Positions 1 through 64,000 of a DNA stretch of 64,000 nucleotides are shown here, piece after piece. Made by a program: the position numbers and the translations under genes. The notes beneath the pieces are model-generated. The model saw nothing but the letters and a program-made list of their open reading frames with translations. It did no database searches and was not told where the DNA came from. How positions within the stretch are numbered: the stretch's first letter is position 1; the number at the start of each line of letters is the position of its first letter. Source of the DNA: Opitutia bacterium (lineage in GTDB: Bacteria; Verrucomicrobiota; Verrucomicrobiia; Opitutales; T3Sed10-336); the NCBI GenBank assembly GCA_050506795.1, contig JBJHCF010000002.1, positions 32,001 to 96,000 on the forward strand, given 5' to 3'.

Positions 1-2
1 TC

Positions 3-320
3 AAGGCAAAGATCGCGAATGCCTCGGACCTTCCCCAGGCGGATCGCCAGGACGAGCAGCACGTCGTCATCCTTTGCCGCCTGATGCCCGCCTACCTCTC
101 CGACCTCGAACACGCGGCCGCCCATGGCAAAACCACAGAACGAGCCGTCCTCACGCTGCTGGAATACCTCTTGCAAGTCATCACGGCCGAAAAGGCAAAA
201 ACCGTCCTCCACCGCCACGGAATCAACCGTGAATCACTCTTCTCGCCCCTCTCGAATTCCGTACTCCCAAAGATCCAAGCTTTCTACAAGCAACGCCTCC
301 CGCGAGCTCTGGGAAGGTGA
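3..320 (+). CDS. 3' end of a hypothetical protein (possibly nucleotidyltransferase-like), truncated by the window edge
   Basis: Frame is open from base 3 (KAKIANASDLPQADRQDEQHVVILCRLMPAYL...) to TGA at 320; codon usage resembles neighbouring genes. Confidence 0.5.
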   Translation, partial: KAKIANASDLPQADRQDEQHVVILCRLMPAYLSDLEHAAAHGKTTERAVLTLLEYLLQVITAEKAKTVLHRHGINRESLFSPLSNSVLPKIQAFYKQRLPRALGR

Positions 321-449
321 CACGACGAACGCCTTTTCGCCTACAAAGAGATCGTCACCCTGGCTCCGAGTCCTCGGCTGGGACGCCCGCCTCCCCAATC
401 ACGCCCTCCAAGGTCTCTTCGCCAGATCAACTGCATCCTCCCGATCCCA

Positions 450-472
450 GTGACACAGACATTCCTGTCTGT
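450..472 (+). repeat. REP-like repeat family A (GTGACACAGACATTCCTGTCTGT)
   Basis: 23-nt imperfect palindrome; related copies at 34926-34948, 34978-35000 (inverted) and 63823-63845 (inverted). Confidence 0.7.
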
Positions 473-559
473 CCCTCCGCCAAGTCCGACCCCAATACCT
501 CGCAAACAGGAATTTCCGCCCCACTCCTGTCGATCACCATCGCCCCCTCGCCCCACGTC

Positions 560-591
560 CCTCCACCCCTCCAATACTCCACCATTCCATC
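560..591 (+). repeat. 8-bp-period degenerate tandem repeat (cctccacc/cctccaat/actccacc/attccatc) in a C-rich intergenic tract
   Basis: Read directly from the sequence. Confidence 0.55.
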
Positions 592-798
592 CCCCGCCCC
601 CGCGCCCTAATTTCCCTTGCCCCAACAGCATCGGCATCCCTATAAATTTCATGCGATGCTCGAACTCCCCTTTATCCACATGGCTTCCTTTTGACACTCG
701 ATTCAACAAAAACAACCCACCGAAGCCGACATCCGCACCACCCCTCCCTTGGACATGACCGTCACAAGCTACCACTCTCAACCTGAGCAAATCGCGGC

Positions 799-3150
799 AT
801 GACGAAACAGGAAAAACAGCAACTCAGCGAAATCGACATCTGCGATCTGTTTATCACGCCCGCGATCAAAAACGCGGGTTGGGACCAGCCCACCCAGATC
901 CGCCGCGAGGTTACCCTTGCTCCTGGCCCAGTCGTCGTTCGGGGAAACATGTCCTCGCGAAACACGAAGAAGAAAAAGTTCGCTGACTACGTTTTGCTTC
1001 GGGAGGCAGGGGTTCCCATCGCGATCGTCGAGGCCAAGGACAACAACCACACCGTCAGCCACGGCATGCAACAAGCCCTGGGCTACGCAGGCATTCTCGA
1101 CGTCCCCAGTGCCTTCAGTTCCAACGGCGACGCCTTCGCCTCCCACAATAAAGTCCCGGCACCTGGCGAAGAAATCGAGTGCGAATTGCCCCTCGATTCC
1201 TTCCCAACGCCCGCCGAACTTTGGAAGCGCTACAAGAAGCACCGGAACATTCGGGACAACGAAGAGGAACTGGTCCTCGAGCCCTACCATCTTGACGCCT
1301 ACGGCAAGGAGCCACGTTACTATCAGGCTGAGGCGATCAACCGCACTCTCGAAGCCATCGCAAAAGGCCGGAATCGTCTCCTTTTGGTCATGGCCACAGG
1401 CACCGGCAAGACCTACACGGTCTTCCAAATCATCTGGCGCCTTTGGAAAGCCAAAAAAGCCAAGCGCACCCTCTTCCTCGTCGACCGGAATGTTCTCGCC
1501 GACCAGACGCTCGTAAATGATTTCAAGCCGTTCGGCTCGGTCATGACCAAGATCAAGAACCGCAAGATCGATTCTTCCTACGAAATCTATCTCGGCCTCT
1601 ACCAGGCCCTCACCGGCCCCGACGAAGAAGACAAGATCTTCAAAAACGTCTCTCGCGACTTCTTCGACCTCATCATTATCGACGAGTGCCACCGCGGCAG
1701 CGCCGCGGATGACTCCGCTTGGCGCGAAATCCTCGAATACTTCTCCAACGCCACCCAGATCGGCCTGACCGCAACCCCCAAGGAAACCAAATACGCCTCC
1801 AACATCGCTTACTTTGGTGAACCCGTTTACACCTACAAGTTGAAGCAGGGCATCGAAGACGGTTTCCTCGCGCCCTACAAGGTCGTCCGCTACCACCTCG
1901 ACAAAGACCTCATCGGGTGGACACCCCCGCCGGGCATGACCGACGACCTCGGCAAGGACATCGAGCAACGCACCTACAACATGGCCGACATGGACCGCAT
2001 CCTGATTCTCAATCAGCGCACCAAGCTCGTCGCCAAGTGCGTCATGAAGCTTCTCAACGCCACCGACCCTTTTTCCAAAACGATCATCTTTTGCGAGGAC
2101 ATTGACCACGCCGAGCGCATGCGCGTGGCGATCACCAATGCGGCCGGTCAACTCGCCCTCGACAATCCCAAATACGTCATGCGCATCACCGGCGACAGCG
2201 TCGAGGGCAAGGCCGAGTTGGACAACTTCATCGACCCCGAGTCCAAGTTCCCCGTCATCGCCACCACTTCCGAGCTTCTCACCACCGGCGTCGATGCCAG
2301 GACCTGCAAACTCATCGTCCTGGACAAGACCATTAACTCCATGACCACCTTCAAGCAGATCGTTGGGCGCGGCACCCGCATCGAGGAAGAATTCGGAAAA
2401 TATTTCTTCACCGTCATGGACTTCAAGAACGCGACCGAACTCTTCAAGGATCCCGAGTTCGACGGCGATCCCGTCGTCATCTACGAGCCCGACCCCGACG
2501 ACGACCCAGTGCCTCCAGACCCCGACCCAGGTCCCGGTGATGGCGGTATCGAAGAAGACCCGGTTCCGTACAATTCGAAAAAAATCCGTGTGAGCGGAGT
2601 CGACGTCGTCATTCTCGCCAAAACCGTCGAATACCGCGACGACGATGGCCAGATGGTCACTGAGTCCTACTGCGACTACAGCCGAAAAAACATCCGCACC
2701 GAATACGCTTCGCTCGATGACTTCATCAACAAGTGGAACTCCACCAGGAAGAAGGAAGCCATCGTCAAGGAGCTGGAAGAATACGGCATCGAGCTTTCCA
2801 AACTCGCCGAGGAGGTCGGCAAAGACTACGGCGACTTCGACCTCATCTGCCACATCGCCTATGACCAGCCGCCCCTCACGCGAAAAGAGCGGGCCGACAA
2901 TGTCAGAAAGCGGGACTACTTCACCAAATACGGAGACAAGGCCCGCGCCGTCCTTGAAGCCCTCCTGGACAAATACGCCGACGAAGGCATTCTCACCATC
3001 GAGAGCCCCAGGGTTCTCAAACTCACTCCCTTCGACCAGATGGGCACGCCCGTCGAGATCATCAACGACGTCTTTGGCGGCAAGGCAAAATACGAATCCG
3101 CCCTCCAGGAACTCGAGCGCGCACTCTTTGATCAAAAACACTCAGCATGA
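799..3150 (+). CDS. hsdR: Type I restriction enzyme R subunit (EcoAI/EcoEI-like)
   Basis: Nuclease motif ADYVL...IVEAK, Walker A MATGTGKT, DECHRG, GLTATP, QIVGRGTR; EcoEI-R-like C-terminus. Confidence 0.95.
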   Translation: MTKQEKQQLSEIDICDLFITPAIKNAGWDQPTQIRREVTLAPGPVVVRGNMSSRNTKKKKFADYVLLREAGVPIAIVEAKDNNHTVSHGMQQALGYAGILDVPSAFSSNGDAFASHNKVPAPGEEIECELPLDSFPTPAELWKRYKKHRNIRDNEEELVLEPYHLDAYGKEPRYYQAEAINRTLEAIAKGRNRLLLVMATGTGKTYTVFQIIWRLWKAKKAKRTLFLVDRNVLADQTLVNDFKPFGSVMTKIKNRKIDSSYEIYLGLYQALTGPDEEDKIFKNVSRDFFDLIIIDECHRGSAADDSAWREILEYFSNATQIGLTATPKETKYASNIAYFGEPVYTYKLKQGIEDGFLAPYKVVRYHLDKDLIGWTPPPGMTDDLGKDIEQRTYNMADMDRILILNQRTKLVAKCVMKLLNATDPFSKTIIFCEDIDHAERMRVAITNAAGQLALDNPKYVMRITGDSVEGKAELDNFIDPESKFPVIATTSELLTTGVDARTCKLIVLDKTINSMTTFKQIVGRGTRIEEEFGKYFFTVMDFKNATELFKDPEFDGDPVVIYEPDPDDDPVPPDPDPGPGDGGIEEDPVPYNSKKIRVSGVDVVILAKTVEYRDDDGQMVTESYCDYSRKNIRTEYASLDDFINKWNSTRKKEAIVKELEEYGIELSKLAEEVGKDYGDFDLICHIAYDQPPLTRKERADNVRKRDYFTKYGDKARAVLEALLDKYADEGILTIESPRVLKLTPFDQMGTPVEIINDVFGGKAKYESALQELERALFDQKHSA

Positions 3151-4631
3151 GCAACGTTAGCGGAATTATTAAGTCCATTCAGGACATCATGCGGAAGGAT
3201 GTCGGCGTTGACGGCGACGCCCAGCGCATCAGCCAACTGGTATGGATGTTCTTTCTCAAAATCTACGATGATCGCGAAGCGGAGATCGAACTTCTCGAAG
3301 ACGATTACAAGTCGCCCCTTCCCGAGAAGCTTCGCTGGCGCAACTGGGCCGCCGACCCCGAGGGCATGACGGGCAATGACCTCAGCGAGTTCGTCAATAA
3401 CGAGCTTTTCCCCACGCTCAAAGAAAAGCTGGTCCTCGAAGGTCCGAACGGCAAACGCGCCCAGGTCGTCCGCAATGTCTTCGAGGATGCTTACAACTAC
3501 ATGAAGTCGGGCACGTTGATACGCCAGGTCATCAACAAGATCAGCGAGATCAACTTCAACAACACCGAAGACCGCCACACCTTCGGCAGCATCTACGAGC
3601 AGATTCTCAAAGACCTGCAAAGCGCCGGCAACGCGGGCGAATTCTACACCCCCCGCGCTGTCACCCAGTTCATCGTCAACCGCGTCGATCCGAAGCTCGA
3701 CGAAATCGTCCTCGACCCCGCCTGCGGCACCGGCGGCTTCCTCGCCTGCACCATCGACCACAAGCGCAAGCATTACGTTAAATCCGCCAAGGACGAGGAG
3801 ACCCTCATCGCCAGCATCCACGGCGTCGAAAAGAAGGCCCTGCCGCACATGCTCTGCACGACGAACATGATCCTGCACGGCATCGACACCCCCACCAGTA
3901 TCCGCCACGACAACACCCTCAGCCGCCCCTACAAGGACTACGGCGAAAAGGACCGGGTCCATGTCATCGTCACCAACCCGCCTTTCGGCGGCACCGAGGA
4001 GGATGGCATCGAGAACAACTTCCCCGCCAACCTCCGCACCCGCGAGACCGCCGACCTTTTCATGGCGCTCATCGTCAAGCTGCTGAAAAACCAGGGCCGC
4101 GCCGCCGTCGTCCTTCCCGATGGTTTCCTCTTCGGCGAGGGCATGAAAACCCGCCTCAAGCAGGACCTGCTGGCGAAGTGCCACCTCCACACCCTCGTCC
4201 GCCTGCCCAACGGCGTTTTCGCTCCCTACACCGGAATCAAGACCAACATCCTCTTCTTCACCAAAAAACCCGAGAGCGAACAACCCGCCACCCGGGAAGT
4301 CTGGTTCTACGAGCACCCTTACCCGGAAGGGGTCACCAGCTACAACAAAACGAAGCCGATGCGCTTTGAGGAGTTCCAGACCGAGATCGACTGGTGGGGC
4401 TCCGAGGACGATGGCTTTGCCGGCCGCGTCCAAACCGAGCAAGCCTGGAAGGTCAGCATCGAAGACATCGCCGCGCGAAACTACAACCTCGACATCAGCA
4501 ACCCCCACGTCGGCGAAGCGGTCAACCACGACCCCGAGGAACTACTGGCTGAATACAACAAACAACAAGGGGAGATCCAAAGCCTGCGCGACCAGTTGAA
4601 ATCTATTTTGGGTGAGGCGCTCGGCCGATGA
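3147..4631 (+). CDS. hsdM: Type I RM N6-adenine methyltransferase subunit
   Basis: GEFYTPR, DPACGTGGFL (SAM binding), NPPF (motif IV); ATGA overlap with hsdR. Confidence 0.96.
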   Translation: MSNVSGIIKSIQDIMRKDVGVDGDAQRISQLVWMFFLKIYDDREAEIELLEDDYKSPLPEKLRWRNWAADPEGMTGNDLSEFVNNELFPTLKEKLVLEGPNGKRAQVVRNVFEDAYNYMKSGTLIRQVINKISEINFNNTEDRHTFGSIYEQILKDLQSAGNAGEFYTPRAVTQFIVNRVDPKLDEIVLDPACGTGGFLACTIDHKRKHYVKSAKDEETLIASIHGVEKKALPHMLCTTNMILHGIDTPTSIRHDNTLSRPYKDYGEKDRVHVIVTNPPFGGTEEDGIENNFPANLRTRETADLFMALIVKLLKNQGRAAVVLPDGFLFGEGMKTRLKQDLLAKCHLHTLVRLPNGVFAPYTGIKTNILFFTKKPESEQPATREVWFYEHPYPEGVTSYNKTKPMRFEEFQTEIDWWGSEDDGFAGRVQTEQAWKVSIEDIAARNYNLDISNPHVGEAVNHDPEELLAEYNKQQGEIQSLRDQLKSILGEALGR

Positions 4632-5833
4632 AAAAGGATGAACTGGTCCTCTCCCGCGATCTCCTCAGCGAGATCAAGACCCGCGTCCGCGCGGGGCAGA
4701 ACCGCGCCGCCCTCTCGGCCAACGCCGAATTGATCGCCCTGTATTGGGACATCGGTCGCATGATCGCCACCCGACAAAAAGCCGAAGGCTGGGGCGCGGG
4801 CGTCATTCCCCGCTTAGCTGCGGATTTGAAAAACGAACTGCCGGAGGAGAAGGGGTTTTCGGAGCGAAATCTCAAGCGGATGGTTCGGTTCTTCCGCGAA
4901 TACTCCGATCTTGCCTCATTCATGCCGCAGGCTGCGGCACTATTATCCAAAGATGATCAAATTGAGGCGCAGGCAGCGCCACAGACCCATCCGCCCGCAA
5001 ATTTGCAGCAGCCCGCTGCAAAATTTGAAGAAACTGACGATAAGGAGTTTCCAAATGTGCCGCAGGCTGCGGCACATTTGCCCATTCCGCTCGATGTCTT
5101 ATTCGGACTTCCTTGGTTCCATCACGTCGTCCTTATTGAAAAACTGAAGGATTTACCGCTGAGATACTGGTATGCGCACCAAGCCCTCGAACAAGGCTGG
5201 TCCCGCGATACCTTAACCGAGCAGATCAAAAACCGCGCCCACGAGCGGCAAGGCGCCGCCGTGACCAACTTCGAGCGCACCCTTCCCGAGGCCCACGCGG
5301 CCATCGCCCAGAGCCTCCTCAAGGATCCGTATCTGTTCGATTTCCTCACCCTGGAAGGAACCTTCCACGAGCGCGAACTCGAGACCGGTCTGCTCGAGCA
5401 CATCCAGAAGTTCCTGCTCGAACTCGGGCGCGGCTTCGCCTTCGTCGGTCGTCAATACCGCCTGGAAATCAGCGAACGCGACTTCTACCTCGACCTCCTC
5501 TTCTACCACCTCCACCTCCGCTGTTTCGTCGTCGTGGACCTCAAGAAAGGCGAATTCAAACCCGAGTACGCGGGTAAAATGAATTTTTACTGCTCCGCCG
5601 TGGACGACCTCGTGCGCCACGAACAGGACGCCCCCACGATCGGCCTCATCCTCTGCCAGACCAAGGACCGCATCTTCGCCGAATACGCCCTGCGCGACAT
5701 CCACAAGCCCATTGGCCTCGCCGACTACGAACTCACCCGCTCCCTCCCCACCGAACTCGCCTCCAGCCTCCCCAGCATCGAAGCCATCGAAAACGAACTC
5801 GCCGATGATCTCGGAAAGGAGAAAAACGAATGA
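4628..5833 (+). CDS. YhcG/DUF1016 PD-(D/E)XK nuclease-family protein
   Basis: YWDIG, GFSERNL, LPWFHH, KDPYLFDFL, LLELGRGFAFVGRQ, DLLFYH, VDLK, GKMNFY motifs; overlaps both hsdM and hsdS. Confidence 0.93.
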   Translation: MKKDELVLSRDLLSEIKTRVRAGQNRAALSANAELIALYWDIGRMIATRQKAEGWGAGVIPRLAADLKNELPEEKGFSERNLKRMVRFFREYSDLASFMPQAAALLSKDDQIEAQAAPQTHPPANLQQPAAKFEETDDKEFPNVPQAAAHLPIPLDVLFGLPWFHHVVLIEKLKDLPLRYWYAHQALEQGWSRDTLTEQIKNRAHERQGAAVTNFERTLPEAHAAIAQSLLKDPYLFDFLTLEGTFHERELETGLLEHIQKFLLELGRGFAFVGRQYRLEISERDFYLDLLFYHLHLRCFVVVDLKKGEFKPEYAGKMNFYCSAVDDLVRHEQDAPTIGLILCQTKDRIFAEYALRDIHKPIGLADYELTRSLPTELASSLPSIEAIENELADDLGKEKNE

Positions 5834-7611
5834 ATCCCCACAACCCTCAACTTTCCTCCCTCATCACTCAGCACCTCGACACCTGGACTTCGGCGATCAA
5901 GGCGAAGGCATCTGCCGGACGGGGAGGCGGCAAGAAACAGGAGTTCTACGGCATCAAAAAACTGCGGGAGCTGATCCTGGAGTTGGCGGTGCGGGGATTG
6001 TTGGTGCCGCAGGATCCGAAGGATGAACCGGCAGTAGAATTATTGAGGAAAATTTCAGTGGAGCGCTCCAGTCTTATCCAAGCAGGTAAGCTTAAGAAGC
6101 AGCAGCCTTCTTCGTCGATCAAAGACGAAAACTCGCAATATCCTATCCCGAAGGGATGGGTTTGGACGCGAATTGGGACTATCGGAAATGTTTTCAATGG
6201 GAATAGCATCAGCTCTCGAGTGAAGGAAGAAAAGTATACTGGCATTGAAGGTTACCCATTCATTGCAACAAAAGATGTTGGATACGGCTTCGAAGGCCTC
6301 GATTATGAAAATGGAGTCGCAATTCCCGTAGATGAGGACAAATTCCAAGTTGCACGAAAAGGTTCGGTGCTAATCTGCGCTGAAGGCGGGAGTGCTGGTA
6401 AAAAGTGCGGCATCACAGACAGGGACATTTGTTTCGGAAACAAGCTCTTTGCCAATGAACTGATCGGAGGAATCTCTTCCAAATATATTCTTTCGGTTTA
6501 CTTATCCCCAACGTTCTTCTCAGCCTTTTCAGAGTCAATGACAGGAATCATTGGCGGGATTTCAAAATCGAAATTCGAAACACTGCTTTGCCCACTCCCG
6601 CCTCTCGCCGAACAACACCGGATCGTCGCAAAAGTCGATGAACTGATGGCGCTTTGCGATCAGCTCGAACAGCAGCAAGAGGACAGCGTGCGCACGCACG
6701 GCACCCTGGTGCAAACGCTCCTCGGCACCTTAACGGCCGCCAGCGAACCCGGTCAGCTCGCCCAAGCCTGGCAGCGCATCGCCGCCCACTTCGACCCCCT
6801 CTTCACCACCGAAAGCAGCATCGACCAACTCAAACAAACCATCCTCCAACTTGCCGTCATGGGCAAACTCGTCGAGCAAGATCCGGAAGATGAAAAGGCC
6901 TCTGAACTCCTCAAAAAAATCGCCACCGAAAAAGCCAAACTCATCAAAACCGGAAAAATCAAAAAGCAGAAAACACCGCCACCGGTATCAGATGATGAGA
7001 TGCCCTTCGAAAAGCCATATGGCTGGGAGTTTTGCCGACTTAAAGAATGTGCTTATGTTTTCTCAGGCAATGCTTTCAAAAGCGAAGATTTCAACAACAC
7101 TAATGGCATCAGGGTGATAAAGATCACTAATGCGGGCGTAGGAGAACTAATTGAAACTGAGGAGTTCCTACCTCCGTCTTTCGGAGCCGGATACGAAAAC
7201 TTTCAGGTCATTAAGGGCGACATGATTTTGGCCTTAACAAGGCCTTATATATCTACTGGTCTAAAAGTTAGCATATGCTCTGCAAAATACGACAATGCAC
7301 TATTGAATCAGCGTGTTGCCGCCATTCGTTGTTTTATCGATACGTCGTTCATGTATCAGTATATGCAAAGCACCTACGTTCTTGGCCTTTATCAAAAGAG
7401 ATTCAGCGGCTCAGGTCTCCAGCCCAATTTGAAGATGGCAGATGTAACTGAATTAATCACTCCTGTCCCACCCCTCGCCGAACAACGCCGCATCGTCGCC
7501 AGAGTCAGCGAGCTGATGACCTTGTGCGACCACCTAAAAGCAAATCTTCAGGCAGCGCAAACAACTCAACTCCAGCTCGCCGACAATGTCGTCGAAGCCG
7601 CGATCCGATAG
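5830..7611 (+). CDS. hsdS: Type I RM specificity subunit
   Basis: Two conserved PLPPLAEQ.RIV repeats, IPKGW and KPYGW motifs, two AT-richer variable TRDs, LRELILELAVRG.LVPQDP motif. Confidence 0.95.
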   Translation: MNPHNPQLSSLITQHLDTWTSAIKAKASAGRGGGKKQEFYGIKKLRELILELAVRGLLVPQDPKDEPAVELLRKISVERSSLIQAGKLKKQQPSSSIKDENSQYPIPKGWVWTRIGTIGNVFNGNSISSRVKEEKYTGIEGYPFIATKDVGYGFEGLDYENGVAIPVDEDKFQVARKGSVLICAEGGSAGKKCGITDRDICFGNKLFANELIGGISSKYILSVYLSPTFFSAFSESMTGIIGGISKSKFETLLCPLPPLAEQHRIVAKVDELMALCDQLEQQQEDSVRTHGTLVQTLLGTLTAASEPGQLAQAWQRIAAHFDPLFTTESSIDQLKQTILQLAVMGKLVEQDPEDEKASELLKKIATEKAKLIKTGKIKKQKTPPPVSDDEMPFEKPYGWEFCRLKECAYVFSGNAFKSEDFNNTNGIRVIKITNAGVGELIETEEFLPPSFGAGYENFQVIKGDMILALTRPYISTGLKVSICSAKYDNALLNQRVAAIRCFIDTSFMYQYMQSTYVLGLYQKRFSGSGLQPNLKMADVTELITPVPPLAEQRRIVARVSELMTLCDHLKANLQAAQTTQLQLADNVVEAAIR

Positions 7612-7645
7612 CCACCTTTCAATCACTTGACATCGAGTACCTTCT

Positions 7646-9529
7646 ATGCGCCTCAAGCACATCCACATAAGCGATTACAAGAACCTGAAGAACTTTGACC
7701 TCCATTTCGAGAGCGATAGTTACCTGGATGTATTCGTGGGAAAGAACGGCACCGGAAAATCGAACCTATTCGAGGCTCTTATCGAGATCTTTCACCATCT
7801 CAATGAGTTTAAGTCAAGCGGTTCCAGTATCGACTTCGACTACCGCATCACCTATGAAATCGAGGACAGAAGCACGTCCATCGAGTGGGCCGACAGCCAG
7901 CTCAAGATCAACGGGCGCAATCGCAAGAGTCTCGGCAAGACCCCTATCCCCGACAATATACTGGTCTATTACTCAGGACACAACGATACGGTTTCAACGC
8001 TGATCGGGAACTATCAAGCGGCGTTTCAAAGCAGGATCAAGAGCGCCAATTTCTCCGACTCACGCTATTTTCTTGGCATAGACTCTGCCTACAAACAGAT
8101 CCTCCTCGCAGCCAGTCTCCTCAGACCAAGCGACAGCCCCTGCCGCCGCTTCATTTGCCAGAAGCTCGGCATCGCGGAAACCGGAACCGAACTCCGAGTT
8201 ACACTCAAGCGGCCCTATTACGCGGCTTCTTCCGAATACGACGTCCAAAACAACGACGATGTCGACAAATTCTGGAAACCCCAAGGCATCACGAAAACTT
8301 TTTTGAACCAGCTCACAGCGTGCGCCGCTCCAGCCCCAAGGGGTGGCCGAGTCAGAACTGAAGGCTACCTTTCAGGCGAGGACAGATACATCCTCTACGT
8401 GGACACCGCTAAACTGGTAGAAGAATTCAAAGACGAAGCGTCGCACGAACTGTTCAACCGGTTCGACAATCTGAAGGTCCTCGAGATGCTCGAAGACATT
8501 TCGATCCCCCTCAAGCTCACCAACGGAGAACAAGCCAACACCTCCTTCTTCAGTGATGGCCAGTTCCAATCCGTTTACATTTTCGCGATCACCGAGATCT
8601 TCAAACAGCGCCATTGCCTGACGCTGCTTGACGAGCCCGACTGCTTCCTCCACCCCGAGTGGCAATACGAATTCCTCAGCCAAATATTCGAGATCTCAGA
8701 CGTCGCCACTCAAACCAACCACACCCTCCTCAGTAGCCACAGTGCGTCAACAATCTCATCGAGCAACGACAGCCTCATCAGCCTATTCGAAATAGACGGT
8801 AATACTGTCAAGGTCTCCCGTGTTCCCAAGGGCGAAGTCATCACCTCTCTCTCAGCGGGACTGATTACCTTCTCCGAGTCCGAAGCACGCCTAAATATCC
8901 AGCACGTCCTGAGCAACACGACAGGGCCGGTTCTCTTCACGGAGGGCATCACCGACGAGATCATCTTGGAAATCGCCTGGTCGAAACTGTATCCCGGCGT
9001 AGATCGGCCGTTCGAGATCCAGAATGCGTTTGATTGTGCTTTTTTGGGCAATCTCTTGCTGCGGGACGAACTTTACCAGAATCATTCGAAAAGGGTGTTC
9101 TTCGGTTTATTCGACTTTGATGAGGCATACCAGATGTGGAATCGCCTTAGCGGACCTGATGAAGAAATGGACCCCTGTAAATGCCTTACGAAGAAGCATG
9201 CTAAACATGAGGGTTATGGACTACTTCTTCCGGTTCCAACTGCCTCCTCGGTCAGAAATCAAGTATTAAACCCTACTACTGGTCGTACGTTTAAACATAA
9301 GTCACTGCTAACAACTGAACTGCTTTTTCACGACGTTCCCGGCTTGGAATCACATTTCGCGGTCGACACCGAACGGACGGACAGCTTCAAGAAATTCGTT
9401 GGGAATAAAGTCAATTTCGCAAAACAGATTGTCCCGACCCTTGATCCCGTTCACTTCAAGGTTTTCGAGCCCATCTTCGATTTCATAAAATCCAAAGGCA
9501 ACACACCCGCCACTCGCACATCAACATAA
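7646..9529 (+). CDS. ABC-type ATPase fused to a C-terminal TOPRIM domain (OLD-like architecture)
   Basis: Walker A GKNGTGKS, signature FSDGQ, Walker B LLDEPD, H-switch SSHS; TOPRIM LFTEGITD and FDFD. Confidence 0.85.
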   Translation: MRLKHIHISDYKNLKNFDLHFESDSYLDVFVGKNGTGKSNLFEALIEIFHHLNEFKSSGSSIDFDYRITYEIEDRSTSIEWADSQLKINGRNRKSLGKTPIPDNILVYYSGHNDTVSTLIGNYQAAFQSRIKSANFSDSRYFLGIDSAYKQILLAASLLRPSDSPCRRFICQKLGIAETGTELRVTLKRPYYAASSEYDVQNNDDVDKFWKPQGITKTFLNQLTACAAPAPRGGRVRTEGYLSGEDRYILYVDTAKLVEEFKDEASHELFNRFDNLKVLEMLEDISIPLKLTNGEQANTSFFSDGQFQSVYIFAITEIFKQRHCLTLLDEPDCFLHPEWQYEFLSQIFEISDVATQTNHTLLSSHSASTISSSNDSLISLFEIDGNTVKVSRVPKGEVITSLSAGLITFSESEARLNIQHVLSNTTGPVLFTEGITDEIILEIAWSKLYPGVDRPFEIQNAFDCAFLGNLLLRDELYQNHSKRVFFGLFDFDEAYQMWNRLSGPDEEMDPCKCLTKKHAKHEGYGLLLPVPTASSVRNQVLNPTTGRTFKHKSLLTTELLFHDVPGLESHFAVDTERTDSFKKFVGNKVNFAKQIVPTLDPVHFKVFEPIFDFIKSKGNTPATRTST

Positions 9530-9542
9530 CCAAATTAGCCCT

Positions 9543-11663
9543 ATGAATTTTGAACAGCCCAAGCCAGACTCCAAAAAGTATTCAGATCTCATTTCGAACA
9601 TCGAAAAAGGGATTATCAAGATCCCGAAATTCCAGCGCGAGTTCGTCTGGGGCATCGATAAGACAGCCAAGCTCCTGGACAGCATCTTGAAAGGCTATCC
9701 CATAGGCACTTTCATACTTTGGAAGACGGACGAGCGGATCAATGACATCAAGAATGTCGGCAATCTGGACATCCCCCCGACCCCGGACGGGACGAAGGTA
9801 GAATATGTCCTCGACGGCCAGCAGCGGATCACCTCCTTGTTCGCCGCCTATCGCGGGGCAAAGATCCAAAAGGTTGGCGAGAAGAAGGTGACGGACTACG
9901 GCGATATCGTAGTGAACATCGACGTCGAAATCAGCGATAGCGACGGCCAGGTGATTTCCGCAGAGCCAAATGGCCAGAAATCGGTCTCGTTGAATACAGT
10001 CCTGAACTTCAGCTTCGCCAAGGCCAAGGAGCTGGAATCGCAGTTTAGTGGCGACGAACTTCAGCTTATCGATTCCTATGCGACCGCGTTCCGCACGTAT
10101 GAATTCTCAACGGTCGTCCTGAGAAAAGAAGACATCGATTCTGCGATCGAAGTCTTCACCCGGATCAATACCGGAGGGCAGACCTTGACGCTGTTCGAAA
10201 TCATGTCTGCGAAAACCTACGATGAAGAGCAGAATTTCGACATGACAGTAAAGTGGGCTGACTTCATCAAAGACTTGAAGGACATCAAATACGAAGGGGT
10301 ATCCAGTTCAGTTGTACTGAGCCTTTTGTCCCTAGTCCTCAGCCGCACAAAGGAATGCAAACGCAAGACGATCCTGGCCCTGGAAAAACAAAACATCATC
10401 GATACATGGAGCGATGCCATCTCGGCGCTGAAGGACAGTATCGACTACTTTCGGACAACCTACCGGATTCCAGTCTCGCAGATTCTGCCATACGACGCAC
10501 TCCTGATCCCGTTCGCCTATTTTTTCTACTACAGGAAGGACAAGCCGAGCGGGGTGCAAAAGAAACTTCTTGAGGAGTTCTTTTGGCGGATGTCCCTCTC
10601 CTTCAGATATTCCAGCTCCACGGAATCCAAGCTGGCGCAGGACATCAAACGAATCGAAACGATCCTGGAGGAAAATCGTCCCGACTACTCTGACATCAAG
10701 GTCTATTTGGAATCGCCGCGAGCACTTGTGGAGACGAGCTTCAGCGCCGGGAACAGCTACTGCAAGGCCATCCTGTGCCTGTTGGCTTACCAGGAGCCCA
10801 AGGATTTCAGAGACAACGGTAAGGTGATTCTGGACAATTCCTGGCTCAAGATCGCAAACAGTAAGAACTACCATCACTTTTTTCCCAGAGCCTATCTCAA
10901 GGGGAAGGAGATTCCGAATGGAAACAGCTTGGTGAATATCACGTTTGTCAGTGACCATCTCAACAAACGCAAGATCGGCGCGAAAGCTCCCTCAGTCTAC
11001 ATCGGCGACTTCCACGACGACAACAGCGAAATCAACGTCGCACTAAGGTCTCATTTCATCGACCTCAATGGATTTGGAATCGAGAGTAATGACTACGCCA
11101 CATTTTTGGAGAAGAGATCCCGGCTGATCTATGACGCGCTGAAATCGCGGATCGAGCTGACCCATCAGGAATCCGTAAACGAGGAGTTGGAGCAGCTCAT
11201 AGTCGCGGGAGAAAGTGATCGGGTAGAATTCAAGTCGACTCTCCGCTACGATCTAAGAACCAAGGAAGTGAACAAGAAGCTGGAGTTCGTGATCGCAAAG
11301 ACTATCGCCGCTTTTCTGAATTCCGAAGGGGGAGACCTCCTGATCGGAATCGACGATGATTCAAATGCACTGGGTCTGGAGGACGACTTGAAAACGCTTG
11401 AGAAGCAGAATATCGACGGCTTCGAATTGCATCTGATCGGGATCATCAGGAAATATGTCGGCACCCAATATGGAGGCCACATCAAAATCTTATTCCCGCT
11501 CTACGACAGCCAGCAAATCTGTCGCATTCAGGTATCCCGAAGCGGCACTCCGGTTTTCACGTCATATGAAGGAAAGGACGAATTCTTCGTTCGCACTGGC
11601 TGCTCCTCCCAGCCCCTTAGCCGCGGGGAGCAAAGTATCTACGAGAAGGAACATTGGTCATAG
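9543..11663 (+). CDS. DUF262 + DUF1524-like HNH (GmrSD-like) protein with a C-terminal Schlafen/AlbA_2 domain
   Basis: IPKFQREFVW, LDGQQRITS, FTRINTGG (DUF262); YHHFFPR..NSLVN...LN (HNH); GESDRVEFKS, IAAFLNSEGGDLLIGIDD, FFVRTG (AlbA_2). Confidence 0.88.
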   Translation: MNFEQPKPDSKKYSDLISNIEKGIIKIPKFQREFVWGIDKTAKLLDSILKGYPIGTFILWKTDERINDIKNVGNLDIPPTPDGTKVEYVLDGQQRITSLFAAYRGAKIQKVGEKKVTDYGDIVVNIDVEISDSDGQVISAEPNGQKSVSLNTVLNFSFAKAKELESQFSGDELQLIDSYATAFRTYEFSTVVLRKEDIDSAIEVFTRINTGGQTLTLFEIMSAKTYDEEQNFDMTVKWADFIKDLKDIKYEGVSSSVVLSLLSLVLSRTKECKRKTILALEKQNIIDTWSDAISALKDSIDYFRTTYRIPVSQILPYDALLIPFAYFFYYRKDKPSGVQKKLLEEFFWRMSLSFRYSSSTESKLAQDIKRIETILEENRPDYSDIKVYLESPRALVETSFSAGNSYCKAILCLLAYQEPKDFRDNGKVILDNSWLKIANSKNYHHFFPRAYLKGKEIPNGNSLVNITFVSDHLNKRKIGAKAPSVYIGDFHDDNSEINVALRSHFIDLNGFGIESNDYATFLEKRSRLIYDALKSRIELTHQESVNEELEQLIVAGESDRVEFKSTLRYDLRTKEVNKKLEFVIAKTIAAFLNSEGGDLLIGIDDDSNALGLEDDLKTLEKQNIDGFELHLIGIIRKYVGTQYGGHIKILFPLYDSQQICRIQVSRSGTPVFTSYEGKDEFFVRTGCSSQPLSRGEQSIYEKEHWS

Positions 11664-11936
11664 GGAAGTGGTTCGACGAATTCGAGGTAGCGGAGATTGG
11701 GTCAGGCCAATATTTCATGATTGGGGAGGACAAACTGGAGTCGTCATCAGGCTCCAGTCAAGCTGCGAGCAGTCACCAGTCATGAAACGGGTAATATCAC
11801 CGCCCAGACTTGACGTCCTCCGCTTCCTTAAAAAGGCGTTGGTTGAGCGAATCGCAGTCATGGAACAATCTTTTCGCCCCTACCGTGAAAAACTGAAATT
11901 ATTTGCAAGTAAGGCCAAGTCTAAACCGAAGAAACT

Positions 11937-12812
11937 ATGCTTCTAAAGCTTCTTTATATCCTGCTTTGCTTTGTCCCAGTAATCATCTTTATCGCGTTAC
12001 TTTATCGCGACCGATTAAAGGCACGAACTACCAAGAGGTCACCTTTCACGCACGAGTTGCTCCGGCCTCCGGGGGAAAGTCTCCGGCTCAAAATCCAGGA
12101 AATGGATGAACGTCTTAACGGCCGGATTCTCGTGTTGGTGATAGTCCCAGTAGCATTCGCGTTCACGGGCTTCTCGAATCCTCAATGGCTTGGAAGTGGG
12201 TTAAGCGCCGTGATTGTCATCCCCCTCACCGCAGGCGTTCTCGCTGTAATGTTTGCGACCCTGGGACGCAAAGTGTGGAAACAAATTCAGGACATACACG
12301 ATTACGAACTTGGCTTCCAGGGTGAGCGGTATGTCGCCGAAGAGCTGAACCAATTACTCCGCCAGGGATTTCATGTGTTTCACGATATCCCTTTCGATAA
12401 ATTCAATATTGATCACGTCATTGTCGGAACGCTTGGAGTTTATGCCGTGGAAACCAAAACCCGGCGTAAATTCTCGGCTGCCGAGCGCGGGAAATCAGCC
12501 AACCGTATCCTATTTGACGGTAAGACGCTCACCTACCCTCACGGGAACGACAACCACGGCTTGGATCAGGCCAAACGCAATGCCGACTCCCTCGCCACAT
12601 GGCTGAGCAGCGCGACCGGTGACAAGGTTTCGGTTCATCCGATCTTGACCTTCCCGGGTTGGTGGGTGGAACGAACCGGGACCGGTACCGTGACGGTGGT
12701 CAACCCAAAGGAAATCCCAAAGGTCTTTCCAAAGACCATCCGAAAGCCCCTTGATGACAGCGAGATCCAGCGGATCGTCCACCAACTCGAACAAAAGTGC
12801 CGCACGCAGTAA
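11937..12812 (+). CDS. Membrane-anchored NERD (nuclease-related domain) protein
   Basis: Three N-terminal hydrophobic segments; G.QGE..V, FHDIP, NIDHVIVG, VETK NERD motifs. Confidence 0.85.
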   Translation: MLLKLLYILLCFVPVIIFIALLYRDRLKARTTKRSPFTHELLRPPGESLRLKIQEMDERLNGRILVLVIVPVAFAFTGFSNPQWLGSGLSAVIVIPLTAGVLAVMFATLGRKVWKQIQDIHDYELGFQGERYVAEELNQLLRQGFHVFHDIPFDKFNIDHVIVGTLGVYAVETKTRRKFSAAERGKSANRILFDGKTLTYPHGNDNHGLDQAKRNADSLATWLSSATGDKVSVHPILTFPGWWVERTGTGTVTVVNPKEIPKVFPKTIRKPLDDSEIQRIVHQLEQKCRTQ

Positions 12813-12914
12813 GGCTGACCGGAACCTCTTTACCTCAACCCATTACAGTGGGGAGAGCAGAAGGAATCAGGTTTCGGTTCTTGAGAACCCCTCCCCGCAT
12901 TGTTTCCCGGCGGT

Positions 12915-13222
12915 CGGAATGGCCGGTTTTGGATTCTCCCCGGCGGTCGTACCGAGCGCACAGCGCGACATGCCGCCAATGGCGGCGTTTGAATCGCCAC
13001 CGGGCTGCTCTTTCAGGTGCATGGCGACCGTTCCCCGGTCGATCTCGAATTCCCTGGAGATACGGCATCGCGACCAACCTCACTCGGCCAAAGTTCGTAT
13101 TGTTTTAATAGTAGCCATCTTCAGATGATTTGTCATGACCGGCTAAAAAATCCCGGTTTTGGTAAACCGGCAACTTCCTCGCCGTTTGACTCAAGGTGGC
13201 TGGTTTTAAGTGACCGCTGACA
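12915..13222. mobile_element. Degenerate IS21-family terminal region, no transposase
   Basis: GGTGGCTGGTTTTAAGTGACCGCTGACA at 13195-13222 ends in CA like IS21 ends; related TGGCCGGTTTTGG and TGGCGGCGTTTGAA boxes near 12920-13000. Confidence 0.5.
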
Positions 13223-13241
13223 CGGGAGTGTCATTCTCAAC

Positions 13242-13985
13242 TTACGAACTGGGATCAAACCAAATCGGGTCGGGCGTTAGAGTTGAATCGTTGATTGGGC
13301 AGTCAATCCCCGAATTGTCGACTAGCGAGGTCACACGGGATTTCAGGTCGGAGGCAGCACCTGGGTTCAACCTGATTTCGTCGATCAGGGGCAAACCCTC
13401 GAACCCAGCTCTTTTAAAGGTCGGCCAGTGATCTGGTGGTGCCTCACCTAGTTGCGCAAAGTCATCGCGAATCATAAGATCCACATCCTCGTGAATCATC
13501 CGCAACTCCGCCTCAGATGCGAATTCGGGTCTCTTACGTATTGGTAACTGCCAATGTCCACCGGGCGGAACAGGGTTAGGCCACGGATCGTATATTACTT
13601 CTGCGACGTAGGAGTTCGGGAAAAAGTCGGCGATCGTAGACAGCTTCCCGACCGTCGACCGGATCACCACACCCTCACGGATCACCACACCCTCAGTGAC
13701 TCCACCATAGCTCGGCCACATCAAGGAATCTTCCTGCGGAAAAACATGCCAGCATGAAGCGAAGGCAATATGACGCCAGGCCCAAGCATGTCGTTGGCTA
13801 GCAACTTCAGAGACGGTCGGAACCGATCCAGAAGCGGGAATGTAACCCTCATATTTGTCTGCGAACTGATCTAGCCGCGACAAGTGCAGTTCTTTAGTGG
13901 TGATGAGATCGCTCAAGCGTTTAAACGACATGTAACGCCACACCACCAAATCAGAATCGGGTTCGGGAATCGATTGATGCCTCAT
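13242..13985 (-). CDS. DUF2971-like protein
   Basis: WRYMS, F.DKYEG, ASCWH, MW..YG, GVVIRS, KR.EF..E.ELR motifs; contains an in-frame 18-bp duplication. Confidence 0.75.
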   Translation of the reverse strand: MRHQSIPEPDSDLVVWRYMSFKRLSDLITTKELHLSRLDQFADKYEGYIPASGSVPTVSEVASQRHAWAWRHIAFASCWHVFPQEDSLMWPSYGGVTEGVVIREGVVIRSTVGKLSTIADFFPNSYVAEVIYDPWPNPVPPGGHWQLPIRKRPEFASEAELRMIHEDVDLMIRDDFAQLGEAPPDHWPTFKRAGFEGLPLIDEIRLNPGAASDLKSRVTSLVDNSGIDCPINDSTLTPDPIWFDPSS

Positions 13986-14210
13986 TCGTACAAGTGATTC
14001 TTCTTCAGCGCACCTCGATAAACGAGTGTGTGGCGCTTCGGGGATCGAATGGATCAGTTCTCGATTCTTGACAAGCGTTCATCAGATCTTCCTCAGCACT
14101 TTCGTTCCCGCATTTCCTCCGTAAACAAGACACTTACTACCAACTCACCTTCACCCAGGAAAGCAAAAAACCACCCGCTCTCCTTACCCCTTATTGGGTA
14201 CGCCCTCCCT

Positions 14211-14339
14211 TCAACCGCCCTGCCGGATCCCTAAATACCGCCTCCCCTCCCCCTTCGTCCGTAACTGGAAGTAGTCCCGGTAAATCACCTGCAGCGAATT
14301 CCCTGCCTCCCGCGCCACCCGCACCTCATCCCCGGCCTG
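14211..14339 (-). pseudogene. C-terminal remnant of a tyrosine recombinase/integrase
   Basis: Translates QAGDEVRVAREAGNSLQVIYRDYFQLRTKGEGRRYLGIRQGG*, matching the VA.E.GNS..I...Y tail with the catalytic Tyr; no upstream RH box in frame. Confidence 0.65.
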
Positions 14340-14641
14340 ACATCCGCCATGTCCCCGACGGGGTCAAGGGGTTCCTCTTCGGTTCGACCCTTCATGGTCG
14401 ATCAAGTCCACCGGTTTCCTTGTTTTACGGCCATGGTCGCGCCCCAGGCTCCGGAAAAAACACCTAATTTGCCCGAGAACAATGAACTCCGACCCAGGGT
14501 TGGCCATTGCAATGCCTTTCCTTTTCGCTGGTAAGGCATTGCCCCGCCTTGACTTCAGGTGGTAGTCTCTTCATGTTTCGCTTCATGTTTGGTTTTCCTA
14601 CAGGGGACTTGCACTCCCTTTGCAACGCCCCCAAGCTGGGC

Positions 14642-14700
14642 GCACACAAGCCCAGCCAGCGGACCCGCTTCTGCGGGCCGCTGATGGGCGGCGTTATCAC
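14642..14700 (+). other. Degenerate integron attC-like site
   Basis: CACAAGCCCAGCCAGCGGACCCGC-TTCT-GCGGGCCGCTGATGGGCGGCGTTATCA: long imperfect hairpin with bulges ending in GTT; the AAC of R'' is mutated. Confidence 0.55.
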
Positions 14701-14726
14701 TCACTGACTCTTGCGGTCGTAACGGT

Positions 14727-14927
14727 ATGGCCAACGAAAACGACCACATAGTTATTCCGGAAACCGTCCAGCAGGTTTTGAAGACGTTTCTCGGGGCTAT
14801 ACGAGACGAGCCGGATATCCCGGAAGATGGGATAGCCCGATTGGAAACCCTCCTGCTCAAGGGCGAAACCCCAAAGCCTGAAGACATCAAAACGGCCCTG
14901 TTCGAGCCCTCAGAGGGGGAGACATGA
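14727..14927 (+). CDS. Small acidic helical protein translationally coupled to the downstream ATPase
   Basis: 66 aa; ATGA overlap with 14924; its 3' end carries the GAGGGGG RBS of the next gene. Confidence 0.75.
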   Translation: MANENDHIVIPETVQQVLKTFLGAIRDEPDIPEDGIARLETLLLKGETPKPEDIKTALFEPSEGET

Positions 14928-17395
14928 TTCGAGTCCAGACGCTCCAAATTCAGAATTTTCGCGGGGTGCGCGACCTGACCCTCAACCTCGATGGAAGAAA
15001 TTTTGGGATTTGCGGTCCCAACGGCACCGGCAAGAGCGGTGTTGTCGATGCAATCGAATTCTGTTTGACTGGCGATGTAACGCGTTTGTCAGGCCAAGGC
15101 ACTGCGGAGCTTTGTGTAAAGAACCATGCGCCCCACGTCGACCAGCGCACCCATCCTGGAAAGGCAAATGTCACCATCACCGGCGATATTCCTTCTCTCG
15201 GCAAAGTCGTAACTATTCACCGCTCGGTGAAGAATCCGAAGAAGGTGGAGATCAAACCGGCCGACCCGGCCATAAAGGCCGTTGTCACCCAACTGAAAGC
15301 CCATCCCGAATTCGCGCTCTCCCGCCGGGAGATCGTGAAATACATCATCACCCCGCCAGGTCAGCGCTCGATCGATGTCCAGACGCTATTGCGGCTGGAC
15401 CATATCGAGCGCCTGCGCAAGTCGTTCACAACCTTCAACAACAAACGCAAGGGCGAGGCGGATGAAGCGAAACGCAGTCGCATCAAAGCCGAGACGGACC
15501 TGAAAACCGCCCTGAAACTTGACAAGCTGGACTGCGGGTGTGTCCTCGAAAAGGTCAACGAGAAGCGGAAGATTCTCAGCCTGCCGGAACTGACCGAGCT
15601 GACCAAAAACACCTCCTTAAAGGCCGGCGTCGCTGTGCCTCAGGAAACGAACAAGAAACCGCCCCTTCGCAAGGCTGTCGCGCAGGCCGATCTCAATGCC
15701 CTTCAGACCGCGCTACAAGGCGGCGAACCGACCACGCTCGCTGACAGCCGTCAGGCGACCAAGGACGCTCTCGAAAAACTCCGGGACGATGATGAAGCCC
15801 TGACACTCGCTCGACGTCACGGCTTCATCAAGACCGGTCTTGATCTGATCACCGAAGACGCCTGCCCGCTATGCGATACACCGTGGAAGGCGGACAATCT
15901 ACGCGAGTACCTGCGCCAGAAAATTCTCAGCGCCGAAGAAACCGAAAAGCTTCTCGACACTCTTCGGACCGATATTAACGCCATTTTGGAAACCCTTGCC
16001 GAACGCATCCAGGCCGTTGCGCGCGTCATCCAGTACAGCAAGAGCCTGGAACCACCTGTGCCGAAAACCGAGACGGAAACCTACCTCAAAGAGTTGCAGG
16101 ACGCGGAAACCGCGCTCAAGGAATTTCTTGAAAATCACAGCCGGATTGCCCCCGCAATCACGGCTGTAACCAACTCGTGGTGGTCGCCGGCAGTGCCGCA
16201 GCGTGCACGGATCGATGAATGCCAGGCAGCGGTAAACGCCTTACCCGATACCTCGGCCGCCGACGAGGCGCACGACATACTCAGTGTCGCGCAGGACCGC
16301 TATGAGCGGCTGTTGGAGGCTACGCAGGCGGCAAGAAAGGGCGAGGAGCAGAGCGCTATCGCGCAAAAGGTGCTGGACCACTACAACACAAGCGCCACCG
16401 GAGTCTTGGAAGCGATTTACGACCAAGTCGCCACGGAATTTTCGACCTTCTACCGTGCCATCAATCGCGAGGACGAGGAAAAGTTTGTCGGCAAGTTGAC
16501 GTCCGAGCCGTCCAAGCTGTGCTTTGACGTAGATTTTTACGGCCGCGGCCTTTTTCCACCGGGTGCCTATCACAGCGAAGGTCATCAGGACGCCATGGGG
16601 CTGTGCCTTTACCTGGCTCTGATGAAACACACTCTCGGAGACAAGTTCACTTTTACAGTTCTCGACGATGTACTCATGTCGGTCGATACAGGCCACCGGC
16701 GGGAGGTTTGCCGACTTCTAAAGAAGGAATTTCCCAGCACCCAGTTTGTCCTTACCACCCATGATCGCGTTTGGCTCCGATACATGAAGACCGAAAACCT
16801 AATTTCTCGGAGCCAATCTTCCGGCGGGTGGACGGTCGATTCCGGTCCGCGCGTGTGGGATGACCACGACGTTTGGACAGAAATTCAAGGGGAACTGGTT
16901 AAGGAGAATGTCGCGCAAGCCGCCTGGCTCTTGCGCCGCTATCTCGAATATACAGCCTTCATCCTCGCCGATAACCTCCGTACCCGCATAGAGTTCCGGG
17001 GCGACGGCGTCTATGATCTGTCAGACCTTATGCCTCACGTTTTTAAGAGTTGGCGCAAATGGCTTGAAGACGGTGAGAAATCGGCGATAACGTGGAAACT
17101 CAATGAACAAAAAACCGCTCTTTCCGCAATGCGGGCCAAGGCTAAAGAGCTGGTTGCCAAAACGAATACGGAGCAGTGGGCCATCAACCCGTCCGTTCAT
17201 TTCAACGAATGGACCAATCTGCAGGCCCCTGAATTTCAGGAAGTGGTCGATGCCTTCAAAGCTCTTCTGGAATACCTCCGTTGCGAGAATCCGGCGTGTA
17301 ACTCATACCTCTATATCTCGCCGCGCAAGGGTCAACCTGAGGAACTGCGCTGCAATTGTGGAAAGATCTCAATTAACCTTAAACGTGCGCCCTAG
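14924..17395 (+). CDS. Rad50/RloC-like ABC ATPase with zinc hook, C-terminal HEPN-like domain and Zn ribbon
   Basis: GPNGTGKS, coiled coils around CPLC, HSEGH signature, VLDDV, TTHD; C-terminal RRYLE...INPSVH and CENPAC...CNCG. Confidence 0.8.
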   Translation: MIRVQTLQIQNFRGVRDLTLNLDGRNFGICGPNGTGKSGVVDAIEFCLTGDVTRLSGQGTAELCVKNHAPHVDQRTHPGKANVTITGDIPSLGKVVTIHRSVKNPKKVEIKPADPAIKAVVTQLKAHPEFALSRREIVKYIITPPGQRSIDVQTLLRLDHIERLRKSFTTFNNKRKGEADEAKRSRIKAETDLKTALKLDKLDCGCVLEKVNEKRKILSLPELTELTKNTSLKAGVAVPQETNKKPPLRKAVAQADLNALQTALQGGEPTTLADSRQATKDALEKLRDDDEALTLARRHGFIKTGLDLITEDACPLCDTPWKADNLREYLRQKILSAEETEKLLDTLRTDINAILETLAERIQAVARVIQYSKSLEPPVPKTETETYLKELQDAETALKEFLENHSRIAPAITAVTNSWWSPAVPQRARIDECQAAVNALPDTSAADEAHDILSVAQDRYERLLEATQAARKGEEQSAIAQKVLDHYNTSATGVLEAIYDQVATEFSTFYRAINREDEEKFVGKLTSEPSKLCFDVDFYGRGLFPPGAYHSEGHQDAMGLCLYLALMKHTLGDKFTFTVLDDVLMSVDTGHRREVCRLLKKEFPSTQFVLTTHDRVWLRYMKTENLISRSQSSGGWTVDSGPRVWDDHDVWTEIQGELVKENVAQAAWLLRRYLEYTAFILADNLRTRIEFRGDGVYDLSDLMPHVFKSWRKWLEDGEKSAITWKLNEQKTALSAMRAKAKELVAKTNTEQWAINPSVHFNEWTNLQAPEFQEVVDAFKALLEYLRCENPACNSYLYISPRKGQPEELRCNCGKISINLKRAP

Positions 17396-17663
17396 ATAGG
17401 AAAGGATGGCATATATATCCCACCTGGGGCAAACCAGACGTGTTTCAGTCTTCCCTTCCACGCCTGTCACCGTAGCGACCCTTTCCGGTTTCGACCTGTA
17501 AGCGCGGCACGCAATTCAATGGCTGATCTGATCCCTCTCAGCGGAACGACACCCTGTCCCGCCGTAGGCCACAGGGAGTAGGCGGATCGGTAGCTTCTGT
17601 ATGGTTCTTACTTTGAGACCTCCGGATTTTCACCTGACAAGAAGCGCATACCTTCGCTTGGCG

Positions 17664-17737
17664 CAACAACGTCAAACTGAGGAACGGAATGAAGCTCGGA
17701 GCGAGTAACGGAGTCGTCCTCCCTGACTCTTTCGATC
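17664..17737 (-). other. Degenerate attC-like site directly after the TIR gene stop
   Basis: Minus strand TCGAAAGAGTCAGGGAGGACG...CGTTCCTCAGTTTGACGTTGTTG: GTCA/TGAC and GAGGA/TCCTC arms with bulges and a terminal GTT; a second GTT core (GTTCCAC, 18850-18844) lies just 5' of the TIR ATG. Confidence 0.55.
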
Positions 17738-17738
17738 T

Positions 17739-18833
17739 TTATATTAACGGAGTTGCAGAAGTCCAATGACTCTCAAAGGAATCTACAAGCTCTCGGCCAA
17801 AATCCGCATTAGAGTTCAATACGCTAAACGGTGCCTTTGTCAGTTTCTTAGCTCTACCATTATGATCAAGAGTAACTGGCGAATATATCACGGCGTCATC
17901 TGCAATCATGCATGTCACCGTTCGCTGGATATTATAAAGCCTGATGTGTTCACTTGGATCCAATCCTGCACCTTTTAGGACTCTTTTTGCTTTGGATAGG
18001 CATTCTCCTATCTGCTCCCTGAGGTCATTATCCTGATGGGCACAGTCAATAACCCAATCTGGCGAATCTGGAGACAAAAAAAGCACTCTGAAGTCAAATC
18101 CACACTCTTTCTTCTTTTTCATTTCCTTGAAGAATTCCCAATGCTCTTTGTCGAACAGTTTTCGATTCTTTCTCCCAAAAATGAATAACCTTTCTGAGGC
18201 AATATCTGTTAGAGTTGTGTATAGTCCATGGCTTTCGAAACCGCTCTTGAAGTAAGCTTGGCTGCCCATAACCGGATTGGGCAGTCCATAAGCAGCAAAT
18301 GCCTTAATCACGCTTGCAACTTTTGATCTAGTTCCCGGAATTTCGATACTAGATATCTCCTGCACTTTGGCTTCCAGGGCTGGCCAATTTTTCTCAAACG
18401 CATCATGCAGAATTTCTTTTGGAATAGCTATTTCTCCAAGCTCAACATTTAATGCCTGCAAGAGCTTCAAAACATCTTCCTTTTCGAGTACGGTAGATTG
18501 AAACTGAGTCAATGGGCCGCTCACCTCACTCGGATACATTCCTAGCAACACAGGGCAGACTTTAGAGCTACCGAGGGCTTTGGACAATGCACCCGCCTCA
18601 AACAATAGCCATGATGCCTTGTAGTTCTCAGGTGTGACGCATATTATTCCAATATCGTGCTTCTGTAAGCTCTCGCCGATTTCCGAAGACCAACGCTTTC
18701 CTTTCTCGATGTCGTTAGATGACATCCATGGGTTCGACAATTGTATGACCTGCTGGAGCCACCGCGAAAGGTACTCAGCAAGAGCTTGGCTACGTTTGCC
18801 AGACCAGCTAAGGAATATGTTGATTTTGCTCAT
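17739..18833 (-). CDS. TIR-domain protein with C-terminal PLD-like/DUF5919-like domain
   Basis: IFLSWSG, DIEKG.RW, SWLLFEAGAL (catalytic Glu); C-terminal FRVLFLSPDS, IRLYN, MIADD, FESHW; AT-rich. Confidence 0.85.
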   Translation of the reverse strand: MSKINIFLSWSGKRSQALAEYLSRWLQQVIQLSNPWMSSNDIEKGKRWSSEIGESLQKHDIGIICVTPENYKASWLLFEAGALSKALGSSKVCPVLLGMYPSEVSGPLTQFQSTVLEKEDVLKLLQALNVELGEIAIPKEILHDAFEKNWPALEAKVQEISSIEIPGTRSKVASVIKAFAAYGLPNPVMGSQAYFKSGFESHGLYTTLTDIASERLFIFGRKNRKLFDKEHWEFFKEMKKKKECGFDFRVLFLSPDSPDWVIDCAHQDNDLREQIGECLSKAKRVLKGAGLDPSEHIRLYNIQRTVTCMIADDAVIYSPVTLDHNGRAKKLTKAPFSVLNSNADFGRELVDSFESHWTSATPLI

Positions 18834-19916
18834 TTATATTTTTGTGGAACGTATTAATAAAACAAAGGATTTTCATGATATGACGGAGGGTGTTTCCGTC
18901 AAAAGGCAAAAGCTCTTTAGGTTTCACAGGTGATCTCTGCTGATGGGGGTTCGTGGAAAAAATCACTGGTGTCGATGATCTGGGTTGACTTGCGGGCGTT
19001 GAATTATTCTCGGCATAAACGGCAATACCCCCAATTGTCGAGCCAGAAATGCTCACCGCGTGCAGCAATTTCCCGATGGAACGAATATCCTTAAGCATGA
19101 AACCGACGATCTCCGACGGCAGGATTTCCTCAATTCACCATGGAGAAGATTGACCACAGGGGCAGGACATTCCCCGCTCCTTGGTCCGCTTGGCTCACAG
19201 GATAGGACGCCTCCTGACGAAGCACCCGCCAGCGACTCCACGTTCTGGTTCCCCTGATGTTGCAAAAATCGCAGAAGTTCGGCTGGCAAGGCGGACCCAA
19301 AACCGGCGCAGGGATAGTACTTAAGTACGTGAGCGAGCCGGTTGCAGGGCCAACACCGCAAGGCGGGCTTGTGCGATTTAGCGTTGTGGCAAACCTAATT
19401 CAAAATGATGTTCTGGAAGCAGGAAACCTAAAGAGCTCTTGCCGCAACGCGTTTGCAATATTGGGGGTGATCTGGGCCTTTTTCGCCAGCAAAGCGGATT
19501 CCGCCAGCGATTTGGAATCCGATGGTCCCCAGCGGAGGGCGTTGGACGCCCGGCCTACCCCTAAACCGGACGTCCTTTAGTTACCCCAAAACTCCCGTTT
19601 CCGGGAGGATCGGCATTCGAATCCGTGAACATGGAGGGATCAAGAAGATTTTGCCTAAAAATGTGCTTCACCCCGCGGATATTCAAGAATGTTGGGGGTT
19701 AATTCCGTTCTCGCGAATCCTGGACCAATTCGGACAAGAACGCCAATGCAACCCCAGCGGCCCACCAGACTATCCCTGACAGCGCAATCACGACCACCCA
19801 TAAGAATCCTTCTCCGGGCATCACCTTCCCAAAAAACGTCACTATAACCACAGCCAGGCACTAGACATCGGAACATTTCGTCGTAACTATTATTTCACCC
19901 ATTCCTTTGGCACCCG

Positions 19917-22900
19917 TTATGGGCTAGGGAAAAGGACGGACTCCCCAGTGAGGCGAACGCGAATACGAAAGAATAGGCTGTCCGCTTCCTTGAACCAAGG
20001 CGGAATAATACCCTGCGGATCATCGTTCCATGTAATCGTTACCGTCTCGGTTCGACCGTCTGGGTTGGGGTCGATTGTTATCACTCGGCTGGGTACTGGC
20101 TCCCACCACTCGCCAAGAGACTCCGCAACATCTAGGGAATAGACGAGACCGTCATGGTGAACGGGCCGTGTGAATCGAATCAAAGGGCCTGCTTCTAAAG
20201 GATGATCCATTTCGCCACGCAGAGTCCCAAACGCCATCGCTTCGGGGAGGTGCCTCTGACTCGGCACGCTCCCGTCCATGGCGAACGCGGCGTAATGCAG
20301 ATTGGACAACCTGGAATCGTCACGGACGGACAGCGGGCCACTGACAGAAATGTCCATCCATTCCTGTTCGTCGATGTTCTCAACAACCCAGTCGTTATAG
20401 GGATGATCGTAAATCGGAATCACGGCCTCACTCTGGCTTCCACTCAAAAAGGATTCCTCGCCTTCCAGGGAATACACGATCGTCCGTGGACTGCTTATCG
20501 CTTCCGAAGCTACTGGCGTAAGGGTAACGAACTTCGAAGCTTCGCCGGAATTGAAATCGCTCATTTCTCCGCTTAGGGAGTAATCGCTTCCCTGTTCTGC
20601 ATCGCCCGAGACATCGACGGTAACCGAAAGAGCGTCATCAAGGAGCCCGGAACGGGCCATTACAACGCGTGTAGGCAAACCGTTCACCTTGCTGAGATAA
20701 CCCGGCCATGTCGTCGAAATCGAGACCATAGGCTTGTCCAACGGCAAGCTGGCGGTTTCGGATAGACCATAGGCGCCCATGTTGGGGCGCGTTCCATCCG
20801 GCCGCGGAGCACCAGCGGCGATAAGGGGACTATGTTCCTCATCGACGACCCAATCTCCCAAACCCGGGTCCCAGCGCCCCACGTGAGACTGGAGACGAAA
20901 GTCGCCGCTATCAGCGTCCGCAAAGAACGGGTCGAAGGCAGTGTTGCCATTCTCACCATAAGGAATCCGTTCATTTCCGCGAACATCAAGTCGATTGTTC
21001 CAGAAGTTATTAAAACGAACATCAAGTCCATTGATGACCATCAGCGCTTGCTCCTCAGGATAGCCGTGAGCCGGGATATTCGAGCTGGTCCGGTTTTGAC
21101 TGACTATATTATTGAGAAAAACGCCTCCATCAGAATGGCCGCGTCCATCATAGGCGACCAACACCGGATAGTCAGGAGATTGATTTCCATGGATAACGCA
21201 ATGCTCGATCCGGAATAGATTGCCGCGACTGATAAATACTCCACCTCCTTCTACCCCAGAAATATTGGCAACGATGAGATTGCCATTCAACACGGTCTCT
21301 CTCCAACCACTCGCCATCAAGCTCACTCCTCCGCCTCTGGGCGCCGCGTTTCGTTCAATTCTATTTCCATCAATGACAAGTCCTGCGATTGGCCCCTCCA
21401 CCTGCGAGAAAATCCCGCCCCCCTCGTCTTCGGCTGTGTTGGCGTAGATCACGTTGTTGGAGAGCAAAGCTTCACTGTCGATCAGATAAAGATGAACGCC
21501 TCCGCCTCGACCGGCGGCGAAATTACCGCTAATTTGATTTTGTTGAATCAGTAGCTTATCTTGCGAGCTTCCCTGGATCCGTCGCGCATAAATTCCCCCT
21601 CCTTCTCCGCTGGAATTGCCAAGAATTCGATTGTATTCAATAATGGGAGCCGAATTCTGGATTTCAATTCCAGAACCGCCTGTAGCGTATCGTATTGTAA
21701 ACCCGCGGACTTGCGTCCTATTGTCCTCTCCGTCTGCAATCCTTACAGCCGGACCCGAGTTCTCGCCTCCCGCTCGCCAAGCATCCAGAACTGTCGAGAT
21801 CACCGTATCCGAGTCCATTGGATCTGTGCCGGTCAAAATAACTGGCTTCCCGGAAGTATCGATCGTTTCAAAATAAACACCCGGTTCCACCAAAATTTTT
21901 GAGCTCTCCTCGGCTGAAGCCGCATCAATGGCATTTTGAATTGAATCAAACCGATCTTGCCCCCACCCAGGTGATTCCGGGTCGAAATCAAGACTGACCC
22001 TAAGAAGCGGTCCAACTTTCACCGTTGCGTCCAAACTGGAAACCATGCCCTCTTCATTCGCAATTTCTACACTATAGTTGCCGGCATCATCTGCCAACAT
22101 ACCTTCGACCACTAGGACATTTGTTTGCGCTCCGCTTTTACGCTCATCGTGATCAATAGGGTCATCGTTAAAAAACCATTGATAATCCAGATCGCCGCCC
22201 AACGGATCGATTGCCTCCACGATAAGCTCAATGCGTTCTCCTTCAAAAACCGATATTGACCGTGGCTGCCGGGTAATGAACGGAAAGTGCGTAATGACAG
22301 AAACTACAGCTCCATGGTCGCCAACCGCAATAAGTTGGTTTTCGTGATGGTACATGTTCCAAATCCATTCAGGAGGAGATGATGGAAAAGATGTGACCTG
22401 ATCCCAGTTGATACCGTCTGGAGAGACATACGCTGCAACGGGCCAACCACGACTTGACTGTCTGCCGGTGGCAATGTAGCCAACAGGAGACGAACAAATC
22501 GCCGATGGGATGAAACCTCGATCCACTTCAACGTAGCTCCATTTTTCTCCGTTCTTTGAATGAAGAACCAGAGGAAGCATATATTCGTCCACCCTCTCAT
22601 TGTACCCGAACACTAGGAATCCGTTCGTTCCGTGGATTACCCCTACCAAGTTCCCTTCGAAATGATGCGGTTCATATTCTACTGGAGGATTCGGAAGGGG
22701 CGATGTTTCCCACGAAAATGGATTCGATGCGTAGATAATACGGCCTTCTTGGCCCAGACCAAAGTGTTGTTCGAAGTGCTGACCGGATGCAACAGCGACA
22801 AACCGTCCGTTCCCGTAGGTAACGTCTCGGAAGTCCGAAACCCACCACTCGTTATGCATTTGAGGAGGCACCTCAACTCGCTGCCAATTCACGCCATTGG

Positions 22901-25900
22901 TTGAAACGGCGAGATAGTCTTCATGGCCCACCGCAACAAAATAGCCATCACCAAAGGTGATCGCGTTAATCCGCTTCCAGGTACCGGAGTCCTGCTCCGT
23001 CCATTCGATCCCGTCATCGGACGTCAACACAGTGCCCTGATGCCCTACAGCCACGAATGTGTCGTTTCCGTAGGCTACCCCGTACAGTCGCTCCTCACTA
23101 GTCGTCTCACGAACGGTCCAATGCTCCAGATCCGGGGATGATATAATGACGTTCTCCTTGGGCGCATTTGGATCGGAAAATTCGGAGGGGGGCCACCGGT
23201 ACCCACCACCTACCGCTACGTAAACCTCGCCATTGTAGGCGATGTCGCTCAACGGATCCGTGGTGGCCGCTGCTTCTCCGGACATTTTAGAAGGAACTTC
23301 TCCGCTCAGCAATGCCCCCGCATAGCCAGAGGCGATGAACCTATCTTTGAAATAGGCAATAGACCGTATCCCTTCCCAATGCCCTTCCAGCTCAAACCAC
23401 TGCCACTCCTCAGTATCATCTGAGATCAGCACCCTGGCGAAGCTATCCGAAAACGCAAACCCAGGATAAATTACCACCCAGGTACCATCGGCGAAAATCA
23501 CGTCGGATAGGAACATTCCTGCTTCCTCGTACTGGATTTCCCAACTAAATCCATCCAACGAGACAGCAACCGTACCTTCAGTACCCACGCCAACAAAAAT
23601 ACCTTCGTTTCTTGAAATCGCATAGAGCGGGACGTCCGGTGCCTCCGTCACCTCATCCCATGACTCCCCGAAGTCTGTCGAGATCATTATCTTGTTTTCC
23701 ACCATTCCACCGATCCCCTCAAGAGACACAAGGAATCGTCCATCGCCCCCATACACAACGTCCAAGACATGTTGCCGTCCGTCTACCGCTTCAAGTTCCA
23801 GCCGCTCCCAGGTGCTTCCATCTGAGGAACGAAAAACCACAATATCCTGGCGATTCTCAGAATAATTGTAATAATCGTACACTGCAACCCAAATTCCGTC
23901 GCCGTAAGCGATACCAAAACTGTGGCCCCTATCATCCTCATCAAGCACCGTCGTCCAGGTTAGGCCATCGGCACTTGAAAGAACATAGCCGGCACCTCCG
24001 ATCATCACTCGGCCGTCACCCGCTGCCGCCGCACGGATCGCCTCCTGCATACCGATATCAACGAAATCCCAGGATGCTCCATCCTCCGAACGCAAAACCG
24101 TTCCCTGAAATCCGACGGCCAGAATAAAATCGTCACCCACAGCAAAGTCAGTCAAATGGTTCCCTTGAGGTAATGGATTCTTCCACTTCCAATTTAACCA
24201 AGTTGCAACAGGTGGCACATTGACTTCGAAGCTACCAATTTTTGTATCTTCTATAAACTTACCGGCTATATTGCCTATTTGTCCTCCGCGTAACTTAATT
24301 GAGTAAATACCATTGTCTTGATTGCTCCAGGTATTACCTGGTCCCCAAACCTCGTAGATCACAGCGCGGAGCGAACTATCGACGGGGTCGTCGCTCGATA
24401 CATAATCAGCAAATGCTTCAAATCCACCCGGCCCAGTAACATAGATTGCGTCACTATTTTCAATGAATGTTGAAACGTCTAATCCAATATCATCCAGATA
24501 GTTTACAATTATCGTGTGTGGCACTGAAGATCGTTCAAAGACATCGCCGCTAATTGCATTCGCCATTGGCGCAACTAACATTTGTTGGCCTTCCACACTA
24601 ACATTTGTGCCTCCCGCCTGAAAAGCTTCAACAATTTCTTTTGTTAGCAAATCTGAACTCATATCCAGATAATTCCCTTCCAGGCTGAGCTCGTCTAAAT
24701 TTCCGATGCTCGCTAGTATCTCCAACCCAGAAAGGTCAAACACTCGGTTGTTCTTCAGTGAAAGATCTACCAATTCAATCAAAGCCCCTAAAGGAGTCAG
24801 ATCATTTATTTGATTAGAATCGAGAAGCAAAGTTTCTAAGTTCACCGCATGTTCAAGCCCATCTAACCTTTGTATTCCCTTATTCTTTGCGTTAAGACTT
24901 CTAATGGACTCCATATCCATTGCCGTAATCATATGACCGCTCCAGAACCCAAGCTCCCCAAGAACGGCTGCTCGCAGGTTTTCATCCGCAAACATTATCT
25001 CAAATAAACCCTCAAAAACTAAAACCATATCTTGTGACTCAAACCTATGCCACTCTTCATTAATCAAATCGAACACAGACAACTCTCCCGCTGGAAGCTC
25101 TACCACCCCATCAGGAGACTCGCGACTCAATGTAAACCAAACGCCTTGGTCTTCGTCTTCTAGCAAATCAAGATCAAAAATAAGTCTATCATCATTCAGT
25201 GCACCTGACCCACTTTCCTTTACAATTAAGCCAGCAGGTATCTTCTGAACAAATCTTCCCGACATTGTTGTACCAAATGGGTTTTTCAGGTTCACTTGTA
25301 TTTCGTACTCCCTACCATTCGGTAACATCCGTTTTCGTATTTGCAATGGATTCGGAATACGCACTGCATCAACAATCTCATCGTATTCAATTTCTTCACC
25401 AGAAGCACCATCGATATACACCGTATTGAATTGCGTTTTCGTTGAGTCAGCAAGCGTTAGGATATCTTTCTCAGCAATAAGCTGCAGATCAATTGGTCCT
25501 AATGGTATTTCGCCATTTCCTTGATCTACAAAATGTAATTTTTTTATGTGTGATTCTCCGGGTTCAAGTTGAATCGGATCTGCCGATATAGGCGTTTTCA
25601 TTTTATATTCTCGCCCAACAATTGAGATCCCTTTGGTCCGATACGAATGCATATACGACCCATGTACTGAAAACACTGCAGAAGTTTCGCCGGTATTGGT
25701 GACCAAGATCTCCAGAAATCCCTCTTTTTCTACGAAAACATTCTTCAGAAACCCAATGTCTATTCTCGGGGATAGCACTATCGTTGGAGATACTGTCATC
25801 TCACCTTTGGGAATTACAATCGCGCCCGGATCCTCAACCGAATCAAAAACCCGCTGAATGTTCTCCGCAATACCCAATACTGCCGACGTCGCATGTTTTA

Positions 25901-28900
25901 AGGCGCCCAGGGAAAGCATTGCCATATGATCGTCTGTATTGAGCTCACGCCTTATAGTGTCCATCGTTATTCCGAATTCCGAAAACTGTGTAACATATTT
26001 ACTGGCTCCACTCGTTTTCGCACTTAACGCAATACTCAGCAGCGAGGTTGACTGCGAGAACAGCTTTTCACCAAAGATATAAGAAAATGAATTCTCGTCG
26101 CTTTCTTTAATACCTTGAAAATCCACAGGCAATATTGCATGCATTCGGAAAACATCGTTGATTCGAAGAACACCCCCTATTATTTCATTCATTAAATCAG
26201 CCAACTGATTCTGCTCGATCGTACTAAGCGAAGCTGTACTCAATAAGAAATCATCGCGTTGTGACTCTAGCCGATTCCTTTTATGTTCTATCGTACTCCA
26301 TAAAGGAAGCACCCAGAATGTCCAAAAGTCTGATCCATTCTCGACATAGTTCTTGTAGGCTTCATCAACGTAATGTGTTACAAATCTTTTAAGCTCCCCT
26401 TTTGCCGTAGATTGCACAAAACCCGAAAACAGCTTTTTTGCTTCTTCTGTTGCTTTATGATCCAGCTGACCTGCAATCTCTTGCAACCTCTCATCAAACC
26501 AATCCACCTCCCCAAGCGCAATTCCGCCAAGAGCGAGCACTGGCTCCGTGATTTGTCGAAATCGCAATTCGTTCGCACCTCTAGAAAAATACGTGGCTGC
26601 AGCATCTAGTCGTTCGCTTAGGATTATAATTTCATCGTAAGCAGCATTACCATGTACCATAAGACGATCTAGCGCACTAATTAACGCGCGATCCACAACT
26701 TCGATTGACTTAATATACGTTGCGCTTGTCCCATTTGCTGCAAATATGGTCAGTTGTACGTCATACACACCTTGCGACTGAAACGTATGTGTCACTTCGA
26801 TTCCCTCGCTTATGGAGCCATCTCCAAAGTCCCATCTATATTCTTCAATATTTATGCGTCCACCGCTTGCAGAAGCACTCAGTTGGATAGATTCTCCACT
26901 AATAGCAAAACTCTTCACACTTGAACTGAAGAATGCCACTGGTTCATGCCGAATATTCACGGTAAAATCCGGAATCGTTTCATCCTCGCCACTATACGAA
27001 ACCCAATCACTGCTCATTCCCTGGCTATTCATGACCCGTGCCTGCCAATGGTACTCTCCTGAAGAAAGCTTCGACACTGTTGTTGATATCAGGCTACCTT
27101 CTCCGATTGGCCCGGTATGAGTTGGTGAATTTCTAAATGGCATATTGGCTGCTCTAACTTCTACCTGAAGCCTCATTGGCCCTGATTCCCCATGATCTGG
27201 TAGATCGACCTGAAATTGTATGGAATCTTCAGAGATTTCAGCACCACGTGACAAGGCGTACTGCCCATTTGAATCCCATTGGCTTAGCGTAACTGGTGGA
27301 TCCGGATGATCTAGAGAAGGCGTTTCGCCAGGATCAACTCCAATCACATCGTGACTAACGGTCAAGAAATCAACGGCAACCCATCCCTGAATTGAACTAT
27401 AATCCACCGGCAGCCATTGATAGCCGTCGAAGAAAACTGGATCGTTGCTCTGCAAAAGTACTTGTTCACCTTCGGGAAGTACCCTGATAATTTCGGCTAA
27501 CAAGTTCGGTTCCTCACGGAGGCGAAGCCCGATTCCATTGGTATTCGTGACCCATGCAGGTACTGGCTCAAACACCTCCACCTCTTCCTCCGTCGTGAAC
27601 GACCGTTGCTGGGAGAAGTTACTCTCGCGAATCAGATCGCCACCACTCTCCTCAAAAGCCTGTACCTGCCAGTAATAGGTCGTGTCTGAATCCAACGTCT
27701 CCCAAGATCCTTGTCTGTCAAATTCATTCCCTACCGTGTAACTTGTCTGGGAAGTCGCACCACTGATGATGGCGTGCGGCGCAGAATCTGCGGACGGATC
27801 ACTTGGCAGTTTGTCAGGCGCATCTGCGACGATGAGCCAGTATCCATTGGCACCACTTACTGGGTTCCACTCAAAGGTTGGTGATTGTGAAATCCCGCTG
27901 GCTCCGTTTAAGGGTGCTGATAGTAAAGGCGCTGGGAACTCTTCGAGTGGAATATGAGCAGTCACCGTATTCGAATAACTGGAGTCTCCAAAAGAATTAT
28001 AGGCGTAAACCCGGTACTGGTACGTTGTGCCAGGAACGATGTCATAGTCGATATACGCGCCAACGCCAGCGGTGGTTTCTGCAATTTCAGCCCACAAACC
28101 TGACGTGCCGATTCGTCGCTCGATCACGAAACCATTCTCGTTGTCCGAATTGTCATTCCAGGCTAGCGAGGCCAGATCGGAGGTCACGGAGGCTGCGAGT
28201 TGAGAGGGAGCAGCAGGGACGGTCCCGGCCTGCTCAGTCCCGAACAGCCGTTGCTGGGAGAAGTTACTCTCGCGAATCAGTTCGCCACCACTCTCTTCAA
28301 AAGCCTGTACCTGCCAGTAATAGGTCGTATTTGAATCCAATGTCTCCCAAAACCCTTGTCTGTCAAATTCATCGCCGACCGTGTAAGTAGTCTGGGAAGT
28401 TGAACCGCTGATGATAGCGTGCGGTGCCGAATCTGTGGTCGGATCAGTAGGCAGTTTGTTGGGCGCGTCTGCGACGATAAGCCAGTATCCATTCGCACTG
28501 TCAATCGCAGACCATTTAAAAGTAGGGGATTGCGAAATGTTCTCAGCCTGATGCGCAGGTGCGAGGAGTGTCGGAGCCGAGAGTTCCGGATATGGAATCG
28601 TGGCAGATACTGTATTGGAATAATTTGAAGAACCGAAGCTGTTATTTGCAAAGACTCGATACTCGTAGCTTATGCCATGCGTAACATCAAAGTCAAGATA
28701 AGCGCCCTCACCCGCCTGAGTAGTTGCTAGGGTGGCCCACGATCCGGTGCCACTGACTCTTCGTTGGACTTCAAACCATTCCTCATCTTCTGAGTTCGCA
28801 GTCCATGCTAATGAAACAAAATCCGAATTTGCTAGTGCCGCCAAGTTGGAGGGGGCATTCGGAGGCGATCCCACTTGGGCGATCATACTAACATCGTCGA

Positions 28901-29474
28901 TGCGGAAAACAGTCCTCAACGATGAGTCAGTAGTGGCGAGAAATTCAAGTTCCACCGTCTGTCCAGCATAGGAGGTTAGATCAAATTCTGGGGTTCGGGT
29001 ATACACTCCCGAAGTGCTATTTACATTGGACAGAGTATGTATCAGCGAACCCCCGGAATCGGTTTGGAGCCATACAGATATTACATCATAGGCAGTTGAT
29101 CCGCTCTCTTCAGTCGTTATATTGTACCAAAAGCTGAAAGTAACCTCGACAGCGTCGTTGGGAATAGTCACCGATTGAGACATTTTCCCAAAGGCATTGT
29201 CCTTCCAGACCCCACTGCTATCGACACCTCCAGCTGCGTAACCTGGCGCGCTACGATAGTTCGGAAGGTTTGTACCCGCCCAAAAGTCGTTCTGTAATGT
29301 CCATCCGGCCGAGCCATTGCTGAAACTTCCATTCTCAACCAATTCAGTCTGTGAGGTTCCAGACAACACGTTTGGCTCGAGTCCCGGAATTTTCGCTGTG
29401 ATACTTATTGAAGCAAACGCGACGAGAGAAATCAGAATACGGTAGCTCATGACAGATGTGGGGGTTACTTTCAT
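19917..29474 (-). CDS. Giant (3185 aa) secreted mosaic surface protein: jelly-roll, FN3/Ig duplication, SH3b, PKD, LRR, BNR-like repeats, Ig, beta-helix, Calx-beta-like, C-terminal F.RIRV domain
   Basis: Signal-peptide-like start (alternative ATG 29450); LRLREEP..GWV (SH3b), YRWDFGDG (PKD), internalin-like LRR, AYG.G.FVAVG repeats, GGGIY beta-helix repeats. Confidence 0.9.
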   Translation of the reverse strand: MKVTPTSVMSYRILISLVAFASISITAKIPGLEPNVLSGTSQTELVENGSFSNGSAGWTLQNDFWAGTNLPNYRSAPGYAAGGVDSSGVWKDNAFGKMSQSVTIPNDAVEVTFSFWYNITTEESGSTAYDVISVWLQTDSGGSLIHTLSNVNSTSGVYTRTPEFDLTSYAGQTVELEFLATTDSSLRTVFRIDDVSMIAQVGSPPNAPSNLAALANSDFVSLAWTANSEDEEWFEVQRRVSGTGSWATLATTQAGEGAYLDFDVTHGISYEYRVFANNSFGSSNYSNTVSATIPYPELSAPTLLAPAHQAENISQSPTFKWSAIDSANGYWLIVADAPNKLPTDPTTDSAPHAIISGSTSQTTYTVGDEFDRQGFWETLDSNTTYYWQVQAFEESGGELIRESNFSQQRLFGTEQAGTVPAAPSQLAASVTSDLASLAWNDNSDNENGFVIERRIGTSGLWAEIAETTAGVGAYIDYDIVPGTTYQYRVYAYNSFGDSSYSNTVTAHIPLEEFPAPLLSAPLNGASGISQSPTFEWNPVSGANGYWLIVADAPDKLPSDPSADSAPHAIISGATSQTSYTVGNEFDRQGSWETLDSDTTYYWQVQAFEESGGDLIRESNFSQQRSFTTEEEVEVFEPVPAWVTNTNGIGLRLREEPNLLAEIIRVLPEGEQVLLQSNDPVFFDGYQWLPVDYSSIQGWVAVDFLTVSHDVIGVDPGETPSLDHPDPPVTLSQWDSNGQYALSRGAEISEDSIQFQVDLPDHGESGPMRLQVEVRAANMPFRNSPTHTGPIGEGSLISTTVSKLSSGEYHWQARVMNSQGMSSDWVSYSGEDETIPDFTVNIRHEPVAFFSSSVKSFAISGESIQLSASASGGRINIEEYRWDFGDGSISEGIEVTHTFQSQGVYDVQLTIFAANGTSATYIKSIEVVDRALISALDRLMVHGNAAYDEIIILSERLDAAATYFSRGANELRFRQITEPVLALGGIALGEVDWFDERLQEIAGQLDHKATEEAKKLFSGFVQSTAKGELKRFVTHYVDEAYKNYVENGSDFWTFWVLPLWSTIEHKRNRLESQRDDFLLSTASLSTIEQNQLADLMNEIIGGVLRINDVFRMHAILPVDFQGIKESDENSFSYIFGEKLFSQSTSLLSIALSAKTSGASKYVTQFSEFGITMDTIRRELNTDDHMAMLSLGALKHATSAVLGIAENIQRVFDSVEDPGAIVIPKGEMTVSPTIVLSPRIDIGFLKNVFVEKEGFLEILVTNTGETSAVFSVHGSYMHSYRTKGISIVGREYKMKTPISADPIQLEPGESHIKKLHFVDQGNGEIPLGPIDLQLIAEKDILTLADSTKTQFNTVYIDGASGEEIEYDEIVDAVRIPNPLQIRKRMLPNGREYEIQVNLKNPFGTTMSGRFVQKIPAGLIVKESGSGALNDDRLIFDLDLLEDEDQGVWFTLSRESPDGVVELPAGELSVFDLINEEWHRFESQDMVLVFEGLFEIMFADENLRAAVLGELGFWSGHMITAMDMESIRSLNAKNKGIQRLDGLEHAVNLETLLLDSNQINDLTPLGALIELVDLSLKNNRVFDLSGLEILASIGNLDELSLEGNYLDMSSDLLTKEIVEAFQAGGTNVSVEGQQMLVAPMANAISGDVFERSSVPHTIIVNYLDDIGLDVSTFIENSDAIYVTGPGGFEAFADYVSSDDPVDSSLRAVIYEVWGPGNTWSNQDNGIYSIKLRGGQIGNIAGKFIEDTKIGSFEVNVPPVATWLNWKWKNPLPQGNHLTDFAVGDDFILAVGFQGTVLRSEDGASWDFVDIGMQEAIRAAAAGDGRVMIGGAGYVLSSADGLTWTTVLDEDDRGHSFGIAYGDGIWVAVYDYYNYSENRQDIVVFRSSDGSTWERLELEAVDGRQHVLDVVYGGDGRFLVSLEGIGGMVENKIMISTDFGESWDEVTEAPDVPLYAISRNEGIFVGVGTEGTVAVSLDGFSWEIQYEEAGMFLSDVIFADGTWVVIYPGFAFSDSFARVLISDDTEEWQWFELEGHWEGIRSIAYFKDRFIASGYAGALLSGEVPSKMSGEAAATTDPLSDIAYNGEVYVAVGGGYRWPPSEFSDPNAPKENVIISSPDLEHWTVRETTSEERLYGVAYGNDTFVAVGHQGTVLTSDDGIEWTEQDSGTWKRINAITFGDGYFVAVGHEDYLAVSTNGVNWQRVEVPPQMHNEWWVSDFRDVTYGNGRFVAVASGQHFEQHFGLGQEGRIIYASNPFSWETSPLPNPPVEYEPHHFEGNLVGVIHGTNGFLVFGYNERVDEYMLPLVLHSKNGEKWSYVEVDRGFIPSAICSSPVGYIATGRQSSRGWPVAAYVSPDGINWDQVTSFPSSPPEWIWNMYHHENQLIAVGDHGAVVSVITHFPFITRQPRSISVFEGERIELIVEAIDPLGGDLDYQWFFNDDPIDHDERKSGAQTNVLVVEGMLADDAGNYSVEIANEEGMVSSLDATVKVGPLLRVSLDFDPESPGWGQDRFDSIQNAIDAASAEESSKILVEPGVYFETIDTSGKPVILTGTDPMDSDTVISTVLDAWRAGGENSGPAVRIADGEDNRTQVRGFTIRYATGGSGIEIQNSAPIIEYNRILGNSSGEGGGIYARRIQGSSQDKLLIQQNQISGNFAAGRGGGVHLYLIDSEALLSNNVIYANTAEDEGGGIFSQVEGPIAGLVIDGNRIERNAAPRGGGVSLMASGWRETVLNGNLIVANISGVEGGGVFISRGNLFRIEHCVIHGNQSPDYPVLVAYDGRGHSDGGVFLNNIVSQNRTSSNIPAHGYPEEQALMVINGLDVRFNNFWNNRLDVRGNERIPYGENGNTAFDPFFADADSGDFRLQSHVGRWDPGLGDWVVDEEHSPLIAAGAPRPDGTRPNMGAYGLSETASLPLDKPMVSISTTWPGYLSKVNGLPTRVVMARSGLLDDALSVTVDVSGDAEQGSDYSLSGEMSDFNSGEASKFVTLTPVASEAISSPRTIVYSLEGEESFLSGSQSEAVIPIYDHPYNDWVVENIDEQEWMDISVSGPLSVRDDSRLSNLHYAAFAMDGSVPSQRHLPEAMAFGTLRGEMDHPLEAGPLIRFTRPVHHDGLVYSLDVAESLGEWWEPVPSRVITIDPNPDGRTETVTITWNDDPQGIIPPWFKEADSLFFRIRVRLTGESVLFPSP

Positions 29475-30283
29475 TCTGGGCAGTGTTCTTTCAGTTGATC
29501 GATGATTTGGGGTCGAGATATTCGGCTCGGGTAAAAGAAAAAAATGAAATCGGATTTCGAAAACTCAGATACCTTTCTCTCCAAGAGACTGTTCTTTGTC
29601 AAAGTAGATTGAAGAAAACAGGGCATCACATGAGTCCGCTTCCAGGGTTTCACCGATGAGCCTACTGGGCAATAGGCGCGGTTTTCCGGAGTTGAAGAGG
29701 TAGACGTCATTAGGATCAATTTAAATATCAATTCCCTGAGAGGCTGGCCGCTGCTCTTCTCCGCGACGCTCGCATTTGGATGAGTATCCGCCCCTCTCCC
29801 CAGAGTCGCCCGCAAACGAGCGCGCCAAGTGAACTACTTCTTGTTTCCGCCGGAGCCCGGCCGACCGAAGCTCCTGAACTTGTCGGCAACCCGGTTGTTC
29901 ACCCCGCTTTTCCGCATCCTACCCTGATAGCTGGTCTACATTTTCCTGGTGGCGTCGGCCAGCCGCCCAGCATGTGGACCAGTTTCTGATGGATGGATCA
30001 GCGCGCTCAGTGCGGGCCGCTCGTTCAGTGCCTGGGTCATGGCGCGGAGTTCCTGCTGGTAGATCGCCGGTGCTGCGAAACGCGGTCCGGGTGAGGACGA
30101 TTCGCCACGGCCCATCGGTTCAGACGGTACTTTTCTGCAATCAGATTCCCAGGATTTCCGTCTGGCCGCCTTCAAGGCGTTCGGGGGGTATCCTGCTTCC
30201 TGTTCTTTCGCCGGAGCTTCGTCGAATCCTAAAACGCTTGTACCTCGCGCCGCAAATTCGGGTCGGCTGAAGGTTGGCGTTAT

Positions 30284-30363
30284 GGATAACCTTGTTTCAC
30301 GCGGTAAGGTTATCCTGATGGTTATCCGGTAGGTTATCCCGGAGGTTAACCGGGAGGTTATTC
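30284..30363. repeat. 12-bp-period iteron-like array (core GGTTATCC)
   Basis: Cores at 30308, 30320, 30332, 30344 (GGTTAACC) and 30356 (GGTTATTC); inverted GGATAACC at 30284 is in register. Confidence 0.8.
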
Positions 30364-30613
30364 GAATTGGGTTCCCATCGTGCATCATGTGCTCCTCATA
30401 CTCCCAACCGACCGGCAGGGACCCGGTGATTGAAGAGCCGCTGAGCCTGGGTCGCCATCCAATGCCGTTCCCCACTGACGAAAGCGCCCTCGCCAATCAG
30501 AAGCTCCCTCGGAAGCATCCACCTGCCGTTCGGGGCTGGCAAGGCCGGTCTCTGGGCAGCAATTTCGACAAGGAAGGATCACTATTCCCGTCCTGGTTCC
30601 GGGTTCCGCTTGT

Positions 30614-30648
30614 GCGTGCTTGACGCGTGGGGCACGCGTCAAGCACGC
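30614..30648. repeat. Perfect 16-bp inverted repeat with a 3-nt loop
   Basis: GCGTGCTTGACGCGTG-ggg-CACGCGTCAAGCACGC. Confidence 0.9.
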
Positions 30649-30971
30649 GTCGGCCGGGTGTGGTTCTGCACTTCGCTTCGACAATCCTGTCGATCCCGTC
30701 AACGAGGCTTCTGGCGGTGGCAGCGAAATAGACCTCTTCTTGCCCCCCAGTGAGTCCGGGGAAAAATTTTTTTGAATTCATTTCCGGGCCAGTCTCCGGG
30801 CTGCGGTCGCGGGGTCGCTGGGAAATACCCTCTTTTCACCAACAATCCTCACCACAAAAACACATCCCAAGAACCAACCCGCAAGCACTCCAATCCCCCC
30901 ACCAGGGGCAATATCTAAAGCGTTTTGCCATTAAGCCACTGATTTCGAGATGTTTGCCAAAAACATTTCGG

Positions 30972-32324
30972 TTATTCGCCAACTATTGGACGGAACCCCA
31001 TTTTTCGGTGGTAAAATTCATCCATGACCCGCCTTAATTCCTCCTTCTGGGAAACAGGGACGATGAATGAGTCGTGACAGGTAAGGCACGGAAATCCTTT
31101 TTGGGCGAAATGGGACAGGATCTCAATGGCAATTTCGGATTCGATCCGCATCAGAACCACGCCGTAATCTTTGCAGAATCTGTGCTTGATTCTGTGGTGA
31201 ATCTTCAGCGCAAGGACATAGATTTGTGCGAACGACAATCCAGTCTCCTTCCAAGCCGAATAGAGGTCTACTGCCTTACGAAGAGATTTCCCGGATTTTT
31301 CGGTTCCATCCCCATTCTTGAATCTCATCGCCTTATTGCAGGCGTTGATCGCGCGCGTTCTACTCCGGACATTGATCGCAGCGTTGATCAACTTTTTCGC
31401 CAATGCTCTCTTTTCTGGTGTGGTCCTGGTGTCCCAAAGAGCATAAGGGTCGTCGCTAAAGGGAATTTTCTCCAGGTGATATAGCATCCGAGGGTGCATC
31501 CCACTGTAATCCAACTCGGCGGATTTCTCTCCGTCGAACTTGATGGTTTTCCGCTGGTGTTTGGACAGATTTTGATGTCCGTATTTCGTCGTATGAAGCC
31601 GACCATTCCACTCCCAATGCTGGGTGAATATTGCGCGGTGAATCGGACGTAGCTGTCGCTGGCTTTTCGAATGCCAAGGCCTATAGACTATCGTCGATGT
31701 GGAATTGACCTCGTTGATCAGAGTGAGTTTCAATTGTGCTTCTGTTGCTATCGGTTTGCTCCAATCAACCGGAAGATTCGTCTTTGCCTGGCGGTCACGC
31801 AACGAAACGTATACTTTCTCCACCTCTGGATCGAATTCCCATGGATCAATCGAACCAAAAAGCTCAACAATTGGAGAAAGCGGTAGCAAGCGACTCATCT
31901 TCCGACTCCCTCTTGGACTCCGGTGCTCGCGAAAGAGCCCTTCGTTGACGGCACTATCCACAACTTGTATGTAGATTCGCTTCGTGGTACCGGTATTCCG
32001 CGAATACATAATGCAGCCATTAGCCCAAACCGCTCGCTTGGCCGCAAGAATTAGATTCCGGAAGAAAGCTTGTTTTTCATCGCCTTTCTTCCCCCTCGGC
32101 CTCAGCTTGGCGAACAGACTATCAGCCTGATCGCGCGTTTCCATGGGTACGTCTTCCTTGAGATCAATCGAAACAGCCGGGAGCTTGTTGTAAACGGTAT
32201 AAGGCGGAATCTCCCGAGCCCTTTTATCCCAAGCAATCGGACAGGTAAATGGAGGGCAGGCCGTCCCCTTCCCTCCGCTAACCGTTTCCTCCCGCACGCC
32301 GAGGCTGCTTTCCTTCTGGGCCAT
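30972..32324 (-). CDS. Family-A (PolA/T7-type) polymerase-fold protein without exonuclease domains
   Basis: GRL...QNL..R, motif A ELDYSGMHPRMLY, motif B KRALAKK, LMRIES, motif C LTCHDSFIV. Confidence 0.75.
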   Translation of the reverse strand: MAQKESSLGVREETVSGGKGTACPPFTCPIAWDKRAREIPPYTVYNKLPAVSIDLKEDVPMETRDQADSLFAKLRPRGKKGDEKQAFFRNLILAAKRAVWANGCIMYSRNTGTTKRIYIQVVDSAVNEGLFREHRSPRGSRKMSRLLPLSPIVELFGSIDPWEFDPEVEKVYVSLRDRQAKTNLPVDWSKPIATEAQLKLTLINEVNSTSTIVYRPWHSKSQRQLRPIHRAIFTQHWEWNGRLHTTKYGHQNLSKHQRKTIKFDGEKSAELDYSGMHPRMLYHLEKIPFSDDPYALWDTRTTPEKRALAKKLINAAINVRSRTRAINACNKAMRFKNGDGTEKSGKSLRKAVDLYSAWKETGLSFAQIYVLALKIHHRIKHRFCKDYGVVLMRIESEIAIEILSHFAQKGFPCLTCHDSFIVPVSQKEELRRVMDEFYHRKMGFRPIVGE

Positions 32325-32454
32325 CCTTTAACTCACACAATCCTCCTACTGTATAGTTCAATTGAGGCAGTCTTTATTCAGGCAACAAGCATCCACGATT
32401 TCAAGCTCCAAAACAAATAAGAAACTGTCAATTGTGCCACAGCCGCAAGGGAGA

Positions 32455-32548
32455 CTCATTGTGGGCTCATTGAACGCTACGTGAATGCTCACTGAAGAAT
32501 CAATGAGCATTCACTCTTCGCAGTTGATTCACCTGATCAGCTCATTCA
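32455..32548. promoter_or_regulatory. Cluster of GCTCA(T/C)TGA-like boxes including a 15-bp hairpin upstream of the polymerase-like gene
   Basis: Boxes at about 32455, 32465, 32487, 32500 (inverted) and 32540; GTGAATGCTCACTGA-agaa-TCAATGAGCATTCAC at 32481-32514. Confidence 0.6.
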
Positions 32549-33434
32549 TTCGATTCTCGCTTATACGGATCGTAGTTGTAATAGCGCGTCCAGAATGACT
32601 GCCTGGAGCTGAAATTTATGGACGACATGATATCCCAGCAGTCACCAGCAATCGGAAACGCGATACACTGATACCAGAAACCCACTTTGCTCAAAAATTT
32701 TGTCACCCCCAACCCATCGACTCCGGGCCGGTCGTGCCGAAGCGTCCTCCCCCCCCTCCCCCCGTTTTCCTGGCGGCGCGACTCACTACGAATCCCGCCT
32801 TAATCAGGGACATCCGACCGCCAACACGTAGCAAACGCCGGAAATTGAATCTTGGATGTTTCGCAAGTCGCTTTTGCTGATGCTTTTGCAGGCACTCAAC
32901 ACCCTGACTCGAAGTCAGGTTTTCAATCCATCGGCTCCCCGATCTCCCGGCGAGCGAGGCTAGCGCCGGTCCCGTTCCCCGGCTCAACGCGTCCAAACGA
33001 AAGAAGTGATCTCAGGCCGACGCGCGACAACCAATTGAAACCGGATGGTTCTCTGCCCCTCTTGATGCCCTCAGCGCCCCCAGGAGCTCGCCAAAGGACC
33101 GCCCGCACCTGATCCTCGCCACAGCCAAGAGCGCCCTCACAAGCGATCACAGAGGCCGCCCCTTTTGCCGCGTTTCCTTCTCGCCCAAACCCATTGGATT
33201 GTCCCGACCGATGGAAGACCCGCTAAACGCGAACTCTCTTTGCCGGTATGGAAGCCGACTCACCAGGCGCGGACGCCATCAAAGCTTTCCCGGGCCGCGA
33301 GAGCGTTCCTTTTTATTCTGTCTCTACAGCCGGAACTTTCCTCCCGCTCCGCACGCCACTCACCGTTGACGGTGATGATCCACGAAGACAGTCAGGCTGG
33401 AAGCCTGATCATCGGCGAAAGCGCCGATCCTACT

Positions 33435-33476
33435 CTCCCGCATGGCCGCGGCTGCGCGGGAGCGCCGCCCTCCACG
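33435..33476. repeat. Internally deleted copy of REP-like family B
   Basis: 13-mer CTCCCGCATGGCC and 23-mer GCGCGGGAGCGCCGCCCTCCACG identical to 39232-39244 and 39320-39342. Confidence 0.75.
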
Positions 33477-33602
33477 AAGAGGAAGCGCGATCCCGATTCG
33501 GTTTCTCAAGCGATGAACCAGCTTAACCGAGTGCCATTCCCTCTAACCCGCTATTTAATGCGAATCATCGAGTTTCAAAAAACTCAAAAAACCTCTTGAT
33601 CA

Positions 33603-33621
33603 TTACGACATATTGTCGTAA
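33603..33621. promoter_or_regulatory. Palindromic operator upstream of radC
   Basis: TTACGACA-tat-TGTCGTAA, directly after a TTGATC -35-like hexamer. Confidence 0.65.
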
Positions 33622-33701
33622 GAAAGAAAACAGAATTGAAGTCTTTGCCTCAACCAAAACACCAACCGCCCGGCACCAGGGCGTTAAAGTCGGCAATCGC
33701 A

Positions 33702-34163
33702 ATGGACATCACAGTCAAAGAGCTGAAACTGAGCTACCGGGAAACCGGCGAAACGATGAAGGCGGGCAAGATCAACAGCCCAGAGGCAGCAGCCCAATAT
33801 ATGGCAGGAGCATTCGACGACCACCCGGATCAAGAGCATTTCTTCGTCCTCCTGGTTGACCGGAAAAATCAGGTCAAGGCCCGTCACTTGGTAACAGTCG
33901 GAACGCTGACCAGCAGTCTCGTTCATCCTCGCGAGGTATTCCGGGCCGCAATTGTGGGGGGAGCCGCTTCCATTATTGCGATTCACAACCACCCCAGCGG
34001 CGACCCGAGCCCGAGCAGCGCGGACATTCAGGTGACCCGTCAACTTCGAGAAGCGGGCAAAACCGTTGCCATCGATCTCCTCGATCATGTTATTATCGGG
34101 ACCAAGGAAAGTGACCCGAATCAAAAGGGATTCTACTCTTTCAAAGAATCCGGACTCCTCTGA
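33702..34163 (+). CDS. radC: RadC-like JAB/MPN domain protein (short, mobile-element type)
   Basis: QEHF, GTLTSSLVHPREVF, HNHPSGDPSPS.AD, LLDHVIIG; ATG 33702 preferred over TTG 33636. Confidence 0.92.
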   Translation: MDITVKELKLSYRETGETMKAGKINSPEAAAQYMAGAFDDHPDQEHFFVLLVDRKNQVKARHLVTVGTLTSSLVHPREVFRAAIVGGAASIIAIHNHPSGDPSPSSADIQVTRQLREAGKTVAIDLLDHVIIGTKESDPNQKGFYSFKESGLL

Positions 34164-34172
34164 GCAAATGCC

Positions 34173-34196
34173 GCCCCGGGGAACAGTCCCCGGGGC
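34173..34196 (+). terminator. GC-rich 10-bp hairpin after radC (no clear U-tract)
   Basis: GCCCCGGGGA-acag-TCCCCGGGGC. Confidence 0.4.
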
Positions 34197-34225
34197 ATTG
34201 ACCGCAAATTCATTTCGCTTCAATC

Positions 34226-34426
34226 ATGAGAGACCACAGGACAAATGCCGGGAATGTCCCGATTGGCGAAACTCGCGAGCTCTTCGACACAGCTCAGGAT
34301 TTCCGCCTTGTCGGGGAGACCGTCACTGATCCAAGGGAAGCCACCGCCGCCGCTTTTCGCAGACGGAAACAAGACACCTTACAAACCAAGCTTTTTCAAC
34401 CAGACGAAACCAAGGAAAGCCCGTGA
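34226..34426 (+). CDS. Small hypothetical protein (66 aa)
   Basis: ATG start; its stop overlaps the GTG of the next ORF. Confidence 0.55.
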   Translation: MRDHRTNAGNVPIGETRELFDTAQDFRLVGETVTDPREATAAAFRRRKQDTLQTKLFQPDETKESP

Positions 34427-34590
34427 GCTGGAGCGATGCCAAGACCGAAGCCGCCCGTTTAATGAAAGAGATGCGAGGGAAATACCCGCTCCCCTTCGTC
34501 CGCATGGTTGTGGACGCCCTCAAGCGTGAGCTCCGAGCCGCCGAGAGCGAAGAGAAACGTCAGGCAAAGGAATCAGACGATCAAGAATGA
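34423..34590 (+). CDS. Small hypothetical helical protein (55 aa, absent from the ORF track)
   Basis: AAGGA RBS then GTG; MSWSDAKTEAARLMKEMRGKYPLPFVRMVVDALKRELRAAESEEKRQAKESDDQE*; GTGA and ATGA overlaps on both sides. Confidence 0.65.
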   Translation: MSWSDAKTEAARLMKEMRGKYPLPFVRMVVDALKRELRAAESEEKRQAKESDDQE

Positions 34591-34826
34591 GCCCTGAAGA
34601 ATACCGCATAGCCCGGGAAGCCCGCGGAACCCAGATGGCGGTCGCCAAGAAACTCGGCGAACACTGGCGGACCATTCAACGCCGGGAAGCCGGAGACACC
34701 CGCATCACCCGATCAGCCGAGCTCGCCCTGCTCTCAATCCGGAAACGCCGCAAAAGCCACCCCGGCACCAGTACCGGCCCATTTTCCGGGAAAGCCTCCA
34801 CTCGTTCCTCTAAATCAACCCCTTAG
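34587..34826 (+). CDS. XRE/Cro-type HTH protein
   Basis: MSPEEYR.ARE..GTQ..VAKKLG...RTIQRREAG pattern. Confidence 0.75.
   Translation: MSPEEYRIAREARGTQMAVAKKLGEHWRTIQRREAGDTRITRSAELALLSIRKRRKSHPGTSTGPFSGKASTRSSKSTP
34813..34825 (+). promoter_or_regulatory. IHF-binding consensus next to the att core
   Basis: AATCAACCCCTTA matches WATCAANNNNTTR. Confidence 0.55.
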
Positions 34827-34840
34827 GAATTGCATCCAGG

Positions 34841-34897
34841 GGACTTAAAATCCGTTCCTTGCAAAAGGGTGAGGGTTCGAGTCCCTCTCCGGGCACC
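34841..34897 (+). pseudogene. 3' half of tRNA-Leu(TAA), probable attR direct repeat
   Basis: GGA-CTTAAAA-TCC anticodon loop, long variable arm, T-arm GAGGG-TTCGAGT-CCCTC, acceptor 3' strand TCCGGGC-A-CC; no matching 5' acceptor strand. Confidence 0.85.
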
Positions 34898-34925
34898 GCC
34901 TCTGTTTATGCGGCATACAGGCGCT

Positions 34926-35000
34926 GTGACCCAGCCATTCCTGTCTGGTCGTCCCAAACCTCGGACTCCGGGACATCGCAGGCAGGAATGCCTGGGTCAC
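34926..35000. repeat. Inverted pair of REP-like family A
   Basis: GTGACCCAGCCATTCCTGTCTGG ... GCAGGCAGGAATGCCTGGGTCAC. Confidence 0.75.
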
Positions 35001-35048
35001 CCCGGACCATCGCGGTCTGTAACCGTCTCCAGGTCAGAACGTTGGGCG

Positions 35049-38000
35049 TTACTCCCTCATTTCGACGCGGATTCTCATGAACCGCGTCGCCTGTTCGGTT
35101 ACCGGAACGTTGTCCATCACGGTCAATGTCTCGATGCCTCCGGTTGAAATCAATTCCACGATCTGTTGATCACCAAGGACTTCCCAATTTTCGAGATCCT
35201 CCGAAACTTCCACCAGGAGGGCGACGTCGGCAGCACCGATCCGGCGGGTAAATTCAATCGCCAGGTAGTCGCCTCCCGTCGCATCGTCGTGGATCAAACC
35301 CACCCGCGGAAGGTCTTCCGGATCGGGGGAGTGGGGATCGATTCCCAGTGCGTAACGAAGCAGGTTGGGAATTCCGTGTCCTCCCCTGTCTCCGCGAGGA
35401 TCGATCCATTCCGGATTGGCAAAATCACTCGCCGAGAGGTGCACGCTCAGCCAATTCGCGTATCCCGAGGCCAACGATTCAATGATTACACCTTCACGCC
35501 CGGCAGCCACCCAGAACGTCTCCCCGAAGATGACTCCCTCCAGCGTTTGCGGAACCCCCGAGGCGTTTGCACGCCACCTGTCCCCGTAGATGGTGGTGGC
35601 GATCGCTCCACCGGTTCCCACGACGACAAACAGCTCGTCGCCGAATCGAACGCCGCGCAGGCCACCGCCGGAGTCAACGGATTGCGACCTCCAGTTTATC
35701 CCGTCCAACGACGTCAACGCGACCGGTTCGGCGGCGCCACCCACGGCGACAAAGCGTTCGTTCCCGTAGGCGATTCCGTAAAGCGGATTGGTGGTCCCGG
35801 AGTCGCGCCGGGTCCAATCCATCCCGTCTTCCGAGGAATACACACTCCCGCCGGCGCCCACGGCGACGAACCGCCCCGCGCCATAGGTTACGTCGTGCAA
35901 ATCGAAGAACTCACCCGCAAACCGAAGCCGCCAGGTCCCGTCGCTCTGCCGAAGCTTCGTCCGCCCGTCCCGGCCGACGGCGACAAATTCGCCGTCACCG
36001 AAGGCTACCGAATGAAAGCCGCGGATCGTTTGCGGCTCGACCCGTATCCACTCGGTCGCATCCTCCGATTCGAGCACAAAACCGGTCTCACCCACCGCGA
36101 CATACCTACCGTCACCCTCCGCGAGTCCCCGCAAGTCCGCGGTCACTCCCGTGTCTCCCGGCACCCATTCCCGCGCGTCGCCGGATGACAGCAGGGTTCC
36201 GGAGGCCCCGACGGCGAAAAATCGTTCCCCGTCAAATATAACGTCGAACAGATCGGCCGCGGTTCCGCTTGAACGGACCCTCCAGGAAAACGCCGGCGGC
36301 GAGTCGAGCAGGACATCGCTCACGAAAACCGTGACAAAATCGCTTGGCAGCGTTTCGCCCGAATCAAAGGAGACCAGCGCTTGAATGAAGTAGTCCCCCG
36401 GCGCGGCGGGACTCCATTCGTACACAAAGGGCGCGGCGTCAACGACCCCCAGGCTTTCCCCCTCCACCAGAAATTCCACTTCTGTCACAGTGAAGAATTC
36501 CCCGTCGATTACGCTCAATTCGACGGTTTCGCCCAACACGATCCTGTCGCGTGAAACCTGAAGGCCGGCCTGGAGGGCGGGTGGGACCACCTCGATCAAC
36601 ACAACGGATGAGGTGCGCTCGTTACCGGCCTCGTTGCGGACGCGAGCGCGAAGCTCGTGGATGCCGGGATCAAATGCCTCAAATGTGAAGTCCAGACGGT
36701 ATCCGCCACCACCGACGGGTTCCCCCTCTCCGATCATTTCTCCGTTTACAAGGAATTCGACGACATCGACCAGGCTTCCCGTCGCCCATGCGTCGGCCGA
36801 CAGTGCGACCGCATGATTCAGGGGAATCTCGACCACGCCGTCGGGATTTTCGATCGAGAAATACCCGGAAGGTTCGGTCAACTCGACCTGGAGAATACCC
36901 CGAGTCACGGCAACGTCGATAAACTCGTGCGGCGCCGAACCGCCCACTCCCAGGGGTGTGATGTGGAGGTTCGTGAACGGATCGGAAAACGTTTCCCCAA
37001 TCGCAAGCGGAGAATCCGCCGCGCTTGACAGTCCCACCGTGACGCCGTGCACCGCCTGCCGCATGTTCAGGAGGTGATTTCCAAAGAAACTTCCCTCGTC
37101 GCCCCACGAAATCACGACCCCCTCGCGCGCCCGCTCGTTCGCCTCGAAAAGTTGCCGGAACTCGATCCAGTAATCCTTCAGCGGCGGGTCGGGAAACTCC
37201 CAGTGATTCCGATTGACCACCCGTATCGCCTGGCGACGTTCCGGAACGTGCCCAGCCCCGCCGTCAAGCCGATGTAGCCGGAATGTGCCGCTTGAGGTCG
37301 CATCCGGAACCACATGCGTGTTCGCTTCCGGCAACCACCGCAGGAAGGATTTGAAGCTCGCCTTAAAATGATTCGCCGGAAAGGCCTGGATCGTGCTCAT
37401 GATATCAAACACGTTCCCCGCCTCGACCGTTCTCGCATTCTCAATCGGGTAGCCCCCCAGGGGACCGACTGGCGCCCAATAGCGCGAGTGAAACAACCCG
37501 AAATTGTGTCCCAACTCGTGGACGACCACTGCGGGATTAAAGGCGCCGATAACCCACGCCCCCTTCCCCCCGACCAGTCCGTACCCCGCCGGAAGCCCTT
37601 CCACCGCGGCAGTCGCGACAATAACAAAGTCGTACTCCCCCACGTATCCCGCGTCGTTCGCACGCGCACGCGCTTCTTCTTGAACCGTCGCCGGATTCAT
37701 TCCGATCACACCATTCGGCTCCAGCGCCTCGGTCACATGGACCGTTGTAAACGAAAACTGCCGAAACGAATTGGCACGCAGGAAATCATTTACCGCCTCC
37801 ATCGACGTCCGGACGGTTTCCCCGTCCGGCGGGGAAAGGAACTGCGGATCCTCCTCACCGTTGTCTTCCCCTTCCTGTTGAAGCACTAATCGGATCACCA
37901 ATACGCTCTTATCGCCCCTCGTTTCGTACGGATGAGGTATCCAGTCATCCTCGTTTTCGGAAATGAAATCATCCGTAAGCGCCATAAAATGTTTCGGGCC

Positions 38001-38870
38001 GCAGCCGCGTTCGCCGCACAGCAGATAAACCCCGCCCGGCGATTCCGCAGCCACCGTCCCGCCGCGGACCTCGGCCGGGGCATCATTTGTCTCGACGACC
38101 GCTCCGGTCTCACAAAGGTACTCAAAAACCTTGGATCCGGCGGCGAAACGCTCTCCCGTCTCCATCAACCGCAGCGGACTCTCGTGCAGCGCCATCCTTC
38201 CGTCCACCGCAATCCCGTGGAGCGACAATCCCCGCCCCGTTCGCTGATTCAGGCGCCGTCCATAGGTGAAGGCCTCGTACCTCTCGCCGCCGAAATCGAC
38301 GTAGCGTAAAACCAAATCCCGCGAGCCGGTCCGCACGACCCCGGGGGTGACCCCGAAAACAGCCAGATCACCGGTTCCCCCCACACGCTCTTCGAGCAGG
38401 GATCGCACCGCTTCCGGAAGGTCTGCGCGGGAGCGCGTGGACACCGTCAATGATAGGGCCATTTCCGGATCGTCCCGAATCAGCCCGTACAGCGCGTCCC
38501 GCCGCGCCCGCACCAACTCAACCCCTTCAGCTTCCATTTGAACCCTCCGGGACTCCGACGCGGTCGCGTATTGTCTCGTCCAGTTGTCGAAACTCCCGAA
38601 AACGTCCGCATGTTCGGGCTCGCCGGCGAACGCCCGCGGTGAATGGCGCCCCGTCGCTTCATGCAAGGAACCATCCGTTTCATCTCCCGGGTAATCGTCA
38701 GTCGCAGCGGCGACGATCCGCGAACCGTCGCCGGCAGGCATTCCTTCCCGGACGGATTCAGGTCCGGGATCCGTCGACCTTACGTTAGACCCGGCCCACC
38801 AGACGATTGCGGCTGCTCCCGCCGCCAACACCGCGCGGAAGTGGGCTTGCTGGAGTATTGAAATTTTCAT
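35049..38870 (-). CDS. Secreted M11/M6-like zinc metallopeptidase with Ig-like domains, BNR-like repeats and C-terminal F.RIRV domain
   Basis: HELGHNFGLFH, G..FDIM Met-turn, VEFLV.GE Ig repeats, YG.GRFVAVG repeats; ATG 38870 (MKISIL..., then a TM segment) preferred over 39026. Confidence 0.85.
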   Translation of the reverse strand: MKISILQQAHFRAVLAAGAAAIVWWAGSNVRSTDPGPESVREGMPAGDGSRIVAAATDDYPGDETDGSLHEATGRHSPRAFAGEPEHADVFGSFDNWTRQYATASESRRVQMEAEGVELVRARRDALYGLIRDDPEMALSLTVSTRSRADLPEAVRSLLEERVGGTGDLAVFGVTPGVVRTGSRDLVLRYVDFGGERYEAFTYGRRLNQRTGRGLSLHGIAVDGRMALHESPLRLMETGERFAAGSKVFEYLCETGAVVETNDAPAEVRGGTVAAESPGGVYLLCGERGCGPKHFMALTDDFISENEDDWIPHPYETRGDKSVLVIRLVLQQEGEDNGEEDPQFLSPPDGETVRTSMEAVNDFLRANSFRQFSFTTVHVTEALEPNGVIGMNPATVQEEARARANDAGYVGEYDFVIVATAAVEGLPAGYGLVGGKGAWVIGAFNPAVVVHELGHNFGLFHSRYWAPVGPLGGYPIENARTVEAGNVFDIMSTIQAFPANHFKASFKSFLRWLPEANTHVVPDATSSGTFRLHRLDGGAGHVPERRQAIRVVNRNHWEFPDPPLKDYWIEFRQLFEANERAREGVVISWGDEGSFFGNHLLNMRQAVHGVTVGLSSAADSPLAIGETFSDPFTNLHITPLGVGGSAPHEFIDVAVTRGILQVELTEPSGYFSIENPDGVVEIPLNHAVALSADAWATGSLVDVVEFLVNGEMIGEGEPVGGGGYRLDFTFEAFDPGIHELRARVRNEAGNERTSSVVLIEVVPPALQAGLQVSRDRIVLGETVELSVIDGEFFTVTEVEFLVEGESLGVVDAAPFVYEWSPAAPGDYFIQALVSFDSGETLPSDFVTVFVSDVLLDSPPAFSWRVRSSGTAADLFDVIFDGERFFAVGASGTLLSSGDAREWVPGDTGVTADLRGLAEGDGRYVAVGETGFVLESEDATEWIRVEPQTIRGFHSVAFGDGEFVAVGRDGRTKLRQSDGTWRLRFAGEFFDLHDVTYGAGRFVAVGAGGSVYSSEDGMDWTRRDSGTTNPLYGIAYGNERFVAVGGAAEPVALTSLDGINWRSQSVDSGGGLRGVRFGDELFVVVGTGGAIATTIYGDRWRANASGVPQTLEGVIFGETFWVAAGREGVIIESLASGYANWLSVHLSASDFANPEWIDPRGDRGGHGIPNLLRYALGIDPHSPDPEDLPRVGLIHDDATGGDYLAIEFTRRIGAADVALLVEVSEDLENWEVLGDQQIVELISTGGIETLTVMDNVPVTEQATRFMRIRVEMRE

Positions 38871-39221
38871 AGACCCAGGAACAAGGTGGATTGAAACGAC
38901 CAGAATGCGACCAACAACACGGGACAGATCGAACCCCGGGGAAACGCCCGAACCGGAGCTCCATTGTGTCCGGATCAGAACCGGATTCAACAAAAATCTC
39001 GGGAGCCACCGTGCCGTTTGGGTCACTCCCGCGGATTAACCTTTTGCCGTTTCCGGCAGTCCGGCGGTGCAAGCAAAACTGGATTTCGTCCCGCCGGTCC
39101 CCCGCCATCCGCCGGGGCAGGAGATAAATCGCTCCAGACTACCGCACCGGAGGCGCCGGAATCCCAGCCGGTGTTAGTCCCATAATTCTGAAATCTTGCG
39201 CAGATCGCGCAAAATATTCTC

Positions 39222-39342
39222 GAGGGCCATGCTCCCGCATGGCCCGGGGTCGCCCCAAAAGCGGACGTGGTGATCACTCCCCTTCGTAACGGCCACCACG
39301 TCAGGCACACCTTCCGGCGGCGCGGGAGCGCCGCCCTCCACG
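39222..39342. repeat. REP-like family B doublet (REPIN-like)
   Basis: GAGGGCCATGCTCCCGCATGGCCC and GCGCGGGAGCGCCGCCCTCC in inverted orientation around a spacer containing ACGTGGTG/CACCACGT. Confidence 0.65.
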
Positions 39343-39668
39343 CAACTCCTGATTGGTACCGGCTCCGCCGGCTTGGGGTTGGCAAAGGTGAGTTTTTCTT
39401 TTCGAGGACTCCGATGCCGATTCCTCTCAGTTCTCCATGAAGGTAGCGTTTCGTCGTACCGGTTTCCGAGGGCCTCGCCGCATCGGCGCGTACCAACTGA
39501 ATTTCATTGCAAGATGCCTATATCGGCAATAACACAACGGGCGGTAACGATGTCATTTGGCACTGCACTGATACTGCCATCTTCTGTTTGCCGATTCTCA
39601 TTCACGTTCAATTTGCCGCGGATCCGGGCCAAAAATAAGGTGCAATTATTACAACGGAAAAACAACTT

Positions 39669-40382
39669 ATGGAAAAGCCAGAATCAATCTCCTGTCCGAA
39701 CAAAGAAACTCTCAATCAAAGCATCCTGACGGAATGGCAGAACTTGCTTAATGAGACGGCAGACATTCTTGGTGTACCAGCCGGACTTATCACGCGTATT
39801 GACGGTGCTGAAATCGAGATTTTGCTCTCAAGCGAAACCAACGGCAACCCCTATCCTACCTCCGCGAAAGCAAGATACCCTGATTCAGGCTGGTTCTGCG
39901 AGCACACCTTAAAAACAAAAGGGCTCAATCTGATTCCCAGCGCACTGGAGGATGACCGATGGAAAGACAACTCTGCCGTATCAACCTTCGATATGGTATC
40001 CTACATTGGTCTTCCGATTGATCGGCCCGATGGAATGCAGTTTGGGACAGTATGTTTTCTGGATAACAAAAAAAATGCCCACAACAATCTTCATATACGT
40101 ATTATTGAGCAGATTAGGCGGATGATCGAACTTTCCCTTCGCATTCTGCATGCCAAGGAAGAAATCGACAGCCGTGACCGGCTTCTTATCAATTTGAGCA
40201 GGATTTATCCCATTTGCAGTTACTGCAAAAAAATCCATGAGGAATCTGGCAATTGGGTGAATGTTGAAAAATACGTCCGCGATATTTCCGGCGCCATGGC
40301 CTCTCACAGCATATGCCCAACGTGCTATGAAACGGTTAAGAACGACTTCGATTTCGAAGTTCACGTACCTAACGGCAAGTAA
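39669..40382 (+). CDS. GAF-domain protein with C-terminal Cys4 zinc-finger-like tail
   Basis: SYIGLPI..PDG..FGTVCFLD (GAF); PICSYCKKI...SHSICPTC. Confidence 0.85.
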   Translation: MEKPESISCPNKETLNQSILTEWQNLLNETADILGVPAGLITRIDGAEIEILLSSETNGNPYPTSAKARYPDSGWFCEHTLKTKGLNLIPSALEDDRWKDNSAVSTFDMVSYIGLPIDRPDGMQFGTVCFLDNKKNAHNNLHIRIIEQIRRMIELSLRILHAKEEIDSRDRLLINLSRIYPICSYCKKIHEESGNWVNVEKYVRDISGAMASHSICPTCYETVKNDFDFEVHVPNGK

Positions 40383-40455
40383 GATCGGTCCTTGCGAGCA
40401 TCCTCATTTCCAGCTCGCATGAGCGGGAACACGCAGAACACCTTCTGCGCTTTCA

Positions 40456-40494
40456 AAAATAAGAGCCCGCAACCCTGTTGAAGGGTTGCGGGCT
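40456..40494 (-). terminator. Rho-independent terminator, probably bidirectional
   Basis: 13-bp stem AGCCCGCAACCCT/AGGGTTGCGGGCT with a T-rich tail on the minus strand, between convergent genes. Confidence 0.8.
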
Positions 40495-40519
40495 GCTTTA
40501 AAGGAACGAACGGGTCAAC

Positions 40520-43500
40520 TCATTCGATTCTTTGAATTTGCACCCGCAGGAATGCCCGATCCGTATCGGAAAGTTCCAGTTCAACGGTTACCCACTCGAG
40601 GTTGGGATCCGTCTCATGCGGACTCCGGGAAACCTCCTCAATCCCCGAACCATCCCAGCCATGCAGATCAAACGATCCTTGCGGGACGTAGGCGATATCA
40701 TTCGCATCCAATCGCTCAGGATACGTAAGGACGAGCTTTGTTCCCTCAACCGAAGCCCCCGGAAGATCTTTTCCGCTGACCGGTGTCCACGGATCCAACC
40801 CGAACGCATATTTCAAGAGGTTCGCCACCCCGTCATTCGCGGGCGTCGCCAGCAGACCCGATATATCGGGATCAGTAAGTTGCTCAGCGTCGAAATAGCT
40901 CTCGGCCCAATCGCTGAACGCCATCCCGTTTTCACCCGTGTGCACCCGCACCCGCAACCTGGGCATCTCCGCTACAACTCCGTTCTGGTCGGTCGCAATG
41001 AGACTATAGTGGGTCAGGGAGTCGGCGGGAGGGGTTATCTCCACGATGCCCTCGGTCTCCACCGCCCCTACTCCGGGTTCGATGCTTGTACTCGTTCCCA
41101 GGCTCTCCCAGGCAAGCATCACCGGCTGGTCATTGAGAACGACTCTTGCCGTATCGAAGGTCCAAACCGTAGGGGTGAGATCCCACTCAGGTTCGATAAT
41201 CGTGCCATCGCGCTCGTTTCCGGAACGATCTTGGGCGACGGTCCCTTCTCCTTCGTCCAAAGGCCACCAACCCACCAGGCCCGCCTGTCCCGCCGGAGAA
41301 GAGTACATGCTCGATCGAATCTCCGAACCCGAACGGGCGACATTCCAAATGCGAACGTCGCGAACCGCACCGTTGAAGGGATGGTCCATATTCCACCAAT
41401 TGCCGATCACGAACGGTCCATTCTGGGTGTTCAGAGCGATATTCGCGATGTCGACGAGATGACCGTTGCCATAAGCCCGAACCGTGGAGCCATCATAGGT
41501 TATGGCCACGTGGGTCCAGTTATTCAACGAACCGGGGATCATGAACCACATGTCCTGACCCCAGAACTGTCCCTGCCACTCGTTCAATCTCCCGGCCACC
41601 CGCAGGGAGAAGTCATGGCCACCGCTACCCCGCTCTCCAAGCTGGAGCACTCCGCCGCCGTCAAAGGCCGCCGCCCTTACCCATGCTTCCATAGTCTTCG
41701 GGTTGCTTCCGCCGATACCCAGATCAGACGCGGTCAGTCCGTTTTCGACCCTGGAGTTGTTTCCATCGAAATCGAGAAAGGCCGTACGGTCATCCGGACC
41801 GCCAATCCTGAAGCTCCTCGCCGCCGACGTCCATTCCGGCTCAGTGATAACGCCGTCGCGGCCATTCCCGGAATTATCGTACGCGATTTCACCGACCCCT
41901 TCGTTCAAAGGCCACCAACCCAACAAGCCCGGTTCACCCGCCGGCGAAGAATTCATAGTCGCCTGAATCTCGGATGCGGAACGCGCCCGATCCCAGACCC
42001 GCACATCACGGATAGCTCCATGAAAAGGATAATCGTTATCCGAAGTCCCCCAGATCCCAATACGCATGCCGGTTCCCGGCTGGGTGTTGAGTGGGACATC
42101 CCGTTCGGTAACAAGCTCGCCGTTGGCATAGAGCCGGAGGTGCATTCCATCATAGACCGTAGCTATGTGGGCCCATTGTTTGTACGATCCCGGAACGTCA
42201 AACCAGGTGTCTGCGCCCCCCCAGAACTGCCCGTGCCATTCCTCCTGAACGCCGCCGCTGGTACGCAGGCTGAAGTTCTGTCCGTCAGCCGTATTTCCCA
42301 GATCGAAGACGCCTCCGCCTTCCCCGAAACTGCGGGCAAAAACCCAGGCTTCAACGGTTTTGGGATGATCGCCAACGATACCGAATTCATCGACATCGGC
42401 ACCTATTTCAATGCCGACCTCCCTGAAGCCGTTGAAAAGCAGGAACCGGCTCTCTCCGGAGGTGGTGTTGCCGCCGAATCTCAGCACATCCCACACATGG
42501 TCGCCCTCCTGCGATCCTCCGATGCCAAACAGATTCCGTGACTCGAGGGACTCCGATAGCTCGCCGCTCAGGGAAGCCTGTCCGCCGTTGCCATCCGCAA
42601 GAGTCGCCGTAAACTCGAAAATGCCCTCGCCGTTCGAGGCGCCGGTAAACCCAAAGTCATAGGTCGCCCCCACGATGGCTTCCGCGGGAAATGGCTGATC
42701 GTAGAGAATCGCACCGTCCATTCCCTCCCTGAAGACGATCCTGCCACCCGCGCCTTCTTCAATAACGTATTGAAATGTATAATACGTCGACGGATCATCG
42801 GCATTGAACACCGCGATATCCTCCTCCCCGAAAAGCACCAGACCCACCTTGCTTTGAGGGGTGTCGCCCCGATCTGCCAGGAGAATACGGGCATTGATTT
42901 CAACCGTTTCGCTCGACGCGAACTCGTTCACGAGCGTCAGCGCCAGGGAGTTGCCGGCGGTCCGGTTGTCCCGCAATCGAAGTGAGCTCTCCCGCAGTTC
43001 CCAATCATCCATCAGCATGAGCGAGAAATTGTCGGGCGCCATATAGGCCGGACCGGCCCCGAATGAATATTCGAATATGGCCGGAGTTGTTGTGGGGAAG
43101 CTTTCGACCACGTCTCCAAGGCTTATGGCCAGATTCCGGAAGTCGATCTCCGGGCCTCCCAGCGGACTGGACTGCAGGCTACCGCCAACTCCGAACAGGT
43201 TGCCGTTATGCGGGCGTTGTATCGTAGTGGAAATACTCTGGCTGTGACCATTCTCCTCGGCCAAATCCGTCAAGGTAAGAGTGAGCTCAAGATCACCGCT
43301 CAAGCCATAGACCCCCTCCCCTCGGATTGCGTAGGGCGCAAGATCGGTTTCAGCGCTGGTTATGGAAAAATCATCGATCATCCAGCCGTGTTCGTTGTTC
43401 AGAATAAATCCGTCGGTCGAAACATGAAACTCAATGCGGATTCTCTGCCCCAAGGCTTCCTCGGGGAGCACAAAACCACGGGTGCGCCAACCGTTGCTGT

Positions 43501-45076
43501 TCCCTGAATACCGGGCAAGCTCGACAATGGGACCGCCATTTTCGTCAACCACGCGGACAAATGCATTGTGATACGGTTCGCCCGTGCCCGATTCGATATC
43601 ATCGTCAATGTGCAGGGCCTCGCGAAAGTTCAGCTCCGCCGAAGTCGTTTCCGTCAGGTCGATCACCGGGGATCGAAGCCAGTCTTCACTGTTGGCATCG
43701 ATCGCACCATCGAGATTCGTGGCGGCAACACGCTCCCCGGTCAAAGGTTCCGGCCCGTAGCTTGGCGAACCGATTTCCCAAACCTGGTTTGCGCCCCCAA
43801 TTTGCCAGTTCGCATCGGTGTCGGCGTCTTCGAAGTCATCCTCCAGGAGGACCGGGTTCGGAAGCGGTTTCCTTCCGTCCCACCGGGCAGCCGCACGAAA
43901 AGGACCGTCAAACCCGCTGCCAATTGCAATTATCGCGGTGTCGTTCCCGGCGGGCTTAATCTGAGGAAAGGTCGTTTCCATGACTATCCTCGATACCGCC
44001 GGAAAAAAGGAAAAGGTATAAAAGCCTTCTTCATGCGCGGTGTTGAAAGGGCTCTCCCCTGGAACATGAGGACCGCCAAGCGCAACCAGTCCAATACGCG
44101 ATTCACGCAGATCCGGGAACAGGTTCAGAACAAACTCCGATTCAACGGTAAAATCCTGACGCTCCGCTCGATTGCTTAGAAAGGCGGCGGCACTGCTGGA
44201 AACAAACAGGTCTGACTCCGAAGTCATCCGGAGAGCGTCCGCCACCAGATTGAAGTGATCCGGGCGGTTCCTGAGAAGAGAGAGTTCGTTGGCCTTACCT
44301 GCGGTGGTTCCGAAATCGAATACGACATCCGCTTCGATCGCGGGGTCATATTCAAACTGCTGCCCCTCCCATTGAGCGCCAAAAATGATCCCGTCGCGAC
44401 CATTTCCCGACCCATCGGCGGCGACTCTTCCTTGCCCTTCATCAAGGGGCCACCAGAGCAAAAGCCCGTTTTGGCCCGCGGGGGAGGAGTTCATAGTCGC
44501 CTGGATCTCCGATTCGCTGCGAGCGACATTCCAAACACGCACATCACGGATAGAGCCGTGGAAATAGGGAAACGTGTACCACTTGCCAAGACGCAACCCG
44601 AATTGCCCCGGCTGAGTATCGAGTTCAACCTCCTCGGACTCCAACAACACCCCGTTGGCGAAGATCTGGACCGTCGTTCCATCATAGCTCATGGCGATGT
44701 GGGTCCATTCCCGGAAGGAATCCGGTACTTCAAATACGATATCGCCCCCTCCCCAAAACTGGGCTTGCCATTCCCGGTTGCCTTCAGTCAGCCGCAAAGT
44801 GAAATCATGACCGTCCGTTCCCGTCGATCCCATCGAAATCACACCCGCCGCATTGAAAGTGCGGACGTAAACCCAGGCTTCGATCGTTTTTGGATTGCTC
44901 CCATCGATTCCCAGGTCGGAAACCGTCAAACCGGAGTCAACGGAACCTTCGACTCCATCGAAATGCAGAATGGGTTCGGGTTGCGCCGAAACCGATTGCG
45001 CGGAAAGTATCGCTGTCCCAAATGCCACCAGCAGTGCGAGAGCCCTTGAGAAAGAGGTGTTGGATTTAATTATCAT
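40520..45076 (-). CDS. Secreted protein with three LamG-like jelly-roll domains and C-terminal FLRV domain
   Basis: Signal peptide; three TxEAWV...W.H.A..YDG...F.GAIRDVR.W repeats. Confidence 0.9.
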   Translation of the reverse strand: MIIKSNTSFSRALALLVAFGTAILSAQSVSAQPEPILHFDGVEGSVDSGLTVSDLGIDGSNPKTIEAWVYVRTFNAAGVISMGSTGTDGHDFTLRLTEGNREWQAQFWGGGDIVFEVPDSFREWTHIAMSYDGTTVQIFANGVLLESEEVELDTQPGQFGLRLGKWYTFPYFHGSIRDVRVWNVARSESEIQATMNSSPAGQNGLLLWWPLDEGQGRVAADGSGNGRDGIIFGAQWEGQQFEYDPAIEADVVFDFGTTAGKANELSLLRNRPDHFNLVADALRMTSESDLFVSSSAAAFLSNRAERQDFTVESEFVLNLFPDLRESRIGLVALGGPHVPGESPFNTAHEEGFYTFSFFPAVSRIVMETTFPQIKPAGNDTAIIAIGSGFDGPFRAAARWDGRKPLPNPVLLEDDFEDADTDANWQIGGANQVWEIGSPSYGPEPLTGERVAATNLDGAIDANSEDWLRSPVIDLTETTSAELNFREALHIDDDIESGTGEPYHNAFVRVVDENGGPIVELARYSGNSNGWRTRGFVLPEEALGQRIRIEFHVSTDGFILNNEHGWMIDDFSITSAETDLAPYAIRGEGVYGLSGDLELTLTLTDLAEENGHSQSISTTIQRPHNGNLFGVGGSLQSSPLGGPEIDFRNLAISLGDVVESFPTTTPAIFEYSFGAGPAYMAPDNFSLMLMDDWELRESSLRLRDNRTAGNSLALTLVNEFASSETVEINARILLADRGDTPQSKVGLVLFGEEDIAVFNADDPSTYYTFQYVIEEGAGGRIVFREGMDGAILYDQPFPAEAIVGATYDFGFTGASNGEGIFEFTATLADGNGGQASLSGELSESLESRNLFGIGGSQEGDHVWDVLRFGGNTTSGESRFLLFNGFREVGIEIGADVDEFGIVGDHPKTVEAWVFARSFGEGGGVFDLGNTADGQNFSLRTSGGVQEEWHGQFWGGADTWFDVPGSYKQWAHIATVYDGMHLRLYANGELVTERDVPLNTQPGTGMRIGIWGTSDNDYPFHGAIRDVRVWDRARSASEIQATMNSSPAGEPGLLGWWPLNEGVGEIAYDNSGNGRDGVITEPEWTSAARSFRIGGPDDRTAFLDFDGNNSRVENGLTASDLGIGGSNPKTMEAWVRAAAFDGGGVLQLGERGSGGHDFSLRVAGRLNEWQGQFWGQDMWFMIPGSLNNWTHVAITYDGSTVRAYGNGHLVDIANIALNTQNGPFVIGNWWNMDHPFNGAVRDVRIWNVARSGSEIRSSMYSSPAGQAGLVGWWPLDEGEGTVAQDRSGNERDGTIIEPEWDLTPTVWTFDTARVVLNDQPVMLAWESLGTSTSIEPGVGAVETEGIVEITPPADSLTHYSLIATDQNGVVAEMPRLRVRVHTGENGMAFSDWAESYFDAEQLTDPDISGLLATPANDGVANLLKYAFGLDPWTPVSGKDLPGASVEGTKLVLTYPERLDANDIAYVPQGSFDLHGWDGSGIEEVSRSPHETDPNLEWVTVELELSDTDRAFLRVQIQRIE

Positions 45077-45114
45077 TTATCTTTGAGTTCGGGTTGGGCA
45101 AAATATTGAGAGAT

Positions 45115-45882
45115 TCAACGGGGTCCGCTGTAGGGCCGGAGTGGCGGAGGCAATGGATTCCAATGCCCCTCGTATGCGGCAAATTCCGGATGGACCAATT
45201 GCACATGGCCGTCCACGAAGGTCACGTGACCTCTTCCACTATGACGTTCCGTCAGCTCGTCCTCCGCTTCTCCAAGCCAGGCCGAGCTGTCATTCGGCGA
45301 ATCCTCCTCGACCAGGAGAATGATCGTCGAGGGCGAGTTGATTCGCGAGAGTCGACCTCCAACACGCAGATTCGAGCCGACTACCGGCGCCTGCGGATCG
45401 AGCGCGGCGTTCATCGAAAACGAGTAGGCATATTCGGGCTCCGCGTCACGGAGTCGTTCGTCCGAGGGACAGCGATATATTTCGGGAGAAAACCCTGTTC
45501 CGAGATAGGGAACTATGGGGCTGTGCCTGAGTAAAGTGTCCCGTGAGTCGTTACGCCAATAGATCCAGTCCGTCTCCTGTTGTCCCTGTGCGGTGGAACC
45601 TGACGTTGGAAGCACGCCATGATTATCGTCGGCGAACATCAGCATAGCCATTGAAACCTGGCGAATGTTCGACGCGCACTTCACCTGCCGTGCGCTGTCC
45701 CTTACGTTGGCGACCACAGGAATCAAAATCGCCGCCAGAATTCCAATGATTGCAATCACCGTCAGCAATTCAATGAGAGTAAATCCGCGGCGACTCCTCG
45801 GTTTCCGAAAGTCCAAGCGATGCCCGTGTGAGGGCGGAACTGGTACAGTTATTCGCGGGTTATGTCTATGTCTAAAAAACAT
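45115..45882 (-). CDS. Prepilin-type N-terminal cleavage/methylation protein (DUF1559, H-X9-DG C-terminus)
   Basis: GFTLIELLTVIAIIGILAAILIP, C.SN.RQ, YRCPSD, RHSGRGHVTFVDGHV; start uncertain. Confidence 0.9.
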   Translation of the reverse strand: MFFRHRHNPRITVPVPPSHGHRLDFRKPRSRRGFTLIELLTVIAIIGILAAILIPVVANVRDSARQVKCASNIRQVSMAMLMFADDNHGVLPTSGSTAQGQQETDWIYWRNDSRDTLLRHSPIVPYLGTGFSPEIYRCPSDERLRDAEPEYAYSFSMNAALDPQAPVVGSNLRVGGRLSRINSPSTIILLVEEDSPNDSSAWLGEAEDELTERHSGRGHVTFVDGHVQLVHPEFAAYEGHWNPLPPPLRPYSGPR

Positions 45883-46592
45883 AAACCAAAATCCTAAGGC
45901 GCAGCGAATTAACTTCAAAATGAAACCGATCCAAATATATACATATTAATCCAAACTTGAGGCAAAATTAGGGTTGTTAATCAATCAATCGATTCCTTGA
46001 CCTTGTCCGCCGCAAAGCACAAAGGCATACTGAATGACCCGGCAGGCTTGAACCGTCGATTCTTGGGGTCAAAGCCCCGCATCCAAGAAAAAAGTGATGA
46101 GCTCTTCCCTCGCCGGCCGGTACCGCTGTTCACGGCGGCAAATCACGGATAACGCCGAAAACCCAATAAAAGCGAGCCCTGCTAAACGGATTGAAATCAT
46201 AAATATGTATAGAAGCATCCCATAGCGGAACGGGCCAAAGCCGGGTCCGCAATGGGATGCCACTCCGGAGAGCAGGAGGAAAGGGGAGCCCGACCGGTAT
46301 CGGGAGGTGTTCGGTTTGTTTGAATCGCACGGTTAAACAGGTTCTTCGTTTGAGAAATCGAAACGAAATCGCGCCTCGGCTTTGCGGGTATGCGGGAGTA
46401 TGGCCGCGGCCGATCCGATCAATTTATTCTCCTTCGATGATCCGCTTTAACCAAGGGCTATTCCGGTTGGAGCTGATTGTCTGTTGGGTTCTGGAGCAGA
46501 TTGCAGATCGAAAGCCCCCAGTGACAAAAAGTTGAAAAAAGCCGGAAGATAGGGAAGAACCGTGAATCCGTGATCCCTTTTATTTTCCTGCC

Positions 46593-47261
46593 ATGACCCA
46601 ATCCCACCAGCACAAACCTCGACGGCATTGGAAGCTTTGGGTACTTCCCTGTTTAATCGCAGGCGGAATCGGCCTCACCGTGTGGCAACCGGTCGAACTT
46701 GAAACGATCCTGGACCACGGCCGGCAGGTAGGAAACTCTCCCCTGTTTCTAACGGCAGCGGTCGTCACAATGATCGTCTTGTTCACGTTCGGCCTCCCGG
46801 GGAGTCTGGGTCTATGGCTGATCGCCCCGTTCAATCCGCCACTGCTCTCCACCGCACTGCTGGTGCTCGCGAGCGTCGGAGGCGCGGTCGGAGGGTATTA
46901 TTTCGCCGCGTTCCTGCAACGGGACTGGAACCCGACGGGCCTGGCGGGGCGCATCTTCGAAGTGTTGAAAAAACAGGGGAACTTCGTCACCCAGACCGCA
47001 CTCCGCCTTTTTCCCGGCTTCCCCCACTCGGTCATCAATTTTTCCGGAGGCGTTCTTCGCTTGCCGCTGCTCACCTTTATCGGCGCGGCGATTCTCGGAC
47101 TAACGGTCAAATGGACGGTCTATGCCCGGGCGGTTCATGGCATCACTGACGCAGTGGCGGACGAGTCGTCAATCGATCCCGCCGCCCTCTGGCCGCTGGC
47201 CCTGCTCGCCGTTCTTCTACTCGCCGGCTCTTTCCTCAAGAAACGGTTGCTGGGCGAATGA
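46593..47261 (+). CDS. TVP38/TMEM64 (VTT/DedA) family membrane protein
   Basis: Multiple TM segments; LRLFPGFP...IN...G motif. Confidence 0.8.
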   Translation: MTQSHQHKPRRHWKLWVLPCLIAGGIGLTVWQPVELETILDHGRQVGNSPLFLTAAVVTMIVLFTFGLPGSLGLWLIAPFNPPLLSTALLVLASVGGAVGGYYFAAFLQRDWNPTGLAGRIFEVLKKQGNFVTQTALRLFPGFPHSVINFSGGVLRLPLLTFIGAAILGLTVKWTVYARAVHGITDAVADESSIDPAALWPLALLAVLLLAGSFLKKRLLGE

Positions 47262-47318
47262 ATTCACTGGAGGCGAGGAGAAGTCGCCCGCCATTTCCTC
47301 CGCCTAACCGTCATCCCG

Positions 47319-47801
47319 CTACAGTTGAGGGAACGTCAGACCGAAGCGTTGGCACAGTTCGGGGACGCTTTCGAACTTCATGTCGAGGGCGTACTTCCTG
47401 TTGATTTCAGCGAACTTCTCCAGGTCGCCCCAGTTGGCAGCGACTTCGCGAAAGAAGTTTTCAAATCCCGCCGGTGAGATCACCTCGATGATCTCACAGG
47501 GCTCGTCGCCGGCGTTCCAGAAGGTGTGCCACTGCCCGCGCGGCTTGAAAACCCAGGTTCCCGGGCCGGCCGTTACGACATCGTCGCCCAGCAATGCCCC
47601 GAGTTGCCCGCGAAGCACGTAGGAGTACTCGTCCTCGTTATGATGATAATGCAGCGGAGCCGCCAACGCGCGCGGGGCGATCGGATGATGGACCACCGAA
47701 AAGCGGCCCTGGGGGTGATCCCCGTCAATCTTCCACTGAACACCCAACCCGCCGAAATCAAACGACTCACCCTCGCCGTTGAAAATAATTGTCGGTTTCA
47801 T
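47319..47801 (-). CDS. Cupin-domain protein
   Basis: PLHYHHNEDE, PRGQWHTFWN, SPAGFE motifs. Confidence 0.9.
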   Translation of the reverse strand: MKPTIIFNGEGESFDFGGLGVQWKIDGDHPQGRFSVVHHPIAPRALAAPLHYHHNEDEYSYVLRGQLGALLGDDVVTAGPGTWVFKPRGQWHTFWNAGDEPCEIIEVISPAGFENFFREVAANWGDLEKFAEINRKYALDMKFESVPELCQRFGLTFPQL

Positions 47802-48074
47802 ACTGGTGACAACTAATTAACCTGCGAAAAGCATAGCGTTTCCCCCAACCTCGTCAATCCTTCGGATCAAGGCAAAGCGATGTGGTCATTCTGCGCGTCG
47901 ACGCCGGACTGCAGGAACACCTGCGGACCGAAATCATTTCCGTTTCCCAGCACACCGTCCGGCAACTGGTGAGAGCCATCGAAGCGCTGGACGATCCGCG
48001 GTAACCCGAACGGCTCCCGCGTAAGCACCGAGTAGGTCCGATGCCCCAAAGCCGGAAAGCCCTCCTGCCCCGGA

Positions 48075-49394
48075 TCAATCATATATCAGATAGGGCTCTC
48101 TCGCGATTTTAAACCGTTCCACATCCCGCTCCCAAACGGCTACGATACGGTCCACCCTGTCGCCCAGTCGGAGTTTGTTGAGAACCTCTTCGTTGCCCGC
48201 GCGAATATTCAGGCCCCTTTCGATAAAGAACGATTCCCGGGCCTCGGCCGGCAAATTTTCGTACACCGCCTGAAGAATGTGAATCCCGGCTTCGACAGGC
48301 CGCACTTTGGCGGGCTCCGTAACTTCGATGCGGACGCCGTGAACCTCTTCACCCAGCAGTTTTGGCTGTTTTGACATCCCCTCAATGCTTTCGGGCACAA
48401 AGGTCACCGGACTAAACGCCAGACCGGGCAGGTCGCGGCGGTTCAACTCATCGGCTACGGCGTTCGAGTTGACGTAGGGACTGCCCACCTGAAGGAATGG
48501 CCGATAGGTTCCGCGGCCTTCGCTGGCGGTGGTCCCCTCGAAAAAGCAGGTGCCCGGGTAGACGATGGCGGTTTCCACATCGGGTATGTTCGGACTGGGC
48601 GCCACCCACTCCAAACCGGTATCCGGCCAGTGCATACTTCTGGTCCAGCCTTCCATTTCCACAACGTGCAGATCCAAACCTTCGATTCCGTCGTGCCAGC
48701 TCTCACCCTTTATCATCAAAGCGAGTTCGCCCACGGTCATACCGTGTGTAACGGGAGTCGGATACAGGCCTATTCCCGAACGAAAACGATCTTCCCGGAC
48801 CGGGCCTTCCACCGGCAGCCCTGCAATCGGGTTGGGACGATCGAGAACCAGATACGGGATGCCCGCTTCCGCCGCCGATATCATCGCTCGTCCCATCGTG
48901 GCCGGATAGGTGTAAAAACGCGCCCCGACATCCTGTATGTCGAATATCAGCACGTCTACCCCATCCAGCATTTCCGCTGTGGGCCGGTCGATCTCGCCGT
49001 AGAGACTGTAGACCGGCACGCCGGTCCGTTCGTCCACTCCGTGGTCCACGGGTTTACCCGCGTCGGCCGTCCCCCGGATGCCGTGCTCGGGACCGAAAAG
49101 CACAACCAGTTCGATCGAAGGATCCGCATGAAGACGGTCCGCCAGGTGTTGCCCCCCCACGATCGCGCTGTGGTTCGTTATAAGACCTACCCGCCTGCTT
49201 TCGACCAGATGGTAACGGTCGCTAAACAGGCGCTCGGCGCCGGTTCTGACGGTCGAGCCCGTGTCCCCATATTCGCGACCGGCGGCACAACCCGTAATCG
49301 GAACAACAACCAAACCAATGCATAACCAGGCGACACGCGAGAGAGCGGAAGTTTCCTCATATCGGTTGGATTGGTTTCTCATCTCAGGATCCAT
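48075..49394 (-). CDS. namZ: Exo-beta-N-acetylmuramidase NamZ family (DUF1343), probable lipoprotein
   Basis: GLITNHS, FGPEHG.RG, DIQDVGARFYTY, LDRPNP, HGMTVGE, SPNIP, SEGRGT; ITGC lipobox-like motif. Confidence 0.9.
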   Translation of the reverse strand: MDPEMRNQSNRYEETSALSRVAWLCIGLVVVPITGCAAGREYGDTGSTVRTGAERLFSDRYHLVESRRVGLITNHSAIVGGQHLADRLHADPSIELVVLFGPEHGIRGTADAGKPVDHGVDERTGVPVYSLYGEIDRPTAEMLDGVDVLIFDIQDVGARFYTYPATMGRAMISAAEAGIPYLVLDRPNPIAGLPVEGPVREDRFRSGIGLYPTPVTHGMTVGELALMIKGESWHDGIEGLDLHVVEMEGWTRSMHWPDTGLEWVAPSPNIPDVETAIVYPGTCFFEGTTASEGRGTYRPFLQVGSPYVNSNAVADELNRRDLPGLAFSPVTFVPESIEGMSKQPKLLGEEVHGVRIEVTEPAKVRPVEAGIHILQAVYENLPAEARESFFIERGLNIRAGNEEVLNKLRLGDRVDRIVAVWERDVERFKIAREPYLIYD

Positions 49395-49506
49395 CGAATC
49401 TGCTTTCCCTCGCCCCCGGAGACGATCCCAGCCTGCGGACCGACGGATTCAATCCCGGGGCGGTGGAGACGTGTGCTTGATTATCAGCTCCCGGCGTAAC
49501 CGGGCG

Positions 49507-50547
49507 CTATTGTATTTTCTTTTCGATCTCCTCCAGGCGCACGCAGGCGACGCGGGAGTCGGTGTGGACTTCGCGCAGGGCGGGCGGTTCGCCGCGCACG
49601 TCGCAGACGCCCGATTTCGCGTGGGGACAGCGGGGATGGAAGCTGCAACCGGGCGGGAGGTCCGCGGGATCGGCGGCTTCTCCAGAAATCTGAAACTCCA
49701 GGTGAACATCCGGATCCGGATAGGGAATGGCGGATAAAAGCGCCTGGGTGTAAGGGTGGCGGGGGTTTTCGAACAGCGCCTCGGTTTCGGCCAGTTCGAC
49801 AACTTTGCCGCCGTACATCACCGCCACCCGGTCGCAGATGTGGCGAATGACGCTCAAATCGTGCGCCACAAAGATGTAAGTCAGGTCGAACTCTTCCTGA
49901 ATGTCCTCCAGCAGGTTGATGACCTGCGCCTGCACCGAAACGTCCAGGGCCGACACCGCTTCGTCCGCGACAATTAAGGCGGGGTTCATGATCAGGGCTC
50001 GGGCGATACCGATGCGCTGGCGCTGGCCGCCGCTGAAGGCGTGGGGATAACGCACCCGGTGTTCGGCCTTGAGCCCGACCCGGACCAAGGCCTCCTCCAC
50101 CCGCCGCCGCAGCTCGGCACCTTCGGCCAGGCGGTGGATACGGAGCGGTTCGCCCACAATGTCTCCCACCGTCATCCGCGGATTAAGAGAGGAGAACGGA
50201 TCCTGGAAAATCATCTGCATCTGCTGACGCATCGGTTTCAGTTCCCGTTCGCTGATTTTCGCCAGGTCCACCGTGCGGCCGTTGGCACGAAACAAAACCT
50301 CGCCGCTCGTCGGCTCATACGCACGCAGGATAGTGCGGGCGGCGGTGGTCTTCCCCGAACCGCTCTCACCCACGAGGCCCAGTGTCTCACCGCGCATCAG
50401 GTCGAAGTTGAGATTATCCACCGCCTTGACGGTTCCCACTTGTTTCCTGAAAAACCCCTTGCCGCGGATGGGGAAATGCTTGCACAGGTTGCGCACGCTC
50501 AAAAGGGGCTCTTCCCGGCGACCGTTCTCGGTGGTGGTTGCGCTCAT
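49507..50547 (-). CDS. Oligopeptide/dipeptide-type ABC transporter ATP-binding subunit (OppF/AppF-like)
   Basis: [30 protein letters not shown]-terminal Cys motif. Confidence 0.93.
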
Positions 50548-51665
50548 GATTCCGACTTGCCGGTTTGACCGGACGAACCGCCTTCCGCGGCTCCCTTGAG
50601 TTCCTCCTGGATTGCCTCCGCCCGGATGCAGGCCACTCTCCGGCCGTCCGGCATCTCACGCAGTTCGGGCGGCCCGCCGACGTCGCATTCCCCGGGCTCG
50701 GCGAAAGGACAGCGGGGATGAAAGGGACAGCCCGCGGGCATTTCGGTGAGGGAAGGCACACTGCCCTTGATCGCCTTCAGACGTTTCGACCGAACGTTGA
50801 TGCTGGGTAACGAATCGAGCAGCCCCATGGTGTAGGGGTGCATGGGTCGCTTGAGCAAGGCGCGCACGTCGGCGTGTTCGACAATGCGCCCGAGATACAT
50901 CACGGCCACATCGTCGGCCGTCTGTGCCACCACTCCCAGATCGTGGGTGATGAGAAGTACGGACGCCTGCGTCTCTTTCTGCAGGTCCTTGATCAGTTTG
51001 AGAATCTGCGCCTGGATCGTGACGTCCAGGGCGGTGGTCGGTTCGTCGGCGATCAGCAGTTTCGGGCTGCACAGCAGCGCCATGGCGATCACCACCCGCT
51101 GACGCATTCCTCCGCTGAATTCGAACGGATACTGTTTCAGGCGCCGCTCCGGGCCGGGAATGCCCACCCGGCGCAGCATGTCGGCGGCCCGGCGCTCCGC
51201 TTCGGCCTTCGGCACATCCTCATGCGTCAAAATGGCTTCGCAAAGTTGATTGCCAATGGTGTGCACCGGACTCAGCGCGGTCATCGGTTCCTGAAAGATC
51301 ATGCTGGCAACCCCGCCGCGCAAGCGATAGATCCTGTCGTCCTTTTCGGGAAGATCCACCACCTCGATACTTTGGCCGGCTTCCGGATAAAGCCTTATCC
51401 TGCCTCCAACGATCTCCCCCGGTTTTTGAATCAGGCGCAGAATGGAAAAGGCGGTGACACTCTTGCCGCATCCACTCTCACCCACCAGCGCCAAGGTGCG
51501 TCCGCGGTCCAGGTGGAAAGTAACGCCGTTCACCGCGGGAATCACGCCCTCTTCGGTGTGAAACCAGGTCTGCAATTCCTCCACCTCCAGAACGCGATCC
51601 GGTTTCCCGGCGTCAACTGAAGCGGGGCCGGAGGGCGGGCTCTGAGTCTTAAGGTCGTTTTCCAT
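50544..51665 (-). CDS. Oligopeptide/dipeptide-type ABC transporter ATP-binding subunit (OppD-like)
   Basis: [29 protein letters not shown]. Confidence 0.93.
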
Positions 51666-51670
51666 GACAA

Positions 51671-52855
51671 TTACAGCGAGGCATAGGGATCCGCCGCGTC
51701 GCGCATTCCGTCTCCGAGGAAATTAAAGGCCAGCACCGTCACCACGATGGGCAGCACCGGCATCAAGAGCCAGGGATAATTGGCCACCGCCTGCAACTGC
51801 ATGGTGTCCTGGAGCATGACGCCCCAACTCACCACCGGCGGACGCAGGCCCAATCCGAGAAAACTCAGGGCCGTTTCCCCGAGAATCATGGCGGGAACAC
51901 TCAAGGTGAGCACCACAATGATGTGGCTGGTGAAGCCGGGAACAAGGTGCCGAAAAAGCACCCGGCCGTGGGAAGCGCCAAGGAGGCGTGCCGCCACCGC
52001 GTAATCCTCCTCGCGCAAGGCCAGAATCTTGCCCCGCACCACCCGAGCCAGGCCGGTCCACCCCAACAGGCTCAGAACCAGAGTGATTCCCATATACATG
52101 ACCACCATGGGCCAATCCGCCGGCATAATCGCCGCCAGCGCCAGCCAGAGCGGCAACTGCGGAAACGCGTTCACCACCTCGATCGCCCGCTGAATGAAAT
52201 CATCCACCGCGCCGCCCATATAACCGGATATGCCTCCGATAATGATGCCCAGAATGGAAGTGATAACGATGGCCAGCATGCCGATCGACAGACTGATCCG
52301 CGAACCGTATATCAGCCGGCTGAAAATATCGTGCCCGTACTTGTCGGCCCCAAGAAAATAAAACACCGCTTTCTCCGGGGAAATTTCGCCCCGTTCGACC
52401 GCACGGTGATCGACCCCGAAGAAACGTCGCTGCGTTTCAAACAGCCCCCAGACGCGGTAGGGTTCGCCCTTGACGAAAAACGACAGGGGCACCACTTCTC
52501 CTTCCACCTGAGTGTACACCTTACGGAAGGTGACCGGGTCAAGATTCATCTCCACCGCATCCACATGCCACCCATGCTCGAAACTGAACTTCGGCAACTG
52601 CGGCGGAGCATGCATGTAGTCGAGATTCCGCCACTCCCGTACATAGGGAGAGAAAAACTCGCAGAACGCGGCCACCACATAAAGGACCACCAGGACAAAC
52701 AGGGAAAACACCGCCAGCTTGTGGCGCTTGAATCGGCGCCGCACCAGCTGCCACTGCGACAATTCACCGATGGCAACGCCGCCTCCCTCCCCCTGGTTCA
52801 TCGAGGCTTTGCCCTCTCGCACCTCCCTCGCTCGTGTTTGCAGAAATGTACTCAT
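51671..52855 (-). CDS. ABC transporter permease (OppC-like)
   Basis: LGADKYGHDIFSRLIYGSRISL, EAA-like loop, ETALSFLGLG; ATG 52855 overlaps the upstream stop. Confidence 0.92.
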   Translation of the reverse strand: MSTFLQTRAREVREGKASMNQGEGGGVAIGELSQWQLVRRRFKRHKLAVFSLFVLVVLYVVAAFCEFFSPYVREWRNLDYMHAPPQLPKFSFEHGWHVDAVEMNLDPVTFRKVYTQVEGEVVPLSFFVKGEPYRVWGLFETQRRFFGVDHRAVERGEISPEKAVFYFLGADKYGHDIFSRLIYGSRISLSIGMLAIVITSILGIIIGGISGYMGGAVDDFIQRAIEVVNAFPQLPLWLALAAIMPADWPMVVMYMGITLVLSLLGWTGLARVVRGKILALREEDYAVAARLLGASHGRVLFRHLVPGFTSHIIVVLTLSVPAMILGETALSFLGLGLRPPVVSWGVMLQDTMQLQAVANYPWLLMPVLPIVVTVLAFNFLGDGMRDAADPYASL

Positions 52856-55800
52856 TGGGACCCTCCCATTCGGATACGTGGATCCACCCACATCAGCAGC
52901 AAGTCGCTAACCAGGGTTCCAAAGACACTTAAGAGACTCAACACCATCAACATTGAGCCCGCCAGATACATGTCCTGAGTCATCAGAGAACTCAGCAGGA
53001 GCGGCCCCACCGTCGGCAGGCTCAATACGATTGCCACGATGGCGCCACCTGACACCAGTTGCGGAAAAATCTGGCCGATGCCCGAAATAAAAGGGTTAAG
53101 CGCCATACGCACGGGATACTTGAAGAGAAGTTTCATCGGCCGGACGCCCTTGGCGCGGGCCGTGACCACATAGGGTTTCCTCAGCTCGTCCAGCAGGTTC
53201 CCGCGCATCACACGTATCATCCATGCCGTGCCCGCGGTTCCGATGACCACGACCGGAACCCAGATGTGTTGCATCAGGTCGACAAATTTACCCCACGTCC
53301 ATTCCGGTTGCGCCGCGTATTCGGGCGAGAACAGACCGCTGACCTGGGCATCGAACACCGAAGCGCTGATGTACATCAGGATCAGCGCCAGAAGGAAATT
53401 CGGAACGCACATCCCGATAAACCCGATCAGGGTAAAGAAGTAATCCCCGATCGAATATTGCCTCACCGCCGAATATATACCGATTGGGATGGCCATGGCC
53501 CAGGTGAAAAGGACAGTGAACACCGAGATCACCAGGGTAAGGACAATCCGGTCTCCCACCACGTCGTTTACCAGGCGCGCGTCCTCCATGGAGCGTCCGA
53601 GCGAACCTTGCAGCAGTCCCCGGTCCTGCGAATCGAACGAAAAAAACCAGTGCAGTCCCAGCCATCGAAAGTACTGCACCAGCTTCGGATCGTCCACGTG
53701 AAAGATCGTTTCCAGTTCGCGTATCTCCTGCACCGCCGACAGATCGCCCTCCATTTCCAGCTCGATGATACGGGCTTCGATAAAGTTTCCGGGCGGAAGT
53801 TGAATAATGACAAACGTCACGATGGAAATGACCAGCAGCGTAGGGATAAGAATGATACAACGACGACCGATAAACGGATGCCGGACCGCCAGCATCAAGC
53901 CGCCCAGAATAAGGATCCCGTAAACCAGATAACGTATGACAGTCCCGACAAAGTCGCCCACCGAGGCGTCGTCCCGCCGCACCCCTTCACGCAGCGTCAT
54001 GGAAGGATCGGGACGAACATCAACCATGAGCGCCTTGATCTGAGCGATGGCTCCCGGGGAATCCCGCGGTTCCTCGAAATAGAAAGTCTCGATTCCCGCG
54101 TTGGCCGGCGTGTTGAAAATATGGCCGACAATGGCATTGCGCGGTACATTGCGAAATCCGTTCTGTACGATCACCAGTTGCGGGGGAGGAGTGCTGATGT
54201 TGATGCTCCAGACGTTCTCCGCCGCGATCTCCAGAACTTCGTTGAAAACCCTGGCCTGCTCCTCCATGTCCTCGATGCCAAGAGCCTCGTCCAGGATTTC
54301 CATGCTACGCCGCACCGGATGCCCCGGCGGAGGCTCAATGGCCAGAGGATGATCCCACGCATCCGGATTGCCGTACAGGCCCCCGCGTTGATACCAACTG
54401 GCGTACCCCGGAGCGAAAAAGGAATGCAGCACGACCGGCACAAAGTTCCGCGGCTCCACCAGGGGATAGAACTCGCTCTCGCCCGACCAGACGGTGAAGT
54501 CATGCTCCAGTCCGGATTGCAGCGCCTGCCAGAGACGTCGGGCGCGATCCTGCAACAGCACCCGCACTCCAACCTCGGACCAGTGGGTGATGAGAAAATC
54601 CGAAGGACCGGTACCGGTGTAATCGGTCAGGTGCAAATTGAAGGACATGCGGGTGCCGTCGGGGAAAGTCCGGTAGCCTTCCGCGTCGCGCTGATCCAGA
54701 CCGATTTCATCCAACAGCGCGTTGGCCCGGTCCGGATCGTACTCGGTGAAGCTGTGGAAAAGGTTGGGATTGTGAAACGCCGACTCCCTTCCGGGATCGA
54801 GCTGGGCCGGTTCGGTTTGCCCGTCGTAGTCCGCCCGAATGATCTCCTCCCGATTGATCGCCAGCGACATCGCCTGGCGAAATTCCTTCCTGTTCAGATA
54901 CTCGTGCTTCCATCGGGTTTCCGGGCGGTTCGGATCCACCCGACGGTTGAGATTGGGGAAAACGCAGAATACCGAACGCGAACCCTGGAACCAGTGGTAC
55001 ACGTCGAAGTTGTTTCGTTCCCGCTCGCTCATGTAGAGCGTGTAATCGTCGTAACGAATATGCCGCAGTTGCATGGTGATGTCCCCGGCCGCCGCGGTGA
55101 CCGAAATCATATCCTCCGAGCGGAGGTCATTCAGGATGCGGTCTACGTAAGGCAACTGGTTTCCCTCGACGTCCACCTGCCAGTAGTAGGGATTGCGCAC
55201 GAACTCATAGGGAGGGGTACTCTGAAAACTGCGGGGCACCCACGGCCACATGCGGGGGTGCTCGGGATTGCGAGGTTCCTTGAGCCGAAAATAGGCGGCT
55301 CGCGCTGTGGGAACACCCTGGACCCGCACCATGGCCGCGATCCGGTCAGGATCCCCGACCTCGGGATGGAACTGCCTCAAATAATGCTCGGGTACCCAGA
55401 TCTCCTGTTTGGCCATTTGCTCCGCGAACAACCCGTGGGGATACGGAAAAGTGACCCGGACCGTGTACTCGTCGATCATCTCGATATCGCCAAGCTCCCC
55501 GCGGATGGTCATAAAATCTGGACGCTGTCCGAAGTGCAGCACTTCATGCTCCCACCAGTAAAGAATGTCCCTGGCCGTAAAAGGGTGTCCATCCGACCAA
55601 CGCACGCCTTCGCGCAGATGAAAGATGTATTCACGACGGTCGTCCGAGACTTCCCAATCCCGTGCCAGGTTCGCCTTCAAGGGGTATCCCAAAGGCGACC
55701 AGCGCAAGAGCCGGTCTCCGGAGAGGCGCCAGGAGATGATCTGCACGTCTCCTTCCGATATCGCCACGCGATACCAGGTGCCCCCGTAGTTCCCAATGCC

Positions 55801-56151
55801 TTCGACGCCCCGTATTACCGAGGGCTGAGGCCCGACTCTTTCGGCGACTGGAGGAAGTCGGCCTTCCGCCACCAGCTCGGCCAGGATCGGCGACTCCCCG
55901 CGGGGAAACCACGCGGCCGACTCGCCCTCGCTGTAATCGACGTCCACGTGAATCACGGGAGGATCGTCCGGATCGAACGACGTGTCCCGATCCCTTTCCA
56001 GCAGGTCAATCAGCTCGGGATCGTATTGGGGCAACCCGGCGCGAATATCAGGACGAAAAAACAGACCGAAAGCATACAATAACGCCACCAGGGAGAGACC
56101 CGCTCCAAAAGTCAGTAACAGACAAATGCCGAAACTCTTAAGTCGTATCAT
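52852..56151 (-). CDS. Fused family-5 substrate-binding protein and OppB-like permease
   Basis: N-terminal TM; G.LPPV.ER, LREGVRWSDGHPFTA.D, RNPYYW.VD.EGNQLPY; then permease with TARAKG; ATG 56151 with GGGGA RBS. Confidence 0.9.
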   Translation of the reverse strand: MIRLKSFGICLLLTFGAGLSLVALLYAFGLFFRPDIRAGLPQYDPELIDLLERDRDTSFDPDDPPVIHVDVDYSEGESAAWFPRGESPILAELVAEGRLPPVAERVGPQPSVIRGVEGIGNYGGTWYRVAISEGDVQIISWRLSGDRLLRWSPLGYPLKANLARDWEVSDDRREYIFHLREGVRWSDGHPFTARDILYWWEHEVLHFGQRPDFMTIRGELGDIEMIDEYTVRVTFPYPHGLFAEQMAKQEIWVPEHYLRQFHPEVGDPDRIAAMVRVQGVPTARAAYFRLKEPRNPEHPRMWPWVPRSFQSTPPYEFVRNPYYWQVDVEGNQLPYVDRILNDLRSEDMISVTAAAGDITMQLRHIRYDDYTLYMSERERNNFDVYHWFQGSRSVFCVFPNLNRRVDPNRPETRWKHEYLNRKEFRQAMSLAINREEIIRADYDGQTEPAQLDPGRESAFHNPNLFHSFTEYDPDRANALLDEIGLDQRDAEGYRTFPDGTRMSFNLHLTDYTGTGPSDFLITHWSEVGVRVLLQDRARRLWQALQSGLEHDFTVWSGESEFYPLVEPRNFVPVVLHSFFAPGYASWYQRGGLYGNPDAWDHPLAIEPPPGHPVRRSMEILDEALGIEDMEEQARVFNEVLEIAAENVWSINISTPPPQLVIVQNGFRNVPRNAIVGHIFNTPANAGIETFYFEEPRDSPGAIAQIKALMVDVRPDPSMTLREGVRRDDASVGDFVGTVIRYLVYGILILGGLMLAVRHPFIGRRCIILIPTLLVISIVTFVIIQLPPGNFIEARIIELEMEGDLSAVQEIRELETIFHVDDPKLVQYFRWLGLHWFFSFDSQDRGLLQGSLGRSMEDARLVNDVVGDRIVLTLVISVFTVLFTWAMAIPIGIYSAVRQYSIGDYFFTLIGFIGMCVPNFLLALILMYISASVFDAQVSGLFSPEYAAQPEWTWGKFVDLMQHIWVPVVVIGTAGTAWMIRVMRGNLLDELRKPYVVTARAKGVRPMKLLFKYPVRMALNPFISGIGQIFPQLVSGGAIVAIVLSLPTVGPLLLSSLMTQDMYLAGSMLMVLSLLSVFGTLVSDLLLMWVDPRIRMGGSQ

Positions 56152-56383
56152 TCTATCCCCTGATTCTGGCCCCTTTCGATCATGAATCTTCTGAAAAATC
56201 GCCGGGAGGTAAAAGGCGAAAAACACCAATGCCTAACTAAAGAAATCCCCCCTGCAGGTGTCCAGAGGATTGGGGAATTATTTTAGTTTAATCATTGAGC
56301 GGTCCTGTTGACGGACTTCCACTCCAAGACCGGACCGCGGCCGCGCGCGGTCTCGTGATCACCTGCCGGGCGGCTTTCCGGGC

Positions 56384-58486
56384 TTATCGGCCGTGACGCA
56401 AAGGAAACACCGGTCGACCCAATCGGCGGGAACAGCGTTTCTCAAAGGCCAGCACCGCTTCCGGCTGTTCGCAGACCGCACGCAGGAAGTCGTTCCGGCT
56501 GAAGACCAAGAAACGAGCCTCATCCCGGCACGACACCTCCAATTCGGAGGGAATACCGGTAAACATGTCCAGTTCTCCAAAAAAATCGCCGATTCCCAAT
56601 CGCGACCGCTTGAGGTTCCCCGAGTACTCGCAGGTGCCGTCGTAGAAAATATGAAAGAAAAGGTTGGAATCATGCAGCCGGCCGAGCGACCAGCCCGGCT
56701 GTTTAGTCACAAAGCTCCCCGCCCGGGCGAAACGGCGGACGGTCTCGCGAGACCATTCACGAAAAAACGGGACTCGCAGGAGGAAGGATGCTTTGACCGC
56801 GTCCTTCACCGCCGCGCGGCTTTCCTTTGACAATCCGGCCGCCTCGAATTCCTCGCTGGTCAGCGAATAGACAATCCCCGGCCCCAAAGCGCGCACGGTT
56901 CTGGCACGGGGCGGTTCATCCCAAAGCGGCACCGTGCCGAAGACATCGCCGTGCTTCAACCGCGCCAAACGCAGCAAACGCCCGGATGCCAGCTCGCGGC
57001 AAACCTCGAAGTCTCCCTTGAAAACCAAAAAGACACGCTTCCGATCCGTTTCCTCACCCACCAGCACTTCACCCTTGCGAACGAACCGGGGCTCCAGGCT
57101 CCGGGCGATCGCTTCGCGTTCCGCCGTATCAATCCCTCCGAAAAGCACACTTTCCTTGAGCAGGGCCGCCACCTTTTCCGGCGGCGGAGGACAGGATTCG
57201 TTATAGGGCGCAAGCGCCGCTTCCCGGGCAAGTTGAGCGACTCGCCGCAGACGCCTTTCGCGGAGGGCCGCGCCCCCGTTGCGGAGCCCGGCACGAACCG
57301 CCAGCCCGGCGGGAAGCAGCGCCGCCGAGGCCACAACGGCGCTGAGCAGAGGAGCCGACGCCAGTCCCGGCGCCAATTCAAGGGTCAGAGCCGGGAAAAC
57401 CCGGACGAAAAGAAAAATCGCACCTGTCACCCAGAGCAGCCAGGTCACGACGATGCCGACGGCAAACGACCGATTTTCCTGCGACAACCGGCGCCATAAA
57501 CGACTCCAGGTCCGGCGGGCCGCTTCGAAACGAAGTTCACGCTGGGTGTCCACCGGCACGCGACCGAAAAGGCCGCTTAATATCTGGGCTACCGCGCCGC
57601 CACGGGTCGGCAGAAACCACCAGAGCGCGCCAATAAAGACCGCTAAAGCCAAGTGAGGAAACCACAGAAGCACCGCACCGATCAGCCCGGCAACCGGCGC
57701 CGCTCGAATCAGTCCGGTCAAGGTTTCTCCCATTCGACCGGTCATGCGGGTGGCCCGGAGGTCAAATCGCAAATGCGGGAGCGGGGGCATCCAGGTCCAT
57801 ATCGGCCCGTAAACCTCCACATCGGCCGCCCGCGCCACAGCGGCCCCCATGAGAGATCCCAGGGAAACCGCAATAAAAACCAGGAGAATGCCCGAAAAAT
57901 AGTCCAATCCGCCTCGCGGCAGCAGAAAATTCGTCTCGAAGGAACCGAAAAACGATCTCCCGGTACTGTCCGCATCCACCCCCAAATCGGTCGCCAGCAA
58001 ACCATATCCTCCCAAACCGAAGGCGCCTGCAATCAGGAGGATCGCAACGGAAAACGGCATTGTGAACGGCAGATCGAGGGCGCGCCGCCGCGGCGGCGGC
58101 GCGGCGCCGTCCACCAGCAGAATTCCCCGGTCGACCGCCTTCAACACCAATTCGTAAAACTCGCTCACCGGCGGACTCTTTCCCTCGATCATGAGTTCGG
58201 AAAGCACTTCGGGAACCTTGCGACCCTTGCCAAACGCCTCCAGAATGGATCGCTCGGTCGCACTGATGCCCAACATTTGGCCTTGCGCCGCGCTGGCGAC
58301 CACCACCCGGCCGCCGGACCGTACGGTCGCCTCCACATTCGCAGCTACCCGCAGCACGCCCTGACTCAACACCCAGGACTGGTCATCGGACATCACCATC
58401 GGCTCCCGTCTCGTCTCCAGCTTGGGCGGCATGGGCGGGGGGGGGGCCACTCGGTGACTCCCTCGTTCTGGCAAAGACATTTTCAC
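56384..58486 (-). CDS. Membrane protein with two cyclic-nucleotide-binding domains
   Basis: Multi-TM core; GDVFG...RARTVRA and GDFFGE cNMP motifs; GTGA overlap with the upstream gene. Confidence 0.75.
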   Translation of the reverse strand: MKMSLPERGSHRVAPPPPMPPKLETRREPMVMSDDQSWVLSQGVLRVAANVEATVRSGGRVVVASAAQGQMLGISATERSILEAFGKGRKVPEVLSELMIEGKSPPVSEFYELVLKAVDRGILLVDGAAPPPRRRALDLPFTMPFSVAILLIAGAFGLGGYGLLATDLGVDADSTGRSFFGSFETNFLLPRGGLDYFSGILLVFIAVSLGSLMGAAVARAADVEVYGPIWTWMPPLPHLRFDLRATRMTGRMGETLTGLIRAAPVAGLIGAVLLWFPHLALAVFIGALWWFLPTRGGAVAQILSGLFGRVPVDTQRELRFEAARRTWSRLWRRLSQENRSFAVGIVVTWLLWVTGAIFLFVRVFPALTLELAPGLASAPLLSAVVASAALLPAGLAVRAGLRNGGAALRERRLRRVAQLAREAALAPYNESCPPPPEKVAALLKESVLFGGIDTAEREAIARSLEPRFVRKGEVLVGEETDRKRVFLVFKGDFEVCRELASGRLLRLARLKHGDVFGTVPLWDEPPRARTVRALGPGIVYSLTSEEFEAAGLSKESRAAVKDAVKASFLLRVPFFREWSRETVRRFARAGSFVTKQPGWSLGRLHDSNLFFHIFYDGTCEYSGNLKRSRLGIGDFFGELDMFTGIPSELEVSCRDEARFLVFSRNDFLRAVCEQPEAVLAFEKRCSRRLGRPVFPLRHGR

Positions 58487-60597
58487 AAGCGTACCTCCTC
58501 ATTTTTTCTGAACCGCAACCAAAAACGGACCACCTCTTTGGCCGGCATCGGGTGTGCAAACAAAAACCCCTGCAATCTATCCACACCCATATTCCTTAAT
58601 ATTTCCGCTTCCCGTTCATCCTCCACCCCCTCCGCCACCACGGTCAGGTGCATCGCCCGGCCCATCATGACGATAGCCTGCACGATTCTGCGCCCCTTGT
58701 CTTCCGCCACCTGCCGGGTCAGCTCCATGGCAATTTTGAGTTCGCCGAAGTGCATGGTGGCAATCTCCGCCAGCGACGAATACCCCGTTCCAAAATCATC
58801 CAGTGATATTCCATAACCGGCGGAAGCGAGTTCCTCCAGCCTATCCCGGCCGGCCGTCGTATCGAAAAATGAAGGGCACTCGGTGATTTCCAGCGTCAGA
58901 ACGGCGGGCTCCAACCCCCGCCGCTCCATCTCACCGGCGAGAAAGGCCGAAAAATCCCGGTTTATCAATTGACGGCGGGAAAGGTTTACCGAGAGCCCGA
59001 TTTCGAGCCCGTTATTCCGCCACGAGGCGAGGTCATCCAGCGCCTTGCGCACCACACATTCCCCCAAACGCCCGATCAAACCGCGCCGCTCGGCCTCCGG
59101 AATGAACCTCGACGGCGCCACCAGCCCCAGTTCGGGATCTGTCCAGCGCGCCAGGGCCTCCACCGCCACCATCCGACCGGTGAGCGCCTCAACCAGCGGC
59201 TGGTAATGTACCTCGATGCCATCGTCGTTCACCGACCGGTTGAAGCGGGCCAGAACCCCCGGGTTGCCGCGAAAAACCGCGCCATCCTCCGACGCATCGT
59301 AGCCGCGCCAGGTGTCTTTACCCATCTCTTTGGCGCGGTATAAAGCCTGGTCCGCCTTCTGCAGTAACGTATCGAGCTTTTCACCGTCCCCCGGAAACAC
59401 CGCGAACCCGGCGCTCAGGGTGATCGGAGCCCCCAGGGAGGGCGAACGTGCCGCCTCGCGTCCCAGATTGAGCAAATCCCGGCAAAACTCGTCCACTTTC
59501 TCGCGGTTCGGCAGACCGCTTTTCAAGACCACCATCTCATCACCGCCCCAACGACATAGCACGTCATCCTCCTGGAGTGCCTCGTTCAAACTCAAAGCCG
59601 CCCGCACCAGAACCTTGTCTCCGGCCTCATGCCCATAAACGTCGTTGATCTCCTTAAAATGATCGAGATCCAGCAAGACCACCGCCAACTGCTCGCCGGT
59701 CCTTGTCGCACGAGTCGTCAACTCGCCAAAACGTTTCTGCAGAAGCGCACGGTTCGCCATGCCGGTCAGCTGGTCCCGCATGGACAACTCCGTCGCCTCG
59801 TTTTTCAGGCGCACCAACTCGCGTTCGGCCGCGCGCCACTCGGTCACATCGTGACCGTAAAGGTAATAACCGGGAGCCCCCTGGATGGGTGTGGCCGTAA
59901 AGGAAAAAACGCGATTCCCGACTCCGACCTCCACCGCGACGCGATTGCTCTCTTCCCGGCAGGTTTCGGTTGGTCGCAGCAGTTCCTCCAATGCCTCCGG
60001 CAAACGCTCTCCCAACGCCACCCGCCACTCCCGCAGCAGAACATCGCCCGCCCGGTTCGAATATTGCAACAGTCCCTCGTCATCCACTCGAAAGACCGGG
60101 TTCGGATTATCCTCCGGAAAACGGGCCAGGGCACGCATCAGGACGTCGGTTTTTTCGCGCTCCTCGATCATAGTCCGGCGCCTGGCCAAGGCCCGCTCGA
60201 CCGCCCGCCCCAAGGCCACCATGCCAAAGGGCTTGGTAATAAAATCGAAAGCGCCCTGACGCAGGCAGTCGATCGCCAATTGCAGATCGTGACTCGCGGT
60301 CATTAAACAGACCGCCACATCGGGCGCCCGGGGCAACAGCTCACTCATCAATTCGAGCCCGCTCTCTCCGCCTTTCAGCCCAACGTCGCAGAGCACCAGA
60401 TCGATGGACTCCCGGCGAAGGCACTCCCGGGCCTCGGCCAGATGACGGGCCTCGAAAACAGTGTGTCCGTGCCCGGAGAGAAACTCCCGGCACAAACCGG
60501 TCAAAGCCTCCTGGTCATCCAAAACCAAAATTCTGTTTCGGCCAACGTCGCTCATAGGTGGATCAGGCGTGTTCTCAACACACTCGATCCTACCCAC
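58483..60597 (-). CDS. REC-PAS-GGDEF-EAL c-di-GMP signalling protein
   Basis: ILVLDD/LCD/FITKP receiver; PEDNPNPV PAS; DLDHFK.IND.YGH, RWGGDEM; EALARW, LEITE, DDFGTGYSS, AEGVE; alternative ATG 60555. Confidence 0.92.
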   Translation of the reverse strand: MGRIECVENTPDPPMSDVGRNRILVLDDQEALTGLCREFLSGHGHTVFEARHLAEARECLRRESIDLVLCDVGLKGGESGLELMSELLPRAPDVAVCLMTASHDLQLAIDCLRQGAFDFITKPFGMVALGRAVERALARRRTMIEEREKTDVLMRALARFPEDNPNPVFRVDDEGLLQYSNRAGDVLLREWRVALGERLPEALEELLRPTETCREESNRVAVEVGVGNRVFSFTATPIQGAPGYYLYGHDVTEWRAAERELVRLKNEATELSMRDQLTGMANRALLQKRFGELTTRATRTGEQLAVVLLDLDHFKEINDVYGHEAGDKVLVRAALSLNEALQEDDVLCRWGGDEMVVLKSGLPNREKVDEFCRDLLNLGREAARSPSLGAPITLSAGFAVFPGDGEKLDTLLQKADQALYRAKEMGKDTWRGYDASEDGAVFRGNPGVLARFNRSVNDDGIEVHYQPLVEALTGRMVAVEALARWTDPELGLVAPSRFIPEAERRGLIGRLGECVVRKALDDLASWRNNGLEIGLSVNLSRRQLINRDFSAFLAGEMERRGLEPAVLTLEITECPSFFDTTAGRDRLEELASAGYGISLDDFGTGYSSLAEIATMHFGELKIAMELTRQVAEDKGRRIVQAIVMMGRAMHLTVVAEGVEDEREAEILRNMGVDRLQGFLFAHPMPAKEVVRFWLRFRKNEEVRL

Positions 60598-60717
60598 TGA
60601 CAGTCAACGAAATCGACTTCAATCTTAGGCAAAAAAGTTTAAAAATGAGCCGACCGATGCGCGTTCACCCAACCCCCGGAGAACGTCCGAACGAGCCGCC
60701 AGTCGCGCGATCCGACC

Positions 60718-61080
60718 TCAAAAAGGAATCTCGTCGTTCCGCTCGCTGTAGTCGCCGGTGTCCTCGGGAATCGGCTCATCCCGAGTTTCGTCCGCGGGGC
60801 GAGATCCTTGATCACCACCCTCCGGTTCCAGGCGCCAGGCGACCAGATTCACAAAATAACGCCCGTTGTATTCGCGTCCATTGACATCGAACCACACCTT
60901 GACCCGCTGCCCGGCCTCAACACCTTCCAGCAAAGCCGCTTTCTCCTTGAGACATTCTAGCTTCACATCCTGGGGAAATTTGTCGTCCGTGGTCAGAACG
61001 AATTCACGTTTGGAAAAGCCGCTGGCGAAGGTTTGGGTATCGAAAACGACTTTGACTGTTCCGCTGATTTCGTAAGCCAT
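60718..61080 (-). CDS. DUF3127 OB-fold (SSB-like) protein
   Basis: [18 protein letters not shown], acidic tail ending DEIPF. Confidence 0.88.
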
Positions 61081-61208
61081 ACCCCCGACTCAAACACGCC
61101 CGCCGCCAATGTCCACCCCGGAAGTCGAAGCGATCCGGAAAATTTCGTGTTGCCAGCCCCCCCGCCTCAAGCTACTCTCCAATCCTTTCACACTTCGGTG
61201 TGACCTCC

Positions 61209-61279
61209 TGCCTGGTGGTGTAACGGTAGCACGACAGACTCTGACTCTGTTTGTCTAGGTTCGAATCCTAGCCGGGCAG
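61209..61279 (+). tRNA. tRNA-Gln(CTG)
   Basis: TGCCTGG/CCGGGCA acceptor stem, D-arm, ACAGA-CTCTGAC-TCTGT anticodon arm, CTAGG-TTCGAAT-CCTAG T-arm; CCA not fully encoded. Confidence 0.96.
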
Positions 61280-61548
61280 CCTTTTTGCCCCGCAAAAAGG
61301 ATGACGGGTGGGATGAGAACCGTGAGGTTCGACGCAGCGAGCGCAGATGGACAACCCGCAGGGTTGGGGCAACGCCCCGAGCAAAGCGGGTGGACAGGGG
61401 GCATGGTTCCCCGACGAAACGTTCAGGCAGGGCCGAAAGGACCGATTGTCGGGCCTGATCGGGCTCTTCTCACCGACAGCCTGCAGCAAGACCGCCAATG
61501 CCGGTTCTCACACCGGCGCCTCGCTGTTTGCTGTGGGTTCCATGGGGG

Positions 61549-61704
61549 GCTGAAGCACGGCACGCCTCGTTAATGGCTCTTCAGCGTAGCTCCGTGCTTC
61601 AGACAGACAATTCTTGACCGGAACCGCCGTTTCCACGCCACATTAGACGCCCGCTTAAGCAGGGCGCTACGAGCTCCGCACTCCCCGTAGGTCCGTGCTT
61701 CAGC
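61549..61704. repeat. GTAG-type REP-like cluster (family C)
   Basis: CGTAG(C/G)TCCGTGCTTCAG at 61585 and 61686; inverted GCTGAAGCACGG at 61549. Confidence 0.6.
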
Positions 61705-61818
61705 TGGACACTTCCGGAAGCGCAAGGTCCCGGAAATCACTGTTTAGGCGCCTACCTGTGATAGCAAAGATCCCGTTTTTTCTGGCGCAACGTCCGCACT
61801 CTGCGGCAATCTGCCCGA

Positions 61819-63660
61819 ATGAATATCCCGATCCGTTCATTGCGATGTTGGACCGTTTGTCATCTCGTTACGTTGTCCGGTCTGCTCCTTTGGGCGCCGG
61901 CGCAGGCCTGGGAGCGGTACCTGCCGGAGCGGGCGCTCTTTTACATGTATGAAGTTGCCGACAAGCACTCTGATGCAAATCGGCACGAGGATGCACGGGA
62001 GATCTTCGAAGAAATTGCGGTGCGATCGCAAGAGTGGGATCTTCCCGCCTACACCTATAGAGCACTGTGGGACCTGGCCGCGTACGAACACCAAGCAGGT
62101 GCATTAGAGGACGCGGCCAAACTCTATGAAGGGGCGCTTGAAAATCTTCGGGAAGCACTGAGAAGAGGGGACGAGCACTATCAAATCGCGGAATGGATGC
62201 TGCTTCGGAACATCCATTCGATTAATCGACGGACCCAGCGCTTGAGTCAGGCATTGCGGATACATCGTGAAAAGGTGGAGGTGGTACGTCGGCTGGTAAC
62301 GGCGGATACTGGAGAGGACGTCACTAATCTGTTCGAAACACCCATTGCCGATCTAGCTGACCCGGAAATCCTTGAGGCCTTGGGAATCCTGATCCTCGAG
62401 GAGAATCGCTACCGATTGATGCAGGGCGAAACGGAAGGGCTCCTCGGAAGCTTGGAACAATTAACGGAACGATTGGAACACATCACCGAACGGACACCCG
62501 CCGTGGAGATGCTCCTTGCCGAAGGCTACAGCGATCAGATTACTTTACTGGCGTTAATGGGTGAACACTCGTCTCTGCGCAAGCCGGTCGAGAAACAGAG
62601 GGCGCTTAACCAGATCGAGCGCGTTTCATATTACACGGATTTTGAGAGGGTGCGATACGCATTCTTGCGATTCTTCGAGACCGGTGACGATCTCGACGGA
62701 GCGTTGGAGGAAGCGCAACTGGGAATCCTGGCGCTGGAGCGGAGCGCTCAATCGAGGGCTGCCGTTTATGCGCGTATTTACCCGATAATGATGCTTGCGA
62801 ACGCGGGGAGGCATGAGGAAGCTCTCACGCTCTTCACGCAGTTGATTGAGGAAGCACGCGAATTCGGGGATTATATCCTGGACAGGGTAAACTCCCACGC
62901 TTCGCTGATTTTCTCAAGATCATTGAGCAAACAAGGTCATGATGAGAAGTTCTGGAATGCACTGAGATCGGTGTGGCGGCGAGGATATTCTGCCGCTGTT
63001 CCGTATGCGTACGAAGACTACGCCCGCTATCATTTCAACACCGGAGCCGTGGACGATGCGATCCGTTATGCCCGCCTTGGCCTGGCCTACAGCGAGATGT
63101 TTGGACCAATCGTAAACACAAGAAACCTGGAGACAGCGATTGATACCTGGCTCGAGAACCTTGACAGCGCCGGGGAAGAACGTGCGATTCGAGAGGTCCC
63201 CTTCGTTGTGCATCAGGAGTCAAGGGATCACGCGATATCAGTACCGGATTTAGCGTTCCGCGCTCCTTTTGATTTCGTACAGATCGAATACATCATTCCG
63301 CTTTCCTCAGAAGAGTCCGGAGCCAACTTTCGGGTGCGCACGAGTGTACCCGTCCGGGTCGAGTTTTTCGATCCGCAGACGAAGCGTTTGATCGCCGTGG
63401 ATGCGAACGGTAACGGCGATTTCAACGACGTGGGGGAAGTGGCCTTTCGCGATTCACGGAATGATGGATTCCCTGAACTTCCATCCGAAGCCGAAACCGG
63501 GGCCCCGGTCCTGAAACTATTCGTCTATCCCGCTGCCAATCCCGATCCGAATGAACCGATCGGTAATCCAGAGCTCACCATCACGCTCGAAATCGAGCGT
63601 AACGGCGAATGGCGAACCTGGGCGAGCACGCGGCTCGTGTATGGGAATGATTCCTTGTAG
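61819..63660 (+). CDS. Secreted TPR-like hypothetical protein
   Basis: Signal-peptide-like start; helical A..Y..AL repeats; C-terminal DANGNGDF Ca-binding-like motif. Confidence 0.7.
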   Translation: MNIPIRSLRCWTVCHLVTLSGLLLWAPAQAWERYLPERALFYMYEVADKHSDANRHEDAREIFEEIAVRSQEWDLPAYTYRALWDLAAYEHQAGALEDAAKLYEGALENLREALRRGDEHYQIAEWMLLRNIHSINRRTQRLSQALRIHREKVEVVRRLVTADTGEDVTNLFETPIADLADPEILEALGILILEENRYRLMQGETEGLLGSLEQLTERLEHITERTPAVEMLLAEGYSDQITLLALMGEHSSLRKPVEKQRALNQIERVSYYTDFERVRYAFLRFFETGDDLDGALEEAQLGILALERSAQSRAAVYARIYPIMMLANAGRHEEALTLFTQLIEEAREFGDYILDRVNSHASLIFSRSLSKQGHDEKFWNALRSVWRRGYSAAVPYAYEDYARYHFNTGAVDDAIRYARLGLAYSEMFGPIVNTRNLETAIDTWLENLDSAGEERAIREVPFVVHQESRDHAISVPDLAFRAPFDFVQIEYIIPLSSEESGANFRVRTSVPVRVEFFDPQTKRLIAVDANGNGDFNDVGEVAFRDSRNDGFPELPSEAETGAPVLKLFVYPAANPDPNEPIGNPELTITLEIERNGEWRTWASTRLVYGNDSL

Positions 63661-63822
63661 CCGGAAAACCCTGGATTTCCCGAAATCCTTAAACACCCGA
63701 CTATCAAAGGATTCTTTAACGCTTTAACCAGGCGGAATCGAGCATACCGAATCGCATCGGCTACTTCCCTGGCACGGCCCCTGGCCATGGTCCCGGATGG
63801 CAACGCGGGTGGGTTGTGATCG

Positions 63823-63845
63823 ACAGGCAGGAATGCCTGTGTCAC
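63823..63845 (-). repeat. REP-like family A copy
   Basis: ACAGGCAGGAATGCCTGTGTCAC, the reverse complement of the 450-472 type. Confidence 0.7.
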
Positions 63846-64000
63846 GCGGCCGGTTATGCCCCACAGAGAGTATGCGTCGCCCCGAACTTCGAGTCCGGGA
63901 GATTAGGGCTTGCGTTTGCGGAAGAGGAGGAATCGACTTGGCGGCTTTTTTTAGCGGATCTCCCGACTGTGAATGCAACGGGTCCGCAACAGGGCAATGA

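Follow-up and report, generated by a model that had tools for sequence, protein, structure and literature searches.

The window analysed here is a 64,000-nucleotide stretch of an Opitutia bacterium contig (JBJHCF010000002.1), and it contains, near the right end of an integrative island, a gene for a small polymerase. The island is flanked by two copies (97.6%) of an 82-bp sequence that repeats the 3' portion of tRNA-Leu. The left attachment copy, at G000:C2:28450-28531, falls outside the window, and the other (34841-34922) forms, together with an IHF-consensus match at 34813-34825, the right attachment site (34813-34922, + strand). Between the repeats the island measures 38,473 bp (38.5 kb), with a G+C content of 53% versus 59% for the genome. 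Two tyrosine integrases are found at its left end (Pfam E-values 2e-5 and 3e-4, under the curated cut-off), and its middle holds a surface protein of 3,185 aa alongside genes of defence type. The defence-type cargo (799-18833) comprises Pfam matches to type I restriction-modification (R-M), YhcG, an AAA_15 ATPase, GmrSD-Schlafen, NERD, an SMC-like ATPase and TIR; the motor of the type I restriction system was counted as part of it, as were two ATPases of the island. At the right end, the polymerase gene is accompanied by a gene for a RadC-like JAB protein, a frequent cargo of mobile islands (33636-34163, + strand; PF04002, E 4e-41), and by one for a small helix-turn-helix (HTH) protein (34587-34826, + strand; a weak HTH_3 match, E 0.006). 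A RadC-like gene also adjoins a relative of the polymerase in locus L051.

No primase or replicative helicase was recognised among the island ORFs scanned, in agreement with the original prediction made from the sequence. Rfam identified a tRNA-Gln only in the whole window, with no genuine match at 29.4-35.2 kb, and a scan for promoters and terminators performed no better than chance. Across the island end, read depth in the run that is probably the source stays flat, at 13.1-14.2 inside and 14.6 outside; these contig mean depths, which do not amount to a copy-number test, show no amplification, step or excision joint there.

The polymerase and its active site

The polymerase is encoded by a 450-aa ORF (30972-32324, - strand) that stands alone, with flanking gaps of at least 190 nt, and that carries the DYSGMHPR, RALAKK and HDS motifs originally claimed for it. 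Pfam, NCBIfam and PADLOC named no family for the protein, and PDB sequence searches with the protein and two profiles matched no polymerase. A comparison of fold against PolA, mitochondrial RNA polymerase and T7 RNA polymerase had been proposed as a check; carried out with AlphaFold, Foldseek and VIA, it did find a polymerase fold. The model is confident (pLDDT 89.6), and Foldseek matched it to PolA enzymes at an E-value of about 1e-5. In VIA the top structural scores belong to PolA-type enzymes (apicoplast Pol, Z 14.0, rmsd 3.6, 238 aligned residues), with yeast mitochondrial RNA polymerase (Z 12.6) and T7 RNA polymerase (Z 11.2) close behind. Since these Z values are so close, the fold cannot tell a DNA from an RNA polymerase.

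Residues about 57-160 (31845-32156, - strand) matched winged-helix proteins at Z 5-6.5, both in the whole model and when the domain was folded alone. Such scores are middling and indicate a widespread fold but no specific family; the domain presumably serves in site recognition. The polymerase core, delimited by structure comparison and by conservation in 158 sequences, extends from about residue 160 (30975-31847, - strand) and includes a thumb, a GR hairpin (R242), motif A (D272, H277), an RxxxK helix (R306, K310, N318), D395 and the HDSF motif (417-420). The winged helix and the core, so placed, leave no space for an exonuclease domain, the absence of which had been noted before. As modelled, the ORF is a genuine polymerase, built of a winged helix and a bare family-A/T7-RNA-polymerase core. 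Conservation among the relatives, assessed in the 158 sequences of at least 380 aa out of 177, is near complete at R242 (100%), D272 (99%), R306 (98%), K310 (99%), N318 (97%), H417 (99%), D418 (96%) and S419 (96%), a set that includes the two catalytic aspartates on which the polymerase assignment had been made to depend.

The residues of the active site bear on the choice of nucleotide. By motif register, H277 (His in 89% of the 158) stands at the position of PolA E710, and N314 (Asn in 50%, Leu in 35%) at that of PolA F762; the residue numbers follow Klenow and T7, and the register is set by the motifs rather than by a structural alignment. The HDSF motif, the GR-L-Y/H (GRxY/H) hairpin and D395 resemble, again by motif register, those of T7-type RNA polymerases. 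Glu and Phe of the E710/F762 type are ribonucleotide discriminators, and CCPol retains both (PMC7581432). The protein shares with PolA proper the Klenow-type palm/fingers/thumb fold; the gate Glu and Phe/Tyr are absent, motif C reads HDS (96%) and not HDE, and there is no DNA_pol_A Pfam match. An active site that lacks the PolA ribonucleotide gate and bears RNA-polymerase-like motifs favours, as far as sequence can indicate, the use of NTPs. Any primer that it makes would probably be of RNA, because His and Asn/Leu replace the ribonucleotide-excluding Glu and Phe of PolA.

These same features raise the alternative that the protein is a miniature single-subunit RNA polymerase, its winged helix taking the place of the promoter-recognition parts of T7 and the conserved element downstream of the gene (see below) being that promoter, for genes or an RNA beyond. 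The T7-like hairpin, D395 and HDSF are consistent with a transcriptase, as are the mitochondrial and T7 structural scores close to those of PolA (core fold at Z 11-12.6) and the two to three paralogues present in lytic phages without a downstream gap, which would then serve different promoters. However, the protein, at 450 aa, is about half the size of the T7 and mitochondrial enzymes, and its fingers region is much reduced in the model. A winged helix replaces their N-terminal domain, and it is a large, promoter-binding N-terminal domain that T7 RNA polymerase uses for processive elongation. T7 RNA polymerase also has Gly at the gate and Tyr-Gly at the O-helix end, whereas the present protein has His at the gate and an Asn closing the RxxxK helix (N318, kept in 97%); there is no RNA_pol Pfam match. 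Since, in addition, no conserved gene was found past the element, and the tract that follows it is of low complexity and contains no conserved RNA, we consider a transcriptase unlikely. Like the present protein, T7 and mitochondrial single-subunit RNA polymerases lack the PolA gate. They are known to prime replication (PMC2579912).

Family and known systems

The gene had been called an orphan, a description that does not hold. It matches PHROG 4756, a family of unknown function, at E 3e-43, as do 30 of 30 alignment members, and a profile search retrieved 9,752 cluster representatives at E<=0.001 (3,974 at 1e-30), so that the family is very large. Its carriers are sporadic: 2 of 61 related genomes and 20 of 401 genomes across the phylum, and, around three other carriers, 1/401, 6/401 and 2/401 genomes, all counts including the centre genomes. 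Plasmids rarely hold a relative (3-4 of 72,556 records). An integrase or resolvase is present in 13 of 25 dereplicated non-viral loci of at least 5 kb, a count whose queries were drawn from those same loci and for which Pfam independently names ten, and an int-alpA RNA lies upstream of the polymerase gene in 2 of 20 loci scanned. Among the neighbours at 37 loci (up to four ORFs per side, long ORFs skipped) no conserved partner gene was found, be it a helicase, an SSB or another; a helicase-like gene is directly adjacent in one (L009).

Relatives are also carried by ICP1-like and Barba phages, often two or three each, and those in lytic phages often have another gene immediately 3', with no downstream gap. 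The phage members of PHROG 4756 (ICP1 gp100, Aeromonas phage 4L372D gp150) resemble the island protein over its full length (E 3e-43, TM 0.5-0.7), but they often occur in several copies and without the downstream site. The ICP1 gp100 gene (53-55 kb) and the ICP1 origin peak, reported near 60 kb, correspond too loosely to serve as support.

The polymerase had also been proposed as a nucleotide-polymerising defence effector, and the island does carry genes of the defence type. One distant relative, at locus L122, is encoded in the same open frame as a UG/Abi-like reverse transcriptase, and UG9 reverse transcriptases are reported to occur with a family-A polymerase (PMC9226505). At the present locus, however, no reverse transcriptase is adjacent to the polymerase, Pfam found no such family among the window ORFs, and tblastn with the L122 enzyme retrieved no relative in this genome nor in 203 other sequences. 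PADLOC returned no defence match among 30 family members, 12 kb separate the gene from the defence cluster and place it beside RadC and the HTH gene at the end of the island, and relatives reside in lytic phages. The locus thus lends the proposal no support, and we regard a defence function as a faint prospect at best.

The original prediction also spoke of an undescribed module, whereas a matching architecture and context were published in 2008 as TV-Pol (PMC2579912). TV-Pols (Iyer, Abhiman and Aravind 2008) are minimal polymerase cores without a nuclease, predicted to act as primase-polymerases; a subset has an uncharacterised N-terminal helical domain, a D5 helicase being the alternative mark, and they neighbour lambda-type integrases, resolvases or transposases and lie in R-M-rich islands (PMC2579912). 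The likeness extends to the helical thumb, the Arg hairpin, the two-Asp palm, the RxxxK fingers, the lack of a fused or linked proofreading or 5' nuclease, a length of 400-600 aa and the presence of an N-terminal domain. In our protein the core residues R242, D272, D418 and R306-K310 are conserved at 96-100% within the appropriate fold, the winged helix (57-160) is directly followed by the core (from about 160), and the context includes the N-terminal domain, the recombinases of 13/25 loci and an island with type I R-M. The 2008 paper assigns no fold to the N-terminal domain, here a winged helix, and names neither a cis site nor a preferred nucleotide (PMC2579912). The literature covered, subscription journals lying outside it, describes neither the winged helix nor the downstream site.

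The Ma-LMM01 genome is named among the TV-Pol carriers (PMC2579912). Its gp030, which neighbours a pair of transposases, ranks first in the profile search, though weakly (E 0.037; hhalign E 0.002, probability 13), and has the hairpin, a motif A that puts His in the gate position and a helix ending in INGA; we infer that gp030 is the Ma-LMM01 TV-Pol member meant in 2008. First-look genome-level searches of Ma-LMM01 had found nothing, and gp134 and gp178, also considered as a link to TV-Pol, gave no match. The virophage TV-Pol-D5 (Zamilon replication protein) came at E 7e-4 and TM 0.25, no closer than ordinary PolA. The 450-aa protein is probably a TV-Pol-type enzyme, with a weak direct sequence link, and is for that reason not categorically new.

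The characterised enzyme among those listed as TV-Pols is, in the literature covered, CCPol-MP of SCCmec (PMC7581432, PMC10061031), and CCPol is placed near the CHEAP PolAs (PMC10201439). Like the present protein, it has an exonuclease-less family-A core on an integrative island, and it primes de novo (PMC7581432). Unlike it, CCPol requires an MP/SSB partner and the Cch2 helicase, keeps the ribonucleotide gate and lacks an N-terminal domain; here the gene is alone, without a partner in 37 loci, and the gate is not kept. In another reading the protein is, like CCPol-MP, a dNTP-using primase-polymerase, or a replicase copying the integrative element itself, in line with the prediction for TV-Pols (PMC2579912). 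PolA enzymes do provide the top structural scores, and CCPol-MP makes DNA primers (PMC7581432). Yet the Glu and Phe of CCPol are replaced in this family by His (89%) and Asn/Leu, neither a helicase nor an SSB recurs as a partner (one adjacent helicase-like gene in 37 loci), and a proofreading domain is missing, so that a DNA-making enzyme seems distinctly unlikely.

Repeats and a candidate site downstream

The original prediction placed the polymerase between iteron-like repeats. Upstream, a cluster of GCTCAYTGA boxes does exist (32465-32548), although the five boxes counted there are in fact three exact copies, the only exact matches in the window, and one copy with a single mismatch; two of the boxes together make a 15-bp inverted repeat, and the cluster is operator-like. 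The upstream region folds no better than shuffled sequences (z -1.4). Downstream, the perfect 16-bp hairpin (30614-30648) and the 12-bp-period array (30302-30361) are both present, the latter within a possible 150-aa ORF (29936-30388, - strand) that has no Pfam or Atlas match. All three are private to this locus: the box cluster was found in 1/95 loci, the array core in high number in 1/105, and, within 700 nt downstream, a perfect 16-bp hairpin arm in 1/36, the other 35 having arms of at most 11 bp. They were therefore rejected as family-level iterons. When the predicted co-occurrence of repeats was followed through the relatives, only the IHF site recurred, and most of the repeats are incidental.

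The IHF site, predicted at 30932-30944 (- strand), is indeed there, 27 nt past the stop codon, as a match to the IHF consensus, and would form part of the candidate origin. Four such matches occur in the window against 2.6 expected, which is chance level for the match alone, and the site carries weight only because of its enrichment at relatives. Exact matches within 250 nt past the stop are present in 7 of 36 non-viral loci, where shuffles gave 1.3 +- 1.2; neither the upstream side (1/28) nor viral loci (1/24) showed an excess; the 91 usable loci had been reduced to 60 at 65% identity. Allowing one mismatch, later-fetched non-coding loci gave 9/33 versus 4.9, which is not convincing.

Beyond the IHF site lies an element, AAAC-N4-TTAG(A/T)TA..TG (30909-30926, - strand), that we consider a candidate binding, melting and initiation site. 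Motif discovery in the 36 non-viral loci yielded AAAC-N4-TTAG(T/A)TA with a score of 267 versus 227-233 in six shuffled sets, which were run with fewer restarts than the real one. The element pattern, written post hoc after inspection of the loci, matches 14 of the 36 (1.7 +- 1.1 in shuffles), mostly 42-64 nt past the stop within an overall layout of 40-65 nt. The TTAG(A/T)TA..TG part lies about 13 nt beyond the IHF-like site, and the spacing from box to TTAG differs by no more than 1 nt among the window, L002, L004, L005, L032, L033 and L036, in an alignment of 12 chosen loci where the constant spacing spans two clades of about 25-30% protein identity. The combined occurrence of IHF match and element is modest, at 8/36 versus 2.9 and 8/45 versus 2.3, with single shuffles reaching 9. 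A strand-biased tract follows. Here it is G/T-rich and C-poor (30821-30905, - strand; 85 nt with 37 G, 31 T, 11 A and 6 C), a candidate primer or R-loop region. Many relatives likewise have strand-biased, low-complexity sequence after the element; in most second-clade members it is repetitive and rich in G, and in some others the bias is the opposite one, towards C. This shared site of IHF box, element and tract had been overlooked in the original prediction.

The element is not found throughout the family. Within the polymerase's own clade of eight it is present in four, all inside a subclade of five, and is missing in the close relative L141 and in L003, L028 and L063; none of 16 same-phylum loci of other clades has it. 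Of 34 further loci, three were positive: L212, a new second-clade member that carries it at +51, as expected; L033, already seen earlier; and L209, probably by chance. A reverse search in viral contigs gave 115 matches, none with a family gene within 600 nt. In a third clade, of viral contigs, an IHF-like box is followed by a different element, of the CACATATG/TACAGATG type, ending 22-23 nt later, which suggests, from the sequences compared, clade-specific sites that share one layout.

Such a layout could also have another meaning. A stop codon followed by an IHF box and an end at a fixed distance is typical of the ends of mobile elements, and the site may be the recombination or transposition end of a small gene-bearing cassette rather than an origin. 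The polymerase would then fill gaps or serve replicative transposition, and might be idle in the island. The IHF match at the island attachment site and the resolvases common among the neighbours fit such a cassette, but upstream of the polymerase gene no counterpart was found in either orientation, direct or inverted, and the element follows the clade of the polymerase and not the type of recombinase. We think a cassette end very unlikely.

A possible one-chain replication initiator

With these observations in mind, one may propose that the 450-aa protein is a one-chain, site-specific primase and replication initiator of an integrative element, an analogy with ColE2 Rep to which we give close to an even chance of being correct. 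ColE2 Rep binds its origin and makes a short RNA primer that Pol I extends, with no helicase of its own (PMC4538821), and thus provides a functional model of a one-protein origin primase. It differs in having an AEP fold and serving a free plasmid, whereas here the fold is of the family A/T7 type and the element is an integrated island. According to this proposal, the winged helix would bind the IHF-bent site just past the stop codon, upon which the AT-rich element would open. The family-A/T7-type core would then lay down a short primer, probably of RNA, that enters the strand-biased tract and is there extended by the Pol I and replisome of the host, as with ColE2 Rep. Handing the primer to the host in this way would account for the protein having no need of a helicase or an exonuclease. 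As an outcome, the excised island would be maintained as a replicating circle.

A stand-alone polymerase acting with cis sites as primase or initiator of the island was already among the original suggestions, and it is still the best reading, with the cis repeats then offered giving way to the downstream site. Several observations speak against an initiator: the few plasmids that hold a relative are a low number for the initiator of a free replicon, contig depth is flat at the island end, lytic-phage relatives often come as paralogues with a gene immediately downstream, the joint occurrence of IHF match and element is modest, the viral-contig matches to the element lack a family gene nearby, and the element is missing from other clades and from half of the polymerase's own.

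The family comprises thousands of clusters for which there is no Pfam or NCBIfam model and for which there was previously only the 2008 prediction. New handles on it are provided by the winged helix, by an active site resembling that of RNA polymerases and by the candidate cognate site, which make its function directly testable. Taken further, and more tentatively, it is possible, if somewhat doubtful, that this large family consists of 450-aa enzymes in which a winged helix is fused to a pared-down T7-type core and which start RNA synthesis at a clade-specific, IHF-assisted site right behind their own gene. They would then bring a third fold, besides those of DnaG and AEP, to the origin-specific primases. 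They would also be the smallest single-subunit RNA polymerases with site specificity, and in integrative islands and satellites they would take the place of a primase-helicase module.

Sequences flanking the polymerase genes

An int-alpA RNA (RF02996), a leader known from integrase and AlpA genes, lies immediately 5' of the polymerase gene at two of the loci that carry relatives of the window polymerase (L014:675-742 and L027:2965-3029), and leaders resembling it in look were seen at seven others (L004, L005, L007, L029, L034, L036 and L049). The window polymerase gene (30972-32324, -), in contrast, is without this leader, and has the GCTCAYTGA boxes (32465-32548) in its place.

On the downstream side, six loci (L007, L034, L036, L037, L040 and L042) carry two direct-repeat copies of the block formed by an IHF-like box and a TTAG(A/T)TA..TG element, and in several of the six the copies stand on both sides of a low-complexity tract. 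In a third clade (L172, L173, L175, L176, L182 and L188) an IHF-like box stands ahead of both a CACATATG/TACAGATG-type element, whose end is 22-23 nt further on, and a purine- or pyrimidine-rich run, all of them ∼20-100 nt past the stop. The third-clade site is like the block described above in layout, but differs from it in sequence.

Other genes and repeats of the island

The left end of the tRNA-Leu island carries a tandem pair of divergent tyrosine integrases (source contig G000:C2:28613-31120, equivalent to L108:6614-9121), and a 100-bp piece of the end of the second integrase gene recurs at window 326-425. The defence cargo includes a fusion of a GmrSD N-terminal domain with a Schlafen/AlbA_2 domain (9543-11663, +) and a stand-alone TIR protein (17739-18833, -). 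A gene for a 3,185-aa secreted multi-domain protein with fn3, PKD, Ig and beta-helix domains (19917-29474, -) separates this defence cluster from the polymerase gene. The 12-bp array (30302-30361) is enclosed by a possible 150-aa ORF (29936-30388, -), which is preceded by a GAGGAG ribosome-binding site, reads the array as IT-rich four-residue repeats, and matched no family in Pfam and Atlas searches. A REP-like dispersed repeat of ∼90-110 nt has copies at 33435-33548, 34926-35003 and 39174-39377, one of them within the island, and dozens of related copies genome-wide.

Unusual and phage-borne relatives

Two family genes have reading frames that run on across several in-frame stops, six TAG in L120 and four TAG plus one TGA in L119; these represent either pseudogenes or TAG-recoded phage DNA. 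ICP1-like, Barba and 80-140-kb lytic phages each encode one to three divergent, unannotated paralogues of the polymerase family. One member, ICP1 gp100 (L109:8179-9846), maps a few kb away from where the theta origin peak has been reported. Finally, a 900-aa open frame that continues beyond the locus edge (L122:1-2700, +) joins a UG/Abi-like reverse transcriptase (RVT_1 match, E 4e-12) to a polymerase-family member, and possibly represents a fused UG9-type RT-PolA system.
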